A stretch of 63,990 nt of DNA, filler included. It is 7 parts of 7 records of this genome, joined end to end, with 100 filler letters (N's around TTAATTAATTAA, not from the genome) between each part and the next. Parts side by side here need not be neighbours in the genome. Positions count along the whole stretch, not along the records: positions 10,623 to 23,316 come from SRR20825010_1431; 6 more parts are not named here. The stretch is one strand, 5' to 3'. Numbering within the stretch: the stretch's first letter is position 1; each line of letters starts with the position of its first letter. Made by a program: the position numbers and the translations under genes. This document shows positions 1-63,990 of the stretch, piece after piece. Under the pieces are notes generated by a model, which saw only the letters and a list, made by a program, of their open reading frames with translations, was not told the DNA's origin and did not search any database.

Positions 1-1218
1 ATAGGCTTGGTACGAAAATATGACTGCAAAAGTCCAAATCAGGAAGGCTTTTTTATCAGTAAATAAACTTAAGCCAAACGCTGGGATCAGATACCATGGA
101 TGAACTACTGGCTGTAACATCAAATAGAATAAGTAAATCAACACCCAAAGATCTATAAGCTGTAACAGATTTTGAGGTTTCCTTTTCCATGAAAAATATA
201 GAATTCCAATCAAGCTGATTCCGCTGAGAATCGGCGTCAATTCCCCGATAACATTATACCCTTTCACCCAAAAACCAACTTCCCGAAGTAGGTAATAAAT
301 CGAGGCGTTGAATTCAAATTTTCCCTGGTAAAGTTTTAAGCTTTGGAGAAAATGGATCCAGGAATCATCTATCAAAAGCCAGGCAAAACTCGCTATAATA
401 GCAATGGCCGATCCTATCCAAAAAGCTTTGGATTTTCTGGTTTTGAAAAAGGAAAAGAAAGTAGGAATCAACATCAAAGGCAGCAGCTTCATGCCAATTG
501 AAAATCCCCAAAATCCTCCTGAAAGTGTGTTTTTGTTCTTACTTAACGCATAAACAGAAGCTAGCAAAAATAGCAGTACCAAGCCTTCAAAATGAAGATT
601 CCCGGTGATTTCCATGATCACCAGTGGATTCAACCAATACAGAATAAGCTTCTTTGAGGAAAGCTGAAAATGCTCGAAGAGCTTCAATAAAAGAAAGAAA
701 ATACCTATTTCTCCTAGAATCAGGATAACTCGCAATATCAGGATCCCGCTCTTTGTATCAAGATTTGCACCCCAAGCAGCGACATAGAATATCGCTTGAT
801 TCAACGGTGGATAAACCGAAAAGTATGCGGGTGAATTCATCATCTCAAATAGATTCTCCAAATAAGGACTTGCGCTTTCTGGATGATTTTGAAGCCAATC
901 TTCCGGAGTTTCCAAGTAGGGATTTTGGCTCATCTTCACCAATTCCCCATCCCAAAGAAATCGTGGATAATCGTCCGACCATTTGGGGATGGCTAGCAAC
1001 AGGGAAAGTCGGATAAGCAAACCTCCAATAAAGATCCACTTCCATTTAGGCTGATTACTCAAAAAATAAATAGCCAACATGCCTCCGAAAAGAGAAGCGT
1101 AGACAATGAATGTCAACCAGAAATTTTCTCTCGGAATATAATAGGCCAAACAGAAGAACCCAACTGCCATCAGCAGGCAGATCAGAGGAATTAAAAGCCG
1201 CTTAAACGATTTGCTCAA
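1..1218 (-). CDS. Polytopic GT-C-like membrane glycosyltransferase (GT87/mannosyltransferase-like), 3' end beyond window edge
   Basis: Absent from the ORF track. Both ends translated manually in one frame: TTG start at 1218 overlaps the TGA of the upstream gene. Contains WSDDYPRFLWDG...NPY and VHPWY motifs among hydrophobic segments. Confidence 0.75.
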   Translation of the reverse strand, partial: MSKSFKRLLIPLICLLMAVGFFCLAYYIPRENFWLTFIVYASLFGGMLAIYFLSNQPKWKWIFIGGLLIRLSLLLAIPKWSDDYPRFLWDGELVKMSQNPYLETPEDWLQNHPESASPYLENLFEMMNSPAYFSVYPPLNQAIFYVAAWGANLDTKSGILILRVILILGEIGIFFLLLKLFEHFQLSSKKLILYWLNPLVIMEITGNLHFEGLVLLFLLASVYALSKNKNTLSGGFWGFSIGMKLLPLMLIPTFFSFFKTRKSKAFWIGSAIAIIASFAWLLIDDSWIHFLQSLKLYQGKFEFNASIYYLLREVGFWVKGYNVIGELTPILSGISLIGILYFSWKRKPQNLLQLIDLWVLIYLFYLMLQPVVHPWYLIPAFGLSLFTDKKAFLIWTFAVIFSYQAY

Positions 1219-2093
1219 AGCCCTAAACTTTTGCGAATAGCCTCATCCTGAAGTCCTTTTTTACGCCAGTAATCTAACATTTGCACACTTTTTCGCACTG
1301 CTGAAGTCACTTCCTCGGTACCATCTTTCTTGGTTTGAGTTTCTTGCCAAGACATGATTTCATATGGAAAAGCATCGACGTATCTGATCAGCAATTTTCT
1401 GCCGATTTCCTCATAGATCACCTCAACTTCCGCCTGATTAGAGCCCGTCTTTCGCTTGGAAATCACGGCACTTTCAGCATCTAGAGGAAGGTGTGAGAAG
1501 CGGTTAAAAATCAAACTAGGGATTAATTTCTTGTGACCTGTAGGCACGAGGTCAGGATTTAATCGGATCAAGTTGAAAATCTCATCCTCAGCCATCGCAC
1601 TGATGGATAATTCCTGATCACCTTCGGACTCGAAATAGGAGAACAGATTGGCTTGGTACTTATTGTTTTTCCAGTTGAGCTGCGCAAACGACTGACCACA
1701 CCATTCTGTCATAGATGCAGTGATTTTCGGAGAATTCAGATCATCATACACAGGTGTAAATACTGACAACATCGTGTGATAAGGATATACGCCCGTAACA
1801 AAATCACGTGTCATATTTAATTTCATCACCTTTATCGCTCCCTTTCCTGCAGCAGAAGGATCATCGACCTTCACTTGCTTGCGCTTAGAGAAATCCTCCG
1901 TCACAAAAATCATTACAGCCTTTCCTTCCCGAACTTCGCCATAGCGCATTTGCTTTAGGTCAAACACATTGATCTCAGCTCTATCCTGATACCAATGCGA
2001 AGCGAATTGCATCTCGTCGATGGCTTTTCTGCCTGTGGAATTGCAGGATGAGATGAAGAGTAAAAACAATCCAAGAATGAATAAATTTTTCAT
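1215..2093 (-). CDS. Conserved Bacteroidota lipoprotein of unknown function
   Basis: Start re-placed at MKNLFILGLFLLFISSC (lipobox). Conserved-looking WYQDRAEI...RYGEVREG...FVTEDF and EWCGQ segments. Confidence 0.7.
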   Translation of the reverse strand: MKNLFILGLFLLFISSCNSTGRKAIDEMQFASHWYQDRAEINVFDLKQMRYGEVREGKAVMIFVTEDFSKRKQVKVDDPSAAGKGAIKVMKLNMTRDFVTGVYPYHTMLSVFTPVYDDLNSPKITASMTEWCGQSFAQLNWKNNKYQANLFSYFESEGDQELSISAMAEDEIFNLIRLNPDLVPTGHKKLIPSLIFNRFSHLPLDAESAVISKRKTGSNQAEVEVIYEEIGRKLLIRYVDAFPYEIMSWQETQTKKDGTEEVTSAVRKSVQMLDYWRKKGLQDEAIRKSLGL

Positions 2094-2175
2094 AAGTCTA
2101 AAATTACTAAAATACCTTCTAAGGTCTATTGCCAAATACTCACCTGTTTTATAAACTAAAAAAACGACTAGTATC

Positions 2176-2724
2176 TTAGGATACAGTGTTTCTTTTTCTT
2201 TCTTCTTTAATTTCCACAAGAGCTTTAATCGCCTCTGGAACTAAATCTTGTTGGAGTTTGGCTTCAATTTCCTTATCTGACAATCGCTCAAACTTTGCTG
2301 TAAATTGGTTCTGAAAATTCTTTCTTGATAGTACTTTTTCTTCCTCCGTTTGCATAAAAACCTCTTTGTAGAATCTATGCAGCTTCTCACGTTTTCTAAC
2401 CAGTAAAGCTGTCAACAAAACAAAAGATATAATTTGAATCCCTAGATTGATCGAATCCTGAGAGCCAAATCTAAATACCATTCTCACGGAAAATGAAAAA
2501 GACACAAGATTAAATATTCCTAGAAGTAATAATACGAACACACTTTTAAATGATTTTTCAGGTCTTAATGAAGCAATGGCTGTTACTATTATCAATCCTA
2601 TTAAACCGAGATAATCGGAAGTATAAATAACAAAATCATTTAAAATGGAAATTAAACTGGTAGTTATGAGGATTATCCACAGAATTACTATGATTACTAT
2701 CTCAGTCTTTTTGAAATTTTCCAT
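2176..2724 (-). CDS. Hypothetical membrane protein (about 4 TM), AT-rich
   Basis: ORF track 2176..2739; ATG at 2724 preferred. Four hydrophobic stretches and a charged C-terminal tail. Confidence 0.6.
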   Translation of the reverse strand: MENFKKTEIVIIVILWIILITTSLISILNDFVIYTSDYLGLIGLIIVTAIASLRPEKSFKSVFVLLLLGIFNLVSFSFSVRMVFRFGSQDSINLGIQIISFVLLTALLVRKREKLHRFYKEVFMQTEEEKVLSRKNFQNQFTAKFERLSDKEIEAKLQQDLVPEAIKALVEIKEERKRNTVS

Positions 2725-2767
2725 TCTTGCATTAAACAAATTTATACTCGCTTCTCAAGTCTAAAAC

Positions 2768-3460
2768 TCACCAATACTTAAAAATCGTATAGATAATCTT
2801 ATACCCAGCTCCAAACACTCCTTTTACTGTTCCGCTGACTTTGGATACTCCTATACGCTTGCGGTAATTTACGGGTACTTCCGTATAACGGAGTCCGGCT
2901 TTATGAGCTTTGATCTGCATCTCTATAGTCCAGCCAAAGTTCTGATCGATCATATTCAAGTCAAGCAACTTTGACCAAATAATCGCCCGAAATGGTCCCA
3001 AATCAGAGAATTTGGCACCTTGAATATACTTCATCATGCTAGTTGCCAGCCAATTTCCAAATACCTGCGGAAAAGTCATCGAGCCAGATTCGCGCTCTCC
3101 CAATGCTCTGGAGCCTATGACCATATCTGCTTTTTGATCCAAAATCGGCTGAATCAAATCAAGTAAATCTTCTGGATAATCGCTGTAATCACCGTCTAGA
3201 AAGACTACAATATCTGGTTGAATTTCCTGTTTTTTGATCCAATCCATCGCTGTCAAACAAGCTTTCCCATAGCCTTTCTGAGGCTCGAAAACCACTTTTG
3301 CACCAGCTGCTTCTGCTACTTTGCCTGTGCTGTCTGTGGAGTTGTTGTTCGCAATTACAATATTCCTCACAATTGCCGGAACGTCTCCGATCACCTTCGG
3401 AATGGACTTTTCCTCGTTGTATGCGGGGATGATTACATCAATAATTGGAGGATTATGCAT
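2768..3460 (-). CDS. Glycosyltransferase family 2 (polyprenol-phosphate glycosyltransferase/DPM1-like)
   Basis: VIIPAYNEE, NNSTD, GYGKA, FLDGDYSD, VIGSR motifs. Confidence 0.9.
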   Translation of the reverse strand: MHNPPIIDVIIPAYNEEKSIPKVIGDVPAIVRNIVIANNNSTDSTGKVAEAAGAKVVFEPQKGYGKACLTAMDWIKKQEIQPDIVVFLDGDYSDYPEDLLDLIQPILDQKADMVIGSRALGERESGSMTFPQVFGNWLATSMMKYIQGAKFSDLGPFRAIIWSKLLDLNMIDQNFGWTIEMQIKAHKAGLRYTEVPVNYRKRIGVSKVSGTVKGVFGAGYKIIYTIFKYW

Positions 3461-3466
3461 CAGAAC

Positions 3467-4933
3467 TTATTTACCTAAACTGTAGGCTTTGAAAGAGGAA
3501 AAGAAAACTAGGCCATACCCTACGGCGAGCATGAGGTGAAAAGGCAGCATCTCGAAGGTGCCCCAATAAATATGAAGACCTACCATGCCTGAAAAAACCA
3601 GCATCAAGACTCCTTCCATCCAAGTTGTAGCCGGGATTTTGAATTTGATATAGTTATTGGATTCCAAGCCTGTACCTCCTTCCAAATTAAACTTCGGAGT
3701 ACGTATAAAGGGTGATTTTTTACCTGAAAGACCTTCCCAAACTGCCTGCGCATTGTGCAACGCCAAGCCCATAGAAACTGAAAGGAATAGAGGTAACATA
3801 TAAATCGCTTGAAATAGACTTCTCCAAAAACTTCTCTTTTCGTAGAAATAAGCAACCAAATACACTCCAGCGATAATCACAAAACCTATCATAAACAGGC
3901 CAGCAACTTTGAATAGACTGTCTGAAATCAAACCTTGAACTCCTGCCCACCACACGCCAATGCTACTTAGACTAACCAAAAGAATAGCAATGAAAAGGCT
4001 GCTATTGAACAAATGAGCCATCGCGTGGATCTTAATCCCGAAAGGCAAATCTTCGCCCAAAACTGCTTTTGCGTGCTTTCCAGCACATTCGGCACCTCCT
4101 TTTGTCCAGCGAAACTGCTGAGACTTGACTGCCGACATAATAGGTGGTAGCTCAGCTGGAGATTCGATTTCTGGCCGGTACACAAACTCCCAACCTTTGC
4201 GCTGCGCGCGATAACTAAGATCCAAATCCTCTGTAAGCGTATCGTCTTGCCAGTCTCCCGCATCGATGATACAGGACTTGCGCCAAATGCCGCCAGTCCC
4301 ATTGAAATTGATAAATGCATGCTGGCTATTTCTACCGATTTGCTCGATCAGAAAATGTGCATCCAAAGCAAATGCCTGCAAGCGCGTTAATAGGGAATAG
4401 TTTTTATTCAAATGTGTCCATCTCGTCTGCACCATTCCGACTTTTTCTGAAGAGAAATAAGGAATTGTTTTAAGCAAAAATTCAGGATCAGGGACAAAAT
4501 CCGCATCGAAAATCGCGATAAATTCTCCGCTTGCTCTCGCAAGTCCCTCCTTCAAAGCTCCAGCCTTAAAGCCAGTTCGATCTGTCCGATGAATGTATTT
4601 GAAATTGATGTCTGGAAACTCCTGAATTTTCTTCTGAATCAACTCAGCAGTCTGATCAGTACTATCATCCAACACTTGGATTTCCAGCAAATCAGCAGGA
4701 TAATTTATTTTGGCGACAGCCGCTATCAACCGATCCACTACATACAACTCATTGAAAACAGGAAGCTGAATCGTGACCTTAGGCCAATTTTCTGGCACAG
4801 GATGAGCCACTTTTCCCAGGTACTTTTTTGAGCGAAGAAAGCTCAAAAGTAAATGCCCTTGAGCAAGGCTGTAAAGGAAAATAAACAGCATTCCCAGGGC
4901 ATAAATCCCAATCAAAATATATAAGAGAATCAT
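3467..4933 (-). CDS. Membrane GT2, cellulose-synthase-like family
   Basis: QLPVFNE, DDSTD, GFKAGAL, FDADF, TEDLDLS and QQFRW (QxxRW) motifs, with N- and C-terminal TM helices. Confidence 0.9.
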   Translation of the reverse strand: MILLYILIGIYALGMLFIFLYSLAQGHLLLSFLRSKKYLGKVAHPVPENWPKVTIQLPVFNELYVVDRLIAAVAKINYPADLLEIQVLDDSTDQTAELIQKKIQEFPDINFKYIHRTDRTGFKAGALKEGLARASGEFIAIFDADFVPDPEFLLKTIPYFSSEKVGMVQTRWTHLNKNYSLLTRLQAFALDAHFLIEQIGRNSQHAFINFNGTGGIWRKSCIIDAGDWQDDTLTEDLDLSYRAQRKGWEFVYRPEIESPAELPPIMSAVKSQQFRWTKGGAECAGKHAKAVLGEDLPFGIKIHAMAHLFNSSLFIAILLVSLSSIGVWWAGVQGLISDSLFKVAGLFMIGFVIIAGVYLVAYFYEKRSFWRSLFQAIYMLPLFLSVSMGLALHNAQAVWEGLSGKKSPFIRTPKFNLEGGTGLESNNYIKFKIPATTWMEGVLMLVFSGMVGLHIYWGTFEMLPFHLMLAVGYGLVFFSSFKAYSLGK

Positions 4934-6478
4934 TTAAGCATTTATCTTGATGGAATCATTTCCAATAATTATTGGCATTTCGTTGATTCGGTTTTCTGTT
5001 GATCCATTTTCTAATTTCAATACTCCACGTGGGCAAACTGATGAACAAACTCCGCACCCTACACAGCTAGATCGAACAATTTCCTGTCCACGCTGAGCAT
5101 ACCAGCGAACGTCAATTCCCATCTCACAATGCGTAGAGCAATTGCCACAGGAAATACATTGCCCGCCGTTTGTGGTGATTCTGAATCTGGATTTGAAACG
5201 CTGAACTAAGCCTAAATAAGCAGCCAAAGGACAACCAAATCTACACCAAACACGGTTGCCCATGAATGGATAAAAACCTGTTCCGATCACGCCTGCGAAT
5301 ACCGAACCAATCGCAAAACCATAAATCGAATGTAATTGGTTCGTGATATTTCCCAAAAGTGCAAAACCCGAGAAATAATTGACAATGGTCAAAGCCGTCA
5401 TCACCACAGCCAAAACCAAAACGCTGTGGATAATCACTCGCTCGTATTTCCATGCTTTCACAGACTTATCAGAAAGCTGCCGATAGGGATCTCCAAGCGT
5501 TTCTGCCAAACCACCGCACCCGCAAACCCAAGAGCAGTACCACCGTTTCCCAAAGAAATAAGTGAAAGCCGGTACTCCAATGACAATAAGCAATATCCCC
5601 CAAATCAACATAAACATCCCTACTCCACCCGAACTCAAGAAGGTATCGATCTGGTAATCGTAGAAGAAATCGTAATCCAGAGGCCAGATATTTTTGAAAT
5701 CAAAGTAAGGCTGATTCAGCAATACCAAAATCTCTGGAATCAAAAATGCAAAAGCCGTCTGGAAGAACATCACCGATGCCGTGCGAAGTTGCTGATATTT
5801 ATTTCCTCTATATTTTCTAAACATCCTCACTCCCATCACGGTGATGGCAAGTGTGTAAATCGTCCCGTAAAGAAACCACTGGCTTGCAGGATTGCCACTC
5901 AGAAGCATACTGAGGGGAGTTACCATCCATATTTGATTGACGATATAGGCTGGAAACCAATACAAAATGATGTAGAAAAGAATCAAATACGCTCCAGTGA
6001 TCATCCCCATCCAGCCACGGTTTTTCATAGCAGAATGGAAAATCCCATTGTTTTTGATTCCTTCTGGTTCGCCCTGATACTTTGGTAGATTGTACATCAA
6101 TCCTCCCAACACGGCGAGTCCGATTGACAAACCGAAGAATAACCAGGGATTATCACGTACAGGACTACTAAGTGAACTTTGCGCTAGCGGTAAACTATAA
6201 TCGTCCCAGATCACTTCATCCCACTTGGATTCTGCTTTAAGGGCTTCGTTATACTCATTGAAATTCACTTTGTAGGCAGAAAGAAATGAGAAATTGGAAG
6301 AGTAAGTCTCACCATACATTGGTGCTAAAACCTCAGTCATTTTCTCTTGGTGAATATCCTTTGTACTGGATAAAACCAATTCCTCTGTAAGTGTGTAATT
6401 GCCTAAAAAAGGCATTGCCGTAAAAACAGCCAAGCCTATCAAAAAGAGCAGAATACCTATACTTTGAATAATTTTCAT
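4934..6478 (-). CDS. Membrane-bound 4Fe-4S binding protein (polyferredoxin, NapH/CcoG-like architecture)
   Basis: Multiple TMs; YCSWVCGCG, WCRFGCP, and two ferredoxin motifs CISCGNCSTHC and CVGCGVCSSVCP. Confidence 0.85.
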   Translation of the reverse strand: MKIIQSIGILLFLIGLAVFTAMPFLGNYTLTEELVLSSTKDIHQEKMTEVLAPMYGETYSSNFSFLSAYKVNFNEYNEALKAESKWDEVIWDDYSLPLAQSSLSSPVRDNPWLFFGLSIGLAVLGGLMYNLPKYQGEPEGIKNNGIFHSAMKNRGWMGMITGAYLILFYIILYWFPAYIVNQIWMVTPLSMLLSGNPASQWFLYGTIYTLAITVMGVRMFRKYRGNKYQQLRTASVMFFQTAFAFLIPEILVLLNQPYFDFKNIWPLDYDFFYDYQIDTFLSSGGVGMFMLIWGILLIVIGVPAFTYFFGKRWYCSWVCGCGGLAETLGDPYRQLSDKSVKAWKYERVIIHSVLVLAVVMTALTIVNYFSGFALLGNITNQLHSIYGFAIGSVFAGVIGTGFYPFMGNRVWCRFGCPLAAYLGLVQRFKSRFRITTNGGQCISCGNCSTHCEMGIDVRWYAQRGQEIVRSSCVGCGVCSSVCPRGVLKLENGSTENRINEMPIIIGNDSIKINA

Positions 6479-6566
6479 GTGTATCTAATTTGATTTATAT
6501 AGGACACATGGAATCTCACATGGTTATTCATCATTCCTACATTTGACATAATCATCATGTTCGATT

Positions 6567-7922
6567 TCATACGCTTGCTCCGAATAGTTTTTGGATAAAT
6601 GTCTTCTTGGAAACTTTGACGTCTCCTCCGAATTGGCTTTTAAAAGCCTTTTGTATTTCTATGTAATAAGGCGCGAAAAACTCAGGATCGAAATCGGCCT
6701 TATCAAGTTTGGAAATGACTTTAGCTCCATCCCAAGCTTCACGGATTGCCTGATCGAAAAACTCATGTCTGAGACGGAAACCAAAATTATTCACGCCTAA
6801 AATCTTCCCTTGTAAATCCATTAGCATTCGGAAAGAGATTTTCCCTCCAGCATGCTCCCAATAAAAGGATTTGACTTTTTCAGCATCCCATCTAGCAGGG
6901 ACAGTACCGTAGGTTTGATATTCTATATCCAAGAACTTGGCTGAGTTAAACCAAATACCCGGTTTGTAAGTGACTTTTTTGCCTGCCAGAATATATCCCA
7001 AGGTTTCACCGTGCATTCTTCCTGTGTACCAAACTTGCTCCACTGGCTTGCGGTCGGCTGCTGGCACTTCATGAAATTCCGCACAATCACCTATGGAATA
7101 AACATTGGGAATATTGGTCTGAAAACCAAAATCAACTTTTACTCCTCGATTGATATCCAATTCTGTATTTCTAAGAAAATCTATGCTAGGAGTTACTCCT
7201 GCAGTAAGCCCTACAAATTGACATTCAATTTCTTCACCGGATTTGGTCCGGATAGCTTTTACACGGGCATTCGGATCAGAGATGATTTCATCTAATTCTT
7301 CATTCAACCGAAGATCAATATGATGCTCTCGCATATGCCGACTGACTAATTCAGATTCTTCTTTCGGTAGTACATTGCTCCAAAAGCCAGATTCTCGCAC
7401 CAGAAAGGTTACCGGAATCTTCTTATAAGCAAGCATTTCTGCCATCTCAATCCCAATCAAACCTCCACCTACGATCACTGCTCGCTTTACTCCGGACGCA
7501 GTATTCTCCTCCATGAGCTCCAAATCCTGTTTGGAATACAATCCTTGTACACCTTGAAGATCCTCACCTGGCCAGCCAAACTTATTTGGTTTAGAACCGG
7601 TGGCAATCACAAGCTCATCGTAGGGCATGTTTTCACCAGACTGGAAAAGAAGATTTTTGGATGAAAAGTTGATTGATTTCACCCAAGCTTCCTTCAGTTC
7701 TATTCTGTTTTTCTCCCAAAACCAATTCTCATAGGGCTGAGTATGCTCGAATTTCATATGCCCCATGAATACATACATAAGGGCTGTTCTAGAGAAAAAG
7801 TAGGTCGATTCACCTGAAATCACAGTTATCTTAACAGTATCATCCAGCTTACGAAGCTGTCGGGCACAGGTAATTCCTGCTATTCCATTGCCGATGATGA
7901 CTACATGGCGATTTGAACTCAT
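6567..7922 (-). CDS. NAD(P)/FAD-dependent oxidoreductase (pyridine nucleotide-disulfide family, NirB-N/rubredoxin reductase-like)
   Basis: GNGIAG, ATGS, GGGLIGIE, YSIGDCA motifs; start placed at MSSNRH. Confidence 0.85.
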   Translation of the reverse strand: MSSNRHVVIIGNGIAGITCARQLRKLDDTVKITVISGESTYFFSRTALMYVFMGHMKFEHTQPYENWFWEKNRIELKEAWVKSINFSSKNLLFQSGENMPYDELVIATGSKPNKFGWPGEDLQGVQGLYSKQDLELMEENTASGVKRAVIVGGGLIGIEMAEMLAYKKIPVTFLVRESGFWSNVLPKEESELVSRHMREHHIDLRLNEELDEIISDPNARVKAIRTKSGEEIECQFVGLTAGVTPSIDFLRNTELDINRGVKVDFGFQTNIPNVYSIGDCAEFHEVPAADRKPVEQVWYTGRMHGETLGYILAGKKVTYKPGIWFNSAKFLDIEYQTYGTVPARWDAEKVKSFYWEHAGGKISFRMLMDLQGKILGVNNFGFRLRHEFFDQAIREAWDGAKVISKLDKADFDPEFFAPYYIEIQKAFKSQFGGDVKVSKKTFIQKLFGASV

Positions 7923-7973
7923 TGGATTTGGTTTTGATGGGGGCACAATTGGGAATTTACCAAAAACTTGGTT

Positions 7974-8735
7974 CTATTCGTTCAGATTCCAATCATAATC
8001 CATAAATGAAACCTTAGCATCTGACTTGATTTTGACTTTGCTGTACTTATTCAAAAAGTCAATCAAACTCCCATTTTTAGTGAAATCCCCTTTAAACCAA
8101 GAGAAGATGGAAGAGATTTGAACTGACTCAGGGGAGATTTTATTTCTCGAAGAATTGATAAAACTTTTAGCAACCTTATCCAATTGTGCATCGATTGTTT
8201 TAGCTTCGAACGCTTCATTCAACAAAGGTGGACAGGAAATAGAAGCACAATTGACAGCGAAGTGAATTCGAGGTTCTTCAAATTCCTTTCGCAAAATCGA
8301 ATGCTCGATCTCATCCAAACTGGACTCCTGACCTCCTATTTTGAAAAATTTGTAGTGCCAAACATCTTTGATCATCGGGATTTTCAATTTTGGCCCCAGA
8401 TCCTTGATGCTTTCCACAGGGTAATTATTGACGATCAATGTTACGGTAAAGGCATTATAGGCATTAATCCAGTAAGCAAGTTGCTCGTCCTTTGACCAAG
8501 TTTTACGATCAGGGGCATTTTCACTGAGGCTCTTCACATACGCTTCTAGCTTCGCCTTCTCTTTGATAAAACCTTTGTAATTCACTTTTCCGTCAGCACT
8601 CACATTTGCTTTGAGCAATTCATTCCAAGTTTTGTGACTCGGCGGAGTGGTTTCAGCCATGCCAGGCACTGAACTTTGACAGCTCAAAAGAATTATGCTG
8701 AAGAAAAGAGCAATATGGATTTTTAGATTTTTCAT
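7974..8735 (-). CDS. DUF547 domain lipoprotein
   Basis: Lipobox LLSC; LAYWINAYNA, LDEIEH, EPRIHFAVNCASISCP, SSIFSWF, YDWNLN motifs. Confidence 0.88.
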   Translation of the reverse strand: MKNLKIHIALFFSIILLSCQSSVPGMAETTPPSHKTWNELLKANVSADGKVNYKGFIKEKAKLEAYVKSLSENAPDRKTWSKDEQLAYWINAYNAFTVTLIVNNYPVESIKDLGPKLKIPMIKDVWHYKFFKIGGQESSLDEIEHSILRKEFEEPRIHFAVNCASISCPPLLNEAFEAKTIDAQLDKVAKSFINSSRNKISPESVQISSIFSWFKGDFTKNGSLIDFLNKYSKVKIKSDAKVSFMDYDWNLNE

Positions 8736-8826
8736 AGGGAATGTGTTTAGGATGATTTACGATCCGATTCAAAATAAGGATGTAGAGAATTGAGAAATGG
8801 TCGGATAGAAGACCAAAAACAGTGAT

Positions 8827-9336
8827 TTAATAAACTTTTTCTCCTTTAGTCAGCCAAATACCCCAAGATTTTGAATAGGTATGCACTTTCTGCGTAGTAG
8901 AATCTCCATGAAAAATTGGTTTTTCCTCGTTTGCCCATTCAATCAACCCACCGTACAAATTATAAACCTCCTTGAATCCCGCATCTTTTAGTTTTTTACC
9001 AATCTCCTGAGATCGTGCTCCTACCGTACAATACACGAGAACGGGTTTATTTTTATCCAGAGAAGCTACATTTTGAAGAGTAAAAGTATCGTATCCCACC
9101 CAAGCGGCATCTTTGAGATGACTTACCTCAAACTCCTCTTTTTCACGTGTATCCAACACTTGATAAGTACTCAACTCACTTATTTGAGCGGGCTTTAAGA
9201 CAGGGAATTTAGAATCGTAAAGCGTGGTGAGTAAGGCTTTATAGGCAATTGATTGAGCCTTAACAGTAGTAGAAAAAATGCAAAGTACGGGAACTAGTAA
9301 AAGCGCAAGTAGGTATTTAGAGAGGTAAGACTTCAT
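8827..9336 (-). CDS. Exported rhodanese-like domain protein
   Basis: Signal peptide; LDTREKEEFEVSHL, YCTVGARS active loop, NLYGGLIEW. Confidence 0.88.
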   Translation of the reverse strand: MKSYLSKYLLALLLVPVLCIFSTTVKAQSIAYKALLTTLYDSKFPVLKPAQISELSTYQVLDTREKEEFEVSHLKDAAWVGYDTFTLQNVASLDKNKPVLVYCTVGARSQEIGKKLKDAGFKEVYNLYGGLIEWANEEKPIFHGDSTTQKVHTYSKSWGIWLTKGEKVY

Positions 9337-9372
9337 ATCGCTTTAACCCAAATACAAGTTGCGATGTTCAAC

Positions 9373-10086
9373 TTAGGCGTAAAAATCTGAAAGCTTCACT
9401 AGCCCTTCTTTATCCAAGATCACGATTTTCTTGCCTTTCAGTTCAATGAGTTTATCTTTTTTGAATTCGGATAACAATCGGATAACAGATTCAGTCGCAG
9501 TTCCGATCAAGCTAGCAATCTCCTCCCTGCTTAGTACCAAGTCAATCTGCTGATGACCTGCACCATCGAGTCCATAAGAATTAGCAAGTTGGAGAAGCAA
9601 ATACGCCAATCGCTCCCGTATACTCTTTTGCGAAGCATCTACTAACTTCTCTTCCATCACTCCAATCTCATGACTGAGTGCTTTGGTGAGTTTTTTGAAA
9701 AATGGCCCACTGCTAATTATGGTTTTAAGAAATGACTCTTTCGGAATAAAGCAGATTTTGGCATCCTCTATCACCATTGCAGAATTAGTGTAATTCTCCT
9801 CACCAAGTAAGGCCGTATAGCCCAATAACCCACCTTTTGACTCCAAATGAATAATTTGTTCCTTACCATTTGAGGCAGTTTTGAACACCTTTATAACACC
9901 AGAATTCACACAAAAAACTCCAAGAGGCTTGGCTCCTTCATAATAAAGCATTTGCCCTTTTCGGTGCGAAATCATGTTCTTGTTGTCAGAAATATTGCAT
10001 GCCTGCTCTTCTGTAAGTTCAGAAAACATAGAAAATTTCCGACTGGTACAAAGATCACAAGGATGGATGGAAGAGGTTTTAGACAT
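9373..10086 (-). CDS. Crp/Fnr family transcriptional regulator with N-terminal CxxC
   Basis: cNMP-like domain, HTH LSREEIASLIGTATESVIRLLSEF, cysteines in CDLC and ICFIP. Confidence 0.9.
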   Translation of the reverse strand: MSKTSSIHPCDLCTSRKFSMFSELTEEQACNISDNKNMISHRKGQMLYYEGAKPLGVFCVNSGVIKVFKTASNGKEQIIHLESKGGLLGYTALLGEENYTNSAMVIEDAKICFIPKESFLKTIISSGPFFKKLTKALSHEIGVMEEKLVDASQKSIRERLAYLLLQLANSYGLDGAGHQQIDLVLSREEIASLIGTATESVIRLLSEFKKDKLIELKGKKIVILDKEGLVKLSDFYA

Positions 10087-10140
10087 ACTCGAACAAATTA
10101 TTTTGAGGTTGCTAACAAATGTAAATTTACAACACTGGAT

Positions 10141-10522
10141 TTAAAGAGGAGGTTCGGGAAAACTTTTCTCCTGAGTAAACTTCTCCGCAACAGAGTCAAA
10201 GCTTAGACAAATATGCTGTAACCCATTGCTAATTAACAAATAAGGAGTTTTCAATTCCTTATGATACATACATGCTTGCTCTATCGTCTTTTGAGTCAAT
10301 TTTACTTTAGGAGCCTTGCACTCAATAAGTAAATACGGATTCCCATTTTTGTCCCAAACTACCAAATCAGTGCGTTTGAGCAGTTTGTTGTAAACTAACC
10401 CTTTTTCCAATGCCAATAGCCCTTTTGGGAATTTAAGCTTAGTGATCAGGAAGTTGATCCAGTGCTGACGAACCCATTCTTCGGGTGTCAATACGAGTTG
10501 TTTTTTGCGAAGTGAATCAAAT
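10141..10522 (-). CDS. Stand-alone type I restriction enzyme HsdR N-terminal domain protein, 5' truncated at contig end
   Basis: FDSLRKKQLVLTPEEWVRQ, RTDLVV, LIECKAP, ISNG motifs. Confidence 0.8.
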
Positions 10523-10622
10523 NNNNNNNNNNNNNNNNNNNNNNNNNNNNNNNNNNNNNNNNNNNNTTAATTAATTAANNNNNNNNNNNNNNNNNNNNNN
10601 NNNNNNNNNNNNNNNNNNNNNN
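10523..10622. other. Artificial contig spacer
   Basis: 44 N + TTAATTAATTAA + 44 N. Confidence 0.98.
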
Positions 10623-11009
10623 TGTATTTGCTGAAATATTGAAAGCTATATCCTCAATGCAAGCAGCTTTGAAAGTATAGTTACCAGAACTGGCAGTGGC
10701 TCCAAAACGATGAACCGCATTTTCAATACTAAAACAATCACGACCGTCAATCGACACCACAAGTTTATTGGCTGAAATAGTGAATGTAGCTTCAGTGCCA
10801 AGACTAACTGGTGAATCAGGTTCAGCATAAGTAAGTATAGTAACAAAAGTGCCGTGAAGATTCGTTGGTACGGTGGCAGCGGTTTCATCGGTACCTACAG
10901 TGGCCGTACATACTTCCCCTCCACAGTTATCTACTGTTGGCTTGTCATCTTCTCCGCAAGCGGAAAACAAGAACGTTGTAAATGCGAGAATCGCGAATAG
11001 CTTTTTCAT
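10623..11009 (-). CDS. Cys-containing lipoprotein of unknown function, 3' truncated
   Basis: MKKLFAILAFTTFLFSAC lipobox; four further Cys in the visible part. Confidence 0.75.
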
Positions 11010-11030
11010 AGTTGGATGTTTTTTACCTAT

Positions 11031-11102
11031 CAAAATTGAGTCAATTGGAGCTTAAAGAACATACAGTCTATGCGGTGTTTTTCACTCAGTGCCAGTACTG
11101 AT
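11031..11102 (-). promoter_or_regulatory. Regulated promoter 1: palindromic box CTCAGTGCCAGTACTGAT (11085-11102) plus -7-like element (minus strand CAATTTTG, 11031-11038)
   Basis: One of four copies with the same 54-bp offset between the box and the -7-like element. Confidence 0.7.
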
Positions 11103-11128
11103 GTGAAAGAATGAATTGTACTTTTAGT

Positions 11129-14023
11129 TTAGTTTCCATAATGGATAAATGGCGCCCAGTAATTAGCGCCCTTAAATTGATCCCCAAATTCGCCTATAAT
11201 AAACCTGCGTTTCATATCGTCTATGGCATCTGGGTAACTCATGCCTGTCTTATTTACCAGCTCATACATTCCTGCCATAAAATACATGGTAGAAAGGTCG
11301 TTAACAGCCCAAAGCGAGACTGCAGCGCCATTTGCACCTGCTAAGATTAACGATTGGGTTAAGCCCATAACCCCTTCACCTCCATAAATTTTACCCAAGC
11401 CTGTTTCGCAGGCCGAAAGCACTACCAAGTCAGCATTTAGCTTCAATGATGCAATTTCTGAAGTTGTGAGGTAACCATCTTCGTCATCTTTCTCATCCCT
11501 GAAGATACTCATGGCCACCCCAGATAGTTGAGGGATATCGGGAATAGCAAAACCATGAGTTGCCAAGTGTACTACCTTATAATTGGCCAATTCTCCTTCA
11601 TTAGAAAGCTTCTTTATAAAGGCTTCATCCATTTCTAGGCCCGTATATAAATCCGTTCCAGGTACTGTAGAAGCCATGATTTTTACTTCATTGAGTGTAC
11701 CAGGGAGGTAATTCATCTTACCAAAACCTAAGGCGGCATATACTTCTCTCTGTGAAAGCCCCTGAGCGGCATTTGTCAAAGCCAAAGCATTCATTTCTTG
11801 CATTCGTTCGACACTACGAGCGAGGTCAGCCTTCGTTGACATTTCATCATAAATGGCGCCTCCCATTGCTAACATGGGCTTTCTGGAGGAACCGTAGTTG
11901 CGGTCATCTATAATATCTGAGATACTAGCGGATTGGATATATCTAATCCCTTGTTTTTCTATGAGAAATTTACCCTCACCGTCTGTCAGTGCCTCGAATG
12001 GAATAAAATTCAAGAGGCCATCGGGTGAAATAATCAACTTCTTTTTACCTGAAATCAGGTTGGAAATTGGTGCAATTAGAAATTTGTAATAGTGATCCAA
12101 AAACTCTTTTCTGACGGGCGCGTGCTCAGGCTTATCACTCTGTAGTAATTCCCTTACCCACTCCCCCAGGGCCTCGAAGTCTTCCTGATTGAACAAATTA
12201 GCAATATCTTGCTCCACTAATATTCGGTCTCCGGATGTTCTGGCATTGGCCGGAAGCTTAAAGCCAGTCCGTTGCATATCAGCCACACGTTCCGTATCAA
12301 TGTACTTTTGTTTGAGTGCGACAAATTCCTTAAAAAACTCATTGAGTACCGCATAACTTTTGTCCTTAGTCACAACATTAATAGCTACAGCTCCCGGCTC
12401 TGCCAAGGTATAGAAAAGCGCCACTTCATTGTCCTTTAATTTTGATTGAAAGCGTTGCAAAGTGGTTTTCCTTGAATTATTCTTGAGTTTCAAACGGTCT
12501 GTTAACACCCTCGCACGCTGCTTACCAATGGCGTCAAACATGCCTGCTCCATTGCCTGTTCTAGCGTAACTGTAGGTCAGGAATTCATAAGCACTTAGCT
12601 GAGATTGCAGAAACGTTATGCGGTTTTGTCCATCCAACTCAACCATTTGCTCCTCACTGATTGCAATTGCTCTTTCAAAGTAGGGGACGGCCTTCGCATA
12701 TTCCTCCGAAAAGAAATTCATAGTACCCATATTGTTCAGGTTGATAATGGCATCTTGATTGCGACCACTTGCTATTAAACTATTTATCAGCGTTTCATAA
12801 GTGGATATTGCCTTACCCCTGTCTCCCGATTGCCAATAGGTTATGGCTAAGTTTCCCTGAACAGATTCAGCCAGCCAAGTAAATCCGTTTTGAGTAGCCA
12901 TATTATTGGCCTTTTCTAAGTTTGTTTTAGCCGAAGCCCTGCTGGCAGGATCTGTGGAAACTAGGTATGAGGTACCAATGCTATTGTAGGCTTGAGCCAT
13001 TATGTAGTTATCCTGTTGTCTCTGACCCAGCTGAAGAATTTCATTAGCTACAGCCCTTTGTTCAGTACTTTTACCTTGAGCATTTAAGACATTCGCTTTT
13101 CTGAGTAACAGCTCGCCATGGAGATAAGTACCAATAAGATTTTGGCTTGATGGCAAAGTCCTGTCAATTACCTCTTGCGCTCTATCGTAATTTCCTATGT
13201 AATAGAGGTAATCTGAATAATAATAGCCCACAGTTGTCTTCACATAACTGCCTATAGAGGCATCATTAACAATATTCAAATAAGAATTATTAAGCAACTG
13301 CGCTCCTTCCTCCACCAAACCATTGTAGTAAAGTGTGGCACCAATCTCTGCCTGCCATTTATGGATAGTGTTATTAGGTTTTGGGCTGATTTTACTTAAT
13401 CCATCAAGGGCCTTGTTAAATGAGTTTAACGACTGTGTATTATCACCATTTCTGGCATGCTCAGAGGCTTTCAAATAGGATTGAAGTGCATTTGTAAAAT
13501 TATCATTATCCACTTTCACACTTGGCAGCCAAGCCTTTAATTCACTGAAAGCATCCGTCTTTTTACCAAACTGAATGAAGGTATCCCAAGCATCATTAAT
13601 GTCCTTAATATCTTCTTCTAGTTCCTGATACTTAAGAGCGCTCTGAACTAATGCTTTGGCTTCATCCGTCTTCCCTTCCAAAACCTTCAGGTTGGCACGC
13701 ATAAATATAGGGTATAGCGTAGTTTCTCCCATGTCCACAATTTGTTCAAGGTAGCTCTTGGCCTTTCCTAAGTCATCTTTCAACATATAGTTGAATGCGT
13801 ACATGGCATACACATTTTCGATATAACTATTCATTTGCATGACCTCATCGAGCAACTGAATAGACTGACTCGTTTGGTTCTGTTTTACCAGTTCATAAGC
13901 CTTGAGGTATTTGGCATTGAGATCATCCTGCGCTTTTAGCGGAGGTGAAAAAATTACGCATAGCAAGCATGCCAGAATTGCAATTCTTCTTTGAAGTCGT
14001 GACGAAATAATGAACATATTCAT
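11129..14023 (-). CDS. Exported TPR-repeat plus CHAT-domain (caspase-like clan CD) protease
   Basis: Signal peptide ending PLKA|QD; TPR helices (AQAYNSIG, INLNNMG); PDGLLNFIPFEAL, HLATHG, LSACETG, SLWAVND, YWAPF motifs, with intact His/Cys dyad. Confidence 0.9.
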   Translation of the reverse strand: MNMFIISSRLQRRIAILACLLCVIFSPPLKAQDDLNAKYLKAYELVKQNQTSQSIQLLDEVMQMNSYIENVYAMYAFNYMLKDDLGKAKSYLEQIVDMGETTLYPIFMRANLKVLEGKTDEAKALVQSALKYQELEEDIKDINDAWDTFIQFGKKTDAFSELKAWLPSVKVDNDNFTNALQSYLKASEHARNGDNTQSLNSFNKALDGLSKISPKPNNTIHKWQAEIGATLYYNGLVEEGAQLLNNSYLNIVNDASIGSYVKTTVGYYYSDYLYYIGNYDRAQEVIDRTLPSSQNLIGTYLHGELLLRKANVLNAQGKSTEQRAVANEILQLGQRQQDNYIMAQAYNSIGTSYLVSTDPASRASAKTNLEKANNMATQNGFTWLAESVQGNLAITYWQSGDRGKAISTYETLINSLIASGRNQDAIINLNNMGTMNFFSEEYAKAVPYFERAIAISEEQMVELDGQNRITFLQSQLSAYEFLTYSYARTGNGAGMFDAIGKQRARVLTDRLKLKNNSRKTTLQRFQSKLKDNEVALFYTLAEPGAVAINVVTKDKSYAVLNEFFKEFVALKQKYIDTERVADMQRTGFKLPANARTSGDRILVEQDIANLFNQEDFEALGEWVRELLQSDKPEHAPVRKEFLDHYYKFLIAPISNLISGKKKLIISPDGLLNFIPFEALTDGEGKFLIEKQGIRYIQSASISDIIDDRNYGSSRKPMLAMGGAIYDEMSTKADLARSVERMQEMNALALTNAAQGLSQREVYAALGFGKMNYLPGTLNEVKIMASTVPGTDLYTGLEMDEAFIKKLSNEGELANYKVVHLATHGFAIPDIPQLSGVAMSIFRDEKDDEDGYLTTSEIASLKLNADLVVLSACETGLGKIYGGEGVMGLTQSLILAGANGAAVSLWAVNDLSTMYFMAGMYELVNKTGMSYPDAIDDMKRRFIIGEFGDQFKGANYWAPFIHYGN

Positions 14024-14060
14024 GGCCTGATGCTTTTATGGTTAAACCGAAATCGGTGTT

Positions 14061-14735
14061 TTATTTACCTCCCTTACCTTTTGAAAGCCCTAGGTCTTTA
14101 TACATCTTATCTAATGCGCTATTTGCAATATCACTTACTTTTTTATCGTCATATATATTGATTTCATCCACCATTACTGTTGTTCTTGGGCTCGTTTTAA
14201 TGGCTATAAGGTCACCAAAGGTTTTAAGCTTAGCGGAATAAATTTGTTCACCATTAATCTCAAAGCTGAATTTCTTACCCTCCTTAATGACCAATAAATC
14301 ATTGTATTCGAATTTCTTAACCACACCTTTTGTCTTTCCACTAGAAAGCTTTTTCATTTTTTTGTCATACTTATAAACTCCATAAAACCCGGTGTTATCA
14401 TATAGGAGTGAATAGTAGCTTTTACCATCCTCACTCATTCCAAAACGGATTCCTATAAACCCTTCAGCATCTCCTTTTTCAAGAATCATCTTAGCGGATA
14501 ATCCATAATCTTCTTTATTTACATCGGGGTTAATAAAGGTTTGAACTGCAACATCTGAAGTGCTTTCGATTCTTAAATGACCATTCTGAATGGCGAGAGA
14601 ATAGCCCTCATGATTACCCAAAAAAGGCCAGCCGTTTTTATTGTCATCAAACTTCTCGTTGAAGAAATTGATTTGAGCAGAAAGGCCAGTAGTGACCAAC
14701 AATGCCATTAAGAGTACTAAAATTCTGTTTTTCAT
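14061..14735 (-). CDS. Exported hypothetical protein, probable lectin-like (ConA/DUF1080-like) beta-sandwich
   Basis: Signal peptide LSA|Q; FNEKFDDNKNGW and beta-strand pattern (YNDLLVIKEGKKFSFEING). Fold is inferred. Confidence 0.6.
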   Translation of the reverse strand: MKNRILVLLMALLVTTGLSAQINFFNEKFDDNKNGWPFLGNHEGYSLAIQNGHLRIESTSDVAVQTFINPDVNKEDYGLSAKMILEKGDAEGFIGIRFGMSEDGKSYYSLLYDNTGFYGVYKYDKKMKKLSSGKTKGVVKKFEYNDLLVIKEGKKFSFEINGEQIYSAKLKTFGDLIAIKTSPRTTVMVDEINIYDDKKVSDIANSALDKMYKDLGLSKGKGGK

Positions 14736-14757
14736 AGTTCCTATTTAAAGTGTTTTT

Positions 14758-16326
14758 CTAATTGCTGGTGCGAATTATATTGCCAAAGGCATTGATCACC
14801 AACTTGTATGAATCAAGGGAATTTCCGTTTTGCTGACTCGCACTGATCACCGTAGTGCTTCCCTCCTTTTTTACATTAAATTCAATTTTATTGGTAACAG
14901 CTCCTCTGCTTTTTTGCGTTACTCCAATATTCTCTGTCCGTCTATGCGTTCCGTCTGTTCCAAAAACCGATACTTTGAACCAAGAAACCTCAGACCCGTT
15001 TACGGCTCCTCTCCACATGCTAAGTAGTATTAGATCACCATTTTGGGTTTGGCCTACCTCCCCAATAGCGCTCAGGTTTCCATTATTTCCCGAAATTTCA
15101 GAAGCACCATCTAAACCATCGATTGCTCTGCCTTGAAGCGAATTATAATCCAGTGCCCATGGCAGCCTAAGTAAATTATAGCTATTCAATAAATTACTAT
15201 TGTAAACTGGACGTACAGGAGCTGAAGGCTTTGAACTAGGCTCAACGGCACCTTTTGGAGGGAATAGATTTAAATCATCAGTAACTTCATTGCTCCTTAA
15301 ATCCACCAATAGCATATTGGAATCCCTTATCTGTTTGGTAGGAACTGCCGCAATGTTCACTTCCGAAATCAGTTCATACCTGTATTCCTCCCCTTTCATC
15401 AATCCATTAATGGATGAAAAAGACCAAGAAGCGTCCAGGATAAATTGATCTCCTTCCCTCTTTAATCGACTGACAACACGGTTTACAGGGTCGACAGAAT
15501 AGAGTAAACCACCAATGAATTTATAGTCCATTTTAGGTTTGTTTTCATCACCTAAAAAAATAAGTTCATTATTTTCTGCGTCATAGTAATAGTCATTTCT
15601 TTCTGGAAAAGTAGGTCTGAATCTACTAATCACAGCTCTTGGTCCATCTATTGTAGACAGCTCCGTCCTGCTATAATTAAAACTTGGCAACTCAGGTACT
15701 GCGTTCATTTTCTTTGCATTCAGTAAATCATAAATCTCAAAACCATCTTCATATTTCCATAAAAAATGGTAATCAGGACTGAACTGATGAGCCTTTTCCA
15801 AATATTCACCTAAGTCCACTTTCTCACTCATAATTTGTGTGATTCTTCTAGAACTCGGGTCATAAATATATAGGCCAGATTGTGATTTTATTGCTGGGTA
15901 TTTTTTCTCAATTTTCACCTTGGTGGCAAGGATTCTTCCGTCATCATAAACCCCAATAATAAAGTGGTCTTCACCCAAGTTTTTTACGCTACTTGACTCT
16001 ACCTGAACAACCGCACTCACAAAATGATAAGCATTATTCCCCTTCAGTATTCTACTAAAAGCCATGTAAGCGAATGCCCCAGAGAAACCGCCATAAATGC
16101 TGTTTTTGGCAACGAAAGTGGAGTTTCGGGTATAGGAATCATAGACAACTATATTCTGATGTTGCCCATCAGATGTGCTTAAAGGCCCGTCCGCCAGGAT
16201 TAAGTACCTGCCATCTGTAGTCGTTTTAAAGTGTCGTATCCATCCTTCGAAGGCAATTTTCTGGGCAGAAATTTGAAAAATAGTTAGCCCAAAGAGCAAG
16301 AATGTAATGAGATAGCGGTTTTTCAT
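14758..16326 (-). CDS. Exported hypothetical protein, beta-rich (possible beta-propeller plus C-terminal domain); paralog of 17415..19049
   Basis: Signal peptide ISA|Q; shares collinear motifs with the 17415..19049 product. Confidence 0.75.
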   Translation of the reverse strand: MKNRYLITFLLFGLTIFQISAQKIAFEGWIRHFKTTTDGRYLILADGPLSTSDGQHQNIVVYDSYTRNSTFVAKNSIYGGFSGAFAYMAFSRILKGNNAYHFVSAVVQVESSSVKNLGEDHFIIGVYDDGRILATKVKIEKKYPAIKSQSGLYIYDPSSRRITQIMSEKVDLGEYLEKAHQFSPDYHFLWKYEDGFEIYDLLNAKKMNAVPELPSFNYSRTELSTIDGPRAVISRFRPTFPERNDYYYDAENNELIFLGDENKPKMDYKFIGGLLYSVDPVNRVVSRLKREGDQFILDASWSFSSINGLMKGEEYRYELISEVNIAAVPTKQIRDSNMLLVDLRSNEVTDDLNLFPPKGAVEPSSKPSAPVRPVYNSNLLNSYNLLRLPWALDYNSLQGRAIDGLDGASEISGNNGNLSAIGEVGQTQNGDLILLSMWRGAVNGSEVSWFKVSVFGTDGTHRRTENIGVTQKSRGAVTNKIEFNVKKEGSTTVISASQQNGNSLDSYKLVINAFGNIIRTSN

Positions 16327-16345
16327 GATTTGGAATCTTATGAAG

Positions 16346-16417
16346 TAAAACTAGGGCAAAAGAAAAGGTCAGAGCATGCCTAAAAACCCTTGTTTTCATA
16401 TCCGTACTAGCGCGTAC
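16346..16417 (-). promoter_or_regulatory. Regulated promoter 2: box ATCCGTACTAGCGCGTAC (16400-16417) plus -7-like element (minus strand TAGTTTTA, 16346-16353)
   Basis: Same 54-bp offset; the second half of the box is more degenerate. Confidence 0.62.
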
Positions 16418-16583
16418 TAGCATATAGTTTAAACCACCAAAAACTACTTGCAATACCTCATTCAACAATTGAATCGAAGCGCTGATTTTATCATCTTGTT
16501 TAAGCTTACCCTGTGCAAAACCTGAGCTAGAAACAGAAGTATAAACGTCAGTACAATTGCCTGAAACTGCACTAGTAGATTCT

Positions 16584-17399
16584 TTATTTCCTCATCCTAT
16601 CCATGTAAAAAAAATCGGGTAATATGATGTGTCCTGCTATATCGAATTCCTTCACAATGTTAAAGACAATATTTCGGTTGGCTTTTGGGAAAAGTGCTGT
16701 ATCTCTATTATAAAAAGTGATTTGAATTTTGTCCAAAAACACCTTGAACCGTTTAAGATTCTCCTCATATTCTTCCGTCCCAGCTCTCTTAATTTCAAGT
16801 AACGTGTACTTCATAAAAGCAATAGCTAGCTCATTCTGCTGCACGCTACCATAGTAGTATACCAACCAGTTGTTGATGTTGTTTGAATCAATAAAACTCA
16901 AATGCATGTGTTGCAGAGAAGTGATGGAAACACCGTTGTCAGAAAAATCAGAGATTGCATGTTTAGCATCTTCTTCTGCATTAAATGTAACTGTCACAGG
17001 ATAGTCTTTACTTCCTATTTGAGTTGAATAAACAGTCAGGGTCTTATCATTATTAATCGCATCCAGAAGTGCCTTCTCTTCCATAGAAATTTCACCATCA
17101 GCGTTGATAATATTAAGAATGACTAAAGCTGTATTCGCCACAACCCTTCCATCTTTTGATCGCATCGACTTACAGAAATTGTAATACCTGACCTCGTCCA
17201 CCGTAATGGTATCTGGCAGGTTTCCTTCCAAAGTCAGTTTGATCACTTTTGATGGAAATTGCTGCTTGGCGTAGTCACTTTCCAACATTTGTTTCACCTG
17301 CTCATAAACCTCCTGTGTTTTTCCAGAGAATTGTGCCTGAGATCTAATGCTCAAACATAAAAGAGACAGACTGAGTAGCGCTAAAGTTATTGACTTCAT
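16584..17399 (-). CDS. Exported hypothetical protein
   Basis: Signal peptide SQA|Q; mostly helical; INADGEISMEEKALL segment resembles TerB/EF-hand-type loops. Confidence 0.7.
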   Translation of the reverse strand: MKSITLALLSLSLLCLSIRSQAQFSGKTQEVYEQVKQMLESDYAKQQFPSKVIKLTLEGNLPDTITVDEVRYYNFCKSMRSKDGRVVANTALVILNIINADGEISMEEKALLDAINNDKTLTVYSTQIGSKDYPVTVTFNAEEDAKHAISDFSDNGVSITSLQHMHLSFIDSNNINNWLVYYYGSVQQNELAIAFMKYTLLEIKRAGTEEYEENLKRFKVFLDKIQITFYNRDTALFPKANRNIVFNIVKEFDIAGHIILPDFFYMDRMRK

Positions 17400-17414
17400 C
17401 GTTTATAAATTTCG

Positions 17415-19049
17415 TTAATGAATATTCCCACTTGGCTCTATGGTAATTTTAAAAGGGGTCTTCCTTTGTTCAAATTGTTGCTCTCCAATGATAGTGAAGG
17501 TATTGTAAGCCTCACGCTGAATTTTAAAATTGACGGCTGCATAGGTTCTTCCTGCACTGCTTTGCTGTACACTGCCTATCTCTTTACTAGCTTTGTAATT
17601 TCCTTCTTTATCGAAAACTGAAACATAATATGTAGAAACTACTGAACCGTTGGATGCCTTATATCGAGTAAGTGACAGTAATATTGGAGCGTCAGAAGCA
17701 CCAGCCGCTACACCAATCATTCCAATTGCAAAGACCTCACCTCCTCCAATACTCGAAGCACCCGAAAGGCCTGTCACCTGCCTGCCAGAAGGGTTGTTTA
17801 GGGTATAAGGTATAGATATCTCATCATAGCTATTCAATAGGTCGCTTTTATAAAGTGTTTTGGTAGAATAACTTGAGGATGCCTTCTTGGGCTTGTCTTT
17901 CTGATAGAGTGCAAAATTGTCCACAACTGCATTATTTTCAAGGTCATAGATTATGACATCAGCCACTTCACCTGTTCTTTTGGTGGGCGTGGCCACGAGG
18001 TACTTTTCAGAGGCAATGGCAAATCTATATTCTTCTCCATTCAGCATGGCTTCAGGGATTTTCGGATACCATACTTTATCACTCACCGGTAACCCCGAAC
18101 TTGTATTGAACCTCATAATCACTCCAACCTCATTATCGAACTGATAGATTATGTTATCCTGCATTTGATAGTGTACCGGAGTCTTATGTGTGATATGATT
18201 TGACATGGCCAGTGTTTTATCTGAATCTGCACGAATAAAATAGTCTTGCCATTGGCCCTTGTTCTTTCTACTAGTTACGCGCATCATAGCCGATTTTCCA
18301 TCGACCATAAGTACAAGTCTTTCAGGTGAGCTAGTAGTATCATCTGCGAAGCGAATATTAAACGCTTGTTTACTCCCATCTCGGAAATCATAATAATTCA
18401 AAAATTCGGTGTAGTATTTACTATAAAGTTCTCCACCCCAAGAAGAAAGATTATCTGGACTCATTAAATGAAAAAACTTCTGCTCAGCGTCTATTCCATG
18501 ATCTTTACTATAGAGTTCCTTTTCTAACAGCTCTTTTTTTCCTACTACTTCTCTTTTCCCTTTAGTCTGTGGATCGTATATGTATAATGTTGAAAAACTA
18601 TCAACACTTGCACCGCCTTTGTAGGTCTTCGCGTTTGAAGCCAAGACTTTTCCGTCATCATATACCGCCAATCCAAAATTTTCATTCTTCCATGATTGTT
18701 TTTCATCCGTAGCCATATTTAAGAGCGTGACTTCATAAGGCCCTCTTTTCCTATCCACATAGCTCAGCTCAGTTTCTATAAAATAGTTAGCATTGGGAGA
18801 GAACCCACCATATGGCCCAGTTCGAGAAAAGAAGTTGATTGACTTTGATTCGAAATCGTAGGTCAAATAATCACGCCAACTTGACCCCAGTGCTGTGTTG
18901 CTCCATTTTTTTGATTTGATAATGAGCTTTTTTCCGTCCAATGTAGTTTTAACAGAACGCACATCTTTCTCGAAGTCAACCTTAGCCCTATCCTGAGCAA
19001 GTGATAGGTGGGACAGTATGATCAGTAGGAAAAAAACAAAGTATCTCAT
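17415..19049 (-). CDS. Exported hypothetical protein; paralog of 14758..16326
   Basis: Start placed at MRYFVFF (19049) because the upstream ATG at 19070 abuts the -7-like element. Signal peptide SLA|Q. Confidence 0.75.
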   Translation of the reverse strand: MRYFVFFLLIILSHLSLAQDRAKVDFEKDVRSVKTTLDGKKLIIKSKKWSNTALGSSWRDYLTYDFESKSINFFSRTGPYGGFSPNANYFIETELSYVDRKRGPYEVTLLNMATDEKQSWKNENFGLAVYDDGKVLASNAKTYKGGASVDSFSTLYIYDPQTKGKREVVGKKELLEKELYSKDHGIDAEQKFFHLMSPDNLSSWGGELYSKYYTEFLNYYDFRDGSKQAFNIRFADDTTSSPERLVLMVDGKSAMMRVTSRKNKGQWQDYFIRADSDKTLAMSNHITHKTPVHYQMQDNIIYQFDNEVGVIMRFNTSSGLPVSDKVWYPKIPEAMLNGEEYRFAIASEKYLVATPTKRTGEVADVIIYDLENNAVVDNFALYQKDKPKKASSSYSTKTLYKSDLLNSYDEISIPYTLNNPSGRQVTGLSGASSIGGGEVFAIGMIGVAAGASDAPILLSLTRYKASNGSVVSTYYVSVFDKEGNYKASKEIGSVQQSSAGRTYAAVNFKIQREAYNTFTIIGEQQFEQRKTPFKITIEPSGNIH

Positions 19050-19069
19050 AGAACTAGATTTTTGTTCCA

Positions 19070-19141
19070 TAAAGTTGCACCTACTAAATTGAGTAAAACA
19101 TGGTGGATGGCTAGGGTTTTTATATCCGTGTTGGCACTGAT
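19070..19141 (-). promoter_or_regulatory. Regulated promoter 3: box ATCCGTGTTGGCACTGAT (19124-19141) plus -7-like element (minus strand CAACTTTA, 19070-19077)
   Basis: Same 54-bp offset. Confidence 0.7.
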
Positions 19142-19174
19142 GTATATTTCAGTAACCCAGTTTAAATTGCTTTA

Positions 19175-22129
19175 TTAATCATTCCCGCCTTTTTTCTTTG
19201 CATCAATTTCTTTTATGATTGCGCTCAACTCCGAATCTGAGAGTATCTCGGGGAAAAGAAGGTCTAAATATTCAGCTTTCTCAAAACCTTTGAATCTATA
19301 CGCTTTCTTGTTTTCAACACCAGTGACATAAATAAGATCTCCTTGATATATATCAGAGGTGAAGGTTGTACTCTTATCAAGAGTTCCCTCTTTAGCAAAA
19401 GAGAATCTACCATCTTTTAACTTAGTTAAAACTACTTTTTCATCGTCTATTGGTAGCTTTTTAATGTCTCCCAAAAAGTAACCTGCCCTCTGAGGATATT
19501 CAGCATAATAAGTACTGCCACTAGAAATGTCATACACCAACTCACTCCATGTTTCGGACTCTGGCAGGTTGTTTACATAAATGCGTCTAACATCCAGTTG
19601 TGATTCTCCATTTATAAAGAATGCTAGGTTTTTTTCTTCCCATTTCAGCGCCTTGTGGTCGTTTGGTCCGATGGCAATTTTAGTAGCCCCTTCAATATCA
19701 CCCTGTGTAAAGTAGCCCTCAAGTTGATAGGTAACATTGTTTAGGGTGTCATGGACTAGCGCATCAGAGTCTCCTAGATTGCCAAAAAATTGCAAATAGT
19801 CATTAATCGGATTCCCCTTTTCATCCCATAAATAATAAGAACCCGCTACTTTTTTAAAGGTATTTGGCTTGGCTCTTACTGCTTCTACATTTTCTTTTGG
19901 CTTTGAGGGGTCAACATTCAACTTGCTCGCCAGACTGGCAACATCCATATCTAACACCATTTCTGCAGGAAGGAATTCACCAAGCTTTATGTCTTTAAAC
20001 CCTTTAAAACGATAGGCTTTCACTGCATTTGAAGCAGTTGTATAGAAATGGACTAAGTCATCCCCATCCATTAGGCTATAATCATAGTTACCTAAAGTTT
20101 CGCCCTTTGTGAAAATAACCCATTGTTCCTTTTCCAATTTCATAATATAGGTATGTGCAGTATTCCACGGTAACGCCTTCATTGGTCCAACTCTAGCCGT
20201 TCCTTTTAAATCGTATTGCATACCGTAACTGGTATTGAAAATTGTGTCATAAACGACAGCCCCATATTTCACCTGATCAGCATAGAGCTTACGGGATCCC
20301 AAATTACTATTGACCAATCGCGTACCGTTAACATAGTAGGTGATGTTTTTATTCTCGTTATACAAATAGTAGATTGATTCTTCTCCTTTAGACAAAACCG
20401 TTACAGGCTGATTTGGAAACTCTTTATCATCAGGTTTCTCATAAATACCATCCATTCTTAAATACTCGCCTGTCAGAGAAAAATAAGTTACAAGTTGATC
20501 ATCAGGAGCTCGGGTAGAAGTTTCTGCAAGATTAGTTACTATAGTGCCGTCAGAAGTTTTTAATCGATACTTGCTATTTGCGAGGTTATCGTAAACAAAA
20601 TGATTAAAATTAATGGAAGGATAACGCTCTTTTAGTCGCTTTAAAGGCTCCGTTAATTTTTCGGCAACATGAATATCACCAGGCTTACCATTATCGTATT
20701 TAGACCTAAAATCGGTTAATAGATACCACCCGTCCTTGCTGGTACTTGCGCTAATCAATCTACTGCCATCAGGCATTTCTAATTGTTTTCTAACGCCAAG
20801 CCCATAGCCCTTTGAAATAAAAGCGTAAGTGCTGTCGGTCATTTTTCCCCAAAACAAATTGTTATCTAGAAATTCAACCTTATGAAGCCCAAATTCTTCA
20901 TCTGGATCTTTAATGGCTAAAAATGATTTATCTTGACTGTCTAAATAGTTGACGCTATTGGCTCCTACATCATATTTGCTTTTGCCTTTGGTTATAGTAA
21001 GTCCCTTCTGGAAAATAGTGAGGTAAGTTGACCCCGAAGCCCAAAAGAAATCTTCGGTGTTATGTGACACAATTATACCTTCATGCCAGGTGGTTTGATT
21101 CGTATTGTTATTATAGCCCTTTAACACAATTGTGGTGCTTGAAGAAGCCACATAAGTGATGTAATCGTATGTTCCTGGTATAACAATTGGGCTAGTTGCC
21201 GACACTATTTTACCATTAATTGCTACTTGAAATTGAGAGTATGACTGCCTTATATACTGTGCCCTATCATCCTCGGCTGTCATCTCTGTTCTACCTGTAG
21301 TTTGACCATCGGCATAGCTGATTTTTCGTAACACCAAACTGGATCTGCCAAACTGCTGATCTAACACTTCACTTTTTATCCAACTTCCTTGTGCATCACT
21401 TTCAAAATAATGCTTCACTGTACCTTGCTGATTGTTCCCTAAGTTCTTTGTGGTTTCTTGAACTTTCAACTTTGTGGTTTTATCTGTTAAAGTAACAATA
21501 GAAAATGTTCCATTAGCGGTTGCTCTGGTTTCAGAAGTTATTTCATTTGTACCTTCCTCTTTATACTCAAATGTGGAGATCACCCTAGCCACCTCTTCTC
21601 CGGTTAATTTCTGGGAAGTTTTAGTAATTCTATTTTGTGCATCTCTTTCGTTGTAGACTATTCCTTTAACCTCTCCATCCTCTGCCACCTCTATTTCTAT
21701 AAGTTGATCCTTGTCATTATAAGTATAGTTTTTAACGGTAGTAATTAAGCCTTGCACTTGCGTAGTTGTAGCCAGCAAGCCTTTTTTATAGTCGTACTTG
21801 GTGTTGCGCAAATTTAACCCTGTAGCACCATTGGCAATTTTCTCAACCTCCAAAACTCCCTTTTTATCCAACTCGTAAGTGTACGAGTACTTATTACCGG
21901 TTAAGAGCTCGTCTCGGCTAATGTTTATTAAGTTGCCGTTTTTGTCAAATCTTTCAATCTCAACTACAGATTTTTGAAGTCCCTTTTCCGCCACAAACTC
22001 ATAGTAGGTATTTATAATACTGGTGACTTTACCTTTTACTCCTTTAGATGCTAAAGTGGTTGTTTCAAATAATTGTGCCTTTGCGGAAAAGGCAAAAACC
22101 ATAAATAAGAATAGGGCGATTTTTTTCAT
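19175..22129 (-). CDS. Large exported protein: YD-like N-terminal beta domain plus internal tandem repeats of about 238 aa
   Basis: Signal peptide AKA|Q; VKGKVTSI, FDKNGNL, YTYNDKDQL, RKISY; KAYRFKGF occurs twice, 238 codons apart. Confidence 0.8.
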   Translation of the reverse strand: MKKIALFLFMVFAFSAKAQLFETTTLASKGVKGKVTSIINTYYEFVAEKGLQKSVVEIERFDKNGNLINISRDELLTGNKYSYTYELDKKGVLEVEKIANGATGLNLRNTKYDYKKGLLATTTQVQGLITTVKNYTYNDKDQLIEIEVAEDGEVKGIVYNERDAQNRITKTSQKLTGEEVARVISTFEYKEEGTNEITSETRATANGTFSIVTLTDKTTKLKVQETTKNLGNNQQGTVKHYFESDAQGSWIKSEVLDQQFGRSSLVLRKISYADGQTTGRTEMTAEDDRAQYIRQSYSQFQVAINGKIVSATSPIVIPGTYDYITYVASSSTTIVLKGYNNNTNQTTWHEGIIVSHNTEDFFWASGSTYLTIFQKGLTITKGKSKYDVGANSVNYLDSQDKSFLAIKDPDEEFGLHKVEFLDNNLFWGKMTDSTYAFISKGYGLGVRKQLEMPDGSRLISASTSKDGWYLLTDFRSKYDNGKPGDIHVAEKLTEPLKRLKERYPSINFNHFVYDNLANSKYRLKTSDGTIVTNLAETSTRAPDDQLVTYFSLTGEYLRMDGIYEKPDDKEFPNQPVTVLSKGEESIYYLYNENKNITYYVNGTRLVNSNLGSRKLYADQVKYGAVVYDTIFNTSYGMQYDLKGTARVGPMKALPWNTAHTYIMKLEKEQWVIFTKGETLGNYDYSLMDGDDLVHFYTTASNAVKAYRFKGFKDIKLGEFLPAEMVLDMDVASLASKLNVDPSKPKENVEAVRAKPNTFKKVAGSYYLWDEKGNPINDYLQFFGNLGDSDALVHDTLNNVTYQLEGYFTQGDIEGATKIAIGPNDHKALKWEEKNLAFFINGESQLDVRRIYVNNLPESETWSELVYDISSGSTYYAEYPQRAGYFLGDIKKLPIDDEKVVLTKLKDGRFSFAKEGTLDKSTTFTSDIYQGDLIYVTGVENKKAYRFKGFEKAEYLDLLFPEILSDSELSAIIKEIDAKKKGGND

Positions 22130-22186
22130 GAGTACAGCATTTAGTGGTCAATCAAGGCTATTGAAAATCAAGCGTTTGGATTAATG

Positions 22187-22258
22187 TAAAATTAAAACCA
22201 CTCTGCGTTTGAAGGAATACGCTAGGCACGGGGTATTTACATCCGTGCTGGTACGGAT
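22187..22258 (-). promoter_or_regulatory. Regulated promoter 4: near-perfect palindrome ATCCGTGCTGGTACGGAT (22241-22258) plus -7-like element (minus strand TAATTTTA, 22187-22194)
   Basis: Best copy of the box, 40 bp downstream of the response regulator stop; same 54-bp offset. Confidence 0.75.
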
Positions 22259-22297
22259 GGGGAGCATATAAAGATAATTAATGGGATATGAGGGGGA

Positions 22298-22915
22298 TTA
22301 GATCAAATTGTTCGCGTAAGCAAATTTGATAAGCCCTACCAAAGAACTGGTTTTTGTTTTGCGAAAAATATTCTTTCGGTGGGTTTCTACGGTGCGCTCA
22401 CTGATAAAAAGCTCTTCAGCAATTTGCTTGTTGGAATATTCTTGAGAAATCAGTTTTAGAATTTCACGTTCACGCGAAGTCAGTAATTTACCTTCGTCTG
22501 GTTCGTAAAGGCTTTTTACCAGCATGGCATTAATTTCCGTAGACATGTACATCTTCCCCCCTCTTACCGCATAAATGGCTTCGATCAATTCTGCTTTTGT
22601 GTCCTTCTTCAACACATAACCATTTACGCCTTCTTTAAGAATTTCCTTCACCAAATGGGCTTCATCGTGCATACTCAAAATGATGAATTTCATATCTGGA
22701 AAAAGACGTTTAGATTTTTGCACTAGGCTCAAACCGTCATCATCGCCTAGGTTGTAATCGGTAATCACCAAGTCGGGTTTGTGCTTGTCGATGGAGCGGA
22801 TGGCCTCAGGTACAGAGCCCACGGCATCTACCACAGAAAGCATTTCATCTTCTTCTATCAGCTTTATAAGGCCATCTAATAATATGGCATGATCATCGAC
22901 AAGGAGGATTTTCAT
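22298..22915 (-). CDS. NarL/LuxR-family DNA-binding response regulator
   Basis: MKILLVDDH, DLVITD, ILSMHD, GYVLK; LTSREREILKLI...IAEELFISERTVETHRKNI HTH. Confidence 0.93.
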   Translation of the reverse strand: MKILLVDDHAILLDGLIKLIEEDEMLSVVDAVGSVPEAIRSIDKHKPDLVITDYNLGDDDGLSLVQKSKRLFPDMKFIILSMHDEAHLVKEILKEGVNGYVLKKDTKAELIEAIYAVRGGKMYMSTEINAMLVKSLYEPDEGKLLTSREREILKLISQEYSNKQIAEELFISERTVETHRKNIFRKTKTSSLVGLIKFAYANNLI

Positions 22916-23003
22916 CGTTTCTGCTATTTGTTCCCTGCCCACAAAATTGAACAACCATTTCATAGGGGCAAGGTATTCTCTCTAATCTATTAAAAATATC
23001 CGA

Positions 23004-23316
23004 CTAAGCGGTGAATTCACTTTCAGTACTGGTGGGTATTTTTATGATTGATGCATTGGCCAAATTAACGGTCATCATACTGCCGCATCTGTCTGGGTGG
23101 GTATCTAAATCAAACTCTCCTTTGATCAGATTCAATCGAGTTTGGATGTTCTTCCAGCCATTCCCTTTGCCACTATAAAAGAGTTCAGCATCAAAGCCCT
23201 TTCCATCATCTTCCACGGTTAAAGTCAGCTCCTCTTCGTCTCTGGTCAGCTGAATGGTAATATAGGTGGCTTCTGCATACTTCATTACATTGTTCACCCA
23301 TTCTTGGCAAATTCTG
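23004..23316 (-). CDS. Sensor histidine kinase C-terminal HATPase domain (NarX/UhpB type), 5' truncated
   Basis: RICQEWVNNVMKYA, VEDDGKGFD, GNGWKNIQTR. Confidence 0.85.
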
Positions 23317-23416
23317 NNNNNNNNNNNNNNNNNNNNNNNNNNNNNNNNNNNNNNNNNNNNTTAATTAATTAANNNNNNNNNNNNNNNNNNNNNNNNNNNN
23401 NNNNNNNNNNNNNNNN
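23317..23416. other. Artificial contig spacer
   Basis: 44 N + TTAATTAATTAA + 44 N. Confidence 0.98.
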
Positions 23417-23426
23417 ATTTTAACAA

Positions 23427-24422
23427 ATGACACTCCACGAAATAGCCAACATTCTTTTACATCCAGCCGAAGACATTCCCACCATCGAAAAGACGTTGGA
23501 TGCATACAGATCAATCTTATCTGAGATTTCGATACTGAATTTTGATGCTTCAGAGCAGAAGACAAATCTCACTTTCGAAAATGGAATGGCCATAGGAACT
23601 ACGTGGGCGGCGATGTGTTTGGACGACGTTCTCCGCACCAAACGATTTATTCGAGGTTTGCATTTGGCGATAGAATCCTTCCAAAAAGAGAAGCAAGCGC
23701 CCATTCATGTGCTTTATGCCGGAACAGGGCCTTACGCAACACTTATGCTTCCCATTCTTGCACATTATTCGGCGAACGAAGTGAAGGTGTCGTTGATGGA
23801 TATTAATGTGGCTAGCTTAGAAAATGTGAAGCACGTCATCCAGAAACTCGGCTTTGAAGAGCATGTTATTCATTATCATTTGGAAGACGCAACCACGTTT
23901 CAGGTTCCCAATGCCGAAATGATCGATATTTTAATCAGCGAGACAATGCAACACGCCCTTCAGGTTGAGCAGCAGGTGCCTATTGTTTATAATATTGTTC
24001 CCCAATTAAGAGAAGATGCACTGCTTATACCTGAAAAAATTTCATTGGAAATCGCGATTTTAAGATTGGACAATTTATCTGACAAAAATCTACAACCATT
24101 CATCCTGGGGGAAGCATTTGATCTAAGTAAAGAAAAGATTCTTTCAGATTTAAAGAATACGAAGCCGACTTCTAATCTCACGAAGTTGCAAGCACAAGAA
24201 CTTTCGATGAATCAATTTCAATTTGATGAAAAGCAGCAAAACCTGTTAGCTATTCTAACAACTATTTATGTTTTTGAAGATCAAGTTCTGAACACAAGTG
24301 ATAGTGGATTGACAGTTCCGAAGATTCTTCTTCCAATCGACGAACACCTTTTAAATAAGCCAAAAATTCTAACTGAATATCACGTAGGAGCAGAAAATGA
24401 ATTGAGTGTACGGCTATTCTAG
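23427..24422 (+). CDS. Class I SAM-dependent methyltransferase, PRMT-like
   Basis: VLYAGTGPY motif I, MDIN, EDAT, DILISETMQHALQVE, LLIPEKISL. An in-frame TAA at 23421 bounds the start. Confidence 0.72.
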   Translation: MTLHEIANILLHPAEDIPTIEKTLDAYRSILSEISILNFDASEQKTNLTFENGMAIGTTWAAMCLDDVLRTKRFIRGLHLAIESFQKEKQAPIHVLYAGTGPYATLMLPILAHYSANEVKVSLMDINVASLENVKHVIQKLGFEEHVIHYHLEDATTFQVPNAEMIDILISETMQHALQVEQQVPIVYNIVPQLREDALLIPEKISLEIAILRLDNLSDKNLQPFILGEAFDLSKEKILSDLKNTKPTSNLTKLQAQELSMNQFQFDEKQQNLLAILTTIYVFEDQVLNTSDSGLTVPKILLPIDEHLLNKPKILTEYHVGAENELSVRLF

Positions 24423-25331
24423 TTTGCTTGAATTACGAATATCTAGAATCATACTTCCTGATCCACCATCACCAAACACTTTAATCTCATATAGATCTTC
24501 AGCCTTGTGGAAGTCAACAATCTCCTCAATGCCCGTTCTCCATTTATTATAGCTGTAAACCTCATCTCTTTCTAATGATCGAATGGTAAATTCATTTTCT
24601 GTTCCGGGAGCAACCAGATGCAAGTACAAATCTCCTCCATTAATGATAACAAGAGTATCTTGATGTTCAATTAAACCAGATGTGATCAATTTTACCTGAT
24701 GCCCATTATACAACTTCCTAAGATAGAGTTGATGGTTAATGTTACTTTGTTGATCTGAATCCACTTCGGAAACAATCATTACACTATGCCTATTGAGCTG
24801 ATGAAGTAGTTCAAATATCCCTCTTTTTGTTTTAAAGGAATTAATATATTCATCCGTCAGAAAAACTGGAATAGCAGCTGCATCGTTTGGGGCATTAACA
24901 AAATAAGTACTATCCTTCAACCACACTTTTCGCGGAAACATTTCTCCAACCCCAATCGCTTCCAGTTGGTTAGAATCGACACCTCTTGCGACCAATCGAA
25001 TAATCAGATCATCCGCTCTGCGCTGCGTCAAGGCTAAATTCAAAGAATCGCTCCCGCGTGAATCAGAGTGGACTCGAATTTCAAATTTCGCTTGTTTGTT
25101 AGACGATATAAAATTGGCCAAACTATCAAAGAACAAATCATGTTCTCTTTCAAACTCATCTTCAGCCCAATTCACTCCCCAACGAACACATGTAGGATAC
25201 CTTAATTCAGGTAAGTCGAACGATTTGCCTTCCCAAAGAGAATCTTGAGAATTGACGTTGAAGCAAAAAAGTAAGAAAAGAAGTAGAATTCTCACATTGA
25301 ATAAATTAGATTGATTACTAAATATACTCAT
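24414..25331 (-). CDS. OmpA-like peptidoglycan-binding domain protein
   Basis: Signal-like N-terminus; HSDSRGSDSLNLALTQRRA, AIGVGE, QLNR. Confidence 0.75.
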   Translation of the reverse strand: MSIFSNQSNLFNVRILLLFLLFCFNVNSQDSLWEGKSFDLPELRYPTCVRWGVNWAEDEFEREHDLFFDSLANFISSNKQAKFEIRVHSDSRGSDSLNLALTQRRADDLIIRLVARGVDSNQLEAIGVGEMFPRKVWLKDSTYFVNAPNDAAAIPVFLTDEYINSFKTKRGIFELLHQLNRHSVMIVSEVDSDQQSNINHQLYLRKLYNGHQVKLITSGLIEHQDTLVIINGGDLYLHLVAPGTENEFTIRSLERDEVYSYNKWRTGIEEIVDFHKAEDLYEIKVFGDGGSGSMILDIRNSSKLE

Positions 25332-25372
25332 TCGATATAATCAGCATACTTGGATCACTCTTCAAAACATCT

Positions 25373-26314
25373 CTAAATTCGATGAAACGTGGCAATCGCC
25401 TTTTTTATTTCTTCCAAATTTTGTCCCCCTTCAGCGTGTGTTGTTCCAAGCAGGATATAATACATGTTGTCACTAAATAAAATCACTTGATAGATCGTAG
25501 AATGCATTTTTTTTGTTGGACTTACTCCTTCTGCTGTAATGGCATAACCAGAAATACTGTCAAGTGTTATTGGTTCAATTGATAGTATTTCTTGATCTTC
25601 AAAAGGAGTCTGCTTAAATCTATTAAGGCAAAAAAGTTTATGATCTTTCGTTTCAATCTCAGAAAATGATTTCGTCATAATTAGAGCACTTCCACTCCTA
25701 TCCTTAGTAGGAACAAGTCCATCGAAGGTGTACAATAGTCCTAATAAAAGTCCCTGAGCGAAAACAAAGCGCGTACTGTCTTCATTGATTTCAAAATCAA
25801 TCCCTTCTCGTGGATTCGCCACTAATTGATCGTCGAAAATAACAGACATAATTGAGTTCGCTACGACCTTTTCTATTTCTTTAAACTCGGACGGTGAAGC
25901 ACAGTTGATCATCACCGTCTCTTTTTCTGTTCCGGTAACTAGAATCTGCTTCGTGTATGTCGCCCCTCTACTCGATTGTTTTCCTAAAATTCTCAACGCG
26001 ATCAAATCATTAATGATCAAAGTATCTATCTGCTCGACTTCGATTCCTTTCGTCAAAAGTGCTTCTTTCGTAAACCCAGGAATCAATTCATCGATGGAAC
26101 TAGGCATTTCCACTACCATCATGCTTGACCCACTTTCATTGTGCTGAAATCCTTTAAAATTAGAGGCGATTGTAAATCCTTCAGGAGCAATTAATCTCAC
26201 TTTGGTTCCAGAAATGAGTTGGTGTTCAGTACTGATGAAGTTCTTGATTGAATCTTGCCCAAATGTTGTTAAACAAAGGAATAACAACAGAATTCCAATA
26301 ACGTGCTTCTTCAT
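25373..26314 (-). CDS. Exported hypothetical protein
   Basis: Signal peptide TFG|QD; 313-aa ORF. Confidence 0.7.
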   Translation of the reverse strand: MKKHVIGILLLFLCLTTFGQDSIKNFISTEHQLISGTKVRLIAPEGFTIASNFKGFQHNESGSSMMVVEMPSSIDELIPGFTKEALLTKGIEVEQIDTLIINDLIALRILGKQSSRGATYTKQILVTGTEKETVMINCASPSEFKEIEKVVANSIMSVIFDDQLVANPREGIDFEINEDSTRFVFAQGLLLGLLYTFDGLVPTKDRSGSALIMTKSFSEIETKDHKLFCLNRFKQTPFEDQEILSIEPITLDSISGYAITAEGVSPTKKMHSTIYQVILFSDNMYYILLGTTHAEGGQNLEEIKKAIATFHRI

Positions 26315-26393
26315 TTTTGGTATTGATTAGTGTAGGGTGTAAAGATAAAACTTATCTGTTGGCTTCGAGAGCCTCAGTCTGCAGATCGAAAAA

Positions 26394-28583
26394 CTAAGTA
26401 TCCATTAGAACCCTAATTCCAAGCACACACACGTCGTCAATTTGTTCTTCGTCTTTTCGCCACTGCTCAAAGTCAGTTTTAATTCTATCTTCCTGTTCCA
26501 ACATTGGCAACTCATTATATTTCAATAAATTACTTTGAAACTGTTTTGCTCTAAACTTTTTCGAGAACTCACCACCAAATTGATCGACATAACCATCGGT
26601 AAATAAATAGAGTACATCATTCGAATGTAACTTGAAAGATTGAGAATCGAAATCACTGGCCTTTTCAAATTTTCCAATCGGTTGTCGATTTCCTTTTAGC
26701 TCTATTAATTCGTTATTTCGAATAATCCAAACAGAATTATGAGCGCCTGCAAAGGTGAGTAGATCACCATCAATAACGCAAAGCGCTATATCCATTCCGT
26801 CTTTCACATCTTCTATTCCTTTCGCAAACTCGTCCACGATAATTTCTCGCGTACTATTCAAAATCGCACCCGGATCGGACAGTTCAAATTCTTTAACAGA
26901 TCGATTAAGTGCATTTGTGCAAACTACGCTAACCAAAGCGCCTGGAACACCATGTCCAGTACAATCTGCCACTGCAATCATCAATTTTGAGCCAATCTTT
27001 TGCACCCAATAAAAGTCTCCAGCTACAATGTCCTTTGGTTGATAATAAACAAAGTATTCTCCCAATAACTCATCCAACAATTTTCTGGTTGGAAGAATCG
27101 TTGATTGAATTCTTTTGGCATACGTAATCGAGCTTAAAATTTCGGAATTCTTTTCTTCCAAGTAAGAAAACGCCTTGTCCACTGTTACTTTTTGATGTTC
27201 GATTACCGTTTTTTGTTTAGATGTTACCTTAAAACGATTGTAGATAAATCCTCCAAAAACAAATGAGAGTAGCAGCCCGCCAATTAGGAAATAGGACCTT
27301 TGACGTTGCTGTTTATTCTTCAATTCGGCGGCATCCAATTCAGCCATTCTAACCTTCTCCATATTCGAATTTCGAATGCTATCGGACAAAGCGCGTTTTT
27401 GGTATTCGTATTTATACTGCTGTTCAATGATTGCTTTTTTATTCTCTTCACTATTTAACTGATCCTTTAATTTCGAATAAATCTCGTACATCTCTAACGC
27501 TTTGTCCGTTCGCTTCGTTAGTTTGTATAGTTCATAGAGTGAAAAACTCGCATCGCACTGAATGCTTTGAAACCCATGAATTTTACCCAAATTGAAGGAC
27601 TTCTCACTGTATTCAATTGCCTCTTTAACTCGGTTAGTTTCCGAAAATAGATCTCCGAGATTTTGATAGGAAATTGCCACATCTTCTAGGTTATCTAGCC
27701 TTAAATCGATTTCGAGTCCTTGCTGATAGCATTCCAACGCTTTCTCCAGCTCATTCAAATTATGATAACTCATCCCGAGATTATTCAACGTGGTTGAGAT
27801 TCCCGCTTCATTTCCCAACTCACTAAAAATCTCTTTACTGAGCAGAAAGAGCTCTATCGCCCTTTTATCGTTTTTCATCAATTGGTACGTTGCTCCTAGA
27901 CTATTGTAACTACCTGCCAACCCTTCACGGTCATCTATTTTCTTTTGAATTCGCAAACTCTGTTCACTGTACTCAATTGATTTCTTGTAATTTCCCTGAT
28001 CTCTATTAATAATGGAGAGATTATTTAAAACATACGCTTTAGTGGTTTCATTGTGATTTTCTTCGCAAATTTTGAGGCATTCTGAATAGATCTGAACCGC
28101 TTGAGAATAATCTCCCAGTCCCAAATAGACATTGGCAAGGTTGTTCAAAGAACCCGCAATATCTACATGATTCCCTAATTCTCTGCGAAGTAATAATCCT
28201 TTTTTATGTGCCGCTATTGAATTCTGGTATTGCCCACGATCAAAATAAATCGTTCCAAGATTATTTAATGACTTCGCTAACTTCTCCTTAAAAAAACGCC
28301 GTTCCTTCTTGGATAATTTGTCGTTTAACGTTTTCTCGCAAATGGATTTTATTTTCAGGTTGAGCTCCAAATCCAATCCTGGATTAGATTGCCAAATAAT
28401 ATCATCCCAAGCAATGTACGCATTGATGGCATTCGAATCATCCAAGGATTTATCTATGATTCTTTGAAACTCTTTAATTTCACTTTCCTGCTGTGTAGAT
28501 AATTGAGCATTAGTCACTTGAGGTAAGATTACCCACAAACATATTAAAGCAATTTTAATACTATTTACAACGCTCCTGTACAC
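26394..28583 (-). CDS. Membrane sensor: periplasmic TPR repeats, TM helix, SpoIIE/PP2C phosphatase
   Basis: SLNNLG TPRs; PKDIVAGDFYW, ADCTGHGVPGA, DGMDIA, FTDGYVDQFGG, QIDDV. Confidence 0.9.
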   Translation of the reverse strand: MYRSVVNSIKIALICLWVILPQVTNAQLSTQQESEIKEFQRIIDKSLDDSNAINAYIAWDDIIWQSNPGLDLELNLKIKSICEKTLNDKLSKKERRFFKEKLAKSLNNLGTIYFDRGQYQNSIAAHKKGLLLRRELGNHVDIAGSLNNLANVYLGLGDYSQAVQIYSECLKICEENHNETTKAYVLNNLSIINRDQGNYKKSIEYSEQSLRIQKKIDDREGLAGSYNSLGATYQLMKNDKRAIELFLLSKEIFSELGNEAGISTTLNNLGMSYHNLNELEKALECYQQGLEIDLRLDNLEDVAISYQNLGDLFSETNRVKEAIEYSEKSFNLGKIHGFQSIQCDASFSLYELYKLTKRTDKALEMYEIYSKLKDQLNSEENKKAIIEQQYKYEYQKRALSDSIRNSNMEKVRMAELDAAELKNKQQRQRSYFLIGGLLLSFVFGGFIYNRFKVTSKQKTVIEHQKVTVDKAFSYLEEKNSEILSSITYAKRIQSTILPTRKLLDELLGEYFVYYQPKDIVAGDFYWVQKIGSKLMIAVADCTGHGVPGALVSVVCTNALNRSVKEFELSDPGAILNSTREIIVDEFAKGIEDVKDGMDIALCVIDGDLLTFAGAHNSVWIIRNNELIELKGNRQPIGKFEKASDFDSQSFKLHSNDVLYLFTDGYVDQFGGEFSKKFRAKQFQSNLLKYNELPMLEQEDRIKTDFEQWRKDEEQIDDVCVLGIRVLMDT

Positions 28584-28638
28584 TTTTCAAAAGTACACTT
28601 AATTTTCTATTTGCCTGATTATGATTCACTTTCAAAAC

Positions 28639-28670
28639 AAAAAAAGGACCACCTTTCGATGATCCTTTCC
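28639..28670 (-). terminator. Intrinsic terminator of typA
   Basis: Minus strand AGGATCATC-GAAA-GGTGGTCCT followed by a T run. Confidence 0.8.
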
Positions 28671-28691
28671 AAATTATTTTGATTTAAAAGC

Positions 28692-30288
28692 TTATTGAAC
28701 TTTTACTCCACCTGAACGCTTACGCTCGGTTTCTTTCAATAAGATTTTACGCATTCTTAAGCTTTCTGGTGTAACCTCAACGTATTCATCGCCTTGGATG
28801 TACTCCAAACACTCTTCCAAGCTAAATTGCTTTGGTGGAGCTAATTTTACTTTATCATCAGCACCTGATGAACGCATATTAGACATTTTCTTAGTCTTCG
28901 TTACGTTCACTACGAGGTCATTTGCACGGCTATTTTCACCGATTACTTGTCCTTCGTAGATGCTTTCACCTGGAGCGATAAAGAATTTCCCTCTTTCTTG
29001 AAGATTATTCAACGAGAAAGGAATAGAAGTTCCTAATTCCATAGAGATCATTGAACCGTTCAAACGTCCAGGAATTTCTCCTCTGTACGGTTGATATTCA
29101 AGGAAACGGTGCGTCATAATTGCTTCACCTGCAGTTGCTGTAAGCAAATAATTACGAAGACCGATAATTCCACGTGAAGGAATCAAGAATTGAATGATCA
29201 TACGGTCTCCTTTCGGTTCCATATTCGTCATCTCTCCTTTTCGTTTTGTAACTGCTTCAACCGCTGTTCCGCTGTTCACCTCTGGTAAGTCGATCGTCAA
29301 TTCTTCAATTGGCTCACATTTCTTTCCATCGATTTCTTTGTACAACACTTGTGGCTGTCCAACTTGCAATTCGTATCCTTCGCGACGCATTGTCTCGATC
29401 AATACTGACAAGTGCATTACTCCACGACCGTGAACCATCCACTTATCTGCTTTGTCCGTTTTGTGAACGCGCATCGCTAAGTTTTTCTCCAATTCTTTGT
29501 CCAATCTCTCAGAGATATGACGTGAAGTCACAAATTTACCTTCCTTTCCGAAGAATGGTGAATCGTTGATAGAAAACAACATACTCATTGTTGGCTCATC
29601 GATATCGATTGTTTCCAATGGATCTGGCGTTTCTGCATCACATACACAATCACCGATTTCGAAACCTTCGATTCCTGTGATCGCACAAATGTCACCTGCC
29701 TGAACAGTTTCCACTTTTCTACGCTCAATTCCGTCGAAAACAAACACATCTTTGATTCTGTGTTTTTGCAGACTTCCATCTCTTTTAGAAAGGATGATCG
29801 GCATGTTTTCTCTGATTTCTCCACGGTTCAAACGACCAATTGCGATTCGTCCAACGTATGTTGAAAAATCTAATGAAGTAATCAACATTTGTGTATTTCC
29901 TTCCGCGATTGTTTTTGGTGGGAAATAGTCTAAGATTTGATCAAGTAATGGAGTAATTGAAGTCGTAGGTTGTTTCCAATCCGTTGACATCCATCCATTC
30001 TTTGCAGAACCGTAAATCGTTGGGAATTCCAACTGATCTTCGTTCGCATCCAACTCAAACATCAAGTCGAATACTTTCTCGTGTACTTCTTCCGGAGTAC
30101 AGTTGTCTTTATCGACTTTGTTCACAACTACCAATGGTTTCAATCCGAGTGCCAAAGCTTTCCCGAGAACGAAACGTGTTTGTGGCATTGGTCCTTCGAA
30201 GGCATCCACCAACAAACATACACCATCAGCCATGTTTAATACACGTTCTACTTCACCTCCGAAATCGGCGTGACCAGGAGTGTCAATG
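28692..30288 (-). CDS. typA: Translational GTPase TypA/BipA, 5' truncated
   Basis: IDTPGHADFGGEVERVL, GPMPQTRFV, NKVD, LIETMRREGYE, VEVTP. Confidence 0.97.
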
Positions 30289-30388
30289 NNNNNNNNNNNN
30301 NNNNNNNNNNNNNNNNNNNNNNNNNNNNNNNNTTAATTAATTAANNNNNNNNNNNNNNNNNNNNNNNNNNNNNNNNNNNNNNNNNNNN
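30289..30388. other. Artificial contig spacer
   Basis: 44 N + TTAATTAATTAA + 44 N. Confidence 0.98.
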
Positions 30389-30652
30389 AATCACCACACC
30401 CATGCCGTGATCGATAAAGAAACGACGGCCAATTTTGGCACCGGGGTGAATTTCAATACCAGTAAGCCAGCGCGAAAACGTGGATAGCAGCCGCGCAAGT
30501 TGCTTGAAATTACGCGTCCATAACCCATGCGCCAACCGATGAAAAAGCACCGCGTGCAAACCGGGATAGTTGAGCAACACTTCCAGCGTATTGCGGGCCG
30601 CCGGGTCCCGGTGAAAGACCGACCGGATGTCCTCGCGCACTTGATCAAACAT
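30389..30652 (-). CDS. cysE: Serine O-acetyltransferase, 3' truncated
   Basis: RDPAARN...YPGLHA...[25 protein letters not shown]. Confidence 0.95.
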
Positions 30653-30723
30653 AACTACCTCAACTTCGAAGCCTTGGGCCTGGGCCCGTTAGGATGACGC
30701 CAACAACCGTTTGTTACGGCGCA

Positions 30724-31506
30724 TCAGCCATCATCTCGCGGCATTTTTTTCTCCAACGCCACCAATACGCCCCGCAAAATGCTCATTTCCATTTTGTCCG
30801 GTCGGGCGCGCATAAACAAACGGCGCATGCGTGTCATCACCTGCCCGGGCTGTTCCGGATTGAGGAATCCACTCTGTGCCATCACCTTTTCCAGATGGTC
30901 CAGAAAACCCGATACCGCTTCGTTGGTGGCCGGCGGCTCATCCCAGAACATTTCCGGCAACGGCATGACCTCGCGACGGGAACGGGATTCCTGCAGCTCA
31001 AAGTCGTCCCCCAGCAACGCCAGGCGCAGCTCGTAGCTGATTAATTGGACCGCCGACGCCACATTCAAGACCCCATACTCGGGGTTGGTGGGCACGCTCA
31101 CATGAAGATTGCAGCGGCGTAGCTCGTCGTTGGTCAGGCCCCGATCTTCACGACCGAACAACACCGCGATGCGAGTATCCTGCGGTGCATTGGCTAAATC
31201 GTGAGACAGCTGTGCAGCCAGCTGGCGTGGTGTCAGGCAAGGCCACGGGATACGCCGCTGACGGGCGCTGGTGCCAATCACCAGGGTGGCGCCTTCCAGG
31301 GCCTCGTCCACGCTATTGCATACCTGTGCAGCCTCCAGCACATCGCCGGCACCAGAGGCGCGCGCCGTCGCCTCCACACTGGGGTAGGCCTGCGGCTGCA
31401 CCAGACGCAGATCCGATAGGCCCATGGTTTTCATGGCCCGGGCAGCCGCGCCGATATTGCCGGGGTGGGAGGTTTCCACCATCACAATGCGCACATTTTC
31501 CAACAT
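30724..31506 (-). CDS. trmJ: tRNA (cytidine/uridine-2'-O)-methyltransferase TrmJ
   Basis: TSHPGNIGAAARAMKTMG, FGREDRGLTNDEL, LNVASAVQ; suhB-trmJ-cysE synteny. Confidence 0.92.
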   Translation of the reverse strand: MLENVRIVMVETSHPGNIGAAARAMKTMGLSDLRLVQPQAYPSVEATARASGAGDVLEAAQVCNSVDEALEGATLVIGTSARQRRIPWPCLTPRQLAAQLSHDLANAPQDTRIAVLFGREDRGLTNDELRRCNLHVSVPTNPEYGVLNVASAVQLISYELRLALLGDDFELQESRSRREVMPLPEMFWDEPPATNEAVSGFLDHLEKVMAQSGFLNPEQPGQVMTRMRRLFMRARPDKMEMSILRGVLVALEKKMPRDDG

Positions 31507-31665
31507 GGGAGGCCTCTCATTAAAAAAGGCGCTAATCTTAACACGGCGGCTGCCCTGATCGCGCGGGCTCTGCTACAATCCGCGCCCCGGAACGGGAACC
31601 CCGCGTTTCCCCGCCCCGCGCTCTTTAACACCGTTACGCCACACGTCATATTGAGGATAGATGCC

Positions 31666-32484
31666 ATGCATGCGCCGCAAGTGAATATCGCCCTGCGAGC
31701 CGCCCGTCAGGCGGGAAATCTGATTCGCAGAGCTGCTGAAAGCAGTGATCCCGTGTCTGTCACGAAAAAGGGCATGAACGACTTCGTCACCGAAGTGGAT
31801 CGCGCTGCGGAAGCGCGCATCATCGATGTGATTCGCAAGGCCTACCCGGACCACAGCATTCTAGCTGAGGAATCCGGTGTTATCGAAGGCAGTGGCGACG
31901 GTAAAGACTGCCAGTGGATTATCGACCCATTGGACGGCACTACCAACTTCATCCATGGTTTCCCCCAGTACTGCATCTCCATTGCCCTCAAATTCAAAGG
32001 CAAAATCGAGCATGCAGTCATTTACGATCCCAACCGCGACGAAGAATTCACCGCCAGCCGTGGCCGTGGCGCCGCCCTCAATGGCCGCCGTATTCGCTGC
32101 ACCAACCGAGCAGGTCTGGATGGCTGTCTGATTGGCACCGGCTTCCCTTTCCGCAAGGACCAGGCCCCACACATGGACGCCTATCTGGGTATGTTCGCCG
32201 ATATCGCCGCGTCCACCGCCGGCCTGCGCCGTCCCGGCTCTGCTGCCCTGGACCTGGCCTGGCTGGCCGCCGGACGGCTGGACGGCTTCTTTGAATTCGG
32301 CCTGGCAGAATGGGACATGGCCGCAGGCGTACTGCTAATTACCGAAGCTGGCGGCCTGGTTGGCGACCTGAGCGGTGGCCACAAGTACCTGGAAAGCGGC
32401 GGTATCGTAGCCGGCAGCCCGAAAGTCTTTAAGGGCTTGCTGCAAAAAATCAAACCTCACCTGAATGATAAACTGAAACGCTAA
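31666..32484 (+). CDS. suhB: Inositol monophosphatase / Nus factor SuhB
   Basis: DFVTEVD, WIIDPLDGTTNF, GSAALDL, WDMAAG; GAGG RBS upstream of ATG 31666. Confidence 0.95.
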   Translation: MHAPQVNIALRAARQAGNLIRRAAESSDPVSVTKKGMNDFVTEVDRAAEARIIDVIRKAYPDHSILAEESGVIEGSGDGKDCQWIIDPLDGTTNFIHGFPQYCISIALKFKGKIEHAVIYDPNRDEEFTASRGRGAALNGRRIRCTNRAGLDGCLIGTGFPFRKDQAPHMDAYLGMFADIAASTAGLRRPGSAALDLAWLAAGRLDGFFEFGLAEWDMAAGVLLITEAGGLVGDLSGGHKYLESGGIVAGSPKVFKGLLQKIKPHLNDKLKR

Positions 32485-32508
32485 ACACCCGCCCCGCCTT
32501 GCTTTGCG

Positions 32509-32538
32509 CCCTTTCCTCCTCAGCGGGGAAAGGGTTTT
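32509..32538 (+). terminator. Intrinsic terminator after suhB
   Basis: CCCTTTCCTC-loop-GGGGAAAGGG-TTTT. Confidence 0.65.
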
Positions 32539-32669
32539 CCTTACCTTATTTCCCGCCCTGTTTTGTAAAAACTCCTTAGACTTCAATACGAAAGTGCTGC
32601 CTGTGGCATGGACATCTCGGCACGCTTTGCTAGCGTGTCAGGTATAACGGTTCAGCAAGGAGACGCTTC

Positions 32670-34127
32670 ATGGCAACGGTTTCTCTCACGGACAACGCCC
32701 TGTTCCGCCAACAGTGCTACATCAATGGCCAGTGGTGTGATGCTGACGACGGCGCCACTTTTACGGTCGATAACCCGGCCAACGGCGAAGACATCGGTAC
32801 CTCCCCCCGCATGGGCGAGGCCGAGACCCGCCGCGCCATCGACGCCGCCCATCAGGCGTTCCCCGGCTGGCGCGACAAGACCGCCGCCGAACGCGCCAAC
32901 CTGCTGATGGCCTGGCACGACCTGATGATGGAGCACCAGGAAGATCTGGGGCGCCTGATGACCCTGGAGCAAGGCAAACCCCTCCCTGAAGCCAAAGGGG
33001 AAATCGCCTATTCAGCGTCTTTCCTGAAATGGTTTGCGGAAGAAGCGCGCCGGGCCTATGGCGACACCATTCCCGCTTCCAAACCCGGCCAGCAGATCGT
33101 GGTGATCAAGCAGCCCATCGGGGTCACCGCCGCGATCACGCCCTGGAACTTTCCCTCCTCGATGATTACCCGTAAAGCCGGGGCGGCATTGGCCGCAGGC
33201 TGCACCATGGTAGTCAAACCCGCCAGCGCCACCCCGTATTCCGCTCTGGCACTGGCTGAGCTGGCAGAGCGGGCCGGGATTCCCGCCGGTGTTTTCAACG
33301 TGATCACCGGCAGTGCCGGAGCTATTTCCACCGCGATTACCGACTCCCCTGTCGTCCGCAAGCTGAGCTTCACCGGCTCCACCGAAGTGGGCAGCCAGCT
33401 GATGGCCCAGTGCGCCAAACACATTCAGAAAGTCTCACTGGAGCTGGGTGGCAATGCCCCCTTCCTGGTGTTCGACGACGCCAACCTGGATAAAGCCGTG
33501 GAAGGCGCCATGGCCAGCAAATTTCGCAATACGGGCCAAACCTGCGTCTGTGTGAACCGTTTCCTGGTACAGGAAAGCATCCACGATGCCTTTGTGGAGA
33601 AATTCAAGGTCGCCATTGAAGCCATGAAAGTGGGCGATGGCTTTGACGAAGGCGTGTCCCAGGCCGCGCTGATCAACCGGGGCGCCTCCGACAAAGTCAT
33701 GGAACATCTGGAAGATGCATTGGGCAAAGGCGCCCGAGTCATCACCGGCGGCCAGCGCCACGAACGGGGCGGCAGCTTTGTGCAGCCGACATTGATCACC
33801 GACGTCTCCACCGATGCCCAGCTCTGTCAGGACGAAACCTTTGGTCCGCTGGCGGCCATCATTCCCTTTAAAACGGAAGAAGACGCCATCCGCATCGCCA
33901 ACGACACCCCCTATGGGCTGGCAGCGTACTTCTACAGCGACAACATCCACCGCTGCTGGCGCGTGGCAGAAGCACTGGAAAGCGGCATGGTCGGCGTCAA
34001 TGAAGGCCTGATATCCAACGCCACCGCACCGTTTGGCGGGGTCAAGGAATCCGGTCTGGGCCGCGAAGGCTCTCACCAGGGCATGGAAGAATACCTGGAA
34101 ACGAAATACCTGTGCATGGGAAGTTAA
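32670..34127 (+). CDS. gabD: NAD(P)-dependent succinate-semialdehyde dehydrogenase (GabD-like)
   Basis: ITPWNFP, SFTGST, LELGGNAP, KFRNTGQTCVC, ETFGP, PFGGVKESGLGREG. Confidence 0.88.
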   Translation: MATVSLTDNALFRQQCYINGQWCDADDGATFTVDNPANGEDIGTSPRMGEAETRRAIDAAHQAFPGWRDKTAAERANLLMAWHDLMMEHQEDLGRLMTLEQGKPLPEAKGEIAYSASFLKWFAEEARRAYGDTIPASKPGQQIVVIKQPIGVTAAITPWNFPSSMITRKAGAALAAGCTMVVKPASATPYSALALAELAERAGIPAGVFNVITGSAGAISTAITDSPVVRKLSFTGSTEVGSQLMAQCAKHIQKVSLELGGNAPFLVFDDANLDKAVEGAMASKFRNTGQTCVCVNRFLVQESIHDAFVEKFKVAIEAMKVGDGFDEGVSQAALINRGASDKVMEHLEDALGKGARVITGGQRHERGGSFVQPTLITDVSTDAQLCQDETFGPLAAIIPFKTEEDAIRIANDTPYGLAAYFYSDNIHRCWRVAEALESGMVGVNEGLISNATAPFGGVKESGLGREGSHQGMEEYLETKYLCMGS

Positions 34128-34128
34128 G

Positions 34129-34287
34129 ACGCTGCATGCAACACGCTTCACGCAACAACACGAGGCAATGCCTGTAATAACGCATACCCTCGAGCTTCGC
34201 GCATCAACGCGAGCACGCGGAGACAAGACGTGAAGCCAACACCACACGCAAGGCGCGTTGTTGCGTGCAGCGTGGAGCATGCTGCGT
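34129..34287. repeat. Inverted-repeat element built from AYGCnnC heptamers
   Basis: Left arm ACGCTGC ATGCAAC ACGCTTC ACGCAAC; right arm GTTGCGT GCAGCGT GGAGCAT GCTGCGT. Confidence 0.8.
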
Positions 34288-34301
34288 TAAAGGAGTTAAG
34301 G

Positions 34302-35453
34302 ATGACGAAACGGCTAAACATCGCCCTGCTCCCCGGCGACGGCATCGGCCCTGAAGTCATGGCCGTGGCCGAGCAGGCACTGACGCTGCTGATTGACCGC
34401 TTTCAGTTGCCGCTGTCCTACACCTCCTTCCCCTGGCCGTCCCACGCCTGGCATCAACAACACGGGCAGATGATGCCGGATGATGGCGTCGACCAGCTAC
34501 GCGCTTTTGACGCTATTTTGTTGGGGGCACTCGGCGACCCGGGGCCACTGGATGATCCGGACCGTTTTGTGCTGCCCGACAGCATTTCTCTCTCGCCACT
34601 ACTGGCGCTGCGCAAACAACTGGACCTGTGGGCCTGTGAGCGGCCAGCCCGCTGGCAACCCGGCGCGCCCCAATACCTCAGCGATCCACGCGCCAACGAT
34701 GTGGACATGCTGGTGATTCGCGAAAACAGCGAAGGTGAGTACAGCAATCAGGGCGGCCGCCTGCGGGCTGGCACACCCCACGAGGTAGCCACCCAGGTAG
34801 AAGTGTTCACTGCCACCGCCACCGAACGGCTCATTCGCCATGCCTTTGAACGAGCCCGCCAACGGGCCGCCCAGCGCGATCTGCCGCGTCAGTTCAAAGA
34901 CGAAAAAAACGCCCAGGTATGCCTGATCACCAAGCGCAACGCGCAACCTTTCTGGGGCGACCTGTACACCGAAACTTTCCTGCGCCTGGCTCGGGAATAC
35001 CCGGACGTGGATACCCATCATGAACTGGTCGACGCCGCCTGCATGAAATTCGTGCAGTGCCCATGGCGCTTCGATGTGGTGGTGGCCAGCAACCTGCACG
35101 GCGACATTCTCACCGATCTGGCTGCAGTGCTCTGCGGCGGCCCCGGGCTGGCCCCGTCCGCCAACCTGAACCCGGCCGACAGCGACATCCCGGCGTTATT
35201 CGAACCGGTCCACGGCAGTGCCCCGGACATCGCCGGACAAAACCTGGCCGACCCCCGCGCCACCCTGCTCAGCCTCGCCATGACCCTGGAATGGCTCTCC
35301 CCTCACCACCCGGCTCTGAGCAATGCGGCACAACATCTGCATGACACCGTAAAGGCGGACCTGGCGAAAGAAGGAAACACGCCGGCACAGCATTCGCAAA
35401 AGAGTGGCACCCGGGAAACAGGACAACGGCTTTATGCATTGCTGGCCCCGTAG
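34302..35453 (+). CDS. Isocitrate/isopropylmalate/tartrate dehydrogenase family protein
   Basis: LPGDGIGPEV, IRENSEGEY, SNLHGDILTDL, FEPVHGSAPDIAG; AAGGAG RBS. Confidence 0.88.
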   Translation: MTKRLNIALLPGDGIGPEVMAVAEQALTLLIDRFQLPLSYTSFPWPSHAWHQQHGQMMPDDGVDQLRAFDAILLGALGDPGPLDDPDRFVLPDSISLSPLLALRKQLDLWACERPARWQPGAPQYLSDPRANDVDMLVIRENSEGEYSNQGGRLRAGTPHEVATQVEVFTATATERLIRHAFERARQRAAQRDLPRQFKDEKNAQVCLITKRNAQPFWGDLYTETFLRLAREYPDVDTHHELVDAACMKFVQCPWRFDVVVASNLHGDILTDLAAVLCGGPGLAPSANLNPADSDIPALFEPVHGSAPDIAGQNLADPRATLLSLAMTLEWLSPHHPALSNAAQHLHDTVKADLAKEGNTPAQHSQKSGTRETGQRLYALLAP

Positions 35454-35587
35454 CATCAGCCAGTAACGTCAATTCACCAGCGAGGCGTATTCCCACGCCC
35501 CGCGGGCACAGCGCTGCAAAGGTGGGCGACAAAACCAGCCACCCGCAGCAGGCAACGACGGCAATGAGCAATGAGAAAGGAGGCACC

Positions 35588-36835
35588 ATGAGTCATTTGT
35601 CCCCCTTACTGGTACAGTCCAGCGGGATTTGCGCAGAGCGTGGCGAAGGTAGCTGGCTCTATGATGAAAAAGGCAACCGCTGGCTGGACTTCACCTCCGG
35701 CATCGGCGTGACCTCCACCGGCCATTGCCACCCCAAAGTGGTCGCAGCAACCCAGGCCCAGGTGGGCAAACTGGTCCATGCCCAATACGCCACCGTCACC
35801 CACCCCAACATGCTGGCCCTCACCGACCGGCTCTATGAGCACCTGCCCAAGGGGCTTGATGCGGTGGCCTTTTCCAACTCCGGCAGTGAGTCCGTGGAAG
35901 CGGCCATTCGCCTGGCGCGACAGGCCACCGGCCGCACCAACCTCATCGCCTTTCGCGGCGGCTTCCACGGCCGCACCCTGGCCGCCGCCTCGCTAACCAC
36001 CTCTACCAGCAAGGTACGGACTGGTTGGCAGCCGCTCATGGCCGGGGTCAGCATTGCACCATTTCCCCATGCTTACCGCTATAAGCAAGACATGGATCAG
36101 TGTGTCACCGACTGCCTCAACGAGCTGGATCATATCTTCGCCACCGAGTGCAACCCGGCCGACACTGCCGCCATGATCATCGAGCCGGTACAGGGTGAGT
36201 ACGGCTACTACCCTGCCTCTGCCGCCTTCATGAAGGGGCTGCGTGAGCGCTGTGACAAACATGGCATCCTGCTGATTGCCGATGAAATCCAGGCCGGTTT
36301 CGGGCGCACGGGCAAGTTCTGGAGCCACGAACATTTCGATGTAAAACCCGACATCATTGTCACCGCCAAGGGGCTGGCCAGCGGCTACCCGCTCTCCGCC
36401 ATCGCCGCCAGCCGTGACCTGATGACCCATGGCTATCCCGGCTCACAGGGCGGCACCTACGGCGCCAACGCGGTGGCCTGCGCGGCGGCCCTGGCCACAC
36501 TGGACGTCATTGAGGAAGAGCAACTGGTGCCTCGCGCCGACAAGCTCGGCCAGCAGCTGCTCACCCACTTACAGGGCCTGCAAAAGCAGCATGACTGTAT
36601 CGATGAAATTCGCGGCATGGGACTCATGCTGGGCCTGGAAATTGTCAGCGCCCCGCACACTCCCGATGGCGAGCGTGCTGGCAAGCTGCTCAAGCATTGC
36701 GAAAACAACGGCATGCTGATGCTGCGCTGCGGCACTCAGGGGCAAGTGGTACGCTGGTTGCCACCGCTCACCGTCACCGAAGCGGAAATCGAAAAAGCGG
36801 TAGAACTGTTTGATGCCGCACTGAAAGAAACGTGA
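35588..36835 (+). CDS. Class III PLP aminotransferase (4-aminobutyrate aminotransferase-like)
   Basis: DFTSGIGVTSTGHCHP, NSGSESVE, FHGRT, IADEIQAGFGRTG, TAKGLASG; AGGAGG RBS. Confidence 0.9.
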   Translation: MSHLSPLLVQSSGICAERGEGSWLYDEKGNRWLDFTSGIGVTSTGHCHPKVVAATQAQVGKLVHAQYATVTHPNMLALTDRLYEHLPKGLDAVAFSNSGSESVEAAIRLARQATGRTNLIAFRGGFHGRTLAAASLTTSTSKVRTGWQPLMAGVSIAPFPHAYRYKQDMDQCVTDCLNELDHIFATECNPADTAAMIIEPVQGEYGYYPASAAFMKGLRERCDKHGILLIADEIQAGFGRTGKFWSHEHFDVKPDIIVTAKGLASGYPLSAIAASRDLMTHGYPGSQGGTYGANAVACAAALATLDVIEEEQLVPRADKLGQQLLTHLQGLQKQHDCIDEIRGMGLMLGLEIVSAPHTPDGERAGKLLKHCENNGMLMLRCGTQGQVVRWLPPLTVTEAEIEKAVELFDAALKET

Positions 36836-36838
36836 AGA

Positions 36839-36992
36839 CAGCTACAAGCTTCAAGCCACAAGCGACAACGCGGTTGAGCACTGTGCCATCCGAGGAACGT
36901 AGACACCACGCGCCAGGCAAAGGCGCGGCACAGAACCAGGGAAATGTCAGCCCTTTCCCGTGTTGCAGCTTAACGCTTGCGGCTTGTCGCTC
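36839..36992. repeat. Inverted-repeat element built from AAGCnnC heptamers
   Basis: Left arm CAGCTAC AAGCTTC AAGCCAC AAGCGAC AACGCGG; right arm CCGTGTT GCAGCTT AACGCTT GCGGCTT GTCGCTC. Confidence 0.78.
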
Positions 36993-37005
36993 ATAAGGAG
37001 AACCA

Positions 37006-37977
37006 ATGACTGATACCGTTGTTACCGTGCTGCTAGCCGACGATGAACCCGCCCTGCCCGGTCTGGGATCCCTGGACGGCCTGGCCCGGGTTCAGGAAGC
37101 ACGGACACCGGCGCAGTTAAAAAGCGCGCTACCGGAAACCGACATTCTGGTGGTCACCGATTTCCGCACCGGCCTGCTGGAAGAAGTGTGGCCGGATAAC
37201 TGCCCGGTACGCTGGGTCCATGCCACCAGTGCGGGCGTGGATGCGCTGATGATCGATCCGATCAAGCACAGTGACATCGTGGTCACCAATGCCCGCGGTA
37301 TTTTCGATCGCGGCATTGCCGAATATGTACTGGGCGCCTTGCTGATGTTTGCCAAGGACACACTGGGCAACCTGGCACTGAAGGAACAACACCGCTGGCA
37401 ACACCGCGAAACCCGCATGTTGCGCGGCGCCAATGCATTGATCGTGGGCGCCGGCTCTATTGGCCGGGAAGTGGCCACGATACTCAGCGCCATGGGCATG
37501 AACGTAATCGGCACCGCCCGCCATGCGCGCCAGGACAGCGCCTTTGACCGGGTCCACAGGCAACAGGATTTGCCCGCCCTGCTCGGCGACGCGGACTATG
37601 TGGTGATCACCGCACCACTGACACCGGACACCGACGGCCTCTTCGACGCCACCACCTTCCGGCAGATGAAGCCCGGCGCGGCTCTCGTCAACGTGGGGCG
37701 CGGCCCCATCGTGCGCACCGACGCCCTGGTGCAAGCCCTGCAACAGGGCCGGCTGGCTGGCGCGGCTCTGGATGTGTTCGAGGAGGAACCGCTGCCCGCC
37801 AATCACCCATTATGGAATCACCCCAAGGTGATGATCTCGGCCCACATGGCCGGGGACTTCATTGGCTGGCGCCAGGCACTGGGCCAGCAATTTGTCGATA
37901 ACTTCCACCGCTGGCGCCGGGGTCAGCCACTGGACAACCCGGTCAGCAAGGAACACGGCTATGTAACCAACCGGTGA
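37006..37977 (+). CDS. D-2-hydroxyacid dehydrogenase family protein
   Basis: SAGVD, TNARG, GAGSIG, VNVGRG, LDVFEEEPLP, SAHMAG. Confidence 0.9.
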   Translation: MTDTVVTVLLADDEPALPGLGSLDGLARVQEARTPAQLKSALPETDILVVTDFRTGLLEEVWPDNCPVRWVHATSAGVDALMIDPIKHSDIVVTNARGIFDRGIAEYVLGALLMFAKDTLGNLALKEQHRWQHRETRMLRGANALIVGAGSIGREVATILSAMGMNVIGTARHARQDSAFDRVHRQQDLPALLGDADYVVITAPLTPDTDGLFDATTFRQMKPGAALVNVGRGPIVRTDALVQALQQGRLAGAALDVFEEEPLPANHPLWNHPKVMISAHMAGDFIGWRQALGQQFVDNFHRWRRGQPLDNPVSKEHGYVTNR

Positions 37978-38012
37978 GCCCGCCGCGACGGGCCACCCCA
38001 GGAGGATCGTCG

Positions 38013-39419
38013 ATGAGTAAGGAATTACTGACCATGAGCGCTCAGGCGCTGAAAGCCGCTTACCAGACCGGCGCCCTGTCACCTGTGGAGGTGTGTAACA
38101 CCCTGCTGGACCATGTTGAACGTCATGATGAGGCACTCAACGCCTGGTGTCTGATCGACCGTGATACCACCCTGCAATGGGCCCGTGAAGCCGAACAGCG
38201 ATACCAGAACGGCAACGCTAACGGCTTGCTCGATGGCGTGCCGGTGGCAGTCAAAGACGTCTTCCTTACCCCCATGTGGCCCACCCTGAAAGGATCGAAA
38301 ACCATCGATCCCGCCAGCACCCTGGAGAAACGCTCCCCGGCCGTCGCCGCGCTGGAACGCCACGGGTATGTGCCTCTGGGCAAGACCACCACCCCCGAAT
38401 TTGGCTGGAAAGGGATTACCGACAGCCCCCTGTGTGGCCCCACCAACAACCCCTGGGATCCGAGCAAAACCGCCGGGGGCAGCAGTGGTGGCAGCGCGGC
38501 CGCGGTGTCTGCCGGCATGGCGCCCATGGCGCTGGGCACCGATGCGGGCGGCTCCATTCGCATTCCCGCCGGGTTTTGCGGCATCGTCGGCCACAAGCCC
38601 ACGTTCAGCGAAGTCCCCCACTGGCCAGCCAGCCCCTTCGGCACCCTGGCCCACGCCGGGCCCATGACTCGCACCGTGGCCGACGCCGCACTGATGATGA
38701 CTGTCATGAGCGAAGCCGATGCCCGCGACAGCCTGGCCGCGCCACGCCGTGGCATTGATTATGTGGCCGCCCTGCAGCAGCCCATCAAAGGCCTGCGCAT
38801 CGCCCTGAGCACCACCCTGGGTTATGCCGATGTGAATCCGGAAATCGAGAAAGCCACCCGCGAAGCCGCCCGGGTTTTCGAGTCACTGGGCGCCACCGTC
38901 AGTGAAGTCGACCCGGGATTCAGCAACCCGCTGGCCGCCTTCAGCCACCTGTTCTATAGCGGGGCGGCCAATGCCATGCGCGACCTGGGCGAGCGCCAGC
39001 GTAGCCTGATGGACCCAGCCCTGGTCGAAGTGGCCACCAAGGCAGAAAAGCTGAGTATGCTGGATTATCTGGGCGCCATGAACGAGCGCATGGCAGTGAG
39101 CGAGCGCATGGCGGTATTCCATACGAAATACGACTTGCTGATCACCCCCTGCCTGCCCATCGAAGCCTTCGACACCAACCGGGAAGTGCCAGTGGACTGG
39201 CCCAGCACCCGCTGGCCAACGTGGACGCCGTTCACTTATCCCTTCAACCTGACCGGCCAGCCGGCACTGTCTGTGCCGCTGGGACTCAGCAGCAACGGTT
39301 TGCCCATGGCGCTACAAATTGTCGGCGCCCGTTTCGACGATGCCCGGGTACTTGCCGCCGGCCACGCCTTTGAACAGGCCCAGCCGTTTAACCAGTTACC
39401 ACCGATGCTGCACAACTAG
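38013..39419 (+). CDS. Amidase (amidase-signature family)
   Basis: VAVKD, GKTTTPEFG, GGSSGGSAAAV, GTDAGGSIRIPA; GGAGG RBS. Confidence 0.92.
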   Translation: MSKELLTMSAQALKAAYQTGALSPVEVCNTLLDHVERHDEALNAWCLIDRDTTLQWAREAEQRYQNGNANGLLDGVPVAVKDVFLTPMWPTLKGSKTIDPASTLEKRSPAVAALERHGYVPLGKTTTPEFGWKGITDSPLCGPTNNPWDPSKTAGGSSGGSAAAVSAGMAPMALGTDAGGSIRIPAGFCGIVGHKPTFSEVPHWPASPFGTLAHAGPMTRTVADAALMMTVMSEADARDSLAAPRRGIDYVAALQQPIKGLRIALSTTLGYADVNPEIEKATREAARVFESLGATVSEVDPGFSNPLAAFSHLFYSGAANAMRDLGERQRSLMDPALVEVATKAEKLSMLDYLGAMNERMAVSERMAVFHTKYDLLITPCLPIEAFDTNREVPVDWPSTRWPTWTPFTYPFNLTGQPALSVPLGLSSNGLPMALQIVGARFDDARVLAAGHAFEQAQPFNQLPPMLHN

Positions 39420-39500
39420 GCGCTCGGCGGTGCGCACAGGACTATCGCTTAGTGTCAGGCGTCCAGCGCCTGGCATCCGGCCTTTGATAAGGAGCAGATA

Positions 39501-40706
39501 ATGGGAAACAGCAATCTGGACACGGATTTCTACGAAAGCGAAGACCCGATCTGGAACCCGGCCTTGCTGACCATTCCGGTGCCGGGCATCCGCCGCATGG
39601 TGAATCTGGCTGCGGATCTGGACGATGTCATTCACCTGTCCATCGGCCAGCCGGACTTCAAGCCGCCGGAACACGTCATTCAGGCTGGGGTGGATGCGCT
39701 CTACGCCGGCCAGACCGGTTACACCATGGATGCCGGTTTGCCGGAACTGCTGGAATCATTGGCGGAGTATTACAGCAAGCGCTACCAACGCACCCTCGTG
39801 CCGGAAAACTTCATGGTGACCACCGGTGCCACCGAAGCCCTGTATCTGGCGCTAACAGCGACCTCGGCGCCCGGCCGGGAGTTCATCGTGCCGGACCCGT
39901 CTTTCATGCTTTACGGGCCGCTGATTCGCATGAATGGCGGCATTGTGCGCAGCATTGCCACCCGCGCAGAGAACAATCATCAACTGGATCCCCAGGAAGT
40001 GATTGATGCCATGGGGCCAAACACCTTTGCGGTGATCCTTAACTCGCCCAGCAACCCCACGGGCACCATTTACCCACGGGAGACCATCGAGGCAATCGTC
40101 GAGGAGGCAGCCTACCGCGGCATCCATGTGATCAGCGACGAGGTCTATGACCACCTGATCTACGACGGAAAACATTACCCCAGCGTACTGTCCAGCTGCC
40201 CGGATCTGGACCACGTCATGGTGATCAGCAGCTTCTCGAAAACCTTCTCCATGGCCGGCATGCGTGTCGGCTGGCTAATTGGTAGCCAAGGGGCCATCAA
40301 AAAACTGCGGCGCTACCACATGTTCACCACCACGGTCGCCAATACGCCCTGCCAATGGGCCGGCGTAGCGGCGCTGCGTGGCAGCAATCAGTTTATCGAT
40401 AACATGGTGGAAGAATATCAACGCCGACGGGACCGGCTGGTGGAATTGGTGGAACAGACGCCTCACCTCACCGGCTACAAACCGGACGGCGCTTTCTATC
40501 TGTTTCCCTCATTACCGGAAGGTGTCGACGGGGCTAACGTGGCCCTGAAACTGTTACGCGAAACCGGCGTCTGCACCATTTCCGGCGATACCTTTGGGGA
40601 CGCCGGGCGCAATGCCCTGCGTATCAGCTACTCCACCTCGCTGGATCAGATCGAAGAAGCCTTCAAACGGATCATTCCCTGGATGGAGAAACAAAACTTC
40701 AGTTAA
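39501..40706 (+). CDS. Class I/II PLP-dependent aminotransferase
   Basis: LSIGQPDF, NSPSNPTG, SDEVY, SFSKTFSMAGMRVG. Confidence 0.92.
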   Translation: MGNSNLDTDFYESEDPIWNPALLTIPVPGIRRMVNLAADLDDVIHLSIGQPDFKPPEHVIQAGVDALYAGQTGYTMDAGLPELLESLAEYYSKRYQRTLVPENFMVTTGATEALYLALTATSAPGREFIVPDPSFMLYGPLIRMNGGIVRSIATRAENNHQLDPQEVIDAMGPNTFAVILNSPSNPTGTIYPRETIEAIVEEAAYRGIHVISDEVYDHLIYDGKHYPSVLSSCPDLDHVMVISSFSKTFSMAGMRVGWLIGSQGAIKKLRRYHMFTTTVANTPCQWAGVAALRGSNQFIDNMVEEYQRRRDRLVELVEQTPHLTGYKPDGAFYLFPSLPEGVDGANVALKLLRETGVCTISGDTFGDAGRNALRISYSTSLDQIEEAFKRIIPWMEKQNFS

Positions 40707-40717
40707 GAATAGCCACT

Positions 40718-40762
40718 AAAAAAGCAGGCCGGCTTGGGCGTATCAGCACCCAACCGGCCCGC
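40718..40762 (-). terminator. Hairpin between convergent genes; T tract on the minus strand
   Basis: AAAAAA-GCAGGCCGGCTTGGG...CCCAACCGGCCCGC. Confidence 0.55.
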
Positions 40763-40827
40763 GATCGTCCTGAGTCCAATGCCGGATTACGACTACACCT
40801 GATTCGGCCCCATACCGGCTTTTTCGA

Positions 40828-41340
40828 TTACGGTTTCTGCGCATCTTTTTGTGCATCTGCCTGGGCCAGTTCCGCTTCCATATCGGAAAACATCTGCTGC
40901 AGGGACGGCATCACATGCTGCATCTGACGCTGGGAAATCTGTACCGATTCAGCCATTACCTGGGGCATTTTTTTCATGATCGCCCGCCCACTTTTCGACT
41001 GATAAAACTCGGCCATGTCCCGCAGCTCCTGCAGGGAAAAGGTACGCTGATAAATCGCCAGCATCTGCTCTTCCATGGCGCCCCAGTCCAACCCCTCCTC
41101 AAGAATGGTCTGCACCCGTGCGGTATAGCGCTCCATCATGGCCGTGTTATCAGCCGGGATGGTCTGCGTCAGAGCCTGATCGGTCATGCCTTCAATCTGT
41201 CGCCGGGCCTCACTGAAAATGGCTTTGGCATTACTGGCTTCCAGCACCTCTTTGGCGGCAGCCGTCTTGTCCGCCTGTTCCGATGCCTGTGCGGTTACCG
41301 ACAGGAAAGACAGCAACAGTACGATCAGTATTTTTTTCAT
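40828..41340 (-). CDS. DUF2059 domain exported protein
   Basis: Signal peptide; IYQRTFSLQELRDMAEFYQSKSGRAIMKKMP motif. Confidence 0.85.
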   Translation of the reverse strand: MKKILIVLLLSFLSVTAQASEQADKTAAAKEVLEASNAKAIFSEARRQIEGMTDQALTQTIPADNTAMMERYTARVQTILEEGLDWGAMEEQMLAIYQRTFSLQELRDMAEFYQSKSGRAIMKKMPQVMAESVQISQRQMQHVMPSLQQMFSDMEAELAQADAQKDAQKP

Positions 41341-41385
41341 GATTATCTCCAACATTGCGGTGCCAACACCGCCAGCCTGAAAAGC

Positions 41386-41414
41386 AAAAAGGCCGTGACG
41401 AATCACGGCCTTTT
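41386..41414 (-). terminator. Intrinsic terminator after secF
   Basis: AAAAAGGCCGTGA-CGAA-TCACGGCCTTTT. Confidence 0.85.
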
Positions 41415-41449
41415 ACTATCAATTAACCACCATCAATGATCAATTGCCG

Positions 41450-42373
41450 TTATGGCATTTCATCCACTTCTTCCGGTTCCGGAACCATGAAGTCTTCCTT
41501 GCTGACCTTCATCATGAAGAGAATATTACTGACCACATAAATCGATGAGTAGGTACCCACTGCAACCCCTACCAGCAAAGCCTCCGAGAAGGAACGCATG
41601 ACTTCTCCACCAAAGAAGTACAACGCCACTAATACCAGCAAAGTAGTCACAGAAGTGTTGATGGTCCGGGTAAAGGTCTGGTTCACCGCGCCATTGATAA
41701 TCGCGACCGGATCGGTCTGTCGGGTACTGCGGAAATCTTCCCGAATCCGGTCAGCCACCACGATAGAGTCGTTAAGCGAGTAACCGATCAGCGCCAGCAC
41801 CGCCGCCAGCACCGTCAGATCGAAAGGCCACTGAATCAGCGCAAACAGCCCCAACACGATGATCACATCGTGAAACAGTGCGAGCACGGTCGCCACGCCA
41901 AACTTGTTGGAGAACCGAAACCACACGTACAGCATCATCAGGCCAAGGGCCAGCAACATGGCGGTGCCGGATTCATCGCGGAGTTCGTCACCCACCTGGG
42001 GGCCAACAAATTCCACTTTCAGCAGTTCCAGATCCGCATTGTGCTCTTTAAGCACATTGAAGACGTTCTGGCCGACCTTGTCCGCATCCGCATCGTCCTT
42101 GGGGGCCACACGGATATTCACTTCCTTGGGCGAACCGTAATGTTGCACAACGGCATCACCGAAACCCGCCTCAGTAAGATCATCGCGCGCCTGAGACAAC
42201 TCCACATCCACCGGACTTTTCACCACCACGGTAGTGCCCCCGGTGAAGTCCAGCCCCAGGTTAAGCCCCCGGGTCAGCAGCAGCGCCACGGAAATAACCA
42301 CTAGCGCCAGCGACAGGATACCCAGCGGTTTGCGGGCGGCCATAAAATTGATGTTCATGGGTGCTTTGCTCAT
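41450..42373 (-). CDS. secF: Protein translocase subunit SecF
   Basis: LGLDFTGG, FVGPQVG, GYSLNDSIVVADRIRE, GTYSSIY. Confidence 0.96.
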   Translation of the reverse strand: MSKAPMNINFMAARKPLGILSLALVVISVALLLTRGLNLGLDFTGGTTVVVKSPVDVELSQARDDLTEAGFGDAVVQHYGSPKEVNIRVAPKDDADADKVGQNVFNVLKEHNADLELLKVEFVGPQVGDELRDESGTAMLLALGLMMLYVWFRFSNKFGVATVLALFHDVIIVLGLFALIQWPFDLTVLAAVLALIGYSLNDSIVVADRIREDFRSTRQTDPVAIINGAVNQTFTRTINTSVTTLLVLVALYFFGGEVMRSFSEALLVGVAVGTYSSIYVVSNILFMMKVSKEDFMVPEPEEVDEMP

Positions 42374-42380
42374 AACCGCC

Positions 42381-44261
42381 TCAGATGCTCAGTTTGCTCG
42401 GGGCGCGGGCGCCTCGACCGTAAATCATTTCTGCCATGGCACGGGTACCGATAATCGCCGTGAACATGGAGGTGAGGATGCCAATGAACAATGTAACCGC
42501 AAAACCCTGCACCGAACCGGTACCCGCGGCGAACAGAATCACCGCCACAATCAGGGTGGTAATGTTGGCATCGAGAATGGTGGTAAATGCGCGAGCGTAG
42601 CCTTCTTCAATGGCCTGGCGCGGACTGAGCCCTCGGCGCAAATCTTCACGAATACGTTCGAAGATCAGCACATTGGCATCCACCGCCATGCCCACGGTCA
42701 GCACGATCCCCGCAATACCCGGCAAGGTCATGGTGGCACCGGGGATCAACGACATGACGCCGACGATGATCACCAGGTTGCCAAGCAATGCCACATTGGC
42801 AATCAGGCCAAACACCTTGTACCAGACGATCATGAAGACCAGCACTAACGCCAGGCCCAGCGCCATGGACTTGAGACCGGCCTCAATGTTTTCCGCCCCC
42901 AGGCTCGGGCCCACGGTGCGCTCTTCCACAATACTCACTGGCGCAGCCAGAGAGCCCGCCCGCAGCAGCAAGGCCAGCTCGGAGGCTTCCGCCGGATTAT
43001 CCAGCCCGGTAATCCGGAAACGGCTACCCAGAGTGCTCTGGATAGTCGCCACATTGATCACGTACTTGTCCGTACTGCTGGTCATCTGATCAACGCTATT
43101 GCCGTCTTCATCGATAACCTTTTTCACGTCAGTCTTGGTTTCGATGAACAGCACGCCCATGGGATTACCCACGTTCTTGCCGGTAACACGCTGCATGCGG
43201 CGCGCGCCATCTGAATCCAGCGTCACGTTTACTTCCGGCTGACCATTCTGCTGATCAAAGCCCATCTTGGCATCGATCACCTGATCACCGGTGGCAATGC
43301 TGGATTTATTCAACGCAACGATACGGCCCTCTTGTCCCTTGAACGGGAAGAACTCCAGACCGGGAGGCGCCATGCCGGAACGCAGGCGGGCAGAAGACAC
43401 ACTGTTGTCTACCAGACGGAACTCCAGGGTCGCGGTGCGGCCCAGAATCCGGCGGGCGGTGGCCGCATCCTGAATCCCCGGCAGCTGCACCACGATACGG
43501 TCAGCCCCCTGACGCTGCACCACAGCTTCCGCCACACCCAGTTCGTTCACTCGCTTGTTCAGCGCGGTACGGTTCTGGTCCACGGCGTAATCCTGCATTT
43601 CCTTCAGGGCCGTTTCGTTTAGCGTCATGACAATTTTCGGGCTATCACCGGCCGGCTGCATGGCCAGCTTGTCCAGCGCCTGACGCAACGGCGCACGGGC
43701 TGCGTCCGCAGCCACCTGGTCGCCAAAGGTGGCGGTCAGGGTGGTGCCATCCACAGACACCGCGCGGTAACGCACACCCGCATCACGCAAGGTCAACTTT
43801 GCGGTGCCTTCCCAGGCTTCCATGCGGCTCTTCACCACCGAATCCATGTCGACCTGCAGCAGGAAATGTACCCCGCCACGCAGATCCAGACCCAGATTCA
43901 TGGGACTCGCACCGATATCCCGCAACCACTGGGGCGTGGTCGCCGCCAGGTTAAGGGCCACCACATAATTATCGCCCAGCGTCGCCGCAGCAATATCCTT
44001 GGCACGCAACTGAGCTTCCGTATCGCCCATACGCACCAGCAGTGAGCTCCCCACGATTTCGCCGTCACCGTGGCTCAGGCCAGCATCATCCAGGGCGCCA
44101 AGCACGCGCTGCCTGGCCACATCAGAGACTTCACCCCCCGCCTCGGAATGGCTGACCTGGATAGCAGGGGCATCCGGGTACAAATTGGGGAGCGCATAAA
44201 GGCCACAAACAACGAGGGCAGCCAAAAGCAGGAAAAATTTCCAGCGTGGATAGCGGGTCAT
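42381..44261 (-). CDS. secD: Protein translocase subunit SecD
   Basis: LGLDLRGGVHF, RVNELGVAE, ERTVGPSLG, GMAVDANVLIFERIRE; start at MTRYPRW. Confidence 0.96.
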   Translation of the reverse strand: MTRYPRWKFFLLLAALVVCGLYALPNLYPDAPAIQVSHSEAGGEVSDVARQRVLGALDDAGLSHGDGEIVGSSLLVRMGDTEAQLRAKDIAAATLGDNYVVALNLAATTPQWLRDIGASPMNLGLDLRGGVHFLLQVDMDSVVKSRMEAWEGTAKLTLRDAGVRYRAVSVDGTTLTATFGDQVAADAARAPLRQALDKLAMQPAGDSPKIVMTLNETALKEMQDYAVDQNRTALNKRVNELGVAEAVVQRQGADRIVVQLPGIQDAATARRILGRTATLEFRLVDNSVSSARLRSGMAPPGLEFFPFKGQEGRIVALNKSSIATGDQVIDAKMGFDQQNGQPEVNVTLDSDGARRMQRVTGKNVGNPMGVLFIETKTDVKKVIDEDGNSVDQMTSSTDKYVINVATIQSTLGSRFRITGLDNPAEASELALLLRAGSLAAPVSIVEERTVGPSLGAENIEAGLKSMALGLALVLVFMIVWYKVFGLIANVALLGNLVIIVGVMSLIPGATMTLPGIAGIVLTVGMAVDANVLIFERIREDLRRGLSPRQAIEEGYARAFTTILDANITTLIVAVILFAAGTGSVQGFAVTLFIGILTSMFTAIIGTRAMAEMIYGRGARAPSKLSI

Positions 44262-44388
44262 AGTTCTTTCCGGTAGTGCCGGTTTTTTAATAGTGCGACA
44301 GTGCGTCGAGCGCCGAAAAAAGGCGGCCGGCATGCACGATTAATCAACCGCTCGATACATTGGGTTTTGCTGGCGTTACCGCCACAGC

Positions 44389-44412
44389 AAAAGCCCCGCT
44401 CTAGACGGGGCT
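44389..44412 (-). terminator. Intrinsic terminator after yajC
   Basis: Minus strand AGCCCCG-TCTAGAG-CGGGGCT-TTT. Confidence 0.7.
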
Positions 44413-44421
44413 GCTATTCTT

Positions 44422-44784
44422 TTAGATGGACTTGATGGTGCCTTTGGGCAGAGTGGCCTGGACGCTGCTTTTCTGCAGTTTGATTTCCAGGTTGTTGCTG
44501 ATTTCCACCACCACAAAGTCATCAGTCACTTTCGCCACCTTACCCAGAATGCCACCGCTGGTGACCACTTCATCACCCTTGCTCAGGCTCTGGACTAGGT
44601 TTTTGTGTTCCTTGGCACGCTTCTGCTGCGGGCGAATCAGGAAGAAATAGAAAACCACCATCATCACCACCAGCATGATCAGCTCTACACCGCCCGGACC
44701 GGCAGGGGCAGCGGGGGCTGCAAACGCCGGAGAAACCATGGCAGAGGCCAACAGGGCCAGCAGGGAACGCATTGCGATGTTCAT
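44422..44784 (-). CDS. yajC: Preprotein translocase subunit YajC
   Basis: FYFFLIRPQQKRAKEH, GDEVVTSGG, LPKGTIKSI. Confidence 0.95.
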   Translation of the reverse strand: MNIAMRSLLALLASAMVSPAFAAPAAPAGPGGVELIMLVVMMVVFYFFLIRPQQKRAKEHKNLVQSLSKGDEVVTSGGILGKVAKVTDDFVVVEISNNLEIKLQKSSVQATLPKGTIKSI

Positions 44785-44807
44785 TGAATACTCCAATCGA
44801 TAGATAG

Positions 44808-46044
<1,237 letters not shown>

Positions 46045-47173
46045 TCCTTCAATAAACATGGCATCGCCGTAGCTGAAAAAACGGTACTGGGCCTCAATGG
46101 CCGCCTGATAGGCGTTCATCACCCGATCACGGCCCGCAAAGGCACTGATCAACATCAGCAGCGTCGATTTTGGCAGGTGGAAGTTGGTCACGAGAGCATC
46201 CACCAGCCGGAACCGGTAACCCGGATAGATAAAGATATCCGTCTCGCCCTGCCCGGTTTGCAAACCACCAGACTGGCTGGCCGCTTCCAGCGCCCGCAGC
46301 GCGGTCGTTCCAACCGCCACCACCCGGCCACCCCGGGCATGGGCCTGGGCCACCTGTTCAACCAGGGAGTCAGGTATCTGGTAGCGCTCACTGTGCATGT
46401 GATGGTCTTCCACCTTGTCCACGCGCACCGGCTGGAACGTCCCTGCTCCTACATGGAGGGTGACAAAACCGATATCAACCCCGTGCTGCTCCAGGGCCGC
46501 CAGCATCGCATCGTCAAAATGCAGGCCGGCGGTCGGGGCCGCCACAGCGCCGGGTTCGCGGGCATAGACCGTTTGGTAGCGCTCCATATCACCATCCTCA
46601 TCCGGGCGGTCGATATACGGCGGCAACGGCACATGGCCGATTTTCTCCAGGGCCGCCAGCAGAGTGTCGCAACCTTGGCCCGGCAGCGAGAACTGCAAGA
46701 CAAACAGGGCGCCACGGCGCCCCGTTACCTGGGCACGAATACCCTCATCAAATTCCAGCCAACTTCCCGGTTTCGGTGACTTTGAGGCGCGCACGTGGGC
46801 GAGCGCCTCGTGGTCATCCACCACCCGCTCGATCAGCACCTCAACCTTGCCACCGCTTTCCTTCTGGCCAAACAGCCGGGCAGGAATGACGCGGGTATCG
46901 TTGAAGATCAGCAAATCACCGGGATGCACATGGGAAAGCAGATCAGGAAACTGCTGATGCAGCAGCGCATCGCGGGTAAGCGCCAACAGACGCGCATCAC
47001 GGCGCTCGGCAGGCGGATGGCGGGCAATCAACCCGTCGGGGAGCTCAAAATCAAAATCGTCGACGTTCACGTACTGTACCGGCACGGAAGTTCAAGGGGC
47101 GCCAAGGATACCTGCTAAACCCCCTCACACCAAGCGGTCTACGTCGCCGGTACGCCAGGGAGTGAGGCGCGAT

Positions 47174-47647
47174 TCAGGGCGCCTTGGGTTTCTTCGACAG
47201 CTGCACCGTCGCCGTAGCGGACAGGCGATCGTGAAGCGTTTGATGCGGCGCGATCAGCACCACCAGATAGCCGGCCCCGAACAGGCCCCAGGACACGCAG
47301 GCACCCAGGAAGCGAGCCAGGGTCTGCCAGAGCCTAACCGGCCCACCGCGATAATCCCGCACCTGCAACCGCCAGGCACGCATGCCAAGGGTCTGGCCGC
47401 CACGCATCCAGAACCAGGCGTAGAACAACCAGGTTTCCACCAGCAACAGCGGCAGCAGAATCCCCTTCAGGTAATCCGGCGCAGCACGGGTGACGCCATT
47501 AATATCTTCCATCGGCAACCCGGTTTTGGGGTAGACCAGCACAAAGATACCCGTAGTCACAAACCACAAGGCGAGTACCAGAAAGCCATCATAGACCAGC
47601 GCCATCAAGCGCTTAAGCAAACCGGCGGGCGGGGCATATTCGGTCAT
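47174..47647 (-). CDS. RDD family membrane protein
   Basis: KRLMALVYD, GQTLGMRAWRL, LHDRLSAT. Confidence 0.88.
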   Translation of the reverse strand: MTEYAPPAGLLKRLMALVYDGFLVLALWFVTTGIFVLVYPKTGLPMEDINGVTRAAPDYLKGILLPLLLVETWLFYAWFWMRGGQTLGMRAWRLQVRDYRGGPVRLWQTLARFLGACVSWGLFGAGYLVVLIAPHQTLHDRLSATATVQLSKKPKAP

Positions 47648-47703
47648 GATCACTTTCCTGGACAGACGAGTTGAGCTATCGGGAGCCCGGAGACGCCCGA
47701 CAT

Positions 47704-47732
47704 AAAAAAGCCCGCTGGAAGCGGGCTCTTTT
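47704..47732 (-). terminator. Intrinsic terminator after tRNA-Leu
   Basis: AAAAAAGCCCGCT-GGA-AGCGGGCT. Confidence 0.8.
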
Positions 47733-47738
47733 ATTGTT

Positions 47739-47807
47739 TGGTACCAGAGGCCGGACTTGAACCGGCACGCCCGTGAAGGCAACGGATTTTGAATCCGTCG
47801 TGTCTAC
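47739..47807 (-). tRNA. tRNA-Leu(CAA), 5' end truncated by contig end
   Basis: Reverse complement reads GTAGACACG-ACGGA-TTCAAAA-TCCGT, long variable arm, GCCGGTTCAAGTCCGGC T-arm, and ends in encoded CCA. Confidence 0.93.
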
Positions 47808-47907
47808 NNNNNNNNNNNNNNNNNNNNNNNNNNNNNNNNNNNNNNNNNNNNTTAATTAATTAANNNNNNNNNNNNNNNNNNNNNNNNNNNNNNNNNNNNN
47901 NNNNNNN
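47808..47907. other. Artificial contig spacer
   Basis: 44 N + TTAATTAATTAA + 44 N. Confidence 0.98.
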
Positions 47908-48870
47908 ATTGTCACCGGTGCCCCTTACATGCATGAGTTTCTGGTCATGCCCTGCCGTACCCATACACCGGAAGATGCCGACTTTGCTGTGGCCTGTGCC
48001 GTGCCCGTGGATGCGCCGGGGATCACCATTGTGGCCCGGCCTGCCGGCCGGCCCGGTGAGAGCGCTGCAAAATTTTCGGCCAAATATGGCCAGTCGACCG
48101 GTGTGGTTGTTTTTGACAAGGTTTTTGTGCCCCACGAGCGGGTATTTCTCGCGGGTGAATACGAGGAGGGCGGTTTCCTGACCACCAGCTATGCCACCCA
48201 CCACCGCCACTCCTGTATCGGTGCCCGGGCGGGGTTTGGCGATTTGTTGATCGGTGCCGGTGCGCTGATTACCGAGGCCAATGGTCTGGATCCGGATCGC
48301 CACAGTCATATTCGCGACGCCATGGTAGAGCTAATCACCATCACGGAAAGTTTTTTTGCCTGTGGCGTGGCTGCTTCGGTTTACTGCGTGCAGGATCCCG
48401 CAGGGGTGGCGATGCCGGACCCGGTCTTTTCCAATATCGGCAAGCTGCTGCTCGCCACCAAGATTTATGACATGCACAAGCTGGCGCACTATGTGTCCGG
48501 TGGCTTGATTGTCTCCCTGCCCGGCCCCGATGAGGATCACAATCCAGAAACCGCCGCATCGCTGGCCGCCGTCCTCGGTGGGCGACCGGATATTCCCGCC
48601 GCACAGCGTCTCGAAGTGGCCCGGTTTATCGAGGACCTGACGGCCTCCCATCAGGGCGGCTGGTACTCGGTCATCTCGCTGCATGGCGGCGGTTCGCCGG
48701 AGGCCATGAAACGCGAAATCTGGCGCAACTATCCCGTCTATGAAAAGCAGGACCTGGTGGAGCGGCTGCTGGATCGCGGCGTACTCGATGAGGGGAAACG
48801 CGTCTCGAGACAGCCCGGTCGCTGCTGCGTCAAGGGCTGCGAAGTGCCCGAGCCGCCGAAGGAGAAATAG
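47908..48870 (+). CDS. 4-hydroxybutyryl-CoA dehydratase / 4-hydroxyphenylacetate 3-hydroxylase family protein, 5' truncated
   Basis: FAVACAVPVDAPGI, VVFDKVFVPHERVFLAGE, HHRHSC, GDLLIGA, HGGGSPEA. Confidence 0.82.
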   Translation: MVTGAPYMHEFLVMPCRTHTPEDADFAVACAVPVDAPGITIVARPAGRPGESAAKFSAKYGQSTGVVVFDKVFVPHERVFLAGEYEEGGFLTTSYATHHRHSCIGARAGFGDLLIGAGALITEANGLDPDRHSHIRDAMVELITITESFFACGVAASVYCVQDPAGVAMPDPVFSNIGKLLLATKIYDMHKLAHYVSGGLIVSLPGPDEDHNPETAASLAAVLGGRPDIPAAQRLEVARFIEDLTASHQGGWYSVISLHGGGSPEAMKREIWRNYPVYEKQDLVERLLDRGVLDEGKRVSRQPGRCCVKGCEVPEPPKEK

Positions 48871-48940
48871 CCCGCTCTTGCCGCGACAGAATCTTCCCGG
48901 GTCGCTGTGTATCAGATTGCGACGCCTGCTGTTCTGCGGC

Positions 48941-48976
48941 ATAGTAACTCGCGATTGAATAGTAACTCGCCATTGA
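48941..48976. repeat. 18-bp tandem duplication upstream of rpe
   Basis: ATAGTAACTCGCGATTGA followed by ATAGTAACTCGCCATTGA. Confidence 0.85.
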
Positions 48977-48995
48977 TCAGTACACAGGCCTTGCC

Positions 48996-49658
48996 ATGAC
49001 AGATTATCTGATAGCGCCATCCATCCTCTCGGCAGATTTTGCCCGACTGGGGGAGGAGGTAGACGCGGTTCTCGAAGCGGGTGCCGATGTTGTCCATTTT
49101 GACGTGATGGACAACCATTATGTGCCGAATCTGACTATTGGCCCCATGGTTTGCAAGGCGTTGCGCCGCTACGGTATCCGTGCCCCGATCGATGTGCACC
49201 TGATGGTGGAACCGGTGGATCAGCTGATCGGTGACTTCGCCGAGGCCGGCGCCAGTTGGATCACCTTTCATCCAGAGGCGTCAAAACATGTGGATCGCTC
49301 GCTGCAGTTGATTCGCGATGCCGGTTGCAAGGCCGGGTTGGTGCTGAACCCGGCTACCAGTCTGGAGCCGGTGAAGTATGTGCTCGACAAGGTGGATATA
49401 CTGTTGCTGATGTCGGTCAATCCGGGCTTTGGTGGCCAGAAATTTATTCCCGCGACACTGGGTAAATTGCGTGAGGCGCGCGCGCTGATTGAAGCCAGTG
49501 GTCGTGATATCCGGCTGGAAGTTGACGGTGGGGTGACGGTCGACAATATCCGGGCGGTTGCCGATGCCGGTGCCGATACCTTTGTCGCCGGTTCGGCTAT
49601 CTACGGTGCAGGGGATTATGCTGCGGCCATCGCCGCCATGCGGTCTGCATTGCGCTGA
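48996..49658 (+). CDS. rpe: Ribulose-phosphate 3-epimerase
   Basis: [56 protein letters not shown]. Confidence 0.97.
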
Positions 49659-49679
49659 AACGCCGACGGCTTTGATGAC

Positions 49680-49708
49680 TTTGCAGGTTCTGGTGAATCC
49701 ATTAGAAT
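49680..49708 (+). promoter_or_regulatory. Probable sigma70 promoter for the leader-trpE unit
   Basis: TTTGCA(G), 16-17 nt spacer, TAGAAT at 49703-49708. Confidence 0.5.
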
Positions 49709-49734
49709 GCGTCGTCTGACTGTTGGAGGGATCC

Positions 49735-49800
49735 GTGGCATCCGGTAAAGGCCAATCCTGTAGTTCTGCTTACCTCAGCTGGCGATGGCGCAGTTGCTGA
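49735..49800 (+). CDS. trpE leader peptide (MASGKGQSCSSAYLSWRWRSC, 21 aa)
   Basis: GGAGGG RBS at 49725-49730, GTG start, TGG CGA TGG CGC near the end, 70 nt before trpE. Confidence 0.72.
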   Translation: MASGKGQSCSSAYLSWRWRSC

Positions 49801-49870
49801 ACCCCGCTGCCTGAAAAGCAGCATCCTATGCCCTATTGTCTGACATATCTGCGTCCAATGACGCAAGGGA

Positions 49871-51343
49871 ATGACCATGACCCCGACAGAATTTGCCGCG
49901 CTGGCTGAGCAGAATTACAACCGTATTCCAGTAACCCGCGAGGTTCTGGCCGACCTCGAAACCCCCCTGTCCTGTTACCTTAAGCTGGCCAGAGGCGCCT
50001 ATTCCTACCTGTTTGAATCCGTTCAGGGCGGCGAGAAATGGGGGCGCTATTCGCTGATCGGCATGCCAGCCACCACCATTCTTAAAGTTTACGGCGATCA
50101 ACTGACCATCGAGCGTGATGGTGAGCAGCTGGTCTCGCGAAACACGGATGACCCCCTTCGGGAAATCGAGGAATTCCAGAGTAGTTACCGGATGCCCGAA
50201 CTGCCGCAACTGCCCCGTTTTACCGGCGGGCTGGTGGGCTATTTCGGCTATGACACCGTTCGTTATATAGAGCCAAGGCTGAAGAAATCCGTACCACCGG
50301 ATGCGCTGGGCACGCCGGATATCTTGCTGATGGTGTCCGACGAAGTGGTGATCTTCGACAACCTGCTGGGGAAGTTGATCCTGGTGGTGCATGAAGACGC
50401 CTCGGAGCCGAACGCCTGGAATCTCGCCCAGACCCGTCTGGATGAGCTCGAGGCCAAACTGGCAAACCCCCTGCCGGATTTACCCCCTCTTAAAATGCAG
50501 GGCAGCGGTCTGCAGGAATCGGCATTTGTATCGAGTTTTGGCGAGCAGAACTTCAAACAGGCGGTCAACAAAATCAAGGACTATGTGCTGGCCGGTGATG
50601 TGATGCAGGTGGTTCCTTCCCAGCGTCTTTCCATGGATTTTGAGGCGGAACCACTCAATCTGTACCGCGCATTGCGCTGCCTGAATCCCTCGCCCTATCT
50701 CTATTATCTGGATATGGATGACTTCCAGATTGCCGGTTCATCGCCGGAAATTCTGGCGCGACTCGAGGATGGCGAGGTGACCGTGAGACCGATTGCCGGC
50801 ACCCGCCGTCGCGGTCACACCCCGGAGGAGGACCGCGCGCTGGAAGCGGACATGCTCGCTGACCCCAAGGAAATTGCCGAGCACCTGATGCTGATCGACC
50901 TGGGCCGTAATGACGTCGGTCGTGTGGCGCAGACGGGCACGGTCAAACTGACCGAAAAAATGTCGGTGGAACGTTACTCCCATGTCATGCACATCATCTC
51001 CAATGTCACCGCACAGGTCATTCCGGGTACCACGGCTATTGATGTGCTTCGGGCTACGCTACCTGCGGGAACCCTGAGCGGTGCACCGAAAATTCGAGCC
51101 ATGGAAATCATCGACGAACTGGAACCGGTCAAGCGCGGTGTTTACGGTGGCGCGGTGGGTTATATCGGTTGGAACGGCAATATGGATACCGCCATTGCCA
51201 TTCGCACGGCGGTGATCAAGGACGGCAAGCTGTACGTGCAGGCCGGTGCCGGCATCGTGGCGGACTCGGTGCCGGAACTGGAGTGGAAGGAAACCATGAA
51301 CAAGGCCCGGGCCATTTTCCGCGCTGCGGATCTGGTGATATGA
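49871..51343 (+). CDS. trpE: Anthranilate synthase component I
   Basis: [63 protein letters not shown]. Confidence 0.97.
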
Positions 51344-51397
51344 GGAGCTCGCTCATCCTACCGGTGGGCGACAACCATACAGGATTGTCTGGGGCAA

Positions 51398-52465
51398 TCA
51401 CCCGGCCAAATCCTCCAGATACCGAACCAGCTTTGGTGTAATTTCCTTGGCGCTGCGGGCCGCACCAATCAGCGTAGCGGAGCCGGGGCTTGCCCAGTCA
51501 CCATAGCCAAACAGCCACAACCGGGGCTCTTTGTCCGCCTGGCTTGCTGTCACCTGAACCTGCCCGTTTTCTTCAATGACACCCAGCGGTTCAAGGTGAT
51601 CGAGCGCTGGCCGAAAACCGGTGCACCAGATGATGGCATCAATTGACTCTGCCGAGCCATCAGGCCATTTAACGCCCGATTCGGTGAAAGTGGCAAACGG
51701 CCTTTGGCTGTGCAGAATGCCCCTGTCCCGGGCCGCCTTCACGGGAGGCACCATGACAATGTCACCGATGCCACCCACGGCCGCACCCTCAGCATCTCCC
51801 TTGAGCCTGGCTGTGGCACGTTCAAACAGAACGCGCCCATCCACTTCATCGGGCAGAAATACCGGTTCTGACTGGGTTACCCAGGTGGCGTCCGCCACCT
51901 CTGCCACTTCGGCAAAAATCTGTGCGCCGGAATTGCCGCTGCCGACTACCAGTACACGCTGATCCCGGAAGTCATCGGGCGTTCGATAGTCTGCGGAGTG
52001 AAGCTGTTTGCCCCGGTATTTTTCTTGCTCGGGATAGTCGGGAACATAAGGGTGACTCCAGGTGCCGGTGGCGCTGGCCACGGTGCGTGCACGCCACTGG
52101 TACTTGCCACCGGACACCCGCAAGCAGTTATTGTCCTCCTCTCGGGTTACGCTGCTGACCTGGTGGGGGCGATACACCGGTAGTGCGTAGTGCTGTTCAT
52201 ACCTGGCCAGATAAGCCAGCACGTTGTCACGATGGGGATAACCTTTCGTGTCGTCGTCCTGCTGCATCATGATACCCGGTAGTGAACTGTAGGCTGCCGG
52301 TGAGAAAAGGCGCAATGAATCCCAGGTATGTTGCCAGGCACCTCCGGGCCTGCCTTGATTGTCGAGAATAATGAAATCCAGTTTGGCTCTTTTCAGAAAG
52401 TAGCCAACGGCGAGCGCCGCCTGACCGCCGCCAATGATCACAACGTCGAATACTTTTGTGCTCAT
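51398..52465 (-). CDS. arsO: Flavin-containing monooxygenase, ArsO-like
   Basis: GGGQAAL, WDSLRLFSP, ATG, LHSADY, GSGNSGAQI, WCTGFRPAL, GSATLIG; ars-gene context. Confidence 0.75.
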   Translation of the reverse strand: MSTKVFDVVIIGGGQAALAVGYFLKRAKLDFIILDNQGRPGGAWQHTWDSLRLFSPAAYSSLPGIMMQQDDDTKGYPHRDNVLAYLARYEQHYALPVYRPHQVSSVTREEDNNCLRVSGGKYQWRARTVASATGTWSHPYVPDYPEQEKYRGKQLHSADYRTPDDFRDQRVLVVGSGNSGAQIFAEVAEVADATWVTQSEPVFLPDEVDGRVLFERATARLKGDAEGAAVGGIGDIVMVPPVKAARDRGILHSQRPFATFTESGVKWPDGSAESIDAIIWCTGFRPALDHLEPLGVIEENGQVQVTASQADKEPRLWLFGYGDWASPGSATLIGAARSAKEITPKLVRYLEDLAG

Positions 52466-52596
52466 TTATACTCCTTTTGGTTGGTGGCGCTCATCCCGCT
52501 CCCTATTTCCCGGACAGTGTTCGGCAAGGCGGACGACTCATACTGCAAGGTAATATGCTGGATACCGAAATGTCGACTGATCACATCAGCGGCCAT
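52462..52596 (-). pseudogene. Possible 3' remnant of a cation diffusion facilitator (CzcD/ZitB-like) gene
   Basis: Manual translation MAADVISRHFGIQHITLQYESS...; its TGA overlaps the arsO ATG; an in-frame stop lies just upstream. Confidence 0.4.
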
Positions 52597-52814
52597 TGGC
52601 CATCAGGTAGGGTGCGAGGCGCATGTTTTTCCGGCCGCCGGCTATAATGCAGTGAGTGAAACCGACAGCGACCTCCTGAAACGCGCTGACAATAGCCGCT
52701 AGGTTTCAATCCGGATCTCTTCATATCAGCACTTCTCACAATAAAACCCCAGGCAGCGCAACAGGTCTCCCGTCAGCAAGATAAACAATGCCAGGCATAC
52801 TCGGCTCCGGGAAC

Positions 52815-53168
52815 CTATGAATCTCTGGGAGCCTGACGGACGCCCAGTTGCCGCTGCAGGGAGTCCACCTGTTGGCGCAGTTCCCGCAGCTGGGCCATTA
52901 AGTCCATGGCAACCGCAACGCCTTGCCAGTCGAGCTCAAGCTCACGTCTCAGGCGCAGGGCCTGATGCAGCGCCGGCACCGCCGTTGTTTGAAACCGCCA
53001 CTGGTCCGATGCAACGACCGAGGGTGTTATCAGCCCGATATCCACCAGTTCAATCAACAGTGGCGGCTCCAAACCGCAGCGCTCACAGAGCTCGTTCAGA
53101 CTCAGCCAGGCCTCCGTCTCAGACAGTTGATGTTCCTCGATAACGATGGTGGTAATGTCAGCACTCAT
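52815..53168 (-). CDS. cbpM: Chaperone modulator CbpM
   Basis: LNELCERC, LVDIGLI, RLRRELELDWQGVAVAMDL; ATGA overlap with cbpA. Confidence 0.88.
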   Translation of the reverse strand: MSADITTIVIEEHQLSETEAWLSLNELCERCGLEPPLLIELVDIGLITPSVVASDQWRFQTTAVPALHQALRLRRELELDWQGVAVAMDLMAQLRELRQQVDSLQRQLGVRQAPRDS

Positions 53169-54124
53169 AACCATTTCTCCAGCGATTTCCTCGGATTGAA
53201 TGAAGCTTCCTCTTCGGCCAATTCCCGGTACAGCGTTTCAGCTTTGGACGAATGCCGGGATGGCAATGTTATCTGTACATTGACGATCAGGTCTCCGGCC
53301 GGGTTTCGGCCCAACCCTCGCCCCTTGAGCCGGAGCTTTTTACCGCTGACCGAGTCTTTAGGAATGGTCAGCCTGACCGCACCTGTCGTGGTCGGCACTT
53401 CCACCTTGGCACCCAGTGCGGCCTCCCAGGGGGCAACCGGCAAGGTCAGTAAAATATCCCGGCCGTCAACGGCAAATAGTGGGTGCGGCACCAACTCGAT
53501 TTCCAGGAACAGATCACCGGCCGCCCCCTCCCCGTAACCGGGGGCACCCTGGCCGGCCAGGCGAATATGCTGCCCGGAAACCACACCGGCAGGAATCTTT
53601 ACATTGAGGGTTTTGGTTTTAGCGTGCAGATGACCCTGGGCGTCGACGGTCGGCACCTCCAGCGTGAGGGTTCGCTGCACACCCTGAACCGCCTCTTCCA
53701 GAAACAAGGCTAACCGGTAATGCAGGTCCTGGCCCCGGTGGCTGAAAGAGGAGGCCCGGTCGTGAGCTCCGCTCGGCCGGTATCCGTCAGCCCCGGCCCC
53801 GCCAGTGCCAAAAACAGATTCAAAAAAGTCACTGAATCGGCGGCTGGCTTCCTCTTGGCTCATATCTGCGCCAGCCTCTGCCCCTCCCCGCTGCCTGCCC
53901 CCGGCGGCGCGCAGGGCTCTGATCTGATCGTACTCGGCGCGTTTTTCGGCATCGCTGAGCACCGCATAGGCCTCTCCGATGTCTTTAAACTGCGCCTCAG
54001 CATCCGGTTCTTTGCTGACATCGGGATGAAACTTTCGAGCCAGTTTGCGATAGGTCTGTTTTATCTCGGTCGGTGAGGCCTGTTCGTCCACGCCCATCAC
54101 CTTGTAATAGTCTTTGAAATCCAT
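53165..54124 (-). CDS. cbpA: DnaJ-class chaperone CbpA
   Basis: J-domain with HPD, no zinc finger, LPVAPWEAALG C-terminal domain. Confidence 0.9.
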   Translation of the reverse strand: MDFKDYYKVMGVDEQASPTEIKQTYRKLARKFHPDVSKEPDAEAQFKDIGEAYAVLSDAEKRAEYDQIRALRAAGGRQRGGAEAGADMSQEEASRRFSDFFESVFGTGGAGADGYRPSGAHDRASSFSHRGQDLHYRLALFLEEAVQGVQRTLTLEVPTVDAQGHLHAKTKTLNVKIPAGVVSGQHIRLAGQGAPGYGEGAAGDLFLEIELVPHPLFAVDGRDILLTLPVAPWEAALGAKVEVPTTTGAVRLTIPKDSVSGKKLRLKGRGLGRNPAGDLIVNVQITLPSRHSSKAETLYRELAEEEASFNPRKSLEKWL

Positions 54125-54139
54125 AAAGACAGCTGTCTC

Positions 54140-54408
54140 CCTTGAATAATCGAACCTGCCGTGCCTCCTACCGAGCCAAGGAACAAGCGGATCAGTTTCT
54201 GCCCGGTTCCACCGTGGCTACCCGTGCGACAAACCGTGCCGTATTGCTTCACGTTTCCGTCCAGTAGTTCAAGACGGAGCTCAGCCTCGTCGCTGTCCAC
54301 CAGCGTTTCATGGTCAAGGGGCTCCATCTTTGGCGGTTCAGCCTCATGAACCAGACCCGGTACTTCATTAGAATAGCACTCAAAAAAGTGCAGTGCGGGC
54401 GATTCCAT
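54140..54408 (-). pseudogene. Possible degenerate universal stress protein remnant
   Basis: ORF 54097..54408 contains GSHGGTGQKLIRLFLGSV, resembling the USP G-S-H-G...LGSV motif; the rest is not USP-like. Confidence 0.35.
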
Positions 54409-54434
54409 CGAATCAGTGATGTCCCGGGTTGACG

Positions 54435-55532
54435 CTATGGCCCTGGATAGGTGTTCGCTTTGGTCGTGGGAAACCAGCTACTGGTCCGGTTGGCGAAGGC
54501 TACCAGCGAGAGCATTACCGGCACTTCCACCAGCACACCGACCACGGTCACCAGCGCTGCGCCGGAGTTGAGTCCGAACAGGCCGATGGCAACTGCTACT
54601 GCCAGCTCAAAGAAGTTGGAGGTACCGATCAGGGCGCAGGGCGCGGCAACATTGAACGGTACTCGCCAGAAATAGGCCGCTGCGTAAGCGATGGCAAAAA
54701 TACCGTAGGACTGGATCAGCAGAGGTACGGCAATCAGCGCAATCAGCAGGGGTTGATCAAGAATAATCTGCCCCTGAAAACCGAACAGCAGTACTACGGT
54801 TGCCAGCAGCCCCAACACCGATAGTGGCTTAATGCGTGAGGTAAAGCGTGAGACCTGGGCTTCACCTTCAACCCCGGGACTGGAGTTGCGGATCAGGTGC
54901 ATCCTGGTGAGGGTGCCTGCCACCAGGGGAATGACCACATACAGCACTACCGACAATAGCAGCGTCTCCCAGGGTACGCTGATGTCGGTAACGCCCAATA
55001 GCAGGGCGACGATCGGTGCGAAGGCAAAAATCATGATGACGTCGTTGAGAGACACCTGCACCAGAGTATAGGTGGCATCCCCCCGGGTCAGTTGTGACCA
55101 GATAAATACCATCGCCGTGCAGGGGGCGGCGCCCAGCAAAATCATGCCGGCGATGTACTGGCTGGCGTTGGCGGGGTCGATCAGGTCGGCGAAGACAAAC
55201 TCAAAGAACAAGACGCCCAATGCGGCCATGGTGAAGGGTTTGAGCAGCCAGTTGACCACCAGGGTGATCACCATGCCCTTGGGCCGTTCGTGGATGCGCT
55301 TGAGACTGGTGAAATCCACCGATACCATCATCGGGTAAACCATGAACCAGATCAGCACCGCCACGATAAAATTGACCGAGCCGTACTCCAGCCCGGCGAG
55401 TTGCTGGAAGGTGTCCGGCAGCAGGGTTCCCAACGTCAGCCCGGCAATAATGCAGAGCAGTACCCACAGTGACAGGTAGCGCTCAAACAGGCTGAGTGGA
55501 GACGCGGGTTTGCTGGACGAAGCTTCTGTCAT
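54435..55532 (-). CDS. acr3: ACR3-family arsenite efflux transporter
   Basis: [56 protein letters not shown]. Confidence 0.93.
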
Positions 55533-55598
55533 CGAGGGTACTCTTTAGCTGGAAAATTAGTTGGAAAATGTTGTGGCGCTCAACCGGTCAATGGCACT

Positions 55599-55829
55599 TC
55601 AGCCCAGTAGCGCCCTGACCTCATCGGCAGACGACACCTTACCTTCAACAACAATATTGCCGTCGATGGCCAGTGCCGGGGTGCGCATGATACCGGCATC
55701 GATAATGGCGTTGGTGTCAGTGATTTTCTCCACCTCATAGGTCAGATTCAGAGAAGTCGCGGCAGCTTCGGCATTGGCTGCGAGCTGTTTGCACTTGGCG
55801 CAGCCTGAGCCATAAATGGTAAATTTCAT
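55599..55829 (-). CDS. Small thioredoxin-like redox protein (MTH895/TM0996 type)
   Basis: GSGCAKC, IMRTPALAIDG. Confidence 0.88.
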   Translation of the reverse strand: MKFTIYGSGCAKCKQLAANAEAAATSLNLTYEVEKITDTNAIIDAGIMRTPALAIDGNIVVEGKVSSADEVRALLG

Positions 55830-55885
55830 GGGTTGTTGCTCCTGTCTTGTGGTTGAGAAATGTCGTCGAAAATGGTTTCGGCGCC

Positions 55886-56153
55886 TTACCAGAAGTTGCC
55901 GTAGATGACGCCCGTGGTTGTTGCCATGACCACCACCAGGCCACAGTACACCAGCGTTTTCTGTGTGCCGAGCACTGTGCGGATCACCAGCATGTTGGGT
56001 AGCGACAGGGCCGGTCCGGCCAGCAGCAGCGCCAGGGCGGGTCCCTTGCCCATACCGGCACCCATCAGAGCATCGACAATTGGCACTTCGGTGAGTGTTG
56101 AAAAGTACATCAGTGCGCCTAGGACGGAGGCAATTATTGTTGATGTCAGGGAG
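55886..56153 (-). CDS. ArsP/DUF318-family permease, 5' truncated
   Basis: GALMYFSTLTEVPI, GPALALLLAGPALSLPNM. Confidence 0.85.
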
Positions 56154-56253
56154 NNNNNNNNNNNNNNNNNNNNNNNNNNNNNNNNNNNNNNNNNNNNTTA
56201 ATTAATTAANNNNNNNNNNNNNNNNNNNNNNNNNNNNNNNNNNNNNNNNNNNN
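56154..56253. other. Artificial contig spacer
   Basis: 44 N + TTAATTAATTAA + 44 N. Confidence 0.98.
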
Positions 56254-56293
56254 TCTCCTAAAGAGGCGGGGTTTTTTATTTGCGCGCTCACTT

Positions 56294-57556
56294 TTACTTG
56301 TTCAATGCGCTGCAGTTTGATCCCACCGAGACCAGTACTTTGCCAAGTGCGGGAATGGTGCGTGGGTCGAGCGATTTGCCTGTATTCAAGAAAGCAACCG
56401 AGATTTCGCGCGCTGGGTCTGCCCAGGTAACAATATTGATTAGACCTAGGTGGCCATATGCCTGGCGTGCCTTGATGCCGAACAATGAAAATACACTTTC
56501 CCCCAGCATGAAACCGGTTGAAAAGCGAATTGGAATCATCAGGGTTTGATCAAGCCTAATGGGCCCAACTGGTTTTGTTGCCGACTCAATGGTGCTGGTT
56601 TCAAAGACTTTTTTGCCCTTGTATTCTCCGCCATCGAGCATCATCTGGTAAAAGCGGCTGACCTCATCTGCTGTTCCGTAAATGTTGCCAGCTGGTATTC
56701 TTGCGTTCATGAATTCTGGGGTGTTCGAGATGCTGGCAATTTTTTCAAAGTCAATATTCAAGGCCCGTTTTGCGAGAATATTGATTGGGAAAATTGGCAG
56801 TGCTCCGGTGCTGTAGTTGAATGCAGCCAGTTCTTGGTGCGTTTTATCAAGTCCGTAAGTTAGGTATTTCGCGCCCAATGGTTTGGCAATAAATTCATGT
56901 AAACATTGTTCAACAGATTTCCCGGTGATGCGCTTGATTAGTTCGCCAAGGATGTAGCCCCCGACAATCGCATGATAAGCCTGCTGGTTGCCATCGCCAT
57001 GGTTGGTGTAGCCGGAGTTAATCAAGTCGATCACGCTTTCCCATTTAAACAGAAGTGATGGGTGTGGATTGGAGATCGGAATTTGCGGTACGCCGGCACG
57101 GTGGGACAAGACCTGCGAAATGGTGATGTTCTCTTTGCCATTGCAGGAAAATTCCGGGATATGGCTTCCCACTGTGTCATTTAGACTCAATTTCCCCTGT
57201 TCCTGTAGTTTGTGCACGAGCATTGCTGTGATTGCTTTGGATGCAGAGAACAGGCAAACGGGGGTGTCTGGCGTCATCAATACCTGATCAACGTCTTGAT
57301 CGGGGTGGTTTGGAGGCGGATTGCCGCGTGCATGCCCGATGGACCGTTTCAGCACAATTTCACCCTGCCGGCGAATAACCATCGTCATACCAGGTTGCAG
57401 TCCGGTTCGGTAAAAACTTTCCACGCTATTCCATATGGCTTCCACGTTGTCGCGCGTCATGCTGACATCGTATGGGCTGATTTCTGATTTTGAGTCTATT
57501 TGCGTGACAGAAACTATGTTTCTTGGAACATGAACCGTATTTGTTTTTTTGAACAT
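56294..57556 (-). CDS. Beta-lactamase-family serine hydrolase (esterase-like)
   Basis: FSASK (SxxK), LSHRAG, YHA, YGHLG, WADP. Confidence 0.88.
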   Translation of the reverse strand: MFKKTNTVHVPRNIVSVTQIDSKSEISPYDVSMTRDNVEAIWNSVESFYRTGLQPGMTMVIRRQGEIVLKRSIGHARGNPPPNHPDQDVDQVLMTPDTPVCLFSASKAITAMLVHKLQEQGKLSLNDTVGSHIPEFSCNGKENITISQVLSHRAGVPQIPISNPHPSLLFKWESVIDLINSGYTNHGDGNQQAYHAIVGGYILGELIKRITGKSVEQCLHEFIAKPLGAKYLTYGLDKTHQELAAFNYSTGALPIFPINILAKRALNIDFEKIASISNTPEFMNARIPAGNIYGTADEVSRFYQMMLDGGEYKGKKVFETSTIESATKPVGPIRLDQTLMIPIRFSTGFMLGESVFSLFGIKARQAYGHLGLINIVTWADPAREISVAFLNTGKSLDPRTIPALGKVLVSVGSNCSALNK

Positions 57557-57673
57557 AAAAGTGGTTTGTCTCGTGGTAATTAGTATTGGTGTAACTTCCA
57601 AGTATCATTCCAAGGCAAACCTGTGGTCAATCCAGATTTTAGGGTCAAGTCTCTATGAGAGTGTGAGCGGGCG

Positions 57674-58594
57674 CTATGGCTTGGATGCCTTTGTTGTGTG
57701 TTTTGGCTCGTGAATGGTTTTGATGAACTGCTCAATCGGCTTTGCTGTACTGCCTTTGAAAAAAAGCAGGGGTGACAGTGTGCCGACTAGAGTGACGTGA
57801 TCGGTGCCTTCGACACTTTGAAATGTGGATGTGTTTCCAGCTGCCTTTAGCGCTTGATGAAGCGCTTCGCTGTTTCGTTCGACGCTAACGAGGGTGTCTG
57901 TTTCCGGGGCAAGTATTAGCGTGGGTGGATGTGGCAGTTTGACGTAATCAATAGGCTGGGATTGTGGTGGGTAGTTGGGGTGCTCGAAAACAGGTCTTAC
58001 TTCTGTGTCTTTGATTGGGTAGATGTTGTAGGCGCCTGCCAGGCCGATCAACCCCTTGATAGAGTCGGTGTGTGACATGCCTGCGCCATTGAGCCAGCGG
58101 GCATCCAGTGCCAGCATGGCGGCGTTGTATGCGCCTGCACTGTGACCCATCATGATGTATTTTGCGGCGGGTTTGTATTTTTGATATTCCTGCTTGCCAA
58201 GTTCAATTTTCAGGTGGGCGATGCTTCTTGCTCCATCCTCTAGAAAATCTGGATATTTGACTTCCGGGTACAGGCGATAGTTGGGCACGGCTGTGATGTA
58301 GCCCATGGATGCGAGGCGTCGACCTACAAATTCGTATTCGGATTTGTCGCCCCGATTCCAGCTTCCGCCATAGAAAAATACGATAACGGGCGTGCTGGCC
58401 AATTCCTGGTTGGGGGTGTCTGGCAGATACAAATCGTATTTAAGTTTTGGGTGTTCCCCGAAGGACAGGTTTTCTTTCACGTCGACGGTGTAAATTTTCG
58501 AGAGTGAATTGACCACCTGTAGGGCTGAACAACCGCCCAATAGAAGCACGGGCAGGACTTTTAGTGCACGAAGCAGGGATTTTGTTGATTTCAT
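57674..58594 (-). CDS. Alpha/beta hydrolase lipoprotein (esterase)
   Basis: LLGGC lipobox, YGGSW, NYRLYP, GHSAG. Confidence 0.88.
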   Translation of the reverse strand: MKSTKSLLRALKVLPVLLLGGCSALQVVNSLSKIYTVDVKENLSFGEHPKLKYDLYLPDTPNQELASTPVIVFFYGGSWNRGDKSEYEFVGRRLASMGYITAVPNYRLYPEVKYPDFLEDGARSIAHLKIELGKQEYQKYKPAAKYIMMGHSAGAYNAAMLALDARWLNGAGMSHTDSIKGLIGLAGAYNIYPIKDTEVRPVFEHPNYPPQSQPIDYVKLPHPPTLILAPETDTLVSVERNSEALHQALKAAGNTSTFQSVEGTDHVTLVGTLSPLLFFKGSTAKPIEQFIKTIHEPKHTTKASKP

Positions 58595-58680
58595 GGAATG
58601 CTTGAGGGCGATGCGCGAACAATGCGTGAGTGAAAATGAACGCTTAATATAAAACACAATTTCAATGCGGGGTGAGGAAG

Positions 58681-59742
58681 ATGCAAACGATTGATTCAAG
58701 CAAGCCGGTCTGTGTGACGGGTGCGTCTGGTTATATTGCCAGTTGGATTGTGAAATATCTATTAGAGCGTGGTTTCACGGTTCATGCGACTGTTCGGGAT
58801 TCGGGTAAGGCGAGTTCTGTTGCTCATTTGTGGAAGGCTGCGCAGGGGGCCGCCGGCAAACTGGTGTTGTTTGATGCTGATTTGATCAAGCCGGGCAGTT
58901 TCAAAGCGGCCATTGAGGGTTGTGAGCTTGTGATTCATACGGCTTCGCCTTTTGTGATCCGTGGTCTCACAGATCCTTACGAGGCACTGGTTCGCCCCGC
59001 GGTGGAGGGAACGGAAAATGTTCTTGATTCGTGCAACGCGGTTCAGTCGGTCAAGCGTGTGGTGCTGACCAGTTCGGTGGCGTCCATTTATGGCGATGCG
59101 ATCGAGATTTTGAAGGCGCCTGGTGGCGTGTTCACGGAAAAATTGTGGAACAACACCAGTAGTGAAAAGCATCAGCCGTATTCATATTCCAAAGTGATGG
59201 CGGAGCGCAAAGCCTGGAATATTTGTCAGAAGCAGAGCCGCTGGGACTTGGTGACAATTAACCCAAGTTTGGTGATGGGCCCTTCGCTGACTACCCAAAC
59301 GCAATCAACCAGTATTGATGTGATGCGGGACTTGGGTAACGGCAGGCAACGCACTGGGGTGCCTATGTTGGAATTCGGTATTGTGGATGTGCGTGAAGTT
59401 GCCACAGCACACATTTTGGCGGGCTTGAATTCGAGTGCGGAGGGAAGGTTTGTTTTGAGTGCATACACGGCCAGTTTGTTGCAAATGGCGATTATTTTGC
59501 GAACCCGTTTTCCACAATATCCTTTGCCCACCCGGCAATTACCCAAGTTTTTGGTGAAACTGGTGGCGCCGATTGCCGCTGGGGTAAGCCGTGAGTTTGT
59601 TCAGAAGAATGTGGGATACGCTTTGCGTTTTGACAATTCTCGTTCAAAGGATGTACTGGACGTGCAGTATCGGCCGCTGACTGAAACGTTGTGTGATCAT
59701 TTTCAGCAAATGATTGATGATGGTTTGCTGAAGCGGCGTTAA
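58681..59742 (+). CDS. NAD-dependent epimerase/dehydratase family (aldehyde/dihydroflavonol reductase-like)
   Basis: TGASGYIA, HTASP, TSSVASI, YSYSK. Confidence 0.88.
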   Translation: MQTIDSSKPVCVTGASGYIASWIVKYLLERGFTVHATVRDSGKASSVAHLWKAAQGAAGKLVLFDADLIKPGSFKAAIEGCELVIHTASPFVIRGLTDPYEALVRPAVEGTENVLDSCNAVQSVKRVVLTSSVASIYGDAIEILKAPGGVFTEKLWNNTSSEKHQPYSYSKVMAERKAWNICQKQSRWDLVTINPSLVMGPSLTTQTQSTSIDVMRDLGNGRQRTGVPMLEFGIVDVREVATAHILAGLNSSAEGRFVLSAYTASLLQMAIILRTRFPQYPLPTRQLPKFLVKLVAPIAAGVSREFVQKNVGYALRFDNSRSKDVLDVQYRPLTETLCDHFQQMIDDGLLKRR

Positions 59743-60395
59743 ATGCTTATCAAGCCCTGCTCCCAAAGATGCAGGGCTTTTTTTCGTGTGCCGCTCCAGC
59801 GGTATTGTCCCAGTTCGCCTGTGGCTTGAATGACTCGGTGGCACGGAATGAGGTAGCCAATCGGATTTTTGGCAATGGCGCTGCCCACTGCGCGGCTTGC
59901 TCTGGGTTTGCCGATGTGTTGCGCGATTTGTTGATAGCTGGCCAGGAATCCGGGCGGCAAGTGCAACAGGGCTTGCCAAACCTGTAGCTGAAATGGTGTG
60001 CCGCGCAGCTGCAGTGTGAGTGGATTTGTTTCGCGGTTGTTGGTTGAAAAAATCTGCTTGATTGTGGTGTGCGCTGTTGCTTCCGATTCTTGTAGCTGGG
60101 CTTTGGGGTAAAGCTGTTTGATGCCGGCCCGCCATTGCTGGTAAGTCAGGGCTTCTGTTTCAAACTCAAGGCTGTTGATGCCTTTTGAGGTGAGGCAAAT
60201 AAAGGTTTCGCCGAAAGGGCTGGTCGCGTGGCCGATGGTAAAAATTTGACCTTCCCCAAGCTGTTTGATTTCACCAGGGGTGAGCGCTTCGAACTTAAGC
60301 ATCAATTGATGCAGTTTGCTGGTGCTTTTGTAGCCCAGTTCAAGCGATGTCGACAGGATGGAATGGCCCGTCTGTAACAGTGCTCGGGCGTGGTC
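59739..60395 (-). CDS. AraC-HTH plus methylated-DNA-protein-cysteine methyltransferase (Ada/Ogt-like), 5' truncated
   Basis: The frame stays open to the contig end with the AraC-like segment SILSTSLELGYKSTSKLH; GTPFQLQVW, RAVGSA, IPCHRVI. Confidence 0.88.
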   Translation of the reverse strand, partial: DHARALLQTGHSILSTSLELGYKSTSKLHQLMLKFEALTPGEIKQLGEGQIFTIGHATSPFGETFICLTSKGINSLEFETEALTYQQWRAGIKQLYPKAQLQESEATAHTTIKQIFSTNNRETNPLTLQLRGTPFQLQVWQALLHLPPGFLASYQQIAQHIGKPRASRAVGSAIAKNPIGYLIPCHRVIQATGELGQYRWSGTRKKALHLWEQGLISI

Positions 60396-60495
60396 NNNNN
60401 NNNNNNNNNNNNNNNNNNNNNNNNNNNNNNNNNNNNNNNTTAATTAATTAANNNNNNNNNNNNNNNNNNNNNNNNNNNNNNNNNNNNNNNNNNNN
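60396..60495. other. Artificial contig spacer
   Basis: 44 N + TTAATTAATTAA + 44 N. Confidence 0.98.
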
Positions 60496-61076
60496 GACTT
60501 TCAGAGAATACCATCGTAGTTTACGTCACTGATAACGGCTGGATTCAATATGTACCGGAAACCGACCAGGAACGGCAGAAAATGAAGCGTCGTTTTCGGT
60601 ATGCTCCCAAATCGAAACGGAGCCCCTATGATGGCGGGGTTCGGACACCGATCATGTTTCGCTGGCCGGGAAAAATTAAACCGGCTGATTACGATACACT
60701 GGTCAGCAGTATTGATATTGCTCCTACATTGCTCGATGCTGTCGGTTTGAAGCCGACAAAAGATATGCAGGGCATTAATTTACTGGAGGTGATGCGTCAG
60801 GGAGGAAAAACAAAACGAGATGCCCTGTTTGGCGATATTTATGAGCATGATATGATCGACATTGACAATCCTGCTTCGAGTCTGAACTATCGCTGGTGCG
60901 TCCAGGGTGACTGGAAGGCTATTTTCCCGAGCTCGCGCCTGAAAGATGAAAAAGTAGAATTGTATAACATCACCGCAGATCCCTTCGAGCAGAATAACCT
61001 GGTTTCGAAACATCCCGAAAAAGCAAAGCAGCTTTTGAAATTGACAGATCAGTGGTGGGATGCAGGTTCTCAATAA
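60496..61076 (+). CDS. Sulfatase C-terminal part, 5' truncated
   Basis: ENTIVVYVTDNG, KRSPYDGGVRTP, SSIDIAPTLL, ELYNITADPFEQNNL. Confidence 0.88.
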
Positions 61077-61088
61077 TCCTGAATGATC

Positions 61089-61130
61089 AAAAACCAGAGC
61101 AGATCGCTAACGCAGAACTGCTCTGGTCTT
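61089..61130. terminator. Hairpin between convergent genes
   Basis: ACCAGAGCAG ... CTGCTCTGGT with A- and T-rich flanks. Confidence 0.6.
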
Positions 61131-61247
61131 CTTTGCCACTTTTAAAGAACAGGAAAACGGAAATTACACCAGGTTTCCATTACCACTCGCATCTCCTGAA
61201 CCGTCCAGGCTCATCGAATTGACGGGGAGTTGGTGATGGATGAGATT

Positions 61248-61571
61248 TTAGTGGCGATGACGGCGTCGTCCACCGTCCCAGTGCCCCGTCTGGTGATAGT
61301 CGTAGTGTCCTGGAACGTAATCGTAGTGATTACCATGACGCTGGAAGCCACCGGGATGATAGTCATAGTGACTGGTATCATGCCAGAATGAGTGACGCCG
61401 GCCATAGTAGTAGGGGGTCTGGTTATATCCGTAGCCCTGGGTTCCATAGTACCCGCCGTAACCATTTCCAATAGTGATGCCGAAATTCACGCCGCCTGCC
61501 TGAGCCGAAGATGTCGTTCCAACGAATGCCAAACCTGCGAATGCGACACAAATGATCAATATTTTTTTCAT
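61248..61571 (-). CDS. Small exported Gly/Tyr/His-rich protein
   Basis: Signal peptide ending AQA; repeated HYDYH/HYDYV units; GGAG RBS. Confidence 0.8.
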   Translation of the reverse strand: MKKILIICVAFAGLAFVGTTSSAQAGGVNFGITIGNGYGGYYGTQGYGYNQTPYYYGRRHSFWHDTSHYDYHPGGFQRHGNHYDYVPGHYDYHQTGHWDGGRRRHRH

Positions 61572-61639
61572 CTCTCCATTCCTTAAAAGAAATTACAGTC
61601 TTGTTTGAATCTCACGACCGCTTCTGAAGGATGTTAAAA

Positions 61640-61656
61640 AGCATCGATTGTGCCAA
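61640..61656 (-). promoter_or_regulatory. Sigma54-type -24/-12 promoter
   Basis: Minus strand TTGGCACAATCGATGCT (GG-N10-GC), about 70 bp upstream of ATG 61571. Confidence 0.6.
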
Positions 61657-61831
61657 TTAAACAGGGATCTCTCTAAGTGAATGATATTATTGGCTTTAAT
61701 GAAAATGCTACTGTTAATGATTAAATAGAGTGTGCGCTCAAAATGATAAAAATGATATCAAAATGATGATTGTTTGCAGGCTGTTTTCGGCAGATTCCTG
61801 CATCGAATCAGGAGTAGAGGAGATCGGAGGG

Positions 61832-63990
61832 TCAACCATTTGTTCGAATGGTCATGGCTTTAATGGGTGCTAACAGACGACTGAAGTCACGTACACGATC
61901 CATGGTCGTGGAGATTTCAGTCTGAAGTTTCTCGGTGTGCGAACCATACCCCAGTCGTCTGGCAAGGAATTCGAACTCTTCCTGATCTTGAGGCGGGACT
62001 GTTAAATCCTTGGCATTTCCTCTGACCATGCGAAGTGCATCGATGAGTCTGCGGAGGAATATATAGGCATTTCGAAGCTTCACGTAATCATCAGGACTGA
62101 TTAACCCCAGTTCTTTGAGCGAGTCAATCCCTTCCAGTGTATTCGTGGTTCGCAATCCCGGATTCCGATGACCATAGGTGATCTGCAGGCTTTGGATGAG
62201 GTATTCACAATCAACGAGTCCCCCATCCCCAAGTTTAGCATTGATGGTCCCTCCCTTGACGAGTTGCTGAATCTGCTTCTCTCGCATGGCCAGCATGGCA
62301 GCGACGTCGAACGGTTTGCCACTATAGATGATGGTATCCCTCATGCGGATAATCTGGTTTCCGAATTCTTCATCCGCGGCAATCGGGCGGAGTTTTACCA
62401 GTGCCTGTCTTTCGTAAGGCCAGGCTGCTCCCTCGTGAGAAAAGTAACTCTGGAATGCTTCGGCTGAAACAGCCAGGCTGCCTGCCTGACCATAAGGTCG
62501 CAGGCGGAGGTCAATCTGGAAAATCCCCTCACTTCTGGTCTTGATCATCTTGCTGAATTTTTCAACCAGTTTCAGATAGTATTCGTTGTTAGTGATGATT
62601 TCAGGTCCGGTAGTCTGGCCGGAACCTTCATAGATAAACATCAGCTCAATATCAGAGGCGAAGCCCAGTTCACGTCCGCCACACTTACCCAGCGCGCAGA
62701 TGGAAATTCGACAGAGGTCTTCCGTCTCCAGTTGAGGGACGCCATACCGTTCCTGTAATTGCAGGTCACAGATTTCATAGGCACCCTGGACAACGACTTC
62801 CGCCACATCAGTCAGTTCATCTGAAAACTGTCCAAATTCAGAAATATGACCCAGGATGTGTCGCATATCAGTGCGTAACATGGCCCGGTCTTTGAATGCG
62901 TTCAGGCGTTCCTGCTGATCCTCCGCTGAAGTTGCCTCTGCCAGTTCCCGTGCGAGTTCTGCTTTTAAATCTGCAAAGGAAATGCGGTTTTTTAACTCTT
63001 CCACGTTCGCGACCACCGGGAAGAGGTTCGAATGTTGCAACCGCAGGAAGTCTTCCCAGAGGAAATCACTTACGCCCAGCAGTCTGGCCAGTGCGCTGAG
63101 AACGCTTGTGCGTTCAAGCGATGAGATTTCTTCTACCCAGTTTGGTTGTTTAAACAAATGCTCCAGGAATTCACGGAAATGCAGTAATGCAGATTCCGGA
63201 TTAGGTGATCGCGGCAGCAGATGCGTAAAATGTTTGATGAGCACGATGGCCGCCCGCAATCCCTGTTGTTGTGCTTCAGCACTGATTTTCTCCCCTTTGT
63301 CATCAGTGACATAGAGGACATCGCTGACCTTGTTTCCTTCAGAATCAATGACCATTCGGGCGATATCGATGCCGCTCATGGAAAGCGCATTTGTCAGTTC
63401 ATAGAGAAATCCGATCGTATCCTCGGATTGAATCCTTAAGATGGTGTAGCGTGTATCGGTATCGTTATCCAGTTCAATTTCCACCGGATATAACATCTGG
63501 CTGGCTTGAGGCAAATCGTGCAGCGCCCCGGCGACACGCTTGGCAAGTTCTCCTACAGCCTCCTGAATTTTTCCGGTTTCAACTTTATGCAGTAGTTCCG
63601 TCAGATCATTTTTATAGCTGATCCAGAACGACGGCTGAACTGCAGCATCAGATGCTTTGACATCGAGCACGATGACGAACTTGCGCGTACTTTTCGACTT
63701 TTCACTGGGTTTGGGGGAACGGCTTTGAGCAGCAGCAGCAGGTTTGACTTTCTGATTGGTAAACAGGTGACCTTGCTGGATATCAAAGCCATAGACGAAC
63801 AGCAGTCCGCAGATCAGAGACAGGTCCCCTGTCTGATCGAAGCCGACCATGGTGAGTCGCACCTGGTCTTCCGGGATTTTTTCCGTCTGAAGTTCTACAT
63901 TATTGGTTTCACTCAGCTTGCGGGCCATCTGGCTGTGTTTTTCGATTTCCGCTTCATTAAAGACTTTCGAGTAGGAAGCAGCCATCATGC
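61832..63990 (-). CDS. glnE: Glutamine synthetase adenylyltransferase GlnE with GlnD-like ACT domains, 5' end beyond window
   Basis: ALGKCGGRELGFASDIEL, IDLRLRPYGQAG, YERQAL, KLGDGGLVDCEY; ACT-like DQTGDLSLICG and DTIGFLYELTNAL. Confidence 0.85.
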   Translation of the reverse strand, partial: MMAASYSKVFNEAEIEKHSQMARKLSETNNVELQTEKIPEDQVRLTMVGFDQTGDLSLICGLLFVYGFDIQQGHLFTNQKVKPAAAAQSRSPKPSEKSKSTRKFVIVLDVKASDAAVQPSFWISYKNDLTELLHKVETGKIQEAVGELAKRVAGALHDLPQASQMLYPVEIELDNDTDTRYTILRIQSEDTIGFLYELTNALSMSGIDIARMVIDSEGNKVSDVLYVTDDKGEKISAEAQQQGLRAAIVLIKHFTHLLPRSPNPESALLHFREFLEHLFKQPNWVEEISSLERTSVLSALARLLGVSDFLWEDFLRLQHSNLFPVVANVEELKNRISFADLKAELARELAEATSAEDQQERLNAFKDRAMLRTDMRHILGHISEFGQFSDELTDVAEVVVQGAYEICDLQLQERYGVPQLETEDLCRISICALGKCGGRELGFASDIELMFIYEGSGQTTGPEIITNNEYYLKLVEKFSKMIKTRSEGIFQIDLRLRPYGQAGSLAVSAEAFQSYFSHEGAAWPYERQALVKLRPIAADEEFGNQIIRMRDTIIYSGKPFDVAAMLAMREKQIQQLVKGGTINAKLGDGGLVDCEYLIQSLQITYGHRNPGLRTTNTLEGIDSLKELGLISPDDYVKLRNAYIFLRRLIDALRMVRGNAKDLTVPPQDQEEFEFLARRLGYGSHTEKLQTEISTTMDRVRDFSRLLAPIKAMTIRTNG

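Follow-up and report, generated by a model that had tools for sequence, protein, structure and literature searches.

Craspase is the type III-E CRISPR TPR-CHAT protein Csx29 with its co-encoded substrate Csx30, and it is cytoplasmic, RNA-guided, and bound to Cas7-11. The locus that we describe here is similar in that a TPR-CHAT protease would work with a dedicated, adjacently encoded protein. However, the locus has no cas genes, and it matches neither a PADLOC model nor, by sequence, any solved chain. A second comparison, by analogy only, is with the CTD and PorU of the T9SS. PorU is a cysteine peptidase. In the T9SS, as is predicted here, a non-cytoplasmic cysteine peptidase is accompanied by exported proteins that have a seven-strand C-terminal beta domain and variable N-terminal domains. 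The tail domain of our proteins is about twice as long as the T9SS C-terminal domain, and we found no similarity between the two: TIGR04183 misses the cargo (NCBIfam search) and profile-profile comparison gives a probability of 1%. (As a positive control, TIGR04183 matches 17 proteins elsewhere in genome G002.)

Third, DdvA/DdvS of Myxococcus xanthus (PMC11506125) has a transmembrane anti-sigma factor with a periplasmic TPR-CHAT region, for which self-cleavage was proposed. As in that system, we predict an extracytoplasmic TPR-CHAT protein with a canonical His-Cys dyad that is linked to an envelope signal-transduction circuit. But DdvA is a membrane-anchored dimer that carries a fused cytoplasmic zinc anti-sigma domain; its active site is incomplete, and it controls an ECF sigma factor (PMC11506125), whereas the protease here is predicted to be soluble, signal-peptide-cleaved cargo of a two-component system with tail-domain partners. 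A Pfam search of 21.6 kb of the locus found no sigma or anti-sigma gene.

Finally, full-length relatives of our kinase have a signal or anchor, an extracytoplasmic TPR region of 360-450 aa, one TM segment, HisKA_3, and HATPase_c. FimS of Porphyromonas is a TPR-sensor HisKA_3 kinase of the kind that has a NarL-type partner, it has the same layout, and both kinases would control genes for exported proteins, but the regulon content here is unrelated and the FimS family (NCBIfam NF053520) is ruled out for our kinase (65 bits against a cut-off of 600). The original prediction could not match the genes to a described system, and neither could we (Pfam, NCBIfam, PADLOC, solved chains, and literature).

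Gene content and export signals

The window is the whole stretch of DNA that was analysed, 63,990 bases, and is a chain of contigs whose joints are N44-TTAATTAATTAA-N44 spacers. One whole 12.7-kb contig occupies exactly 10623..23316, so both ends are cut by contig edges, as had been noted. All of its genes are on the minus strand (Table 1), and gene calls and Pfam searches agree with the predicted arrangement of seven co-oriented exported-protein genes downstream of a histidine kinase and a NarL-type regulator. Intergenic gaps are either short (15, 22, and 37 nt) or long (168, 104, 257, and 95 nt), which divides the cargo genes into the four units that had been proposed from internal gaps of 15-37 bp. 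The contig is 91-96% identical to a Roseivirga MAG locus and is collinear with locus L001 (91-96% identity).

Table 1. Features of the 12.7-kb contig, in window positions
Feature	Position	Strand	Evidence or detail
Sensor histidine kinase, C-terminal fragment	23004..23316	-	HATPase_c 4.7e-9 (Pfam)
NarL/GerE-type response regulator	22298..22963	-	Response_reg 1.1e-22 and GerE 1.1e-20 (Pfam)
Operator 1, palindrome 5' of g1	22242..22257	.	TCCGTGCTGGTACGGA, 0 mismatches
g1, predicted exported beta-rich protein, 984 aa	19175..22129	-	A↓Q junction
Operator 2, 5' of g2-g3 unit	19125..19140	.	TCCGTGTTGGCACTGA, 0 mismatches to degenerate pattern
g2, predicted exported propeller + CTD protein, 551 aa	17415..19070	-	CTD at 17418-17873; AF2 model
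g3, predicted exported accessory protein, 271 aa	16584..17399	-	A↓Q junction
Operator 3, degenerate left arm, 5' of g4-g5-CHAT unit	16401..16416	.	TACGCGCTAGTACGGA, 2 mismatches
g4, g2 paralogue (propeller + CTD), 522 aa	14758..16326	-	CTD at 14761-15213
g5, predicted exported DUF1080 / 3-keto-disaccharide-hydrolase-like (jelly-roll) protein, 224 aa	14061..14735	-	Atlas features
Predicted exported TPR-CHAT caspase-like protease, 964 aa	11129..14023	-	CHAT 2.1e-51 (Pfam)
Operator 4, 5' of lipoprotein unit	11086..11101	.	TCAGTGCCAGTACTGA, 0 mismatches to degenerate pattern
Small Cys-rich lipoprotein, N-terminal 129 aa, edge-truncated	10623..11009	-	Lipobox FSAC, then GEDD

Six of the cargo proteins had been predicted to have signal peptides cleaved before Gln, and the seventh to be a lipoprotein. 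The N-termini, read directly, are consistent with this: they contain the apparent junctions AKA↓Q, SLA↓Q, SQA↓Q, ISA↓Q, LSA↓Q, and LKA↓Q and the lipobox FSAC↓G. We assessed signal peptides by visual inspection and ran a crude hydrophobicity scan (19-residue window), which flags the N-termini of g1, g2, g5, and the CHAT protein and misses those of g3 and g4, which have shorter h-regions. In CHAT orthologues, the A↓Q junction is kept and the h-region is variable. A Q-rule has been reported for Bacteroidetes (PMC5837995 and PMC10653852).

The regulon extends past the contig, as the loci of relatives carry on further. Beyond the contig end they encode three small membrane proteins, a barrel-like protein, and a further exported protein, and some of these extra genes have their own operators. 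In L001, the full-length lipoprotein has 154 aa; only 4 nt separate its gene from that of the barrel-like protein, which has 286 aa and the C-terminus KKF.

A shared operator

The palindrome TCCGTGCYAGYACGGA precedes each of the four units (three sites, against 0.09 expected, and one degenerate site). With at most one mismatch, TCMGTRYYRRYACKGA occurs three times in the window (11086, 19125, and 22242), always upstream of a unit, and none of 100 shuffled controls reached three sites. The g4 unit has the 2-mismatch copy; its orthologues upstream of g4 in L004 and L005 have one mismatch. The claim that every unit begins with the same operator and promoter holds for the operator, with one copy degenerate. 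A site equivalent to operator 1 is found upstream of g1 in related loci, and the operator is retained in all 17 of these loci. The window and the 17 loci together contain 54 sites with at most two mismatches, and a conserved AAAmmCC and a GTATGTT box lie about 22 nt downstream of the palindrome. The Bacteroidota -7 consensus is TAnnTTTG, which is why we read this box as a putative promoter, although it fits the consensus only partly.

Genome-wide, in three relatives, 10 of 11 sites with at most one mismatch lie inside the locus (4 of 5 in G002, 2 of 2 in G003, and 4 of 4 in G004), and a reversed-pattern control gave no sites. As the window joins contigs that come from different organisms and this contig is short, there might be no regulon, with the motif and the gene order arising by chance or from assembly artefacts. 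We give this almost no weight. It is already contradicted by the shuffled controls, by the locus-specific motif, which recurs in all 17 related loci from independent assemblies, and by the collinearity with L001. The best reading of the locus is a dedicated two-component regulon with variable exported cargo, and the predicted common operator supports this reading at the sequence level.

We propose that the NarL/GerE-type regulator receives its phosphate from one or two sensor kinases whose TPR domain is large and extracytoplasmic, and that a dimer of the regulator binds the 18-bp palindrome aTCCGTGCYAGYACGGAt. The palindrome would stand in for the upstream promoter element of every cargo unit, in a position like that of a class II activator. 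As the regulator would act at every cargo unit, the kinase's signal would turn on a strain-variable set of Sec-exported proteins.

Core and variable cargo

The contig, from a marine bacterium, carries part of a chromosomal locus that is, as far as we found, confined to the genus Roseivirga. The locus is flanked by an aminotransferase gene on one side and, on the other, by a gene starting MNIRPRRNRKS (presumably hemB). The kinase fragment (103 aa) is 94% identical to a 663-aa kinase of L001 and 77% identical to its 762-aa paralogue. Of 36 genus genomes, 20 have a regulator orthologue (E ≤ 1e-70), and g1 is found in 17 of these 20 and in no others; the kinase, regulator, and g1 occur together in these 17, always with the regulator adjacent to g1 (17/17 loci). 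The rest of the cargo differs between close relatives at this one fixed site: the lipoprotein is in 9 of the 17 loci, g3 is in two (and in one metagenome contig), and the CHAT block is in five. Homologues of the contig's genes thus occur together, not scattered. The g2/g4 family is present in all five loci with CHAT and in none of the 12 without it. As the genus genomes are related, this split reflects few independent events, but there were at least two, because both regulator clades hold loci with and without the block. As 12 loci lack the CHAT block, it is not required for the core role of the regulon, and the protease is not the center of the system.

The constant cargo is g1, which has 14 homologues (all named ones are from Roseivirga) and no match in Pfam, NCBIfam, or PADLOC. 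In its AF2 model (pLDDT 84.5), a long meander sheet spans residues 34-275 and is similar to porin-like and Rhs/teneurin sheets (Z of 10-12), which suggests that the predicted YD-like N-terminus is correct. As for the other cargo, g3 has no family match in Pfam or NCBIfam. g5 has no Pfam match at E ≤ 0.01, but the Atlas gives a feature score of 0.97 with 177 shared features, and the 10 best family-bearing matches are all in one clan; this lead agrees with the lectin-like fold that had been suggested.

The sheet in g1, its fast divergence (37-74% identity among loci, against 77-99% for the regulator), and the variation in cargo at a fixed site might instead indicate a conflict or defence island. 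Strains would swap its cassettes, and a signal would induce it as an armoury, at the surface or in the periplasm, to counter phages, predators, or competitors. We consider this improbable because none of the eight proteins tested matched a PADLOC model and because Pfam, NCBIfam, and profile comparison gave no toxin domain, immunity pair, T6SS signal, or T9SS signal. Also, closed Rhs shells need more than the roughly 240 residues of the g1 sheet, and Foldseek TM-scores for g1 are at most 0.14.

Tail-domain proteins and the TPR-CHAT protease

g2 and g4 had been described as paralogous beta-rich proteins, and they are (28% identity, E = 4e-50). The AF2 model of g2 (pLDDT 84.9) has a seven-bladed beta-propeller (residues 30-390) and a seven-strand domain (residues 405-551), with a linker just before the latter (residues 395-403) where pLDDT is below 50. 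The g2 family is tiny: it has 18 proteins, and 1.84 billion proteins include 17 representatives. At the C-terminus of g2 and g4, ~140 residues make up a separable domain (CTD) without a Pfam or NCBIfam match. The L001 orthologue of g4 (98% identical) scores E = 1e-59 against the CTD profile.

Among 401 genomes sampled from the order, this profile has 8 hits, which fall in 6 genomes. In the four of these six that are not Roseivirga, the CTD gene ends 3-12 nt before a gene for a TPR-CHAT protein of 951-972 aa with a signal peptide. Two more genomes, found via CHAT similarity, have CTD genes directly upstream of CHAT (E = 1e-32, 3e-22, and 5e-23). In total, six genomes of the order outside the genus have a CTD directly upstream of an exported TPR-CHAT protein of about 950 aa. 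The N-terminal domain varies by genome (propeller, g5-like jelly roll, which is fused to the CTD in G204 and G303, or others), while the CTD and its CHAT neighbor are constant. The CTD is a previously undescribed domain shared by the partner proteins of CHAT. Tail-domain protein and TPR-CHAT together make up a two-part module, which is the actual unit around CHAT and also exists outside the regulon and the genus.

The protease itself, which had been predicted to be an exported TPR-CHAT protein, has its CHAT domain at residues 645-964 and also matches TPR families (Pfam); its A↓Q junction is consistent with export. All 50 aligned CHAT homologues retain both His823 and Cys872, and a hydrophobicity scan found no TM anchor. 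We infer, as the original prediction did, an extracytoplasmic proteolysis or surface module. Adjacency implies a functional link but does not give its direction, and adaptor, inhibitor, and cargo are all conceivable roles for the CTD proteins. The CTD is probably the protease's handle or a substrate tag. Specifically, we propose a mobile sub-module within the regulon: between one and three proteins that combine the CTD with an N-terminal domain that varies (here the propeller), followed by TPR-CHAT, which would be a soluble periplasmic cysteine protease with an intact His-Cys dyad. It would recognize the tail domain and cut CTD proteins in the disordered linker that precedes it, for processing, activation, or sorting. 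We put this proposal as a whole, regulon and module together, at slightly better than even.

Another possibility is that the tail-domain proteins are not substrates but adaptors or gates, whose N-terminal domains capture foreign or envelope proteins or glycans for degradation by TPR-CHAT. The best structural neighbors of the g2 propeller include S9 peptidase and tricorn-type gating propellers (Z of 11-13.7), but these are tied with WD40 and the matches are generic (Z up to 13.7). Near relatives of the CHAT protein (38-47% identity) have a WD40 propeller fused at the C-terminus, but it has no detectable relation to g2. As a lead only, folds of the g5-like jelly-roll type bind carbohydrates. Overall, we find adaptors or gates credible but unlikely.

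Alternatively, the exported TPR-CHAT protein could be a signaling protease that gives feedback by acting on the TPR sensor of the kinase itself, much as self-cleavage was proposed for DdvA. DdvA (PMC11506125) is the precedent for a signal-transducing TPR-CHAT in the periplasm, the TPR domains of the sensor kinase and of the protease are predicted to face the same side of the membrane, and in G303 the module adjoins a divergent TPR kinase and regulator. This seems very unlikely because the same kinase/regulator pair lacks a CHAT gene in 12 of the 17 loci, because five of the six modules outside the genus have no adjoining kinase or regulator match, and because the TPR regions of the kinase and CHAT have no sequence similarity at E ≤ 0.01.

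Returning to recognition of the CTD by the protease, exported TPR-CHAT relatives number in the thousands (4713 matches) and the CTD family is very small, so the partnership may concern only one CHAT subfamily.

A dedicated operator before every unit of exported genes

The feature coincides with exactly one contig, with all of its genes on the minus strand, so both of its ends are contig edges, as the original prediction stated. The four units that it described are also borne out, by short gaps of 15, 22, and 37 nt and by four long gaps. Only three of the nine products have Pfam families (the kinase fragment, the regulator, and the 964-aa TPR-CHAT protein); the five cargo proteins g1 (984 aa), g2 (551 aa), g3 (271 aa), g4 (522 aa), and g5 (224 aa) and the lipoprotein fragment have no match in Pfam, NCBIfam, or PADLOC. 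A phmmer search of the PDB sequences gave nothing significant for the CHAT protein, g1, g3, or g5. The cargo is exported: the N-terminal junctions, read directly from the sequence, are AKA/Q, SLA/Q, SQA/Q, ISA/Q, LSA/Q, and LKA/Q (the slash marks the cleavage site), plus the lipobox FSAC/G. These junctions fit the Q-rule of Bacteroidetes, or cleavage before Gln (PMC5837995, PMC10653852). A crude hydrophobicity scan flagged g1, g2, g5, and the CHAT protein and missed g3 and g4, which have shorter h-regions.

A palindrome with the consensus aTCCGTGCYAGYACGGAt, which we call the operator, lies in every long gap of the contig. With a degenerate pattern and at most one mismatch, there are three sites in the whole window, all of them upstream of units (0.09 expected), and the copy in front of the fourth unit is degenerate in its left arm. 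The rival explanation is that the regulon pattern arose by chance, and none of 100 shuffles reached three sites. In the whole genomes of three relatives, the strict pattern with at most one mismatch gave 5, 2, and 4 sites, of which 4, 2, and 4 are in the locus; a reversed-pattern control gave no sites in the same three genomes. We consider it very likely that the units form a regulon under a dedicated regulator and this operator. The system is a clean example of two-component control in which nearly all binding sites lie within a single gene island that varies between strains.

The window together with 17 related loci has 54 operator sites (at most two mismatches), and these share two blocks, AAAmmCC at 4-12 nt downstream of the palindrome and GTATGTT about 22 nt downstream. 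We take GTATGTT to be a possible Bacteroidota -7 element, although it matches the consensus (TAnnTTTG) only partly. If it is the -7 element, then the centre of the palindrome would fall near -42, the position taken by class II activators of the LuxR/NarL type. A sigma-70 scan, which is not designed for Bacteroidota, gave 28 promoter-like sites versus 33.9 expected and 9 terminator-like sites versus 9.2 expected. In one related locus (L004), two more operators precede units downstream of the lipoprotein, so the regulon runs past the end of the window's contig.

The kinase and the regulator

The regulator combines Response_reg (80.7 bits, profile positions 1-110 of 111) with GerE (73.4 bits), which makes it a NarL/FixJ-type protein, and its sequence contains the acidic pair and the Asp in 'LVITDYNL'. 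Of the kinase, the window holds only the last 103 residues, with HATPase_c. The full-length kinase in L001, the closest related locus, is 94% identical to this fragment and has both HisKA_3 and HATPase_c. The related loci each encode one or two kinases, in which a signal or anchor is followed by an extracytoplasmic TPR region of 360-450 aa, a single TM segment, and HisKA_3.

The upper edge of the contig lies inside a duplicated stretch of the kinase gene, shared by both kinase paralogues of L001 (77-94% identical), and this duplication is the likely cause of the assembly break. In five loci of a more distant clade, the 3' end of the kinase gene contains a half-changed operator, TACCCACYAGYACGGA, some 75 nt upstream of the regulator start. 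Its position suggests that the regulator gene may be autoregulated. The window has no site of this type in front of the regulator. Separately, in genome G267, the regulator orthologue (73% identity) is broken by three stop codons and g1 is undetectable, as if the locus were decaying.

Coordinates of features in the window and in related loci
Feature	Location	Remarks
Feature under study	10623..23316	Window; minus strand
g2	17415-19070	Window
Second g2 paralogue	L001:11734-13371	67% identical to window g2
Half-changed operator TACCCACYAGYACGGA	L010:4651	
Half-changed operator TACCCACYAGYACGGA	L011:3991	Reverse-complement orientation
Half-changed operator TACCCACYAGYACGGA	L012:3739	
Half-changed operator TACCCACYAGYACGGA	L015:4486	
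Half-changed operator TACCCACYAGYACGGA	L016:4673	
18-bp palindrome ATACCTACCGCTAGGTAT	L034, ~5205-5222	G303; reverse-complement
Operator-like site TACCCACTAGTACGGA	L030:4887	G182
Broken regulator orthologue	G267:C30:13267-13920	Three stop codons
Two small genes between regulator and g1	L010:5400-5837, 5961-6536	Equivalents in L012-L017
Spacers	10523-10622, 23317-23416, 30289-30388, 47808-47907, 56154-56253, 60396-60495	Window

An exported and intact TPR-CHAT protease

The CHAT domain (PF12770) of the 964-aa protein spans residues 645-964 (175.5 bits versus a cut-off of 24, E = 2e-51, profile positions 7-289 of 289), and several TPR families match as well. The protease is intact: His823 (ATHG) and Cys872 (SACET) are invariant in all 50 aligned homologues. 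We take these two residues to be the catalytic dyad, from the position of the motifs and from the account of DdvA in PMC11506125. The CHAT domain extends to the last residue of the protein, the hydrophobicity scan found no TM anchor, and the N-terminus is a signal peptide that is cleavable at a conserved A/Q junction.

In Bacteroidota, exported TPR-CHAT proteins with a length near 950 residues are very common. Among 8000 candidates scored, at least 4713 are relatives of the CHAT protein at E <= 0.001, and of the 120 best, 95 begin with a signal-like sequence. Orthologues with 65-66% identity are among the proteins assigned by NCBI to Roseivirga echinicomitans and R. pacifica; both species are culturable. 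We found no substrate, partner, or trigger in the literature for the exported ~950-residue TPR-CHAT proteins of Bacteroidota. For exported or periplasmic CHAT proteins in Bacteroidota or Roseivirga, the literature searched yielded DdvA only, and nothing on this locus.

DdvA of Myxococcus, the nearest characterised protein, is a membrane anti-sigma factor with a periplasmic TPR-CHAT (PMC11506125). For a DdvA-type protein, we required an anti-sigma domain (N-terminal, cytoplasmic, and zinc-binding), a TM helix ahead of the TPR-CHAT, and a cognate ECF sigma gene. The CHAT protein is not of this type, as it has a cleavable signal peptide with the conserved A/Q junction and no other hydrophobic segment. 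No sigma-factor gene was detected in either the contig or L001; only the helix-turn-helix of the regulator gives weak matches to sigma region 4.

Craspase resembles the module in idea, as a TPR-CHAT encoded together with its substrate, but it works in the cytoplasm bound to a Cas protein, whereas here the CHAT protein is exported and there is no Cas protein. A type III-E craspase system (Cas7-11/gRAMP plus a CRISPR array) was rejected because eight proteins gave no PADLOC match and all of the neighbours are exported orphans. Overall, this is a circuit of an ordinary type, a two-component regulon, that carries orphan cargo and an undescribed protease-partner module.

A tail domain encoded beside the protease

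An exhaustive search showed that the last ~140 residues of g2 and of its paralogue g4 (the tail domain) also stand alone or behind other N-termini. The genetic link between this domain and the protease is tight, and it was reached by two independent routes, one from each side. On the first route, 121 genomes of the family were searched with the CHAT protein, which gave four relatives from outside the genus; two of them are truncated at contig ends, and two could be examined. In G204, the CHAT gene follows, after 7 nt, the gene for a 380-aa protein that combines a g5-like domain (31% identity) with the tail domain (E = 1e-32). In G182, it is preceded by the genes for two tail-domain proteins, of 479 aa (E = 3e-22) and 474 aa (E = 5e-23). 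On the second route, a tail-domain profile was matched at 8 sites in 6 genomes, out of 401 sampled from the order. In all four of the six that are not Roseivirga, a tail-domain gene ends 3-12 nt before a gene for a 951-972-aa TPR-CHAT protein with a signal peptide.

All 15 tail-domain genes open to examination, from 11 genomes, belong to a string of genes directly upstream of a CHAT gene, and in each of these genomes the CHAT candidates number some dozens at most. The N-terminal domain differs from case to case (propeller, jelly roll, and others) while the tail domain and the CHAT neighbour are constant. A direct functional pairing of the protease and the tail-domain proteins is, in our judgement, probable.

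A rival explanation is that the CHAT protease works in feedback on the kinase. In its favour, the out-of-genus module in G303 adjoins a divergent TPR kinase (32% identity) and regulator (47%); against it, the other five have no kinase or regulator match alongside.

Two of these modules have a palindrome or an operator-like site of their own. In G303, where the kinase and regulator genes are divergent from the tail-domain/TPR-CHAT operon, the intergenic gap contains an 18-bp palindrome, ATACCTACCGCTAGGTAT, that has the layout of the operator but not its sequence; after it come AATTAC and GGAT blocks similar to the blocks in the Roseivirga promoters. In G182, the first gene of the tail-domain/CHAT operon has an operator-like site, TACCCACTAGTACGGA, 82 nt upstream. 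This site has three mismatches to the operator consensus and could be due to chance; the nearest regulator homologue in G182 (60% identity) is on another contig.

We also considered whether the tail domain is a T9SS tail. When it was compared by hhalign with 12 of the 17 Por_Secre_tail proteins of the Roseivirga genome G002, the probability was 1%. Also, no cargo protein has a T9SS tail (NCBIfam Por_Secre_tail, E <= 0.01), and it is this same model that finds the 17 proteins elsewhere in G002.

The nearest relatives of the CHAT protein outside the genus are P0063-P0067 (1269-1293 aa, 38-47% identity), with a signal peptide and with beta-propeller families in their precomputed Pfam annotation. 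P0064, the one that was scanned, carries a WD40 beta-propeller C-terminal to its CHAT domain (residues ~980-1170). This is a second, independent pairing of this type of protease with a propeller.

A variable locus in one genus

The window (63,990 bases) consists of contigs joined by N44-TTAATTAATTAA-N44 spacers, and these contigs come from different organisms. (The GC content is 37-43% up to 30288, 55-62% in 30389-56153, and 45-51% beyond. Positions 32000-38000, sampled from contig 30389-47807, are 97-99% identical to G001, a genome that does not contain the feature's contig, and contig 1-10522 matches G002 only in short pieces at 63-84% identity.) Because the window mixes organisms, the neighbouring contigs provide no genomic context for the feature. 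The contig is collinear with L001, from a Roseivirga MAG, and 91-96% identical to it; the single difference is that L001 has an extra tandem g2 paralogue, which the window's contig is without.

The distribution is narrow. Among 5.8 billion clustered proteins there are 18 relatives of g2, and an exhaustive HMMER search gave 17 representatives. For g1 there are 14 relatives, and every named one is from Roseivirga. Within the genus, g1 occurs in 17 of 36 species genomes; it was also found in 2 of 151 genomes sampled from the order and 2 of 101 from the family, in both cases G002 and G045, which are among the 36. The regulator orthologue is in 20 of the 36 (the 17 with g1, two more, and the one with three stop codons). 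All 17 loci share one chromosomal site, with an aminotransferase gene upstream (Aminotran_3 in L001) and, on the downstream flank, a gene beginning MNIRPRRNRKS, which we take to be hemB.

The constant parts of the 17 loci are the one or two kinases, the regulator (77-99% identical), and g1 (37-74% identical). Small membrane proteins are usual further downstream, with p131 in 12 of 17 loci. The remaining cargo varies: the lipoprotein is present in 9 of 17 loci, a barrel-like 286-aa protein in 5, a 311-aa exported protein in 5, g3 in 2, stand-alone g5 in 2, and the CHAT gene in 5. The g2/g4 family is found strictly with the CHAT gene (5 of 5 loci with CHAT, 0 of 12 without). Even the closest clade is mixed, at 96-99% regulator identity: the block is present in G002, G004, and G270 and absent from G251, G252, and G255. 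The CHAT block is accessory to the locus, and the core locus is found in one genus only.

A metagenome scan returned three loci. Two have the gene order of L004/L005, with near-identical match values, and the third is a 3.3-kb g2-g3-g4 fragment. In the more distant clade, two small genes lie between the regulator and g1; in L010, one encodes a 145-aa membrane protein with a weak match to DUF3784 (9e-5), and the other encodes an exported protein of ~190 aa and ends 4 nt ahead of g1. Both are absent from the window's clade.

Proposed working of the module

We propose that, when the kinase receives a signal at its extracytoplasmic TPR domain, the regulator would become phosphorylated, bind the palindromes, and activate all of the units. 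The exported TPR-CHAT would then meet the co-induced tail-domain proteins in the periplasm, recognise the tail domain, most likely via its TPR region, and cut in the flexible linker. We consider cleavage at the linker rather unlikely; for the scheme as a whole (regulon, pairing, and linker cleavage), we lean slightly towards accepting it.

A broader possibility is that the tail domain and the exported TPR-CHAT are a new dedicated protein-processing or sorting pair of Bacteroidota, which in Roseivirga is under envelope-sensing two-component control. The protease would recognise the tail domain of a few clients and remove it, and thereby activate, release, or anchor the variable N-terminal domains. 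The logic of such a pair would parallel that of PorU and the T9SS C-terminal domain, or that of sortase and exosortase systems, but we consider this possibility improbable.

The module offers three experimental handles: a conserved partner domain that is always next to one subfamily of exported TPR-CHAT proteases, a defined operator and regulator that should permit the module to be induced at will, and orthologues in the named species R. echinicomitans and R. pacifica.

Structures of the other cargo proteins

The g2 model (pLDDT 84.9) has a seven-bladed propeller at residues 30-390, a linker at 395-403 (pLDDT <50), and a seven-strand C-terminal domain. Foldseek and VIA structure searches found generic propellers only and barely tested the tail domain, and an Atlas search gave only weak leads (<=0.87). 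A rival to the proposed cleavage is that the tail-domain proteins are adaptors or gates of the protease; for the g2 propeller, S9-peptidase/tricorn-type gating propellers tied with WD40 proteins (Z 11-13.7).

In the g1 model (pLDDT 84.5), residues 34-275 form a long meander sheet that resembles Wzi (Z 11.8), a Bacteroides 'porin-like' protein (Z 10.7, 15% identity), and Rhs/teneurin proteins (Z 8-10.4). The original prediction called the N-terminus YD-like, and for this sheet that is a fair description. However, the porin-like and Rhs/teneurin matches are about equal, and although teneurin and Rhs rank first in Foldseek, the TM-scores are at most 0.14, so membership in the Rhs family is not established. 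A further rival explanation is that the locus is a conflict island, for which the Rhs-like sheet of g1 is one argument; g1 has no YD-repeat Pfam match and no toxin domain was seen in it, and self-BLAST found no internal repeats.

There was no Pfam match for g5 at E <= 0.01; its language-model features in the Atlas search agree at 0.97 with DUF1080 / 3-keto-disaccharide hydrolase-like (PF06439) jelly rolls, which is a lead and not an alignment. Finally, the lipoprotein has an acidic run, GEDD, behind the lipidated Cys. This run is similar to the lipoprotein export signals given in PMC5080379 (K-(D/E)2, SDDDD, and SDDFE) without matching them, and it is possible that the lipoprotein is surface-exposed.
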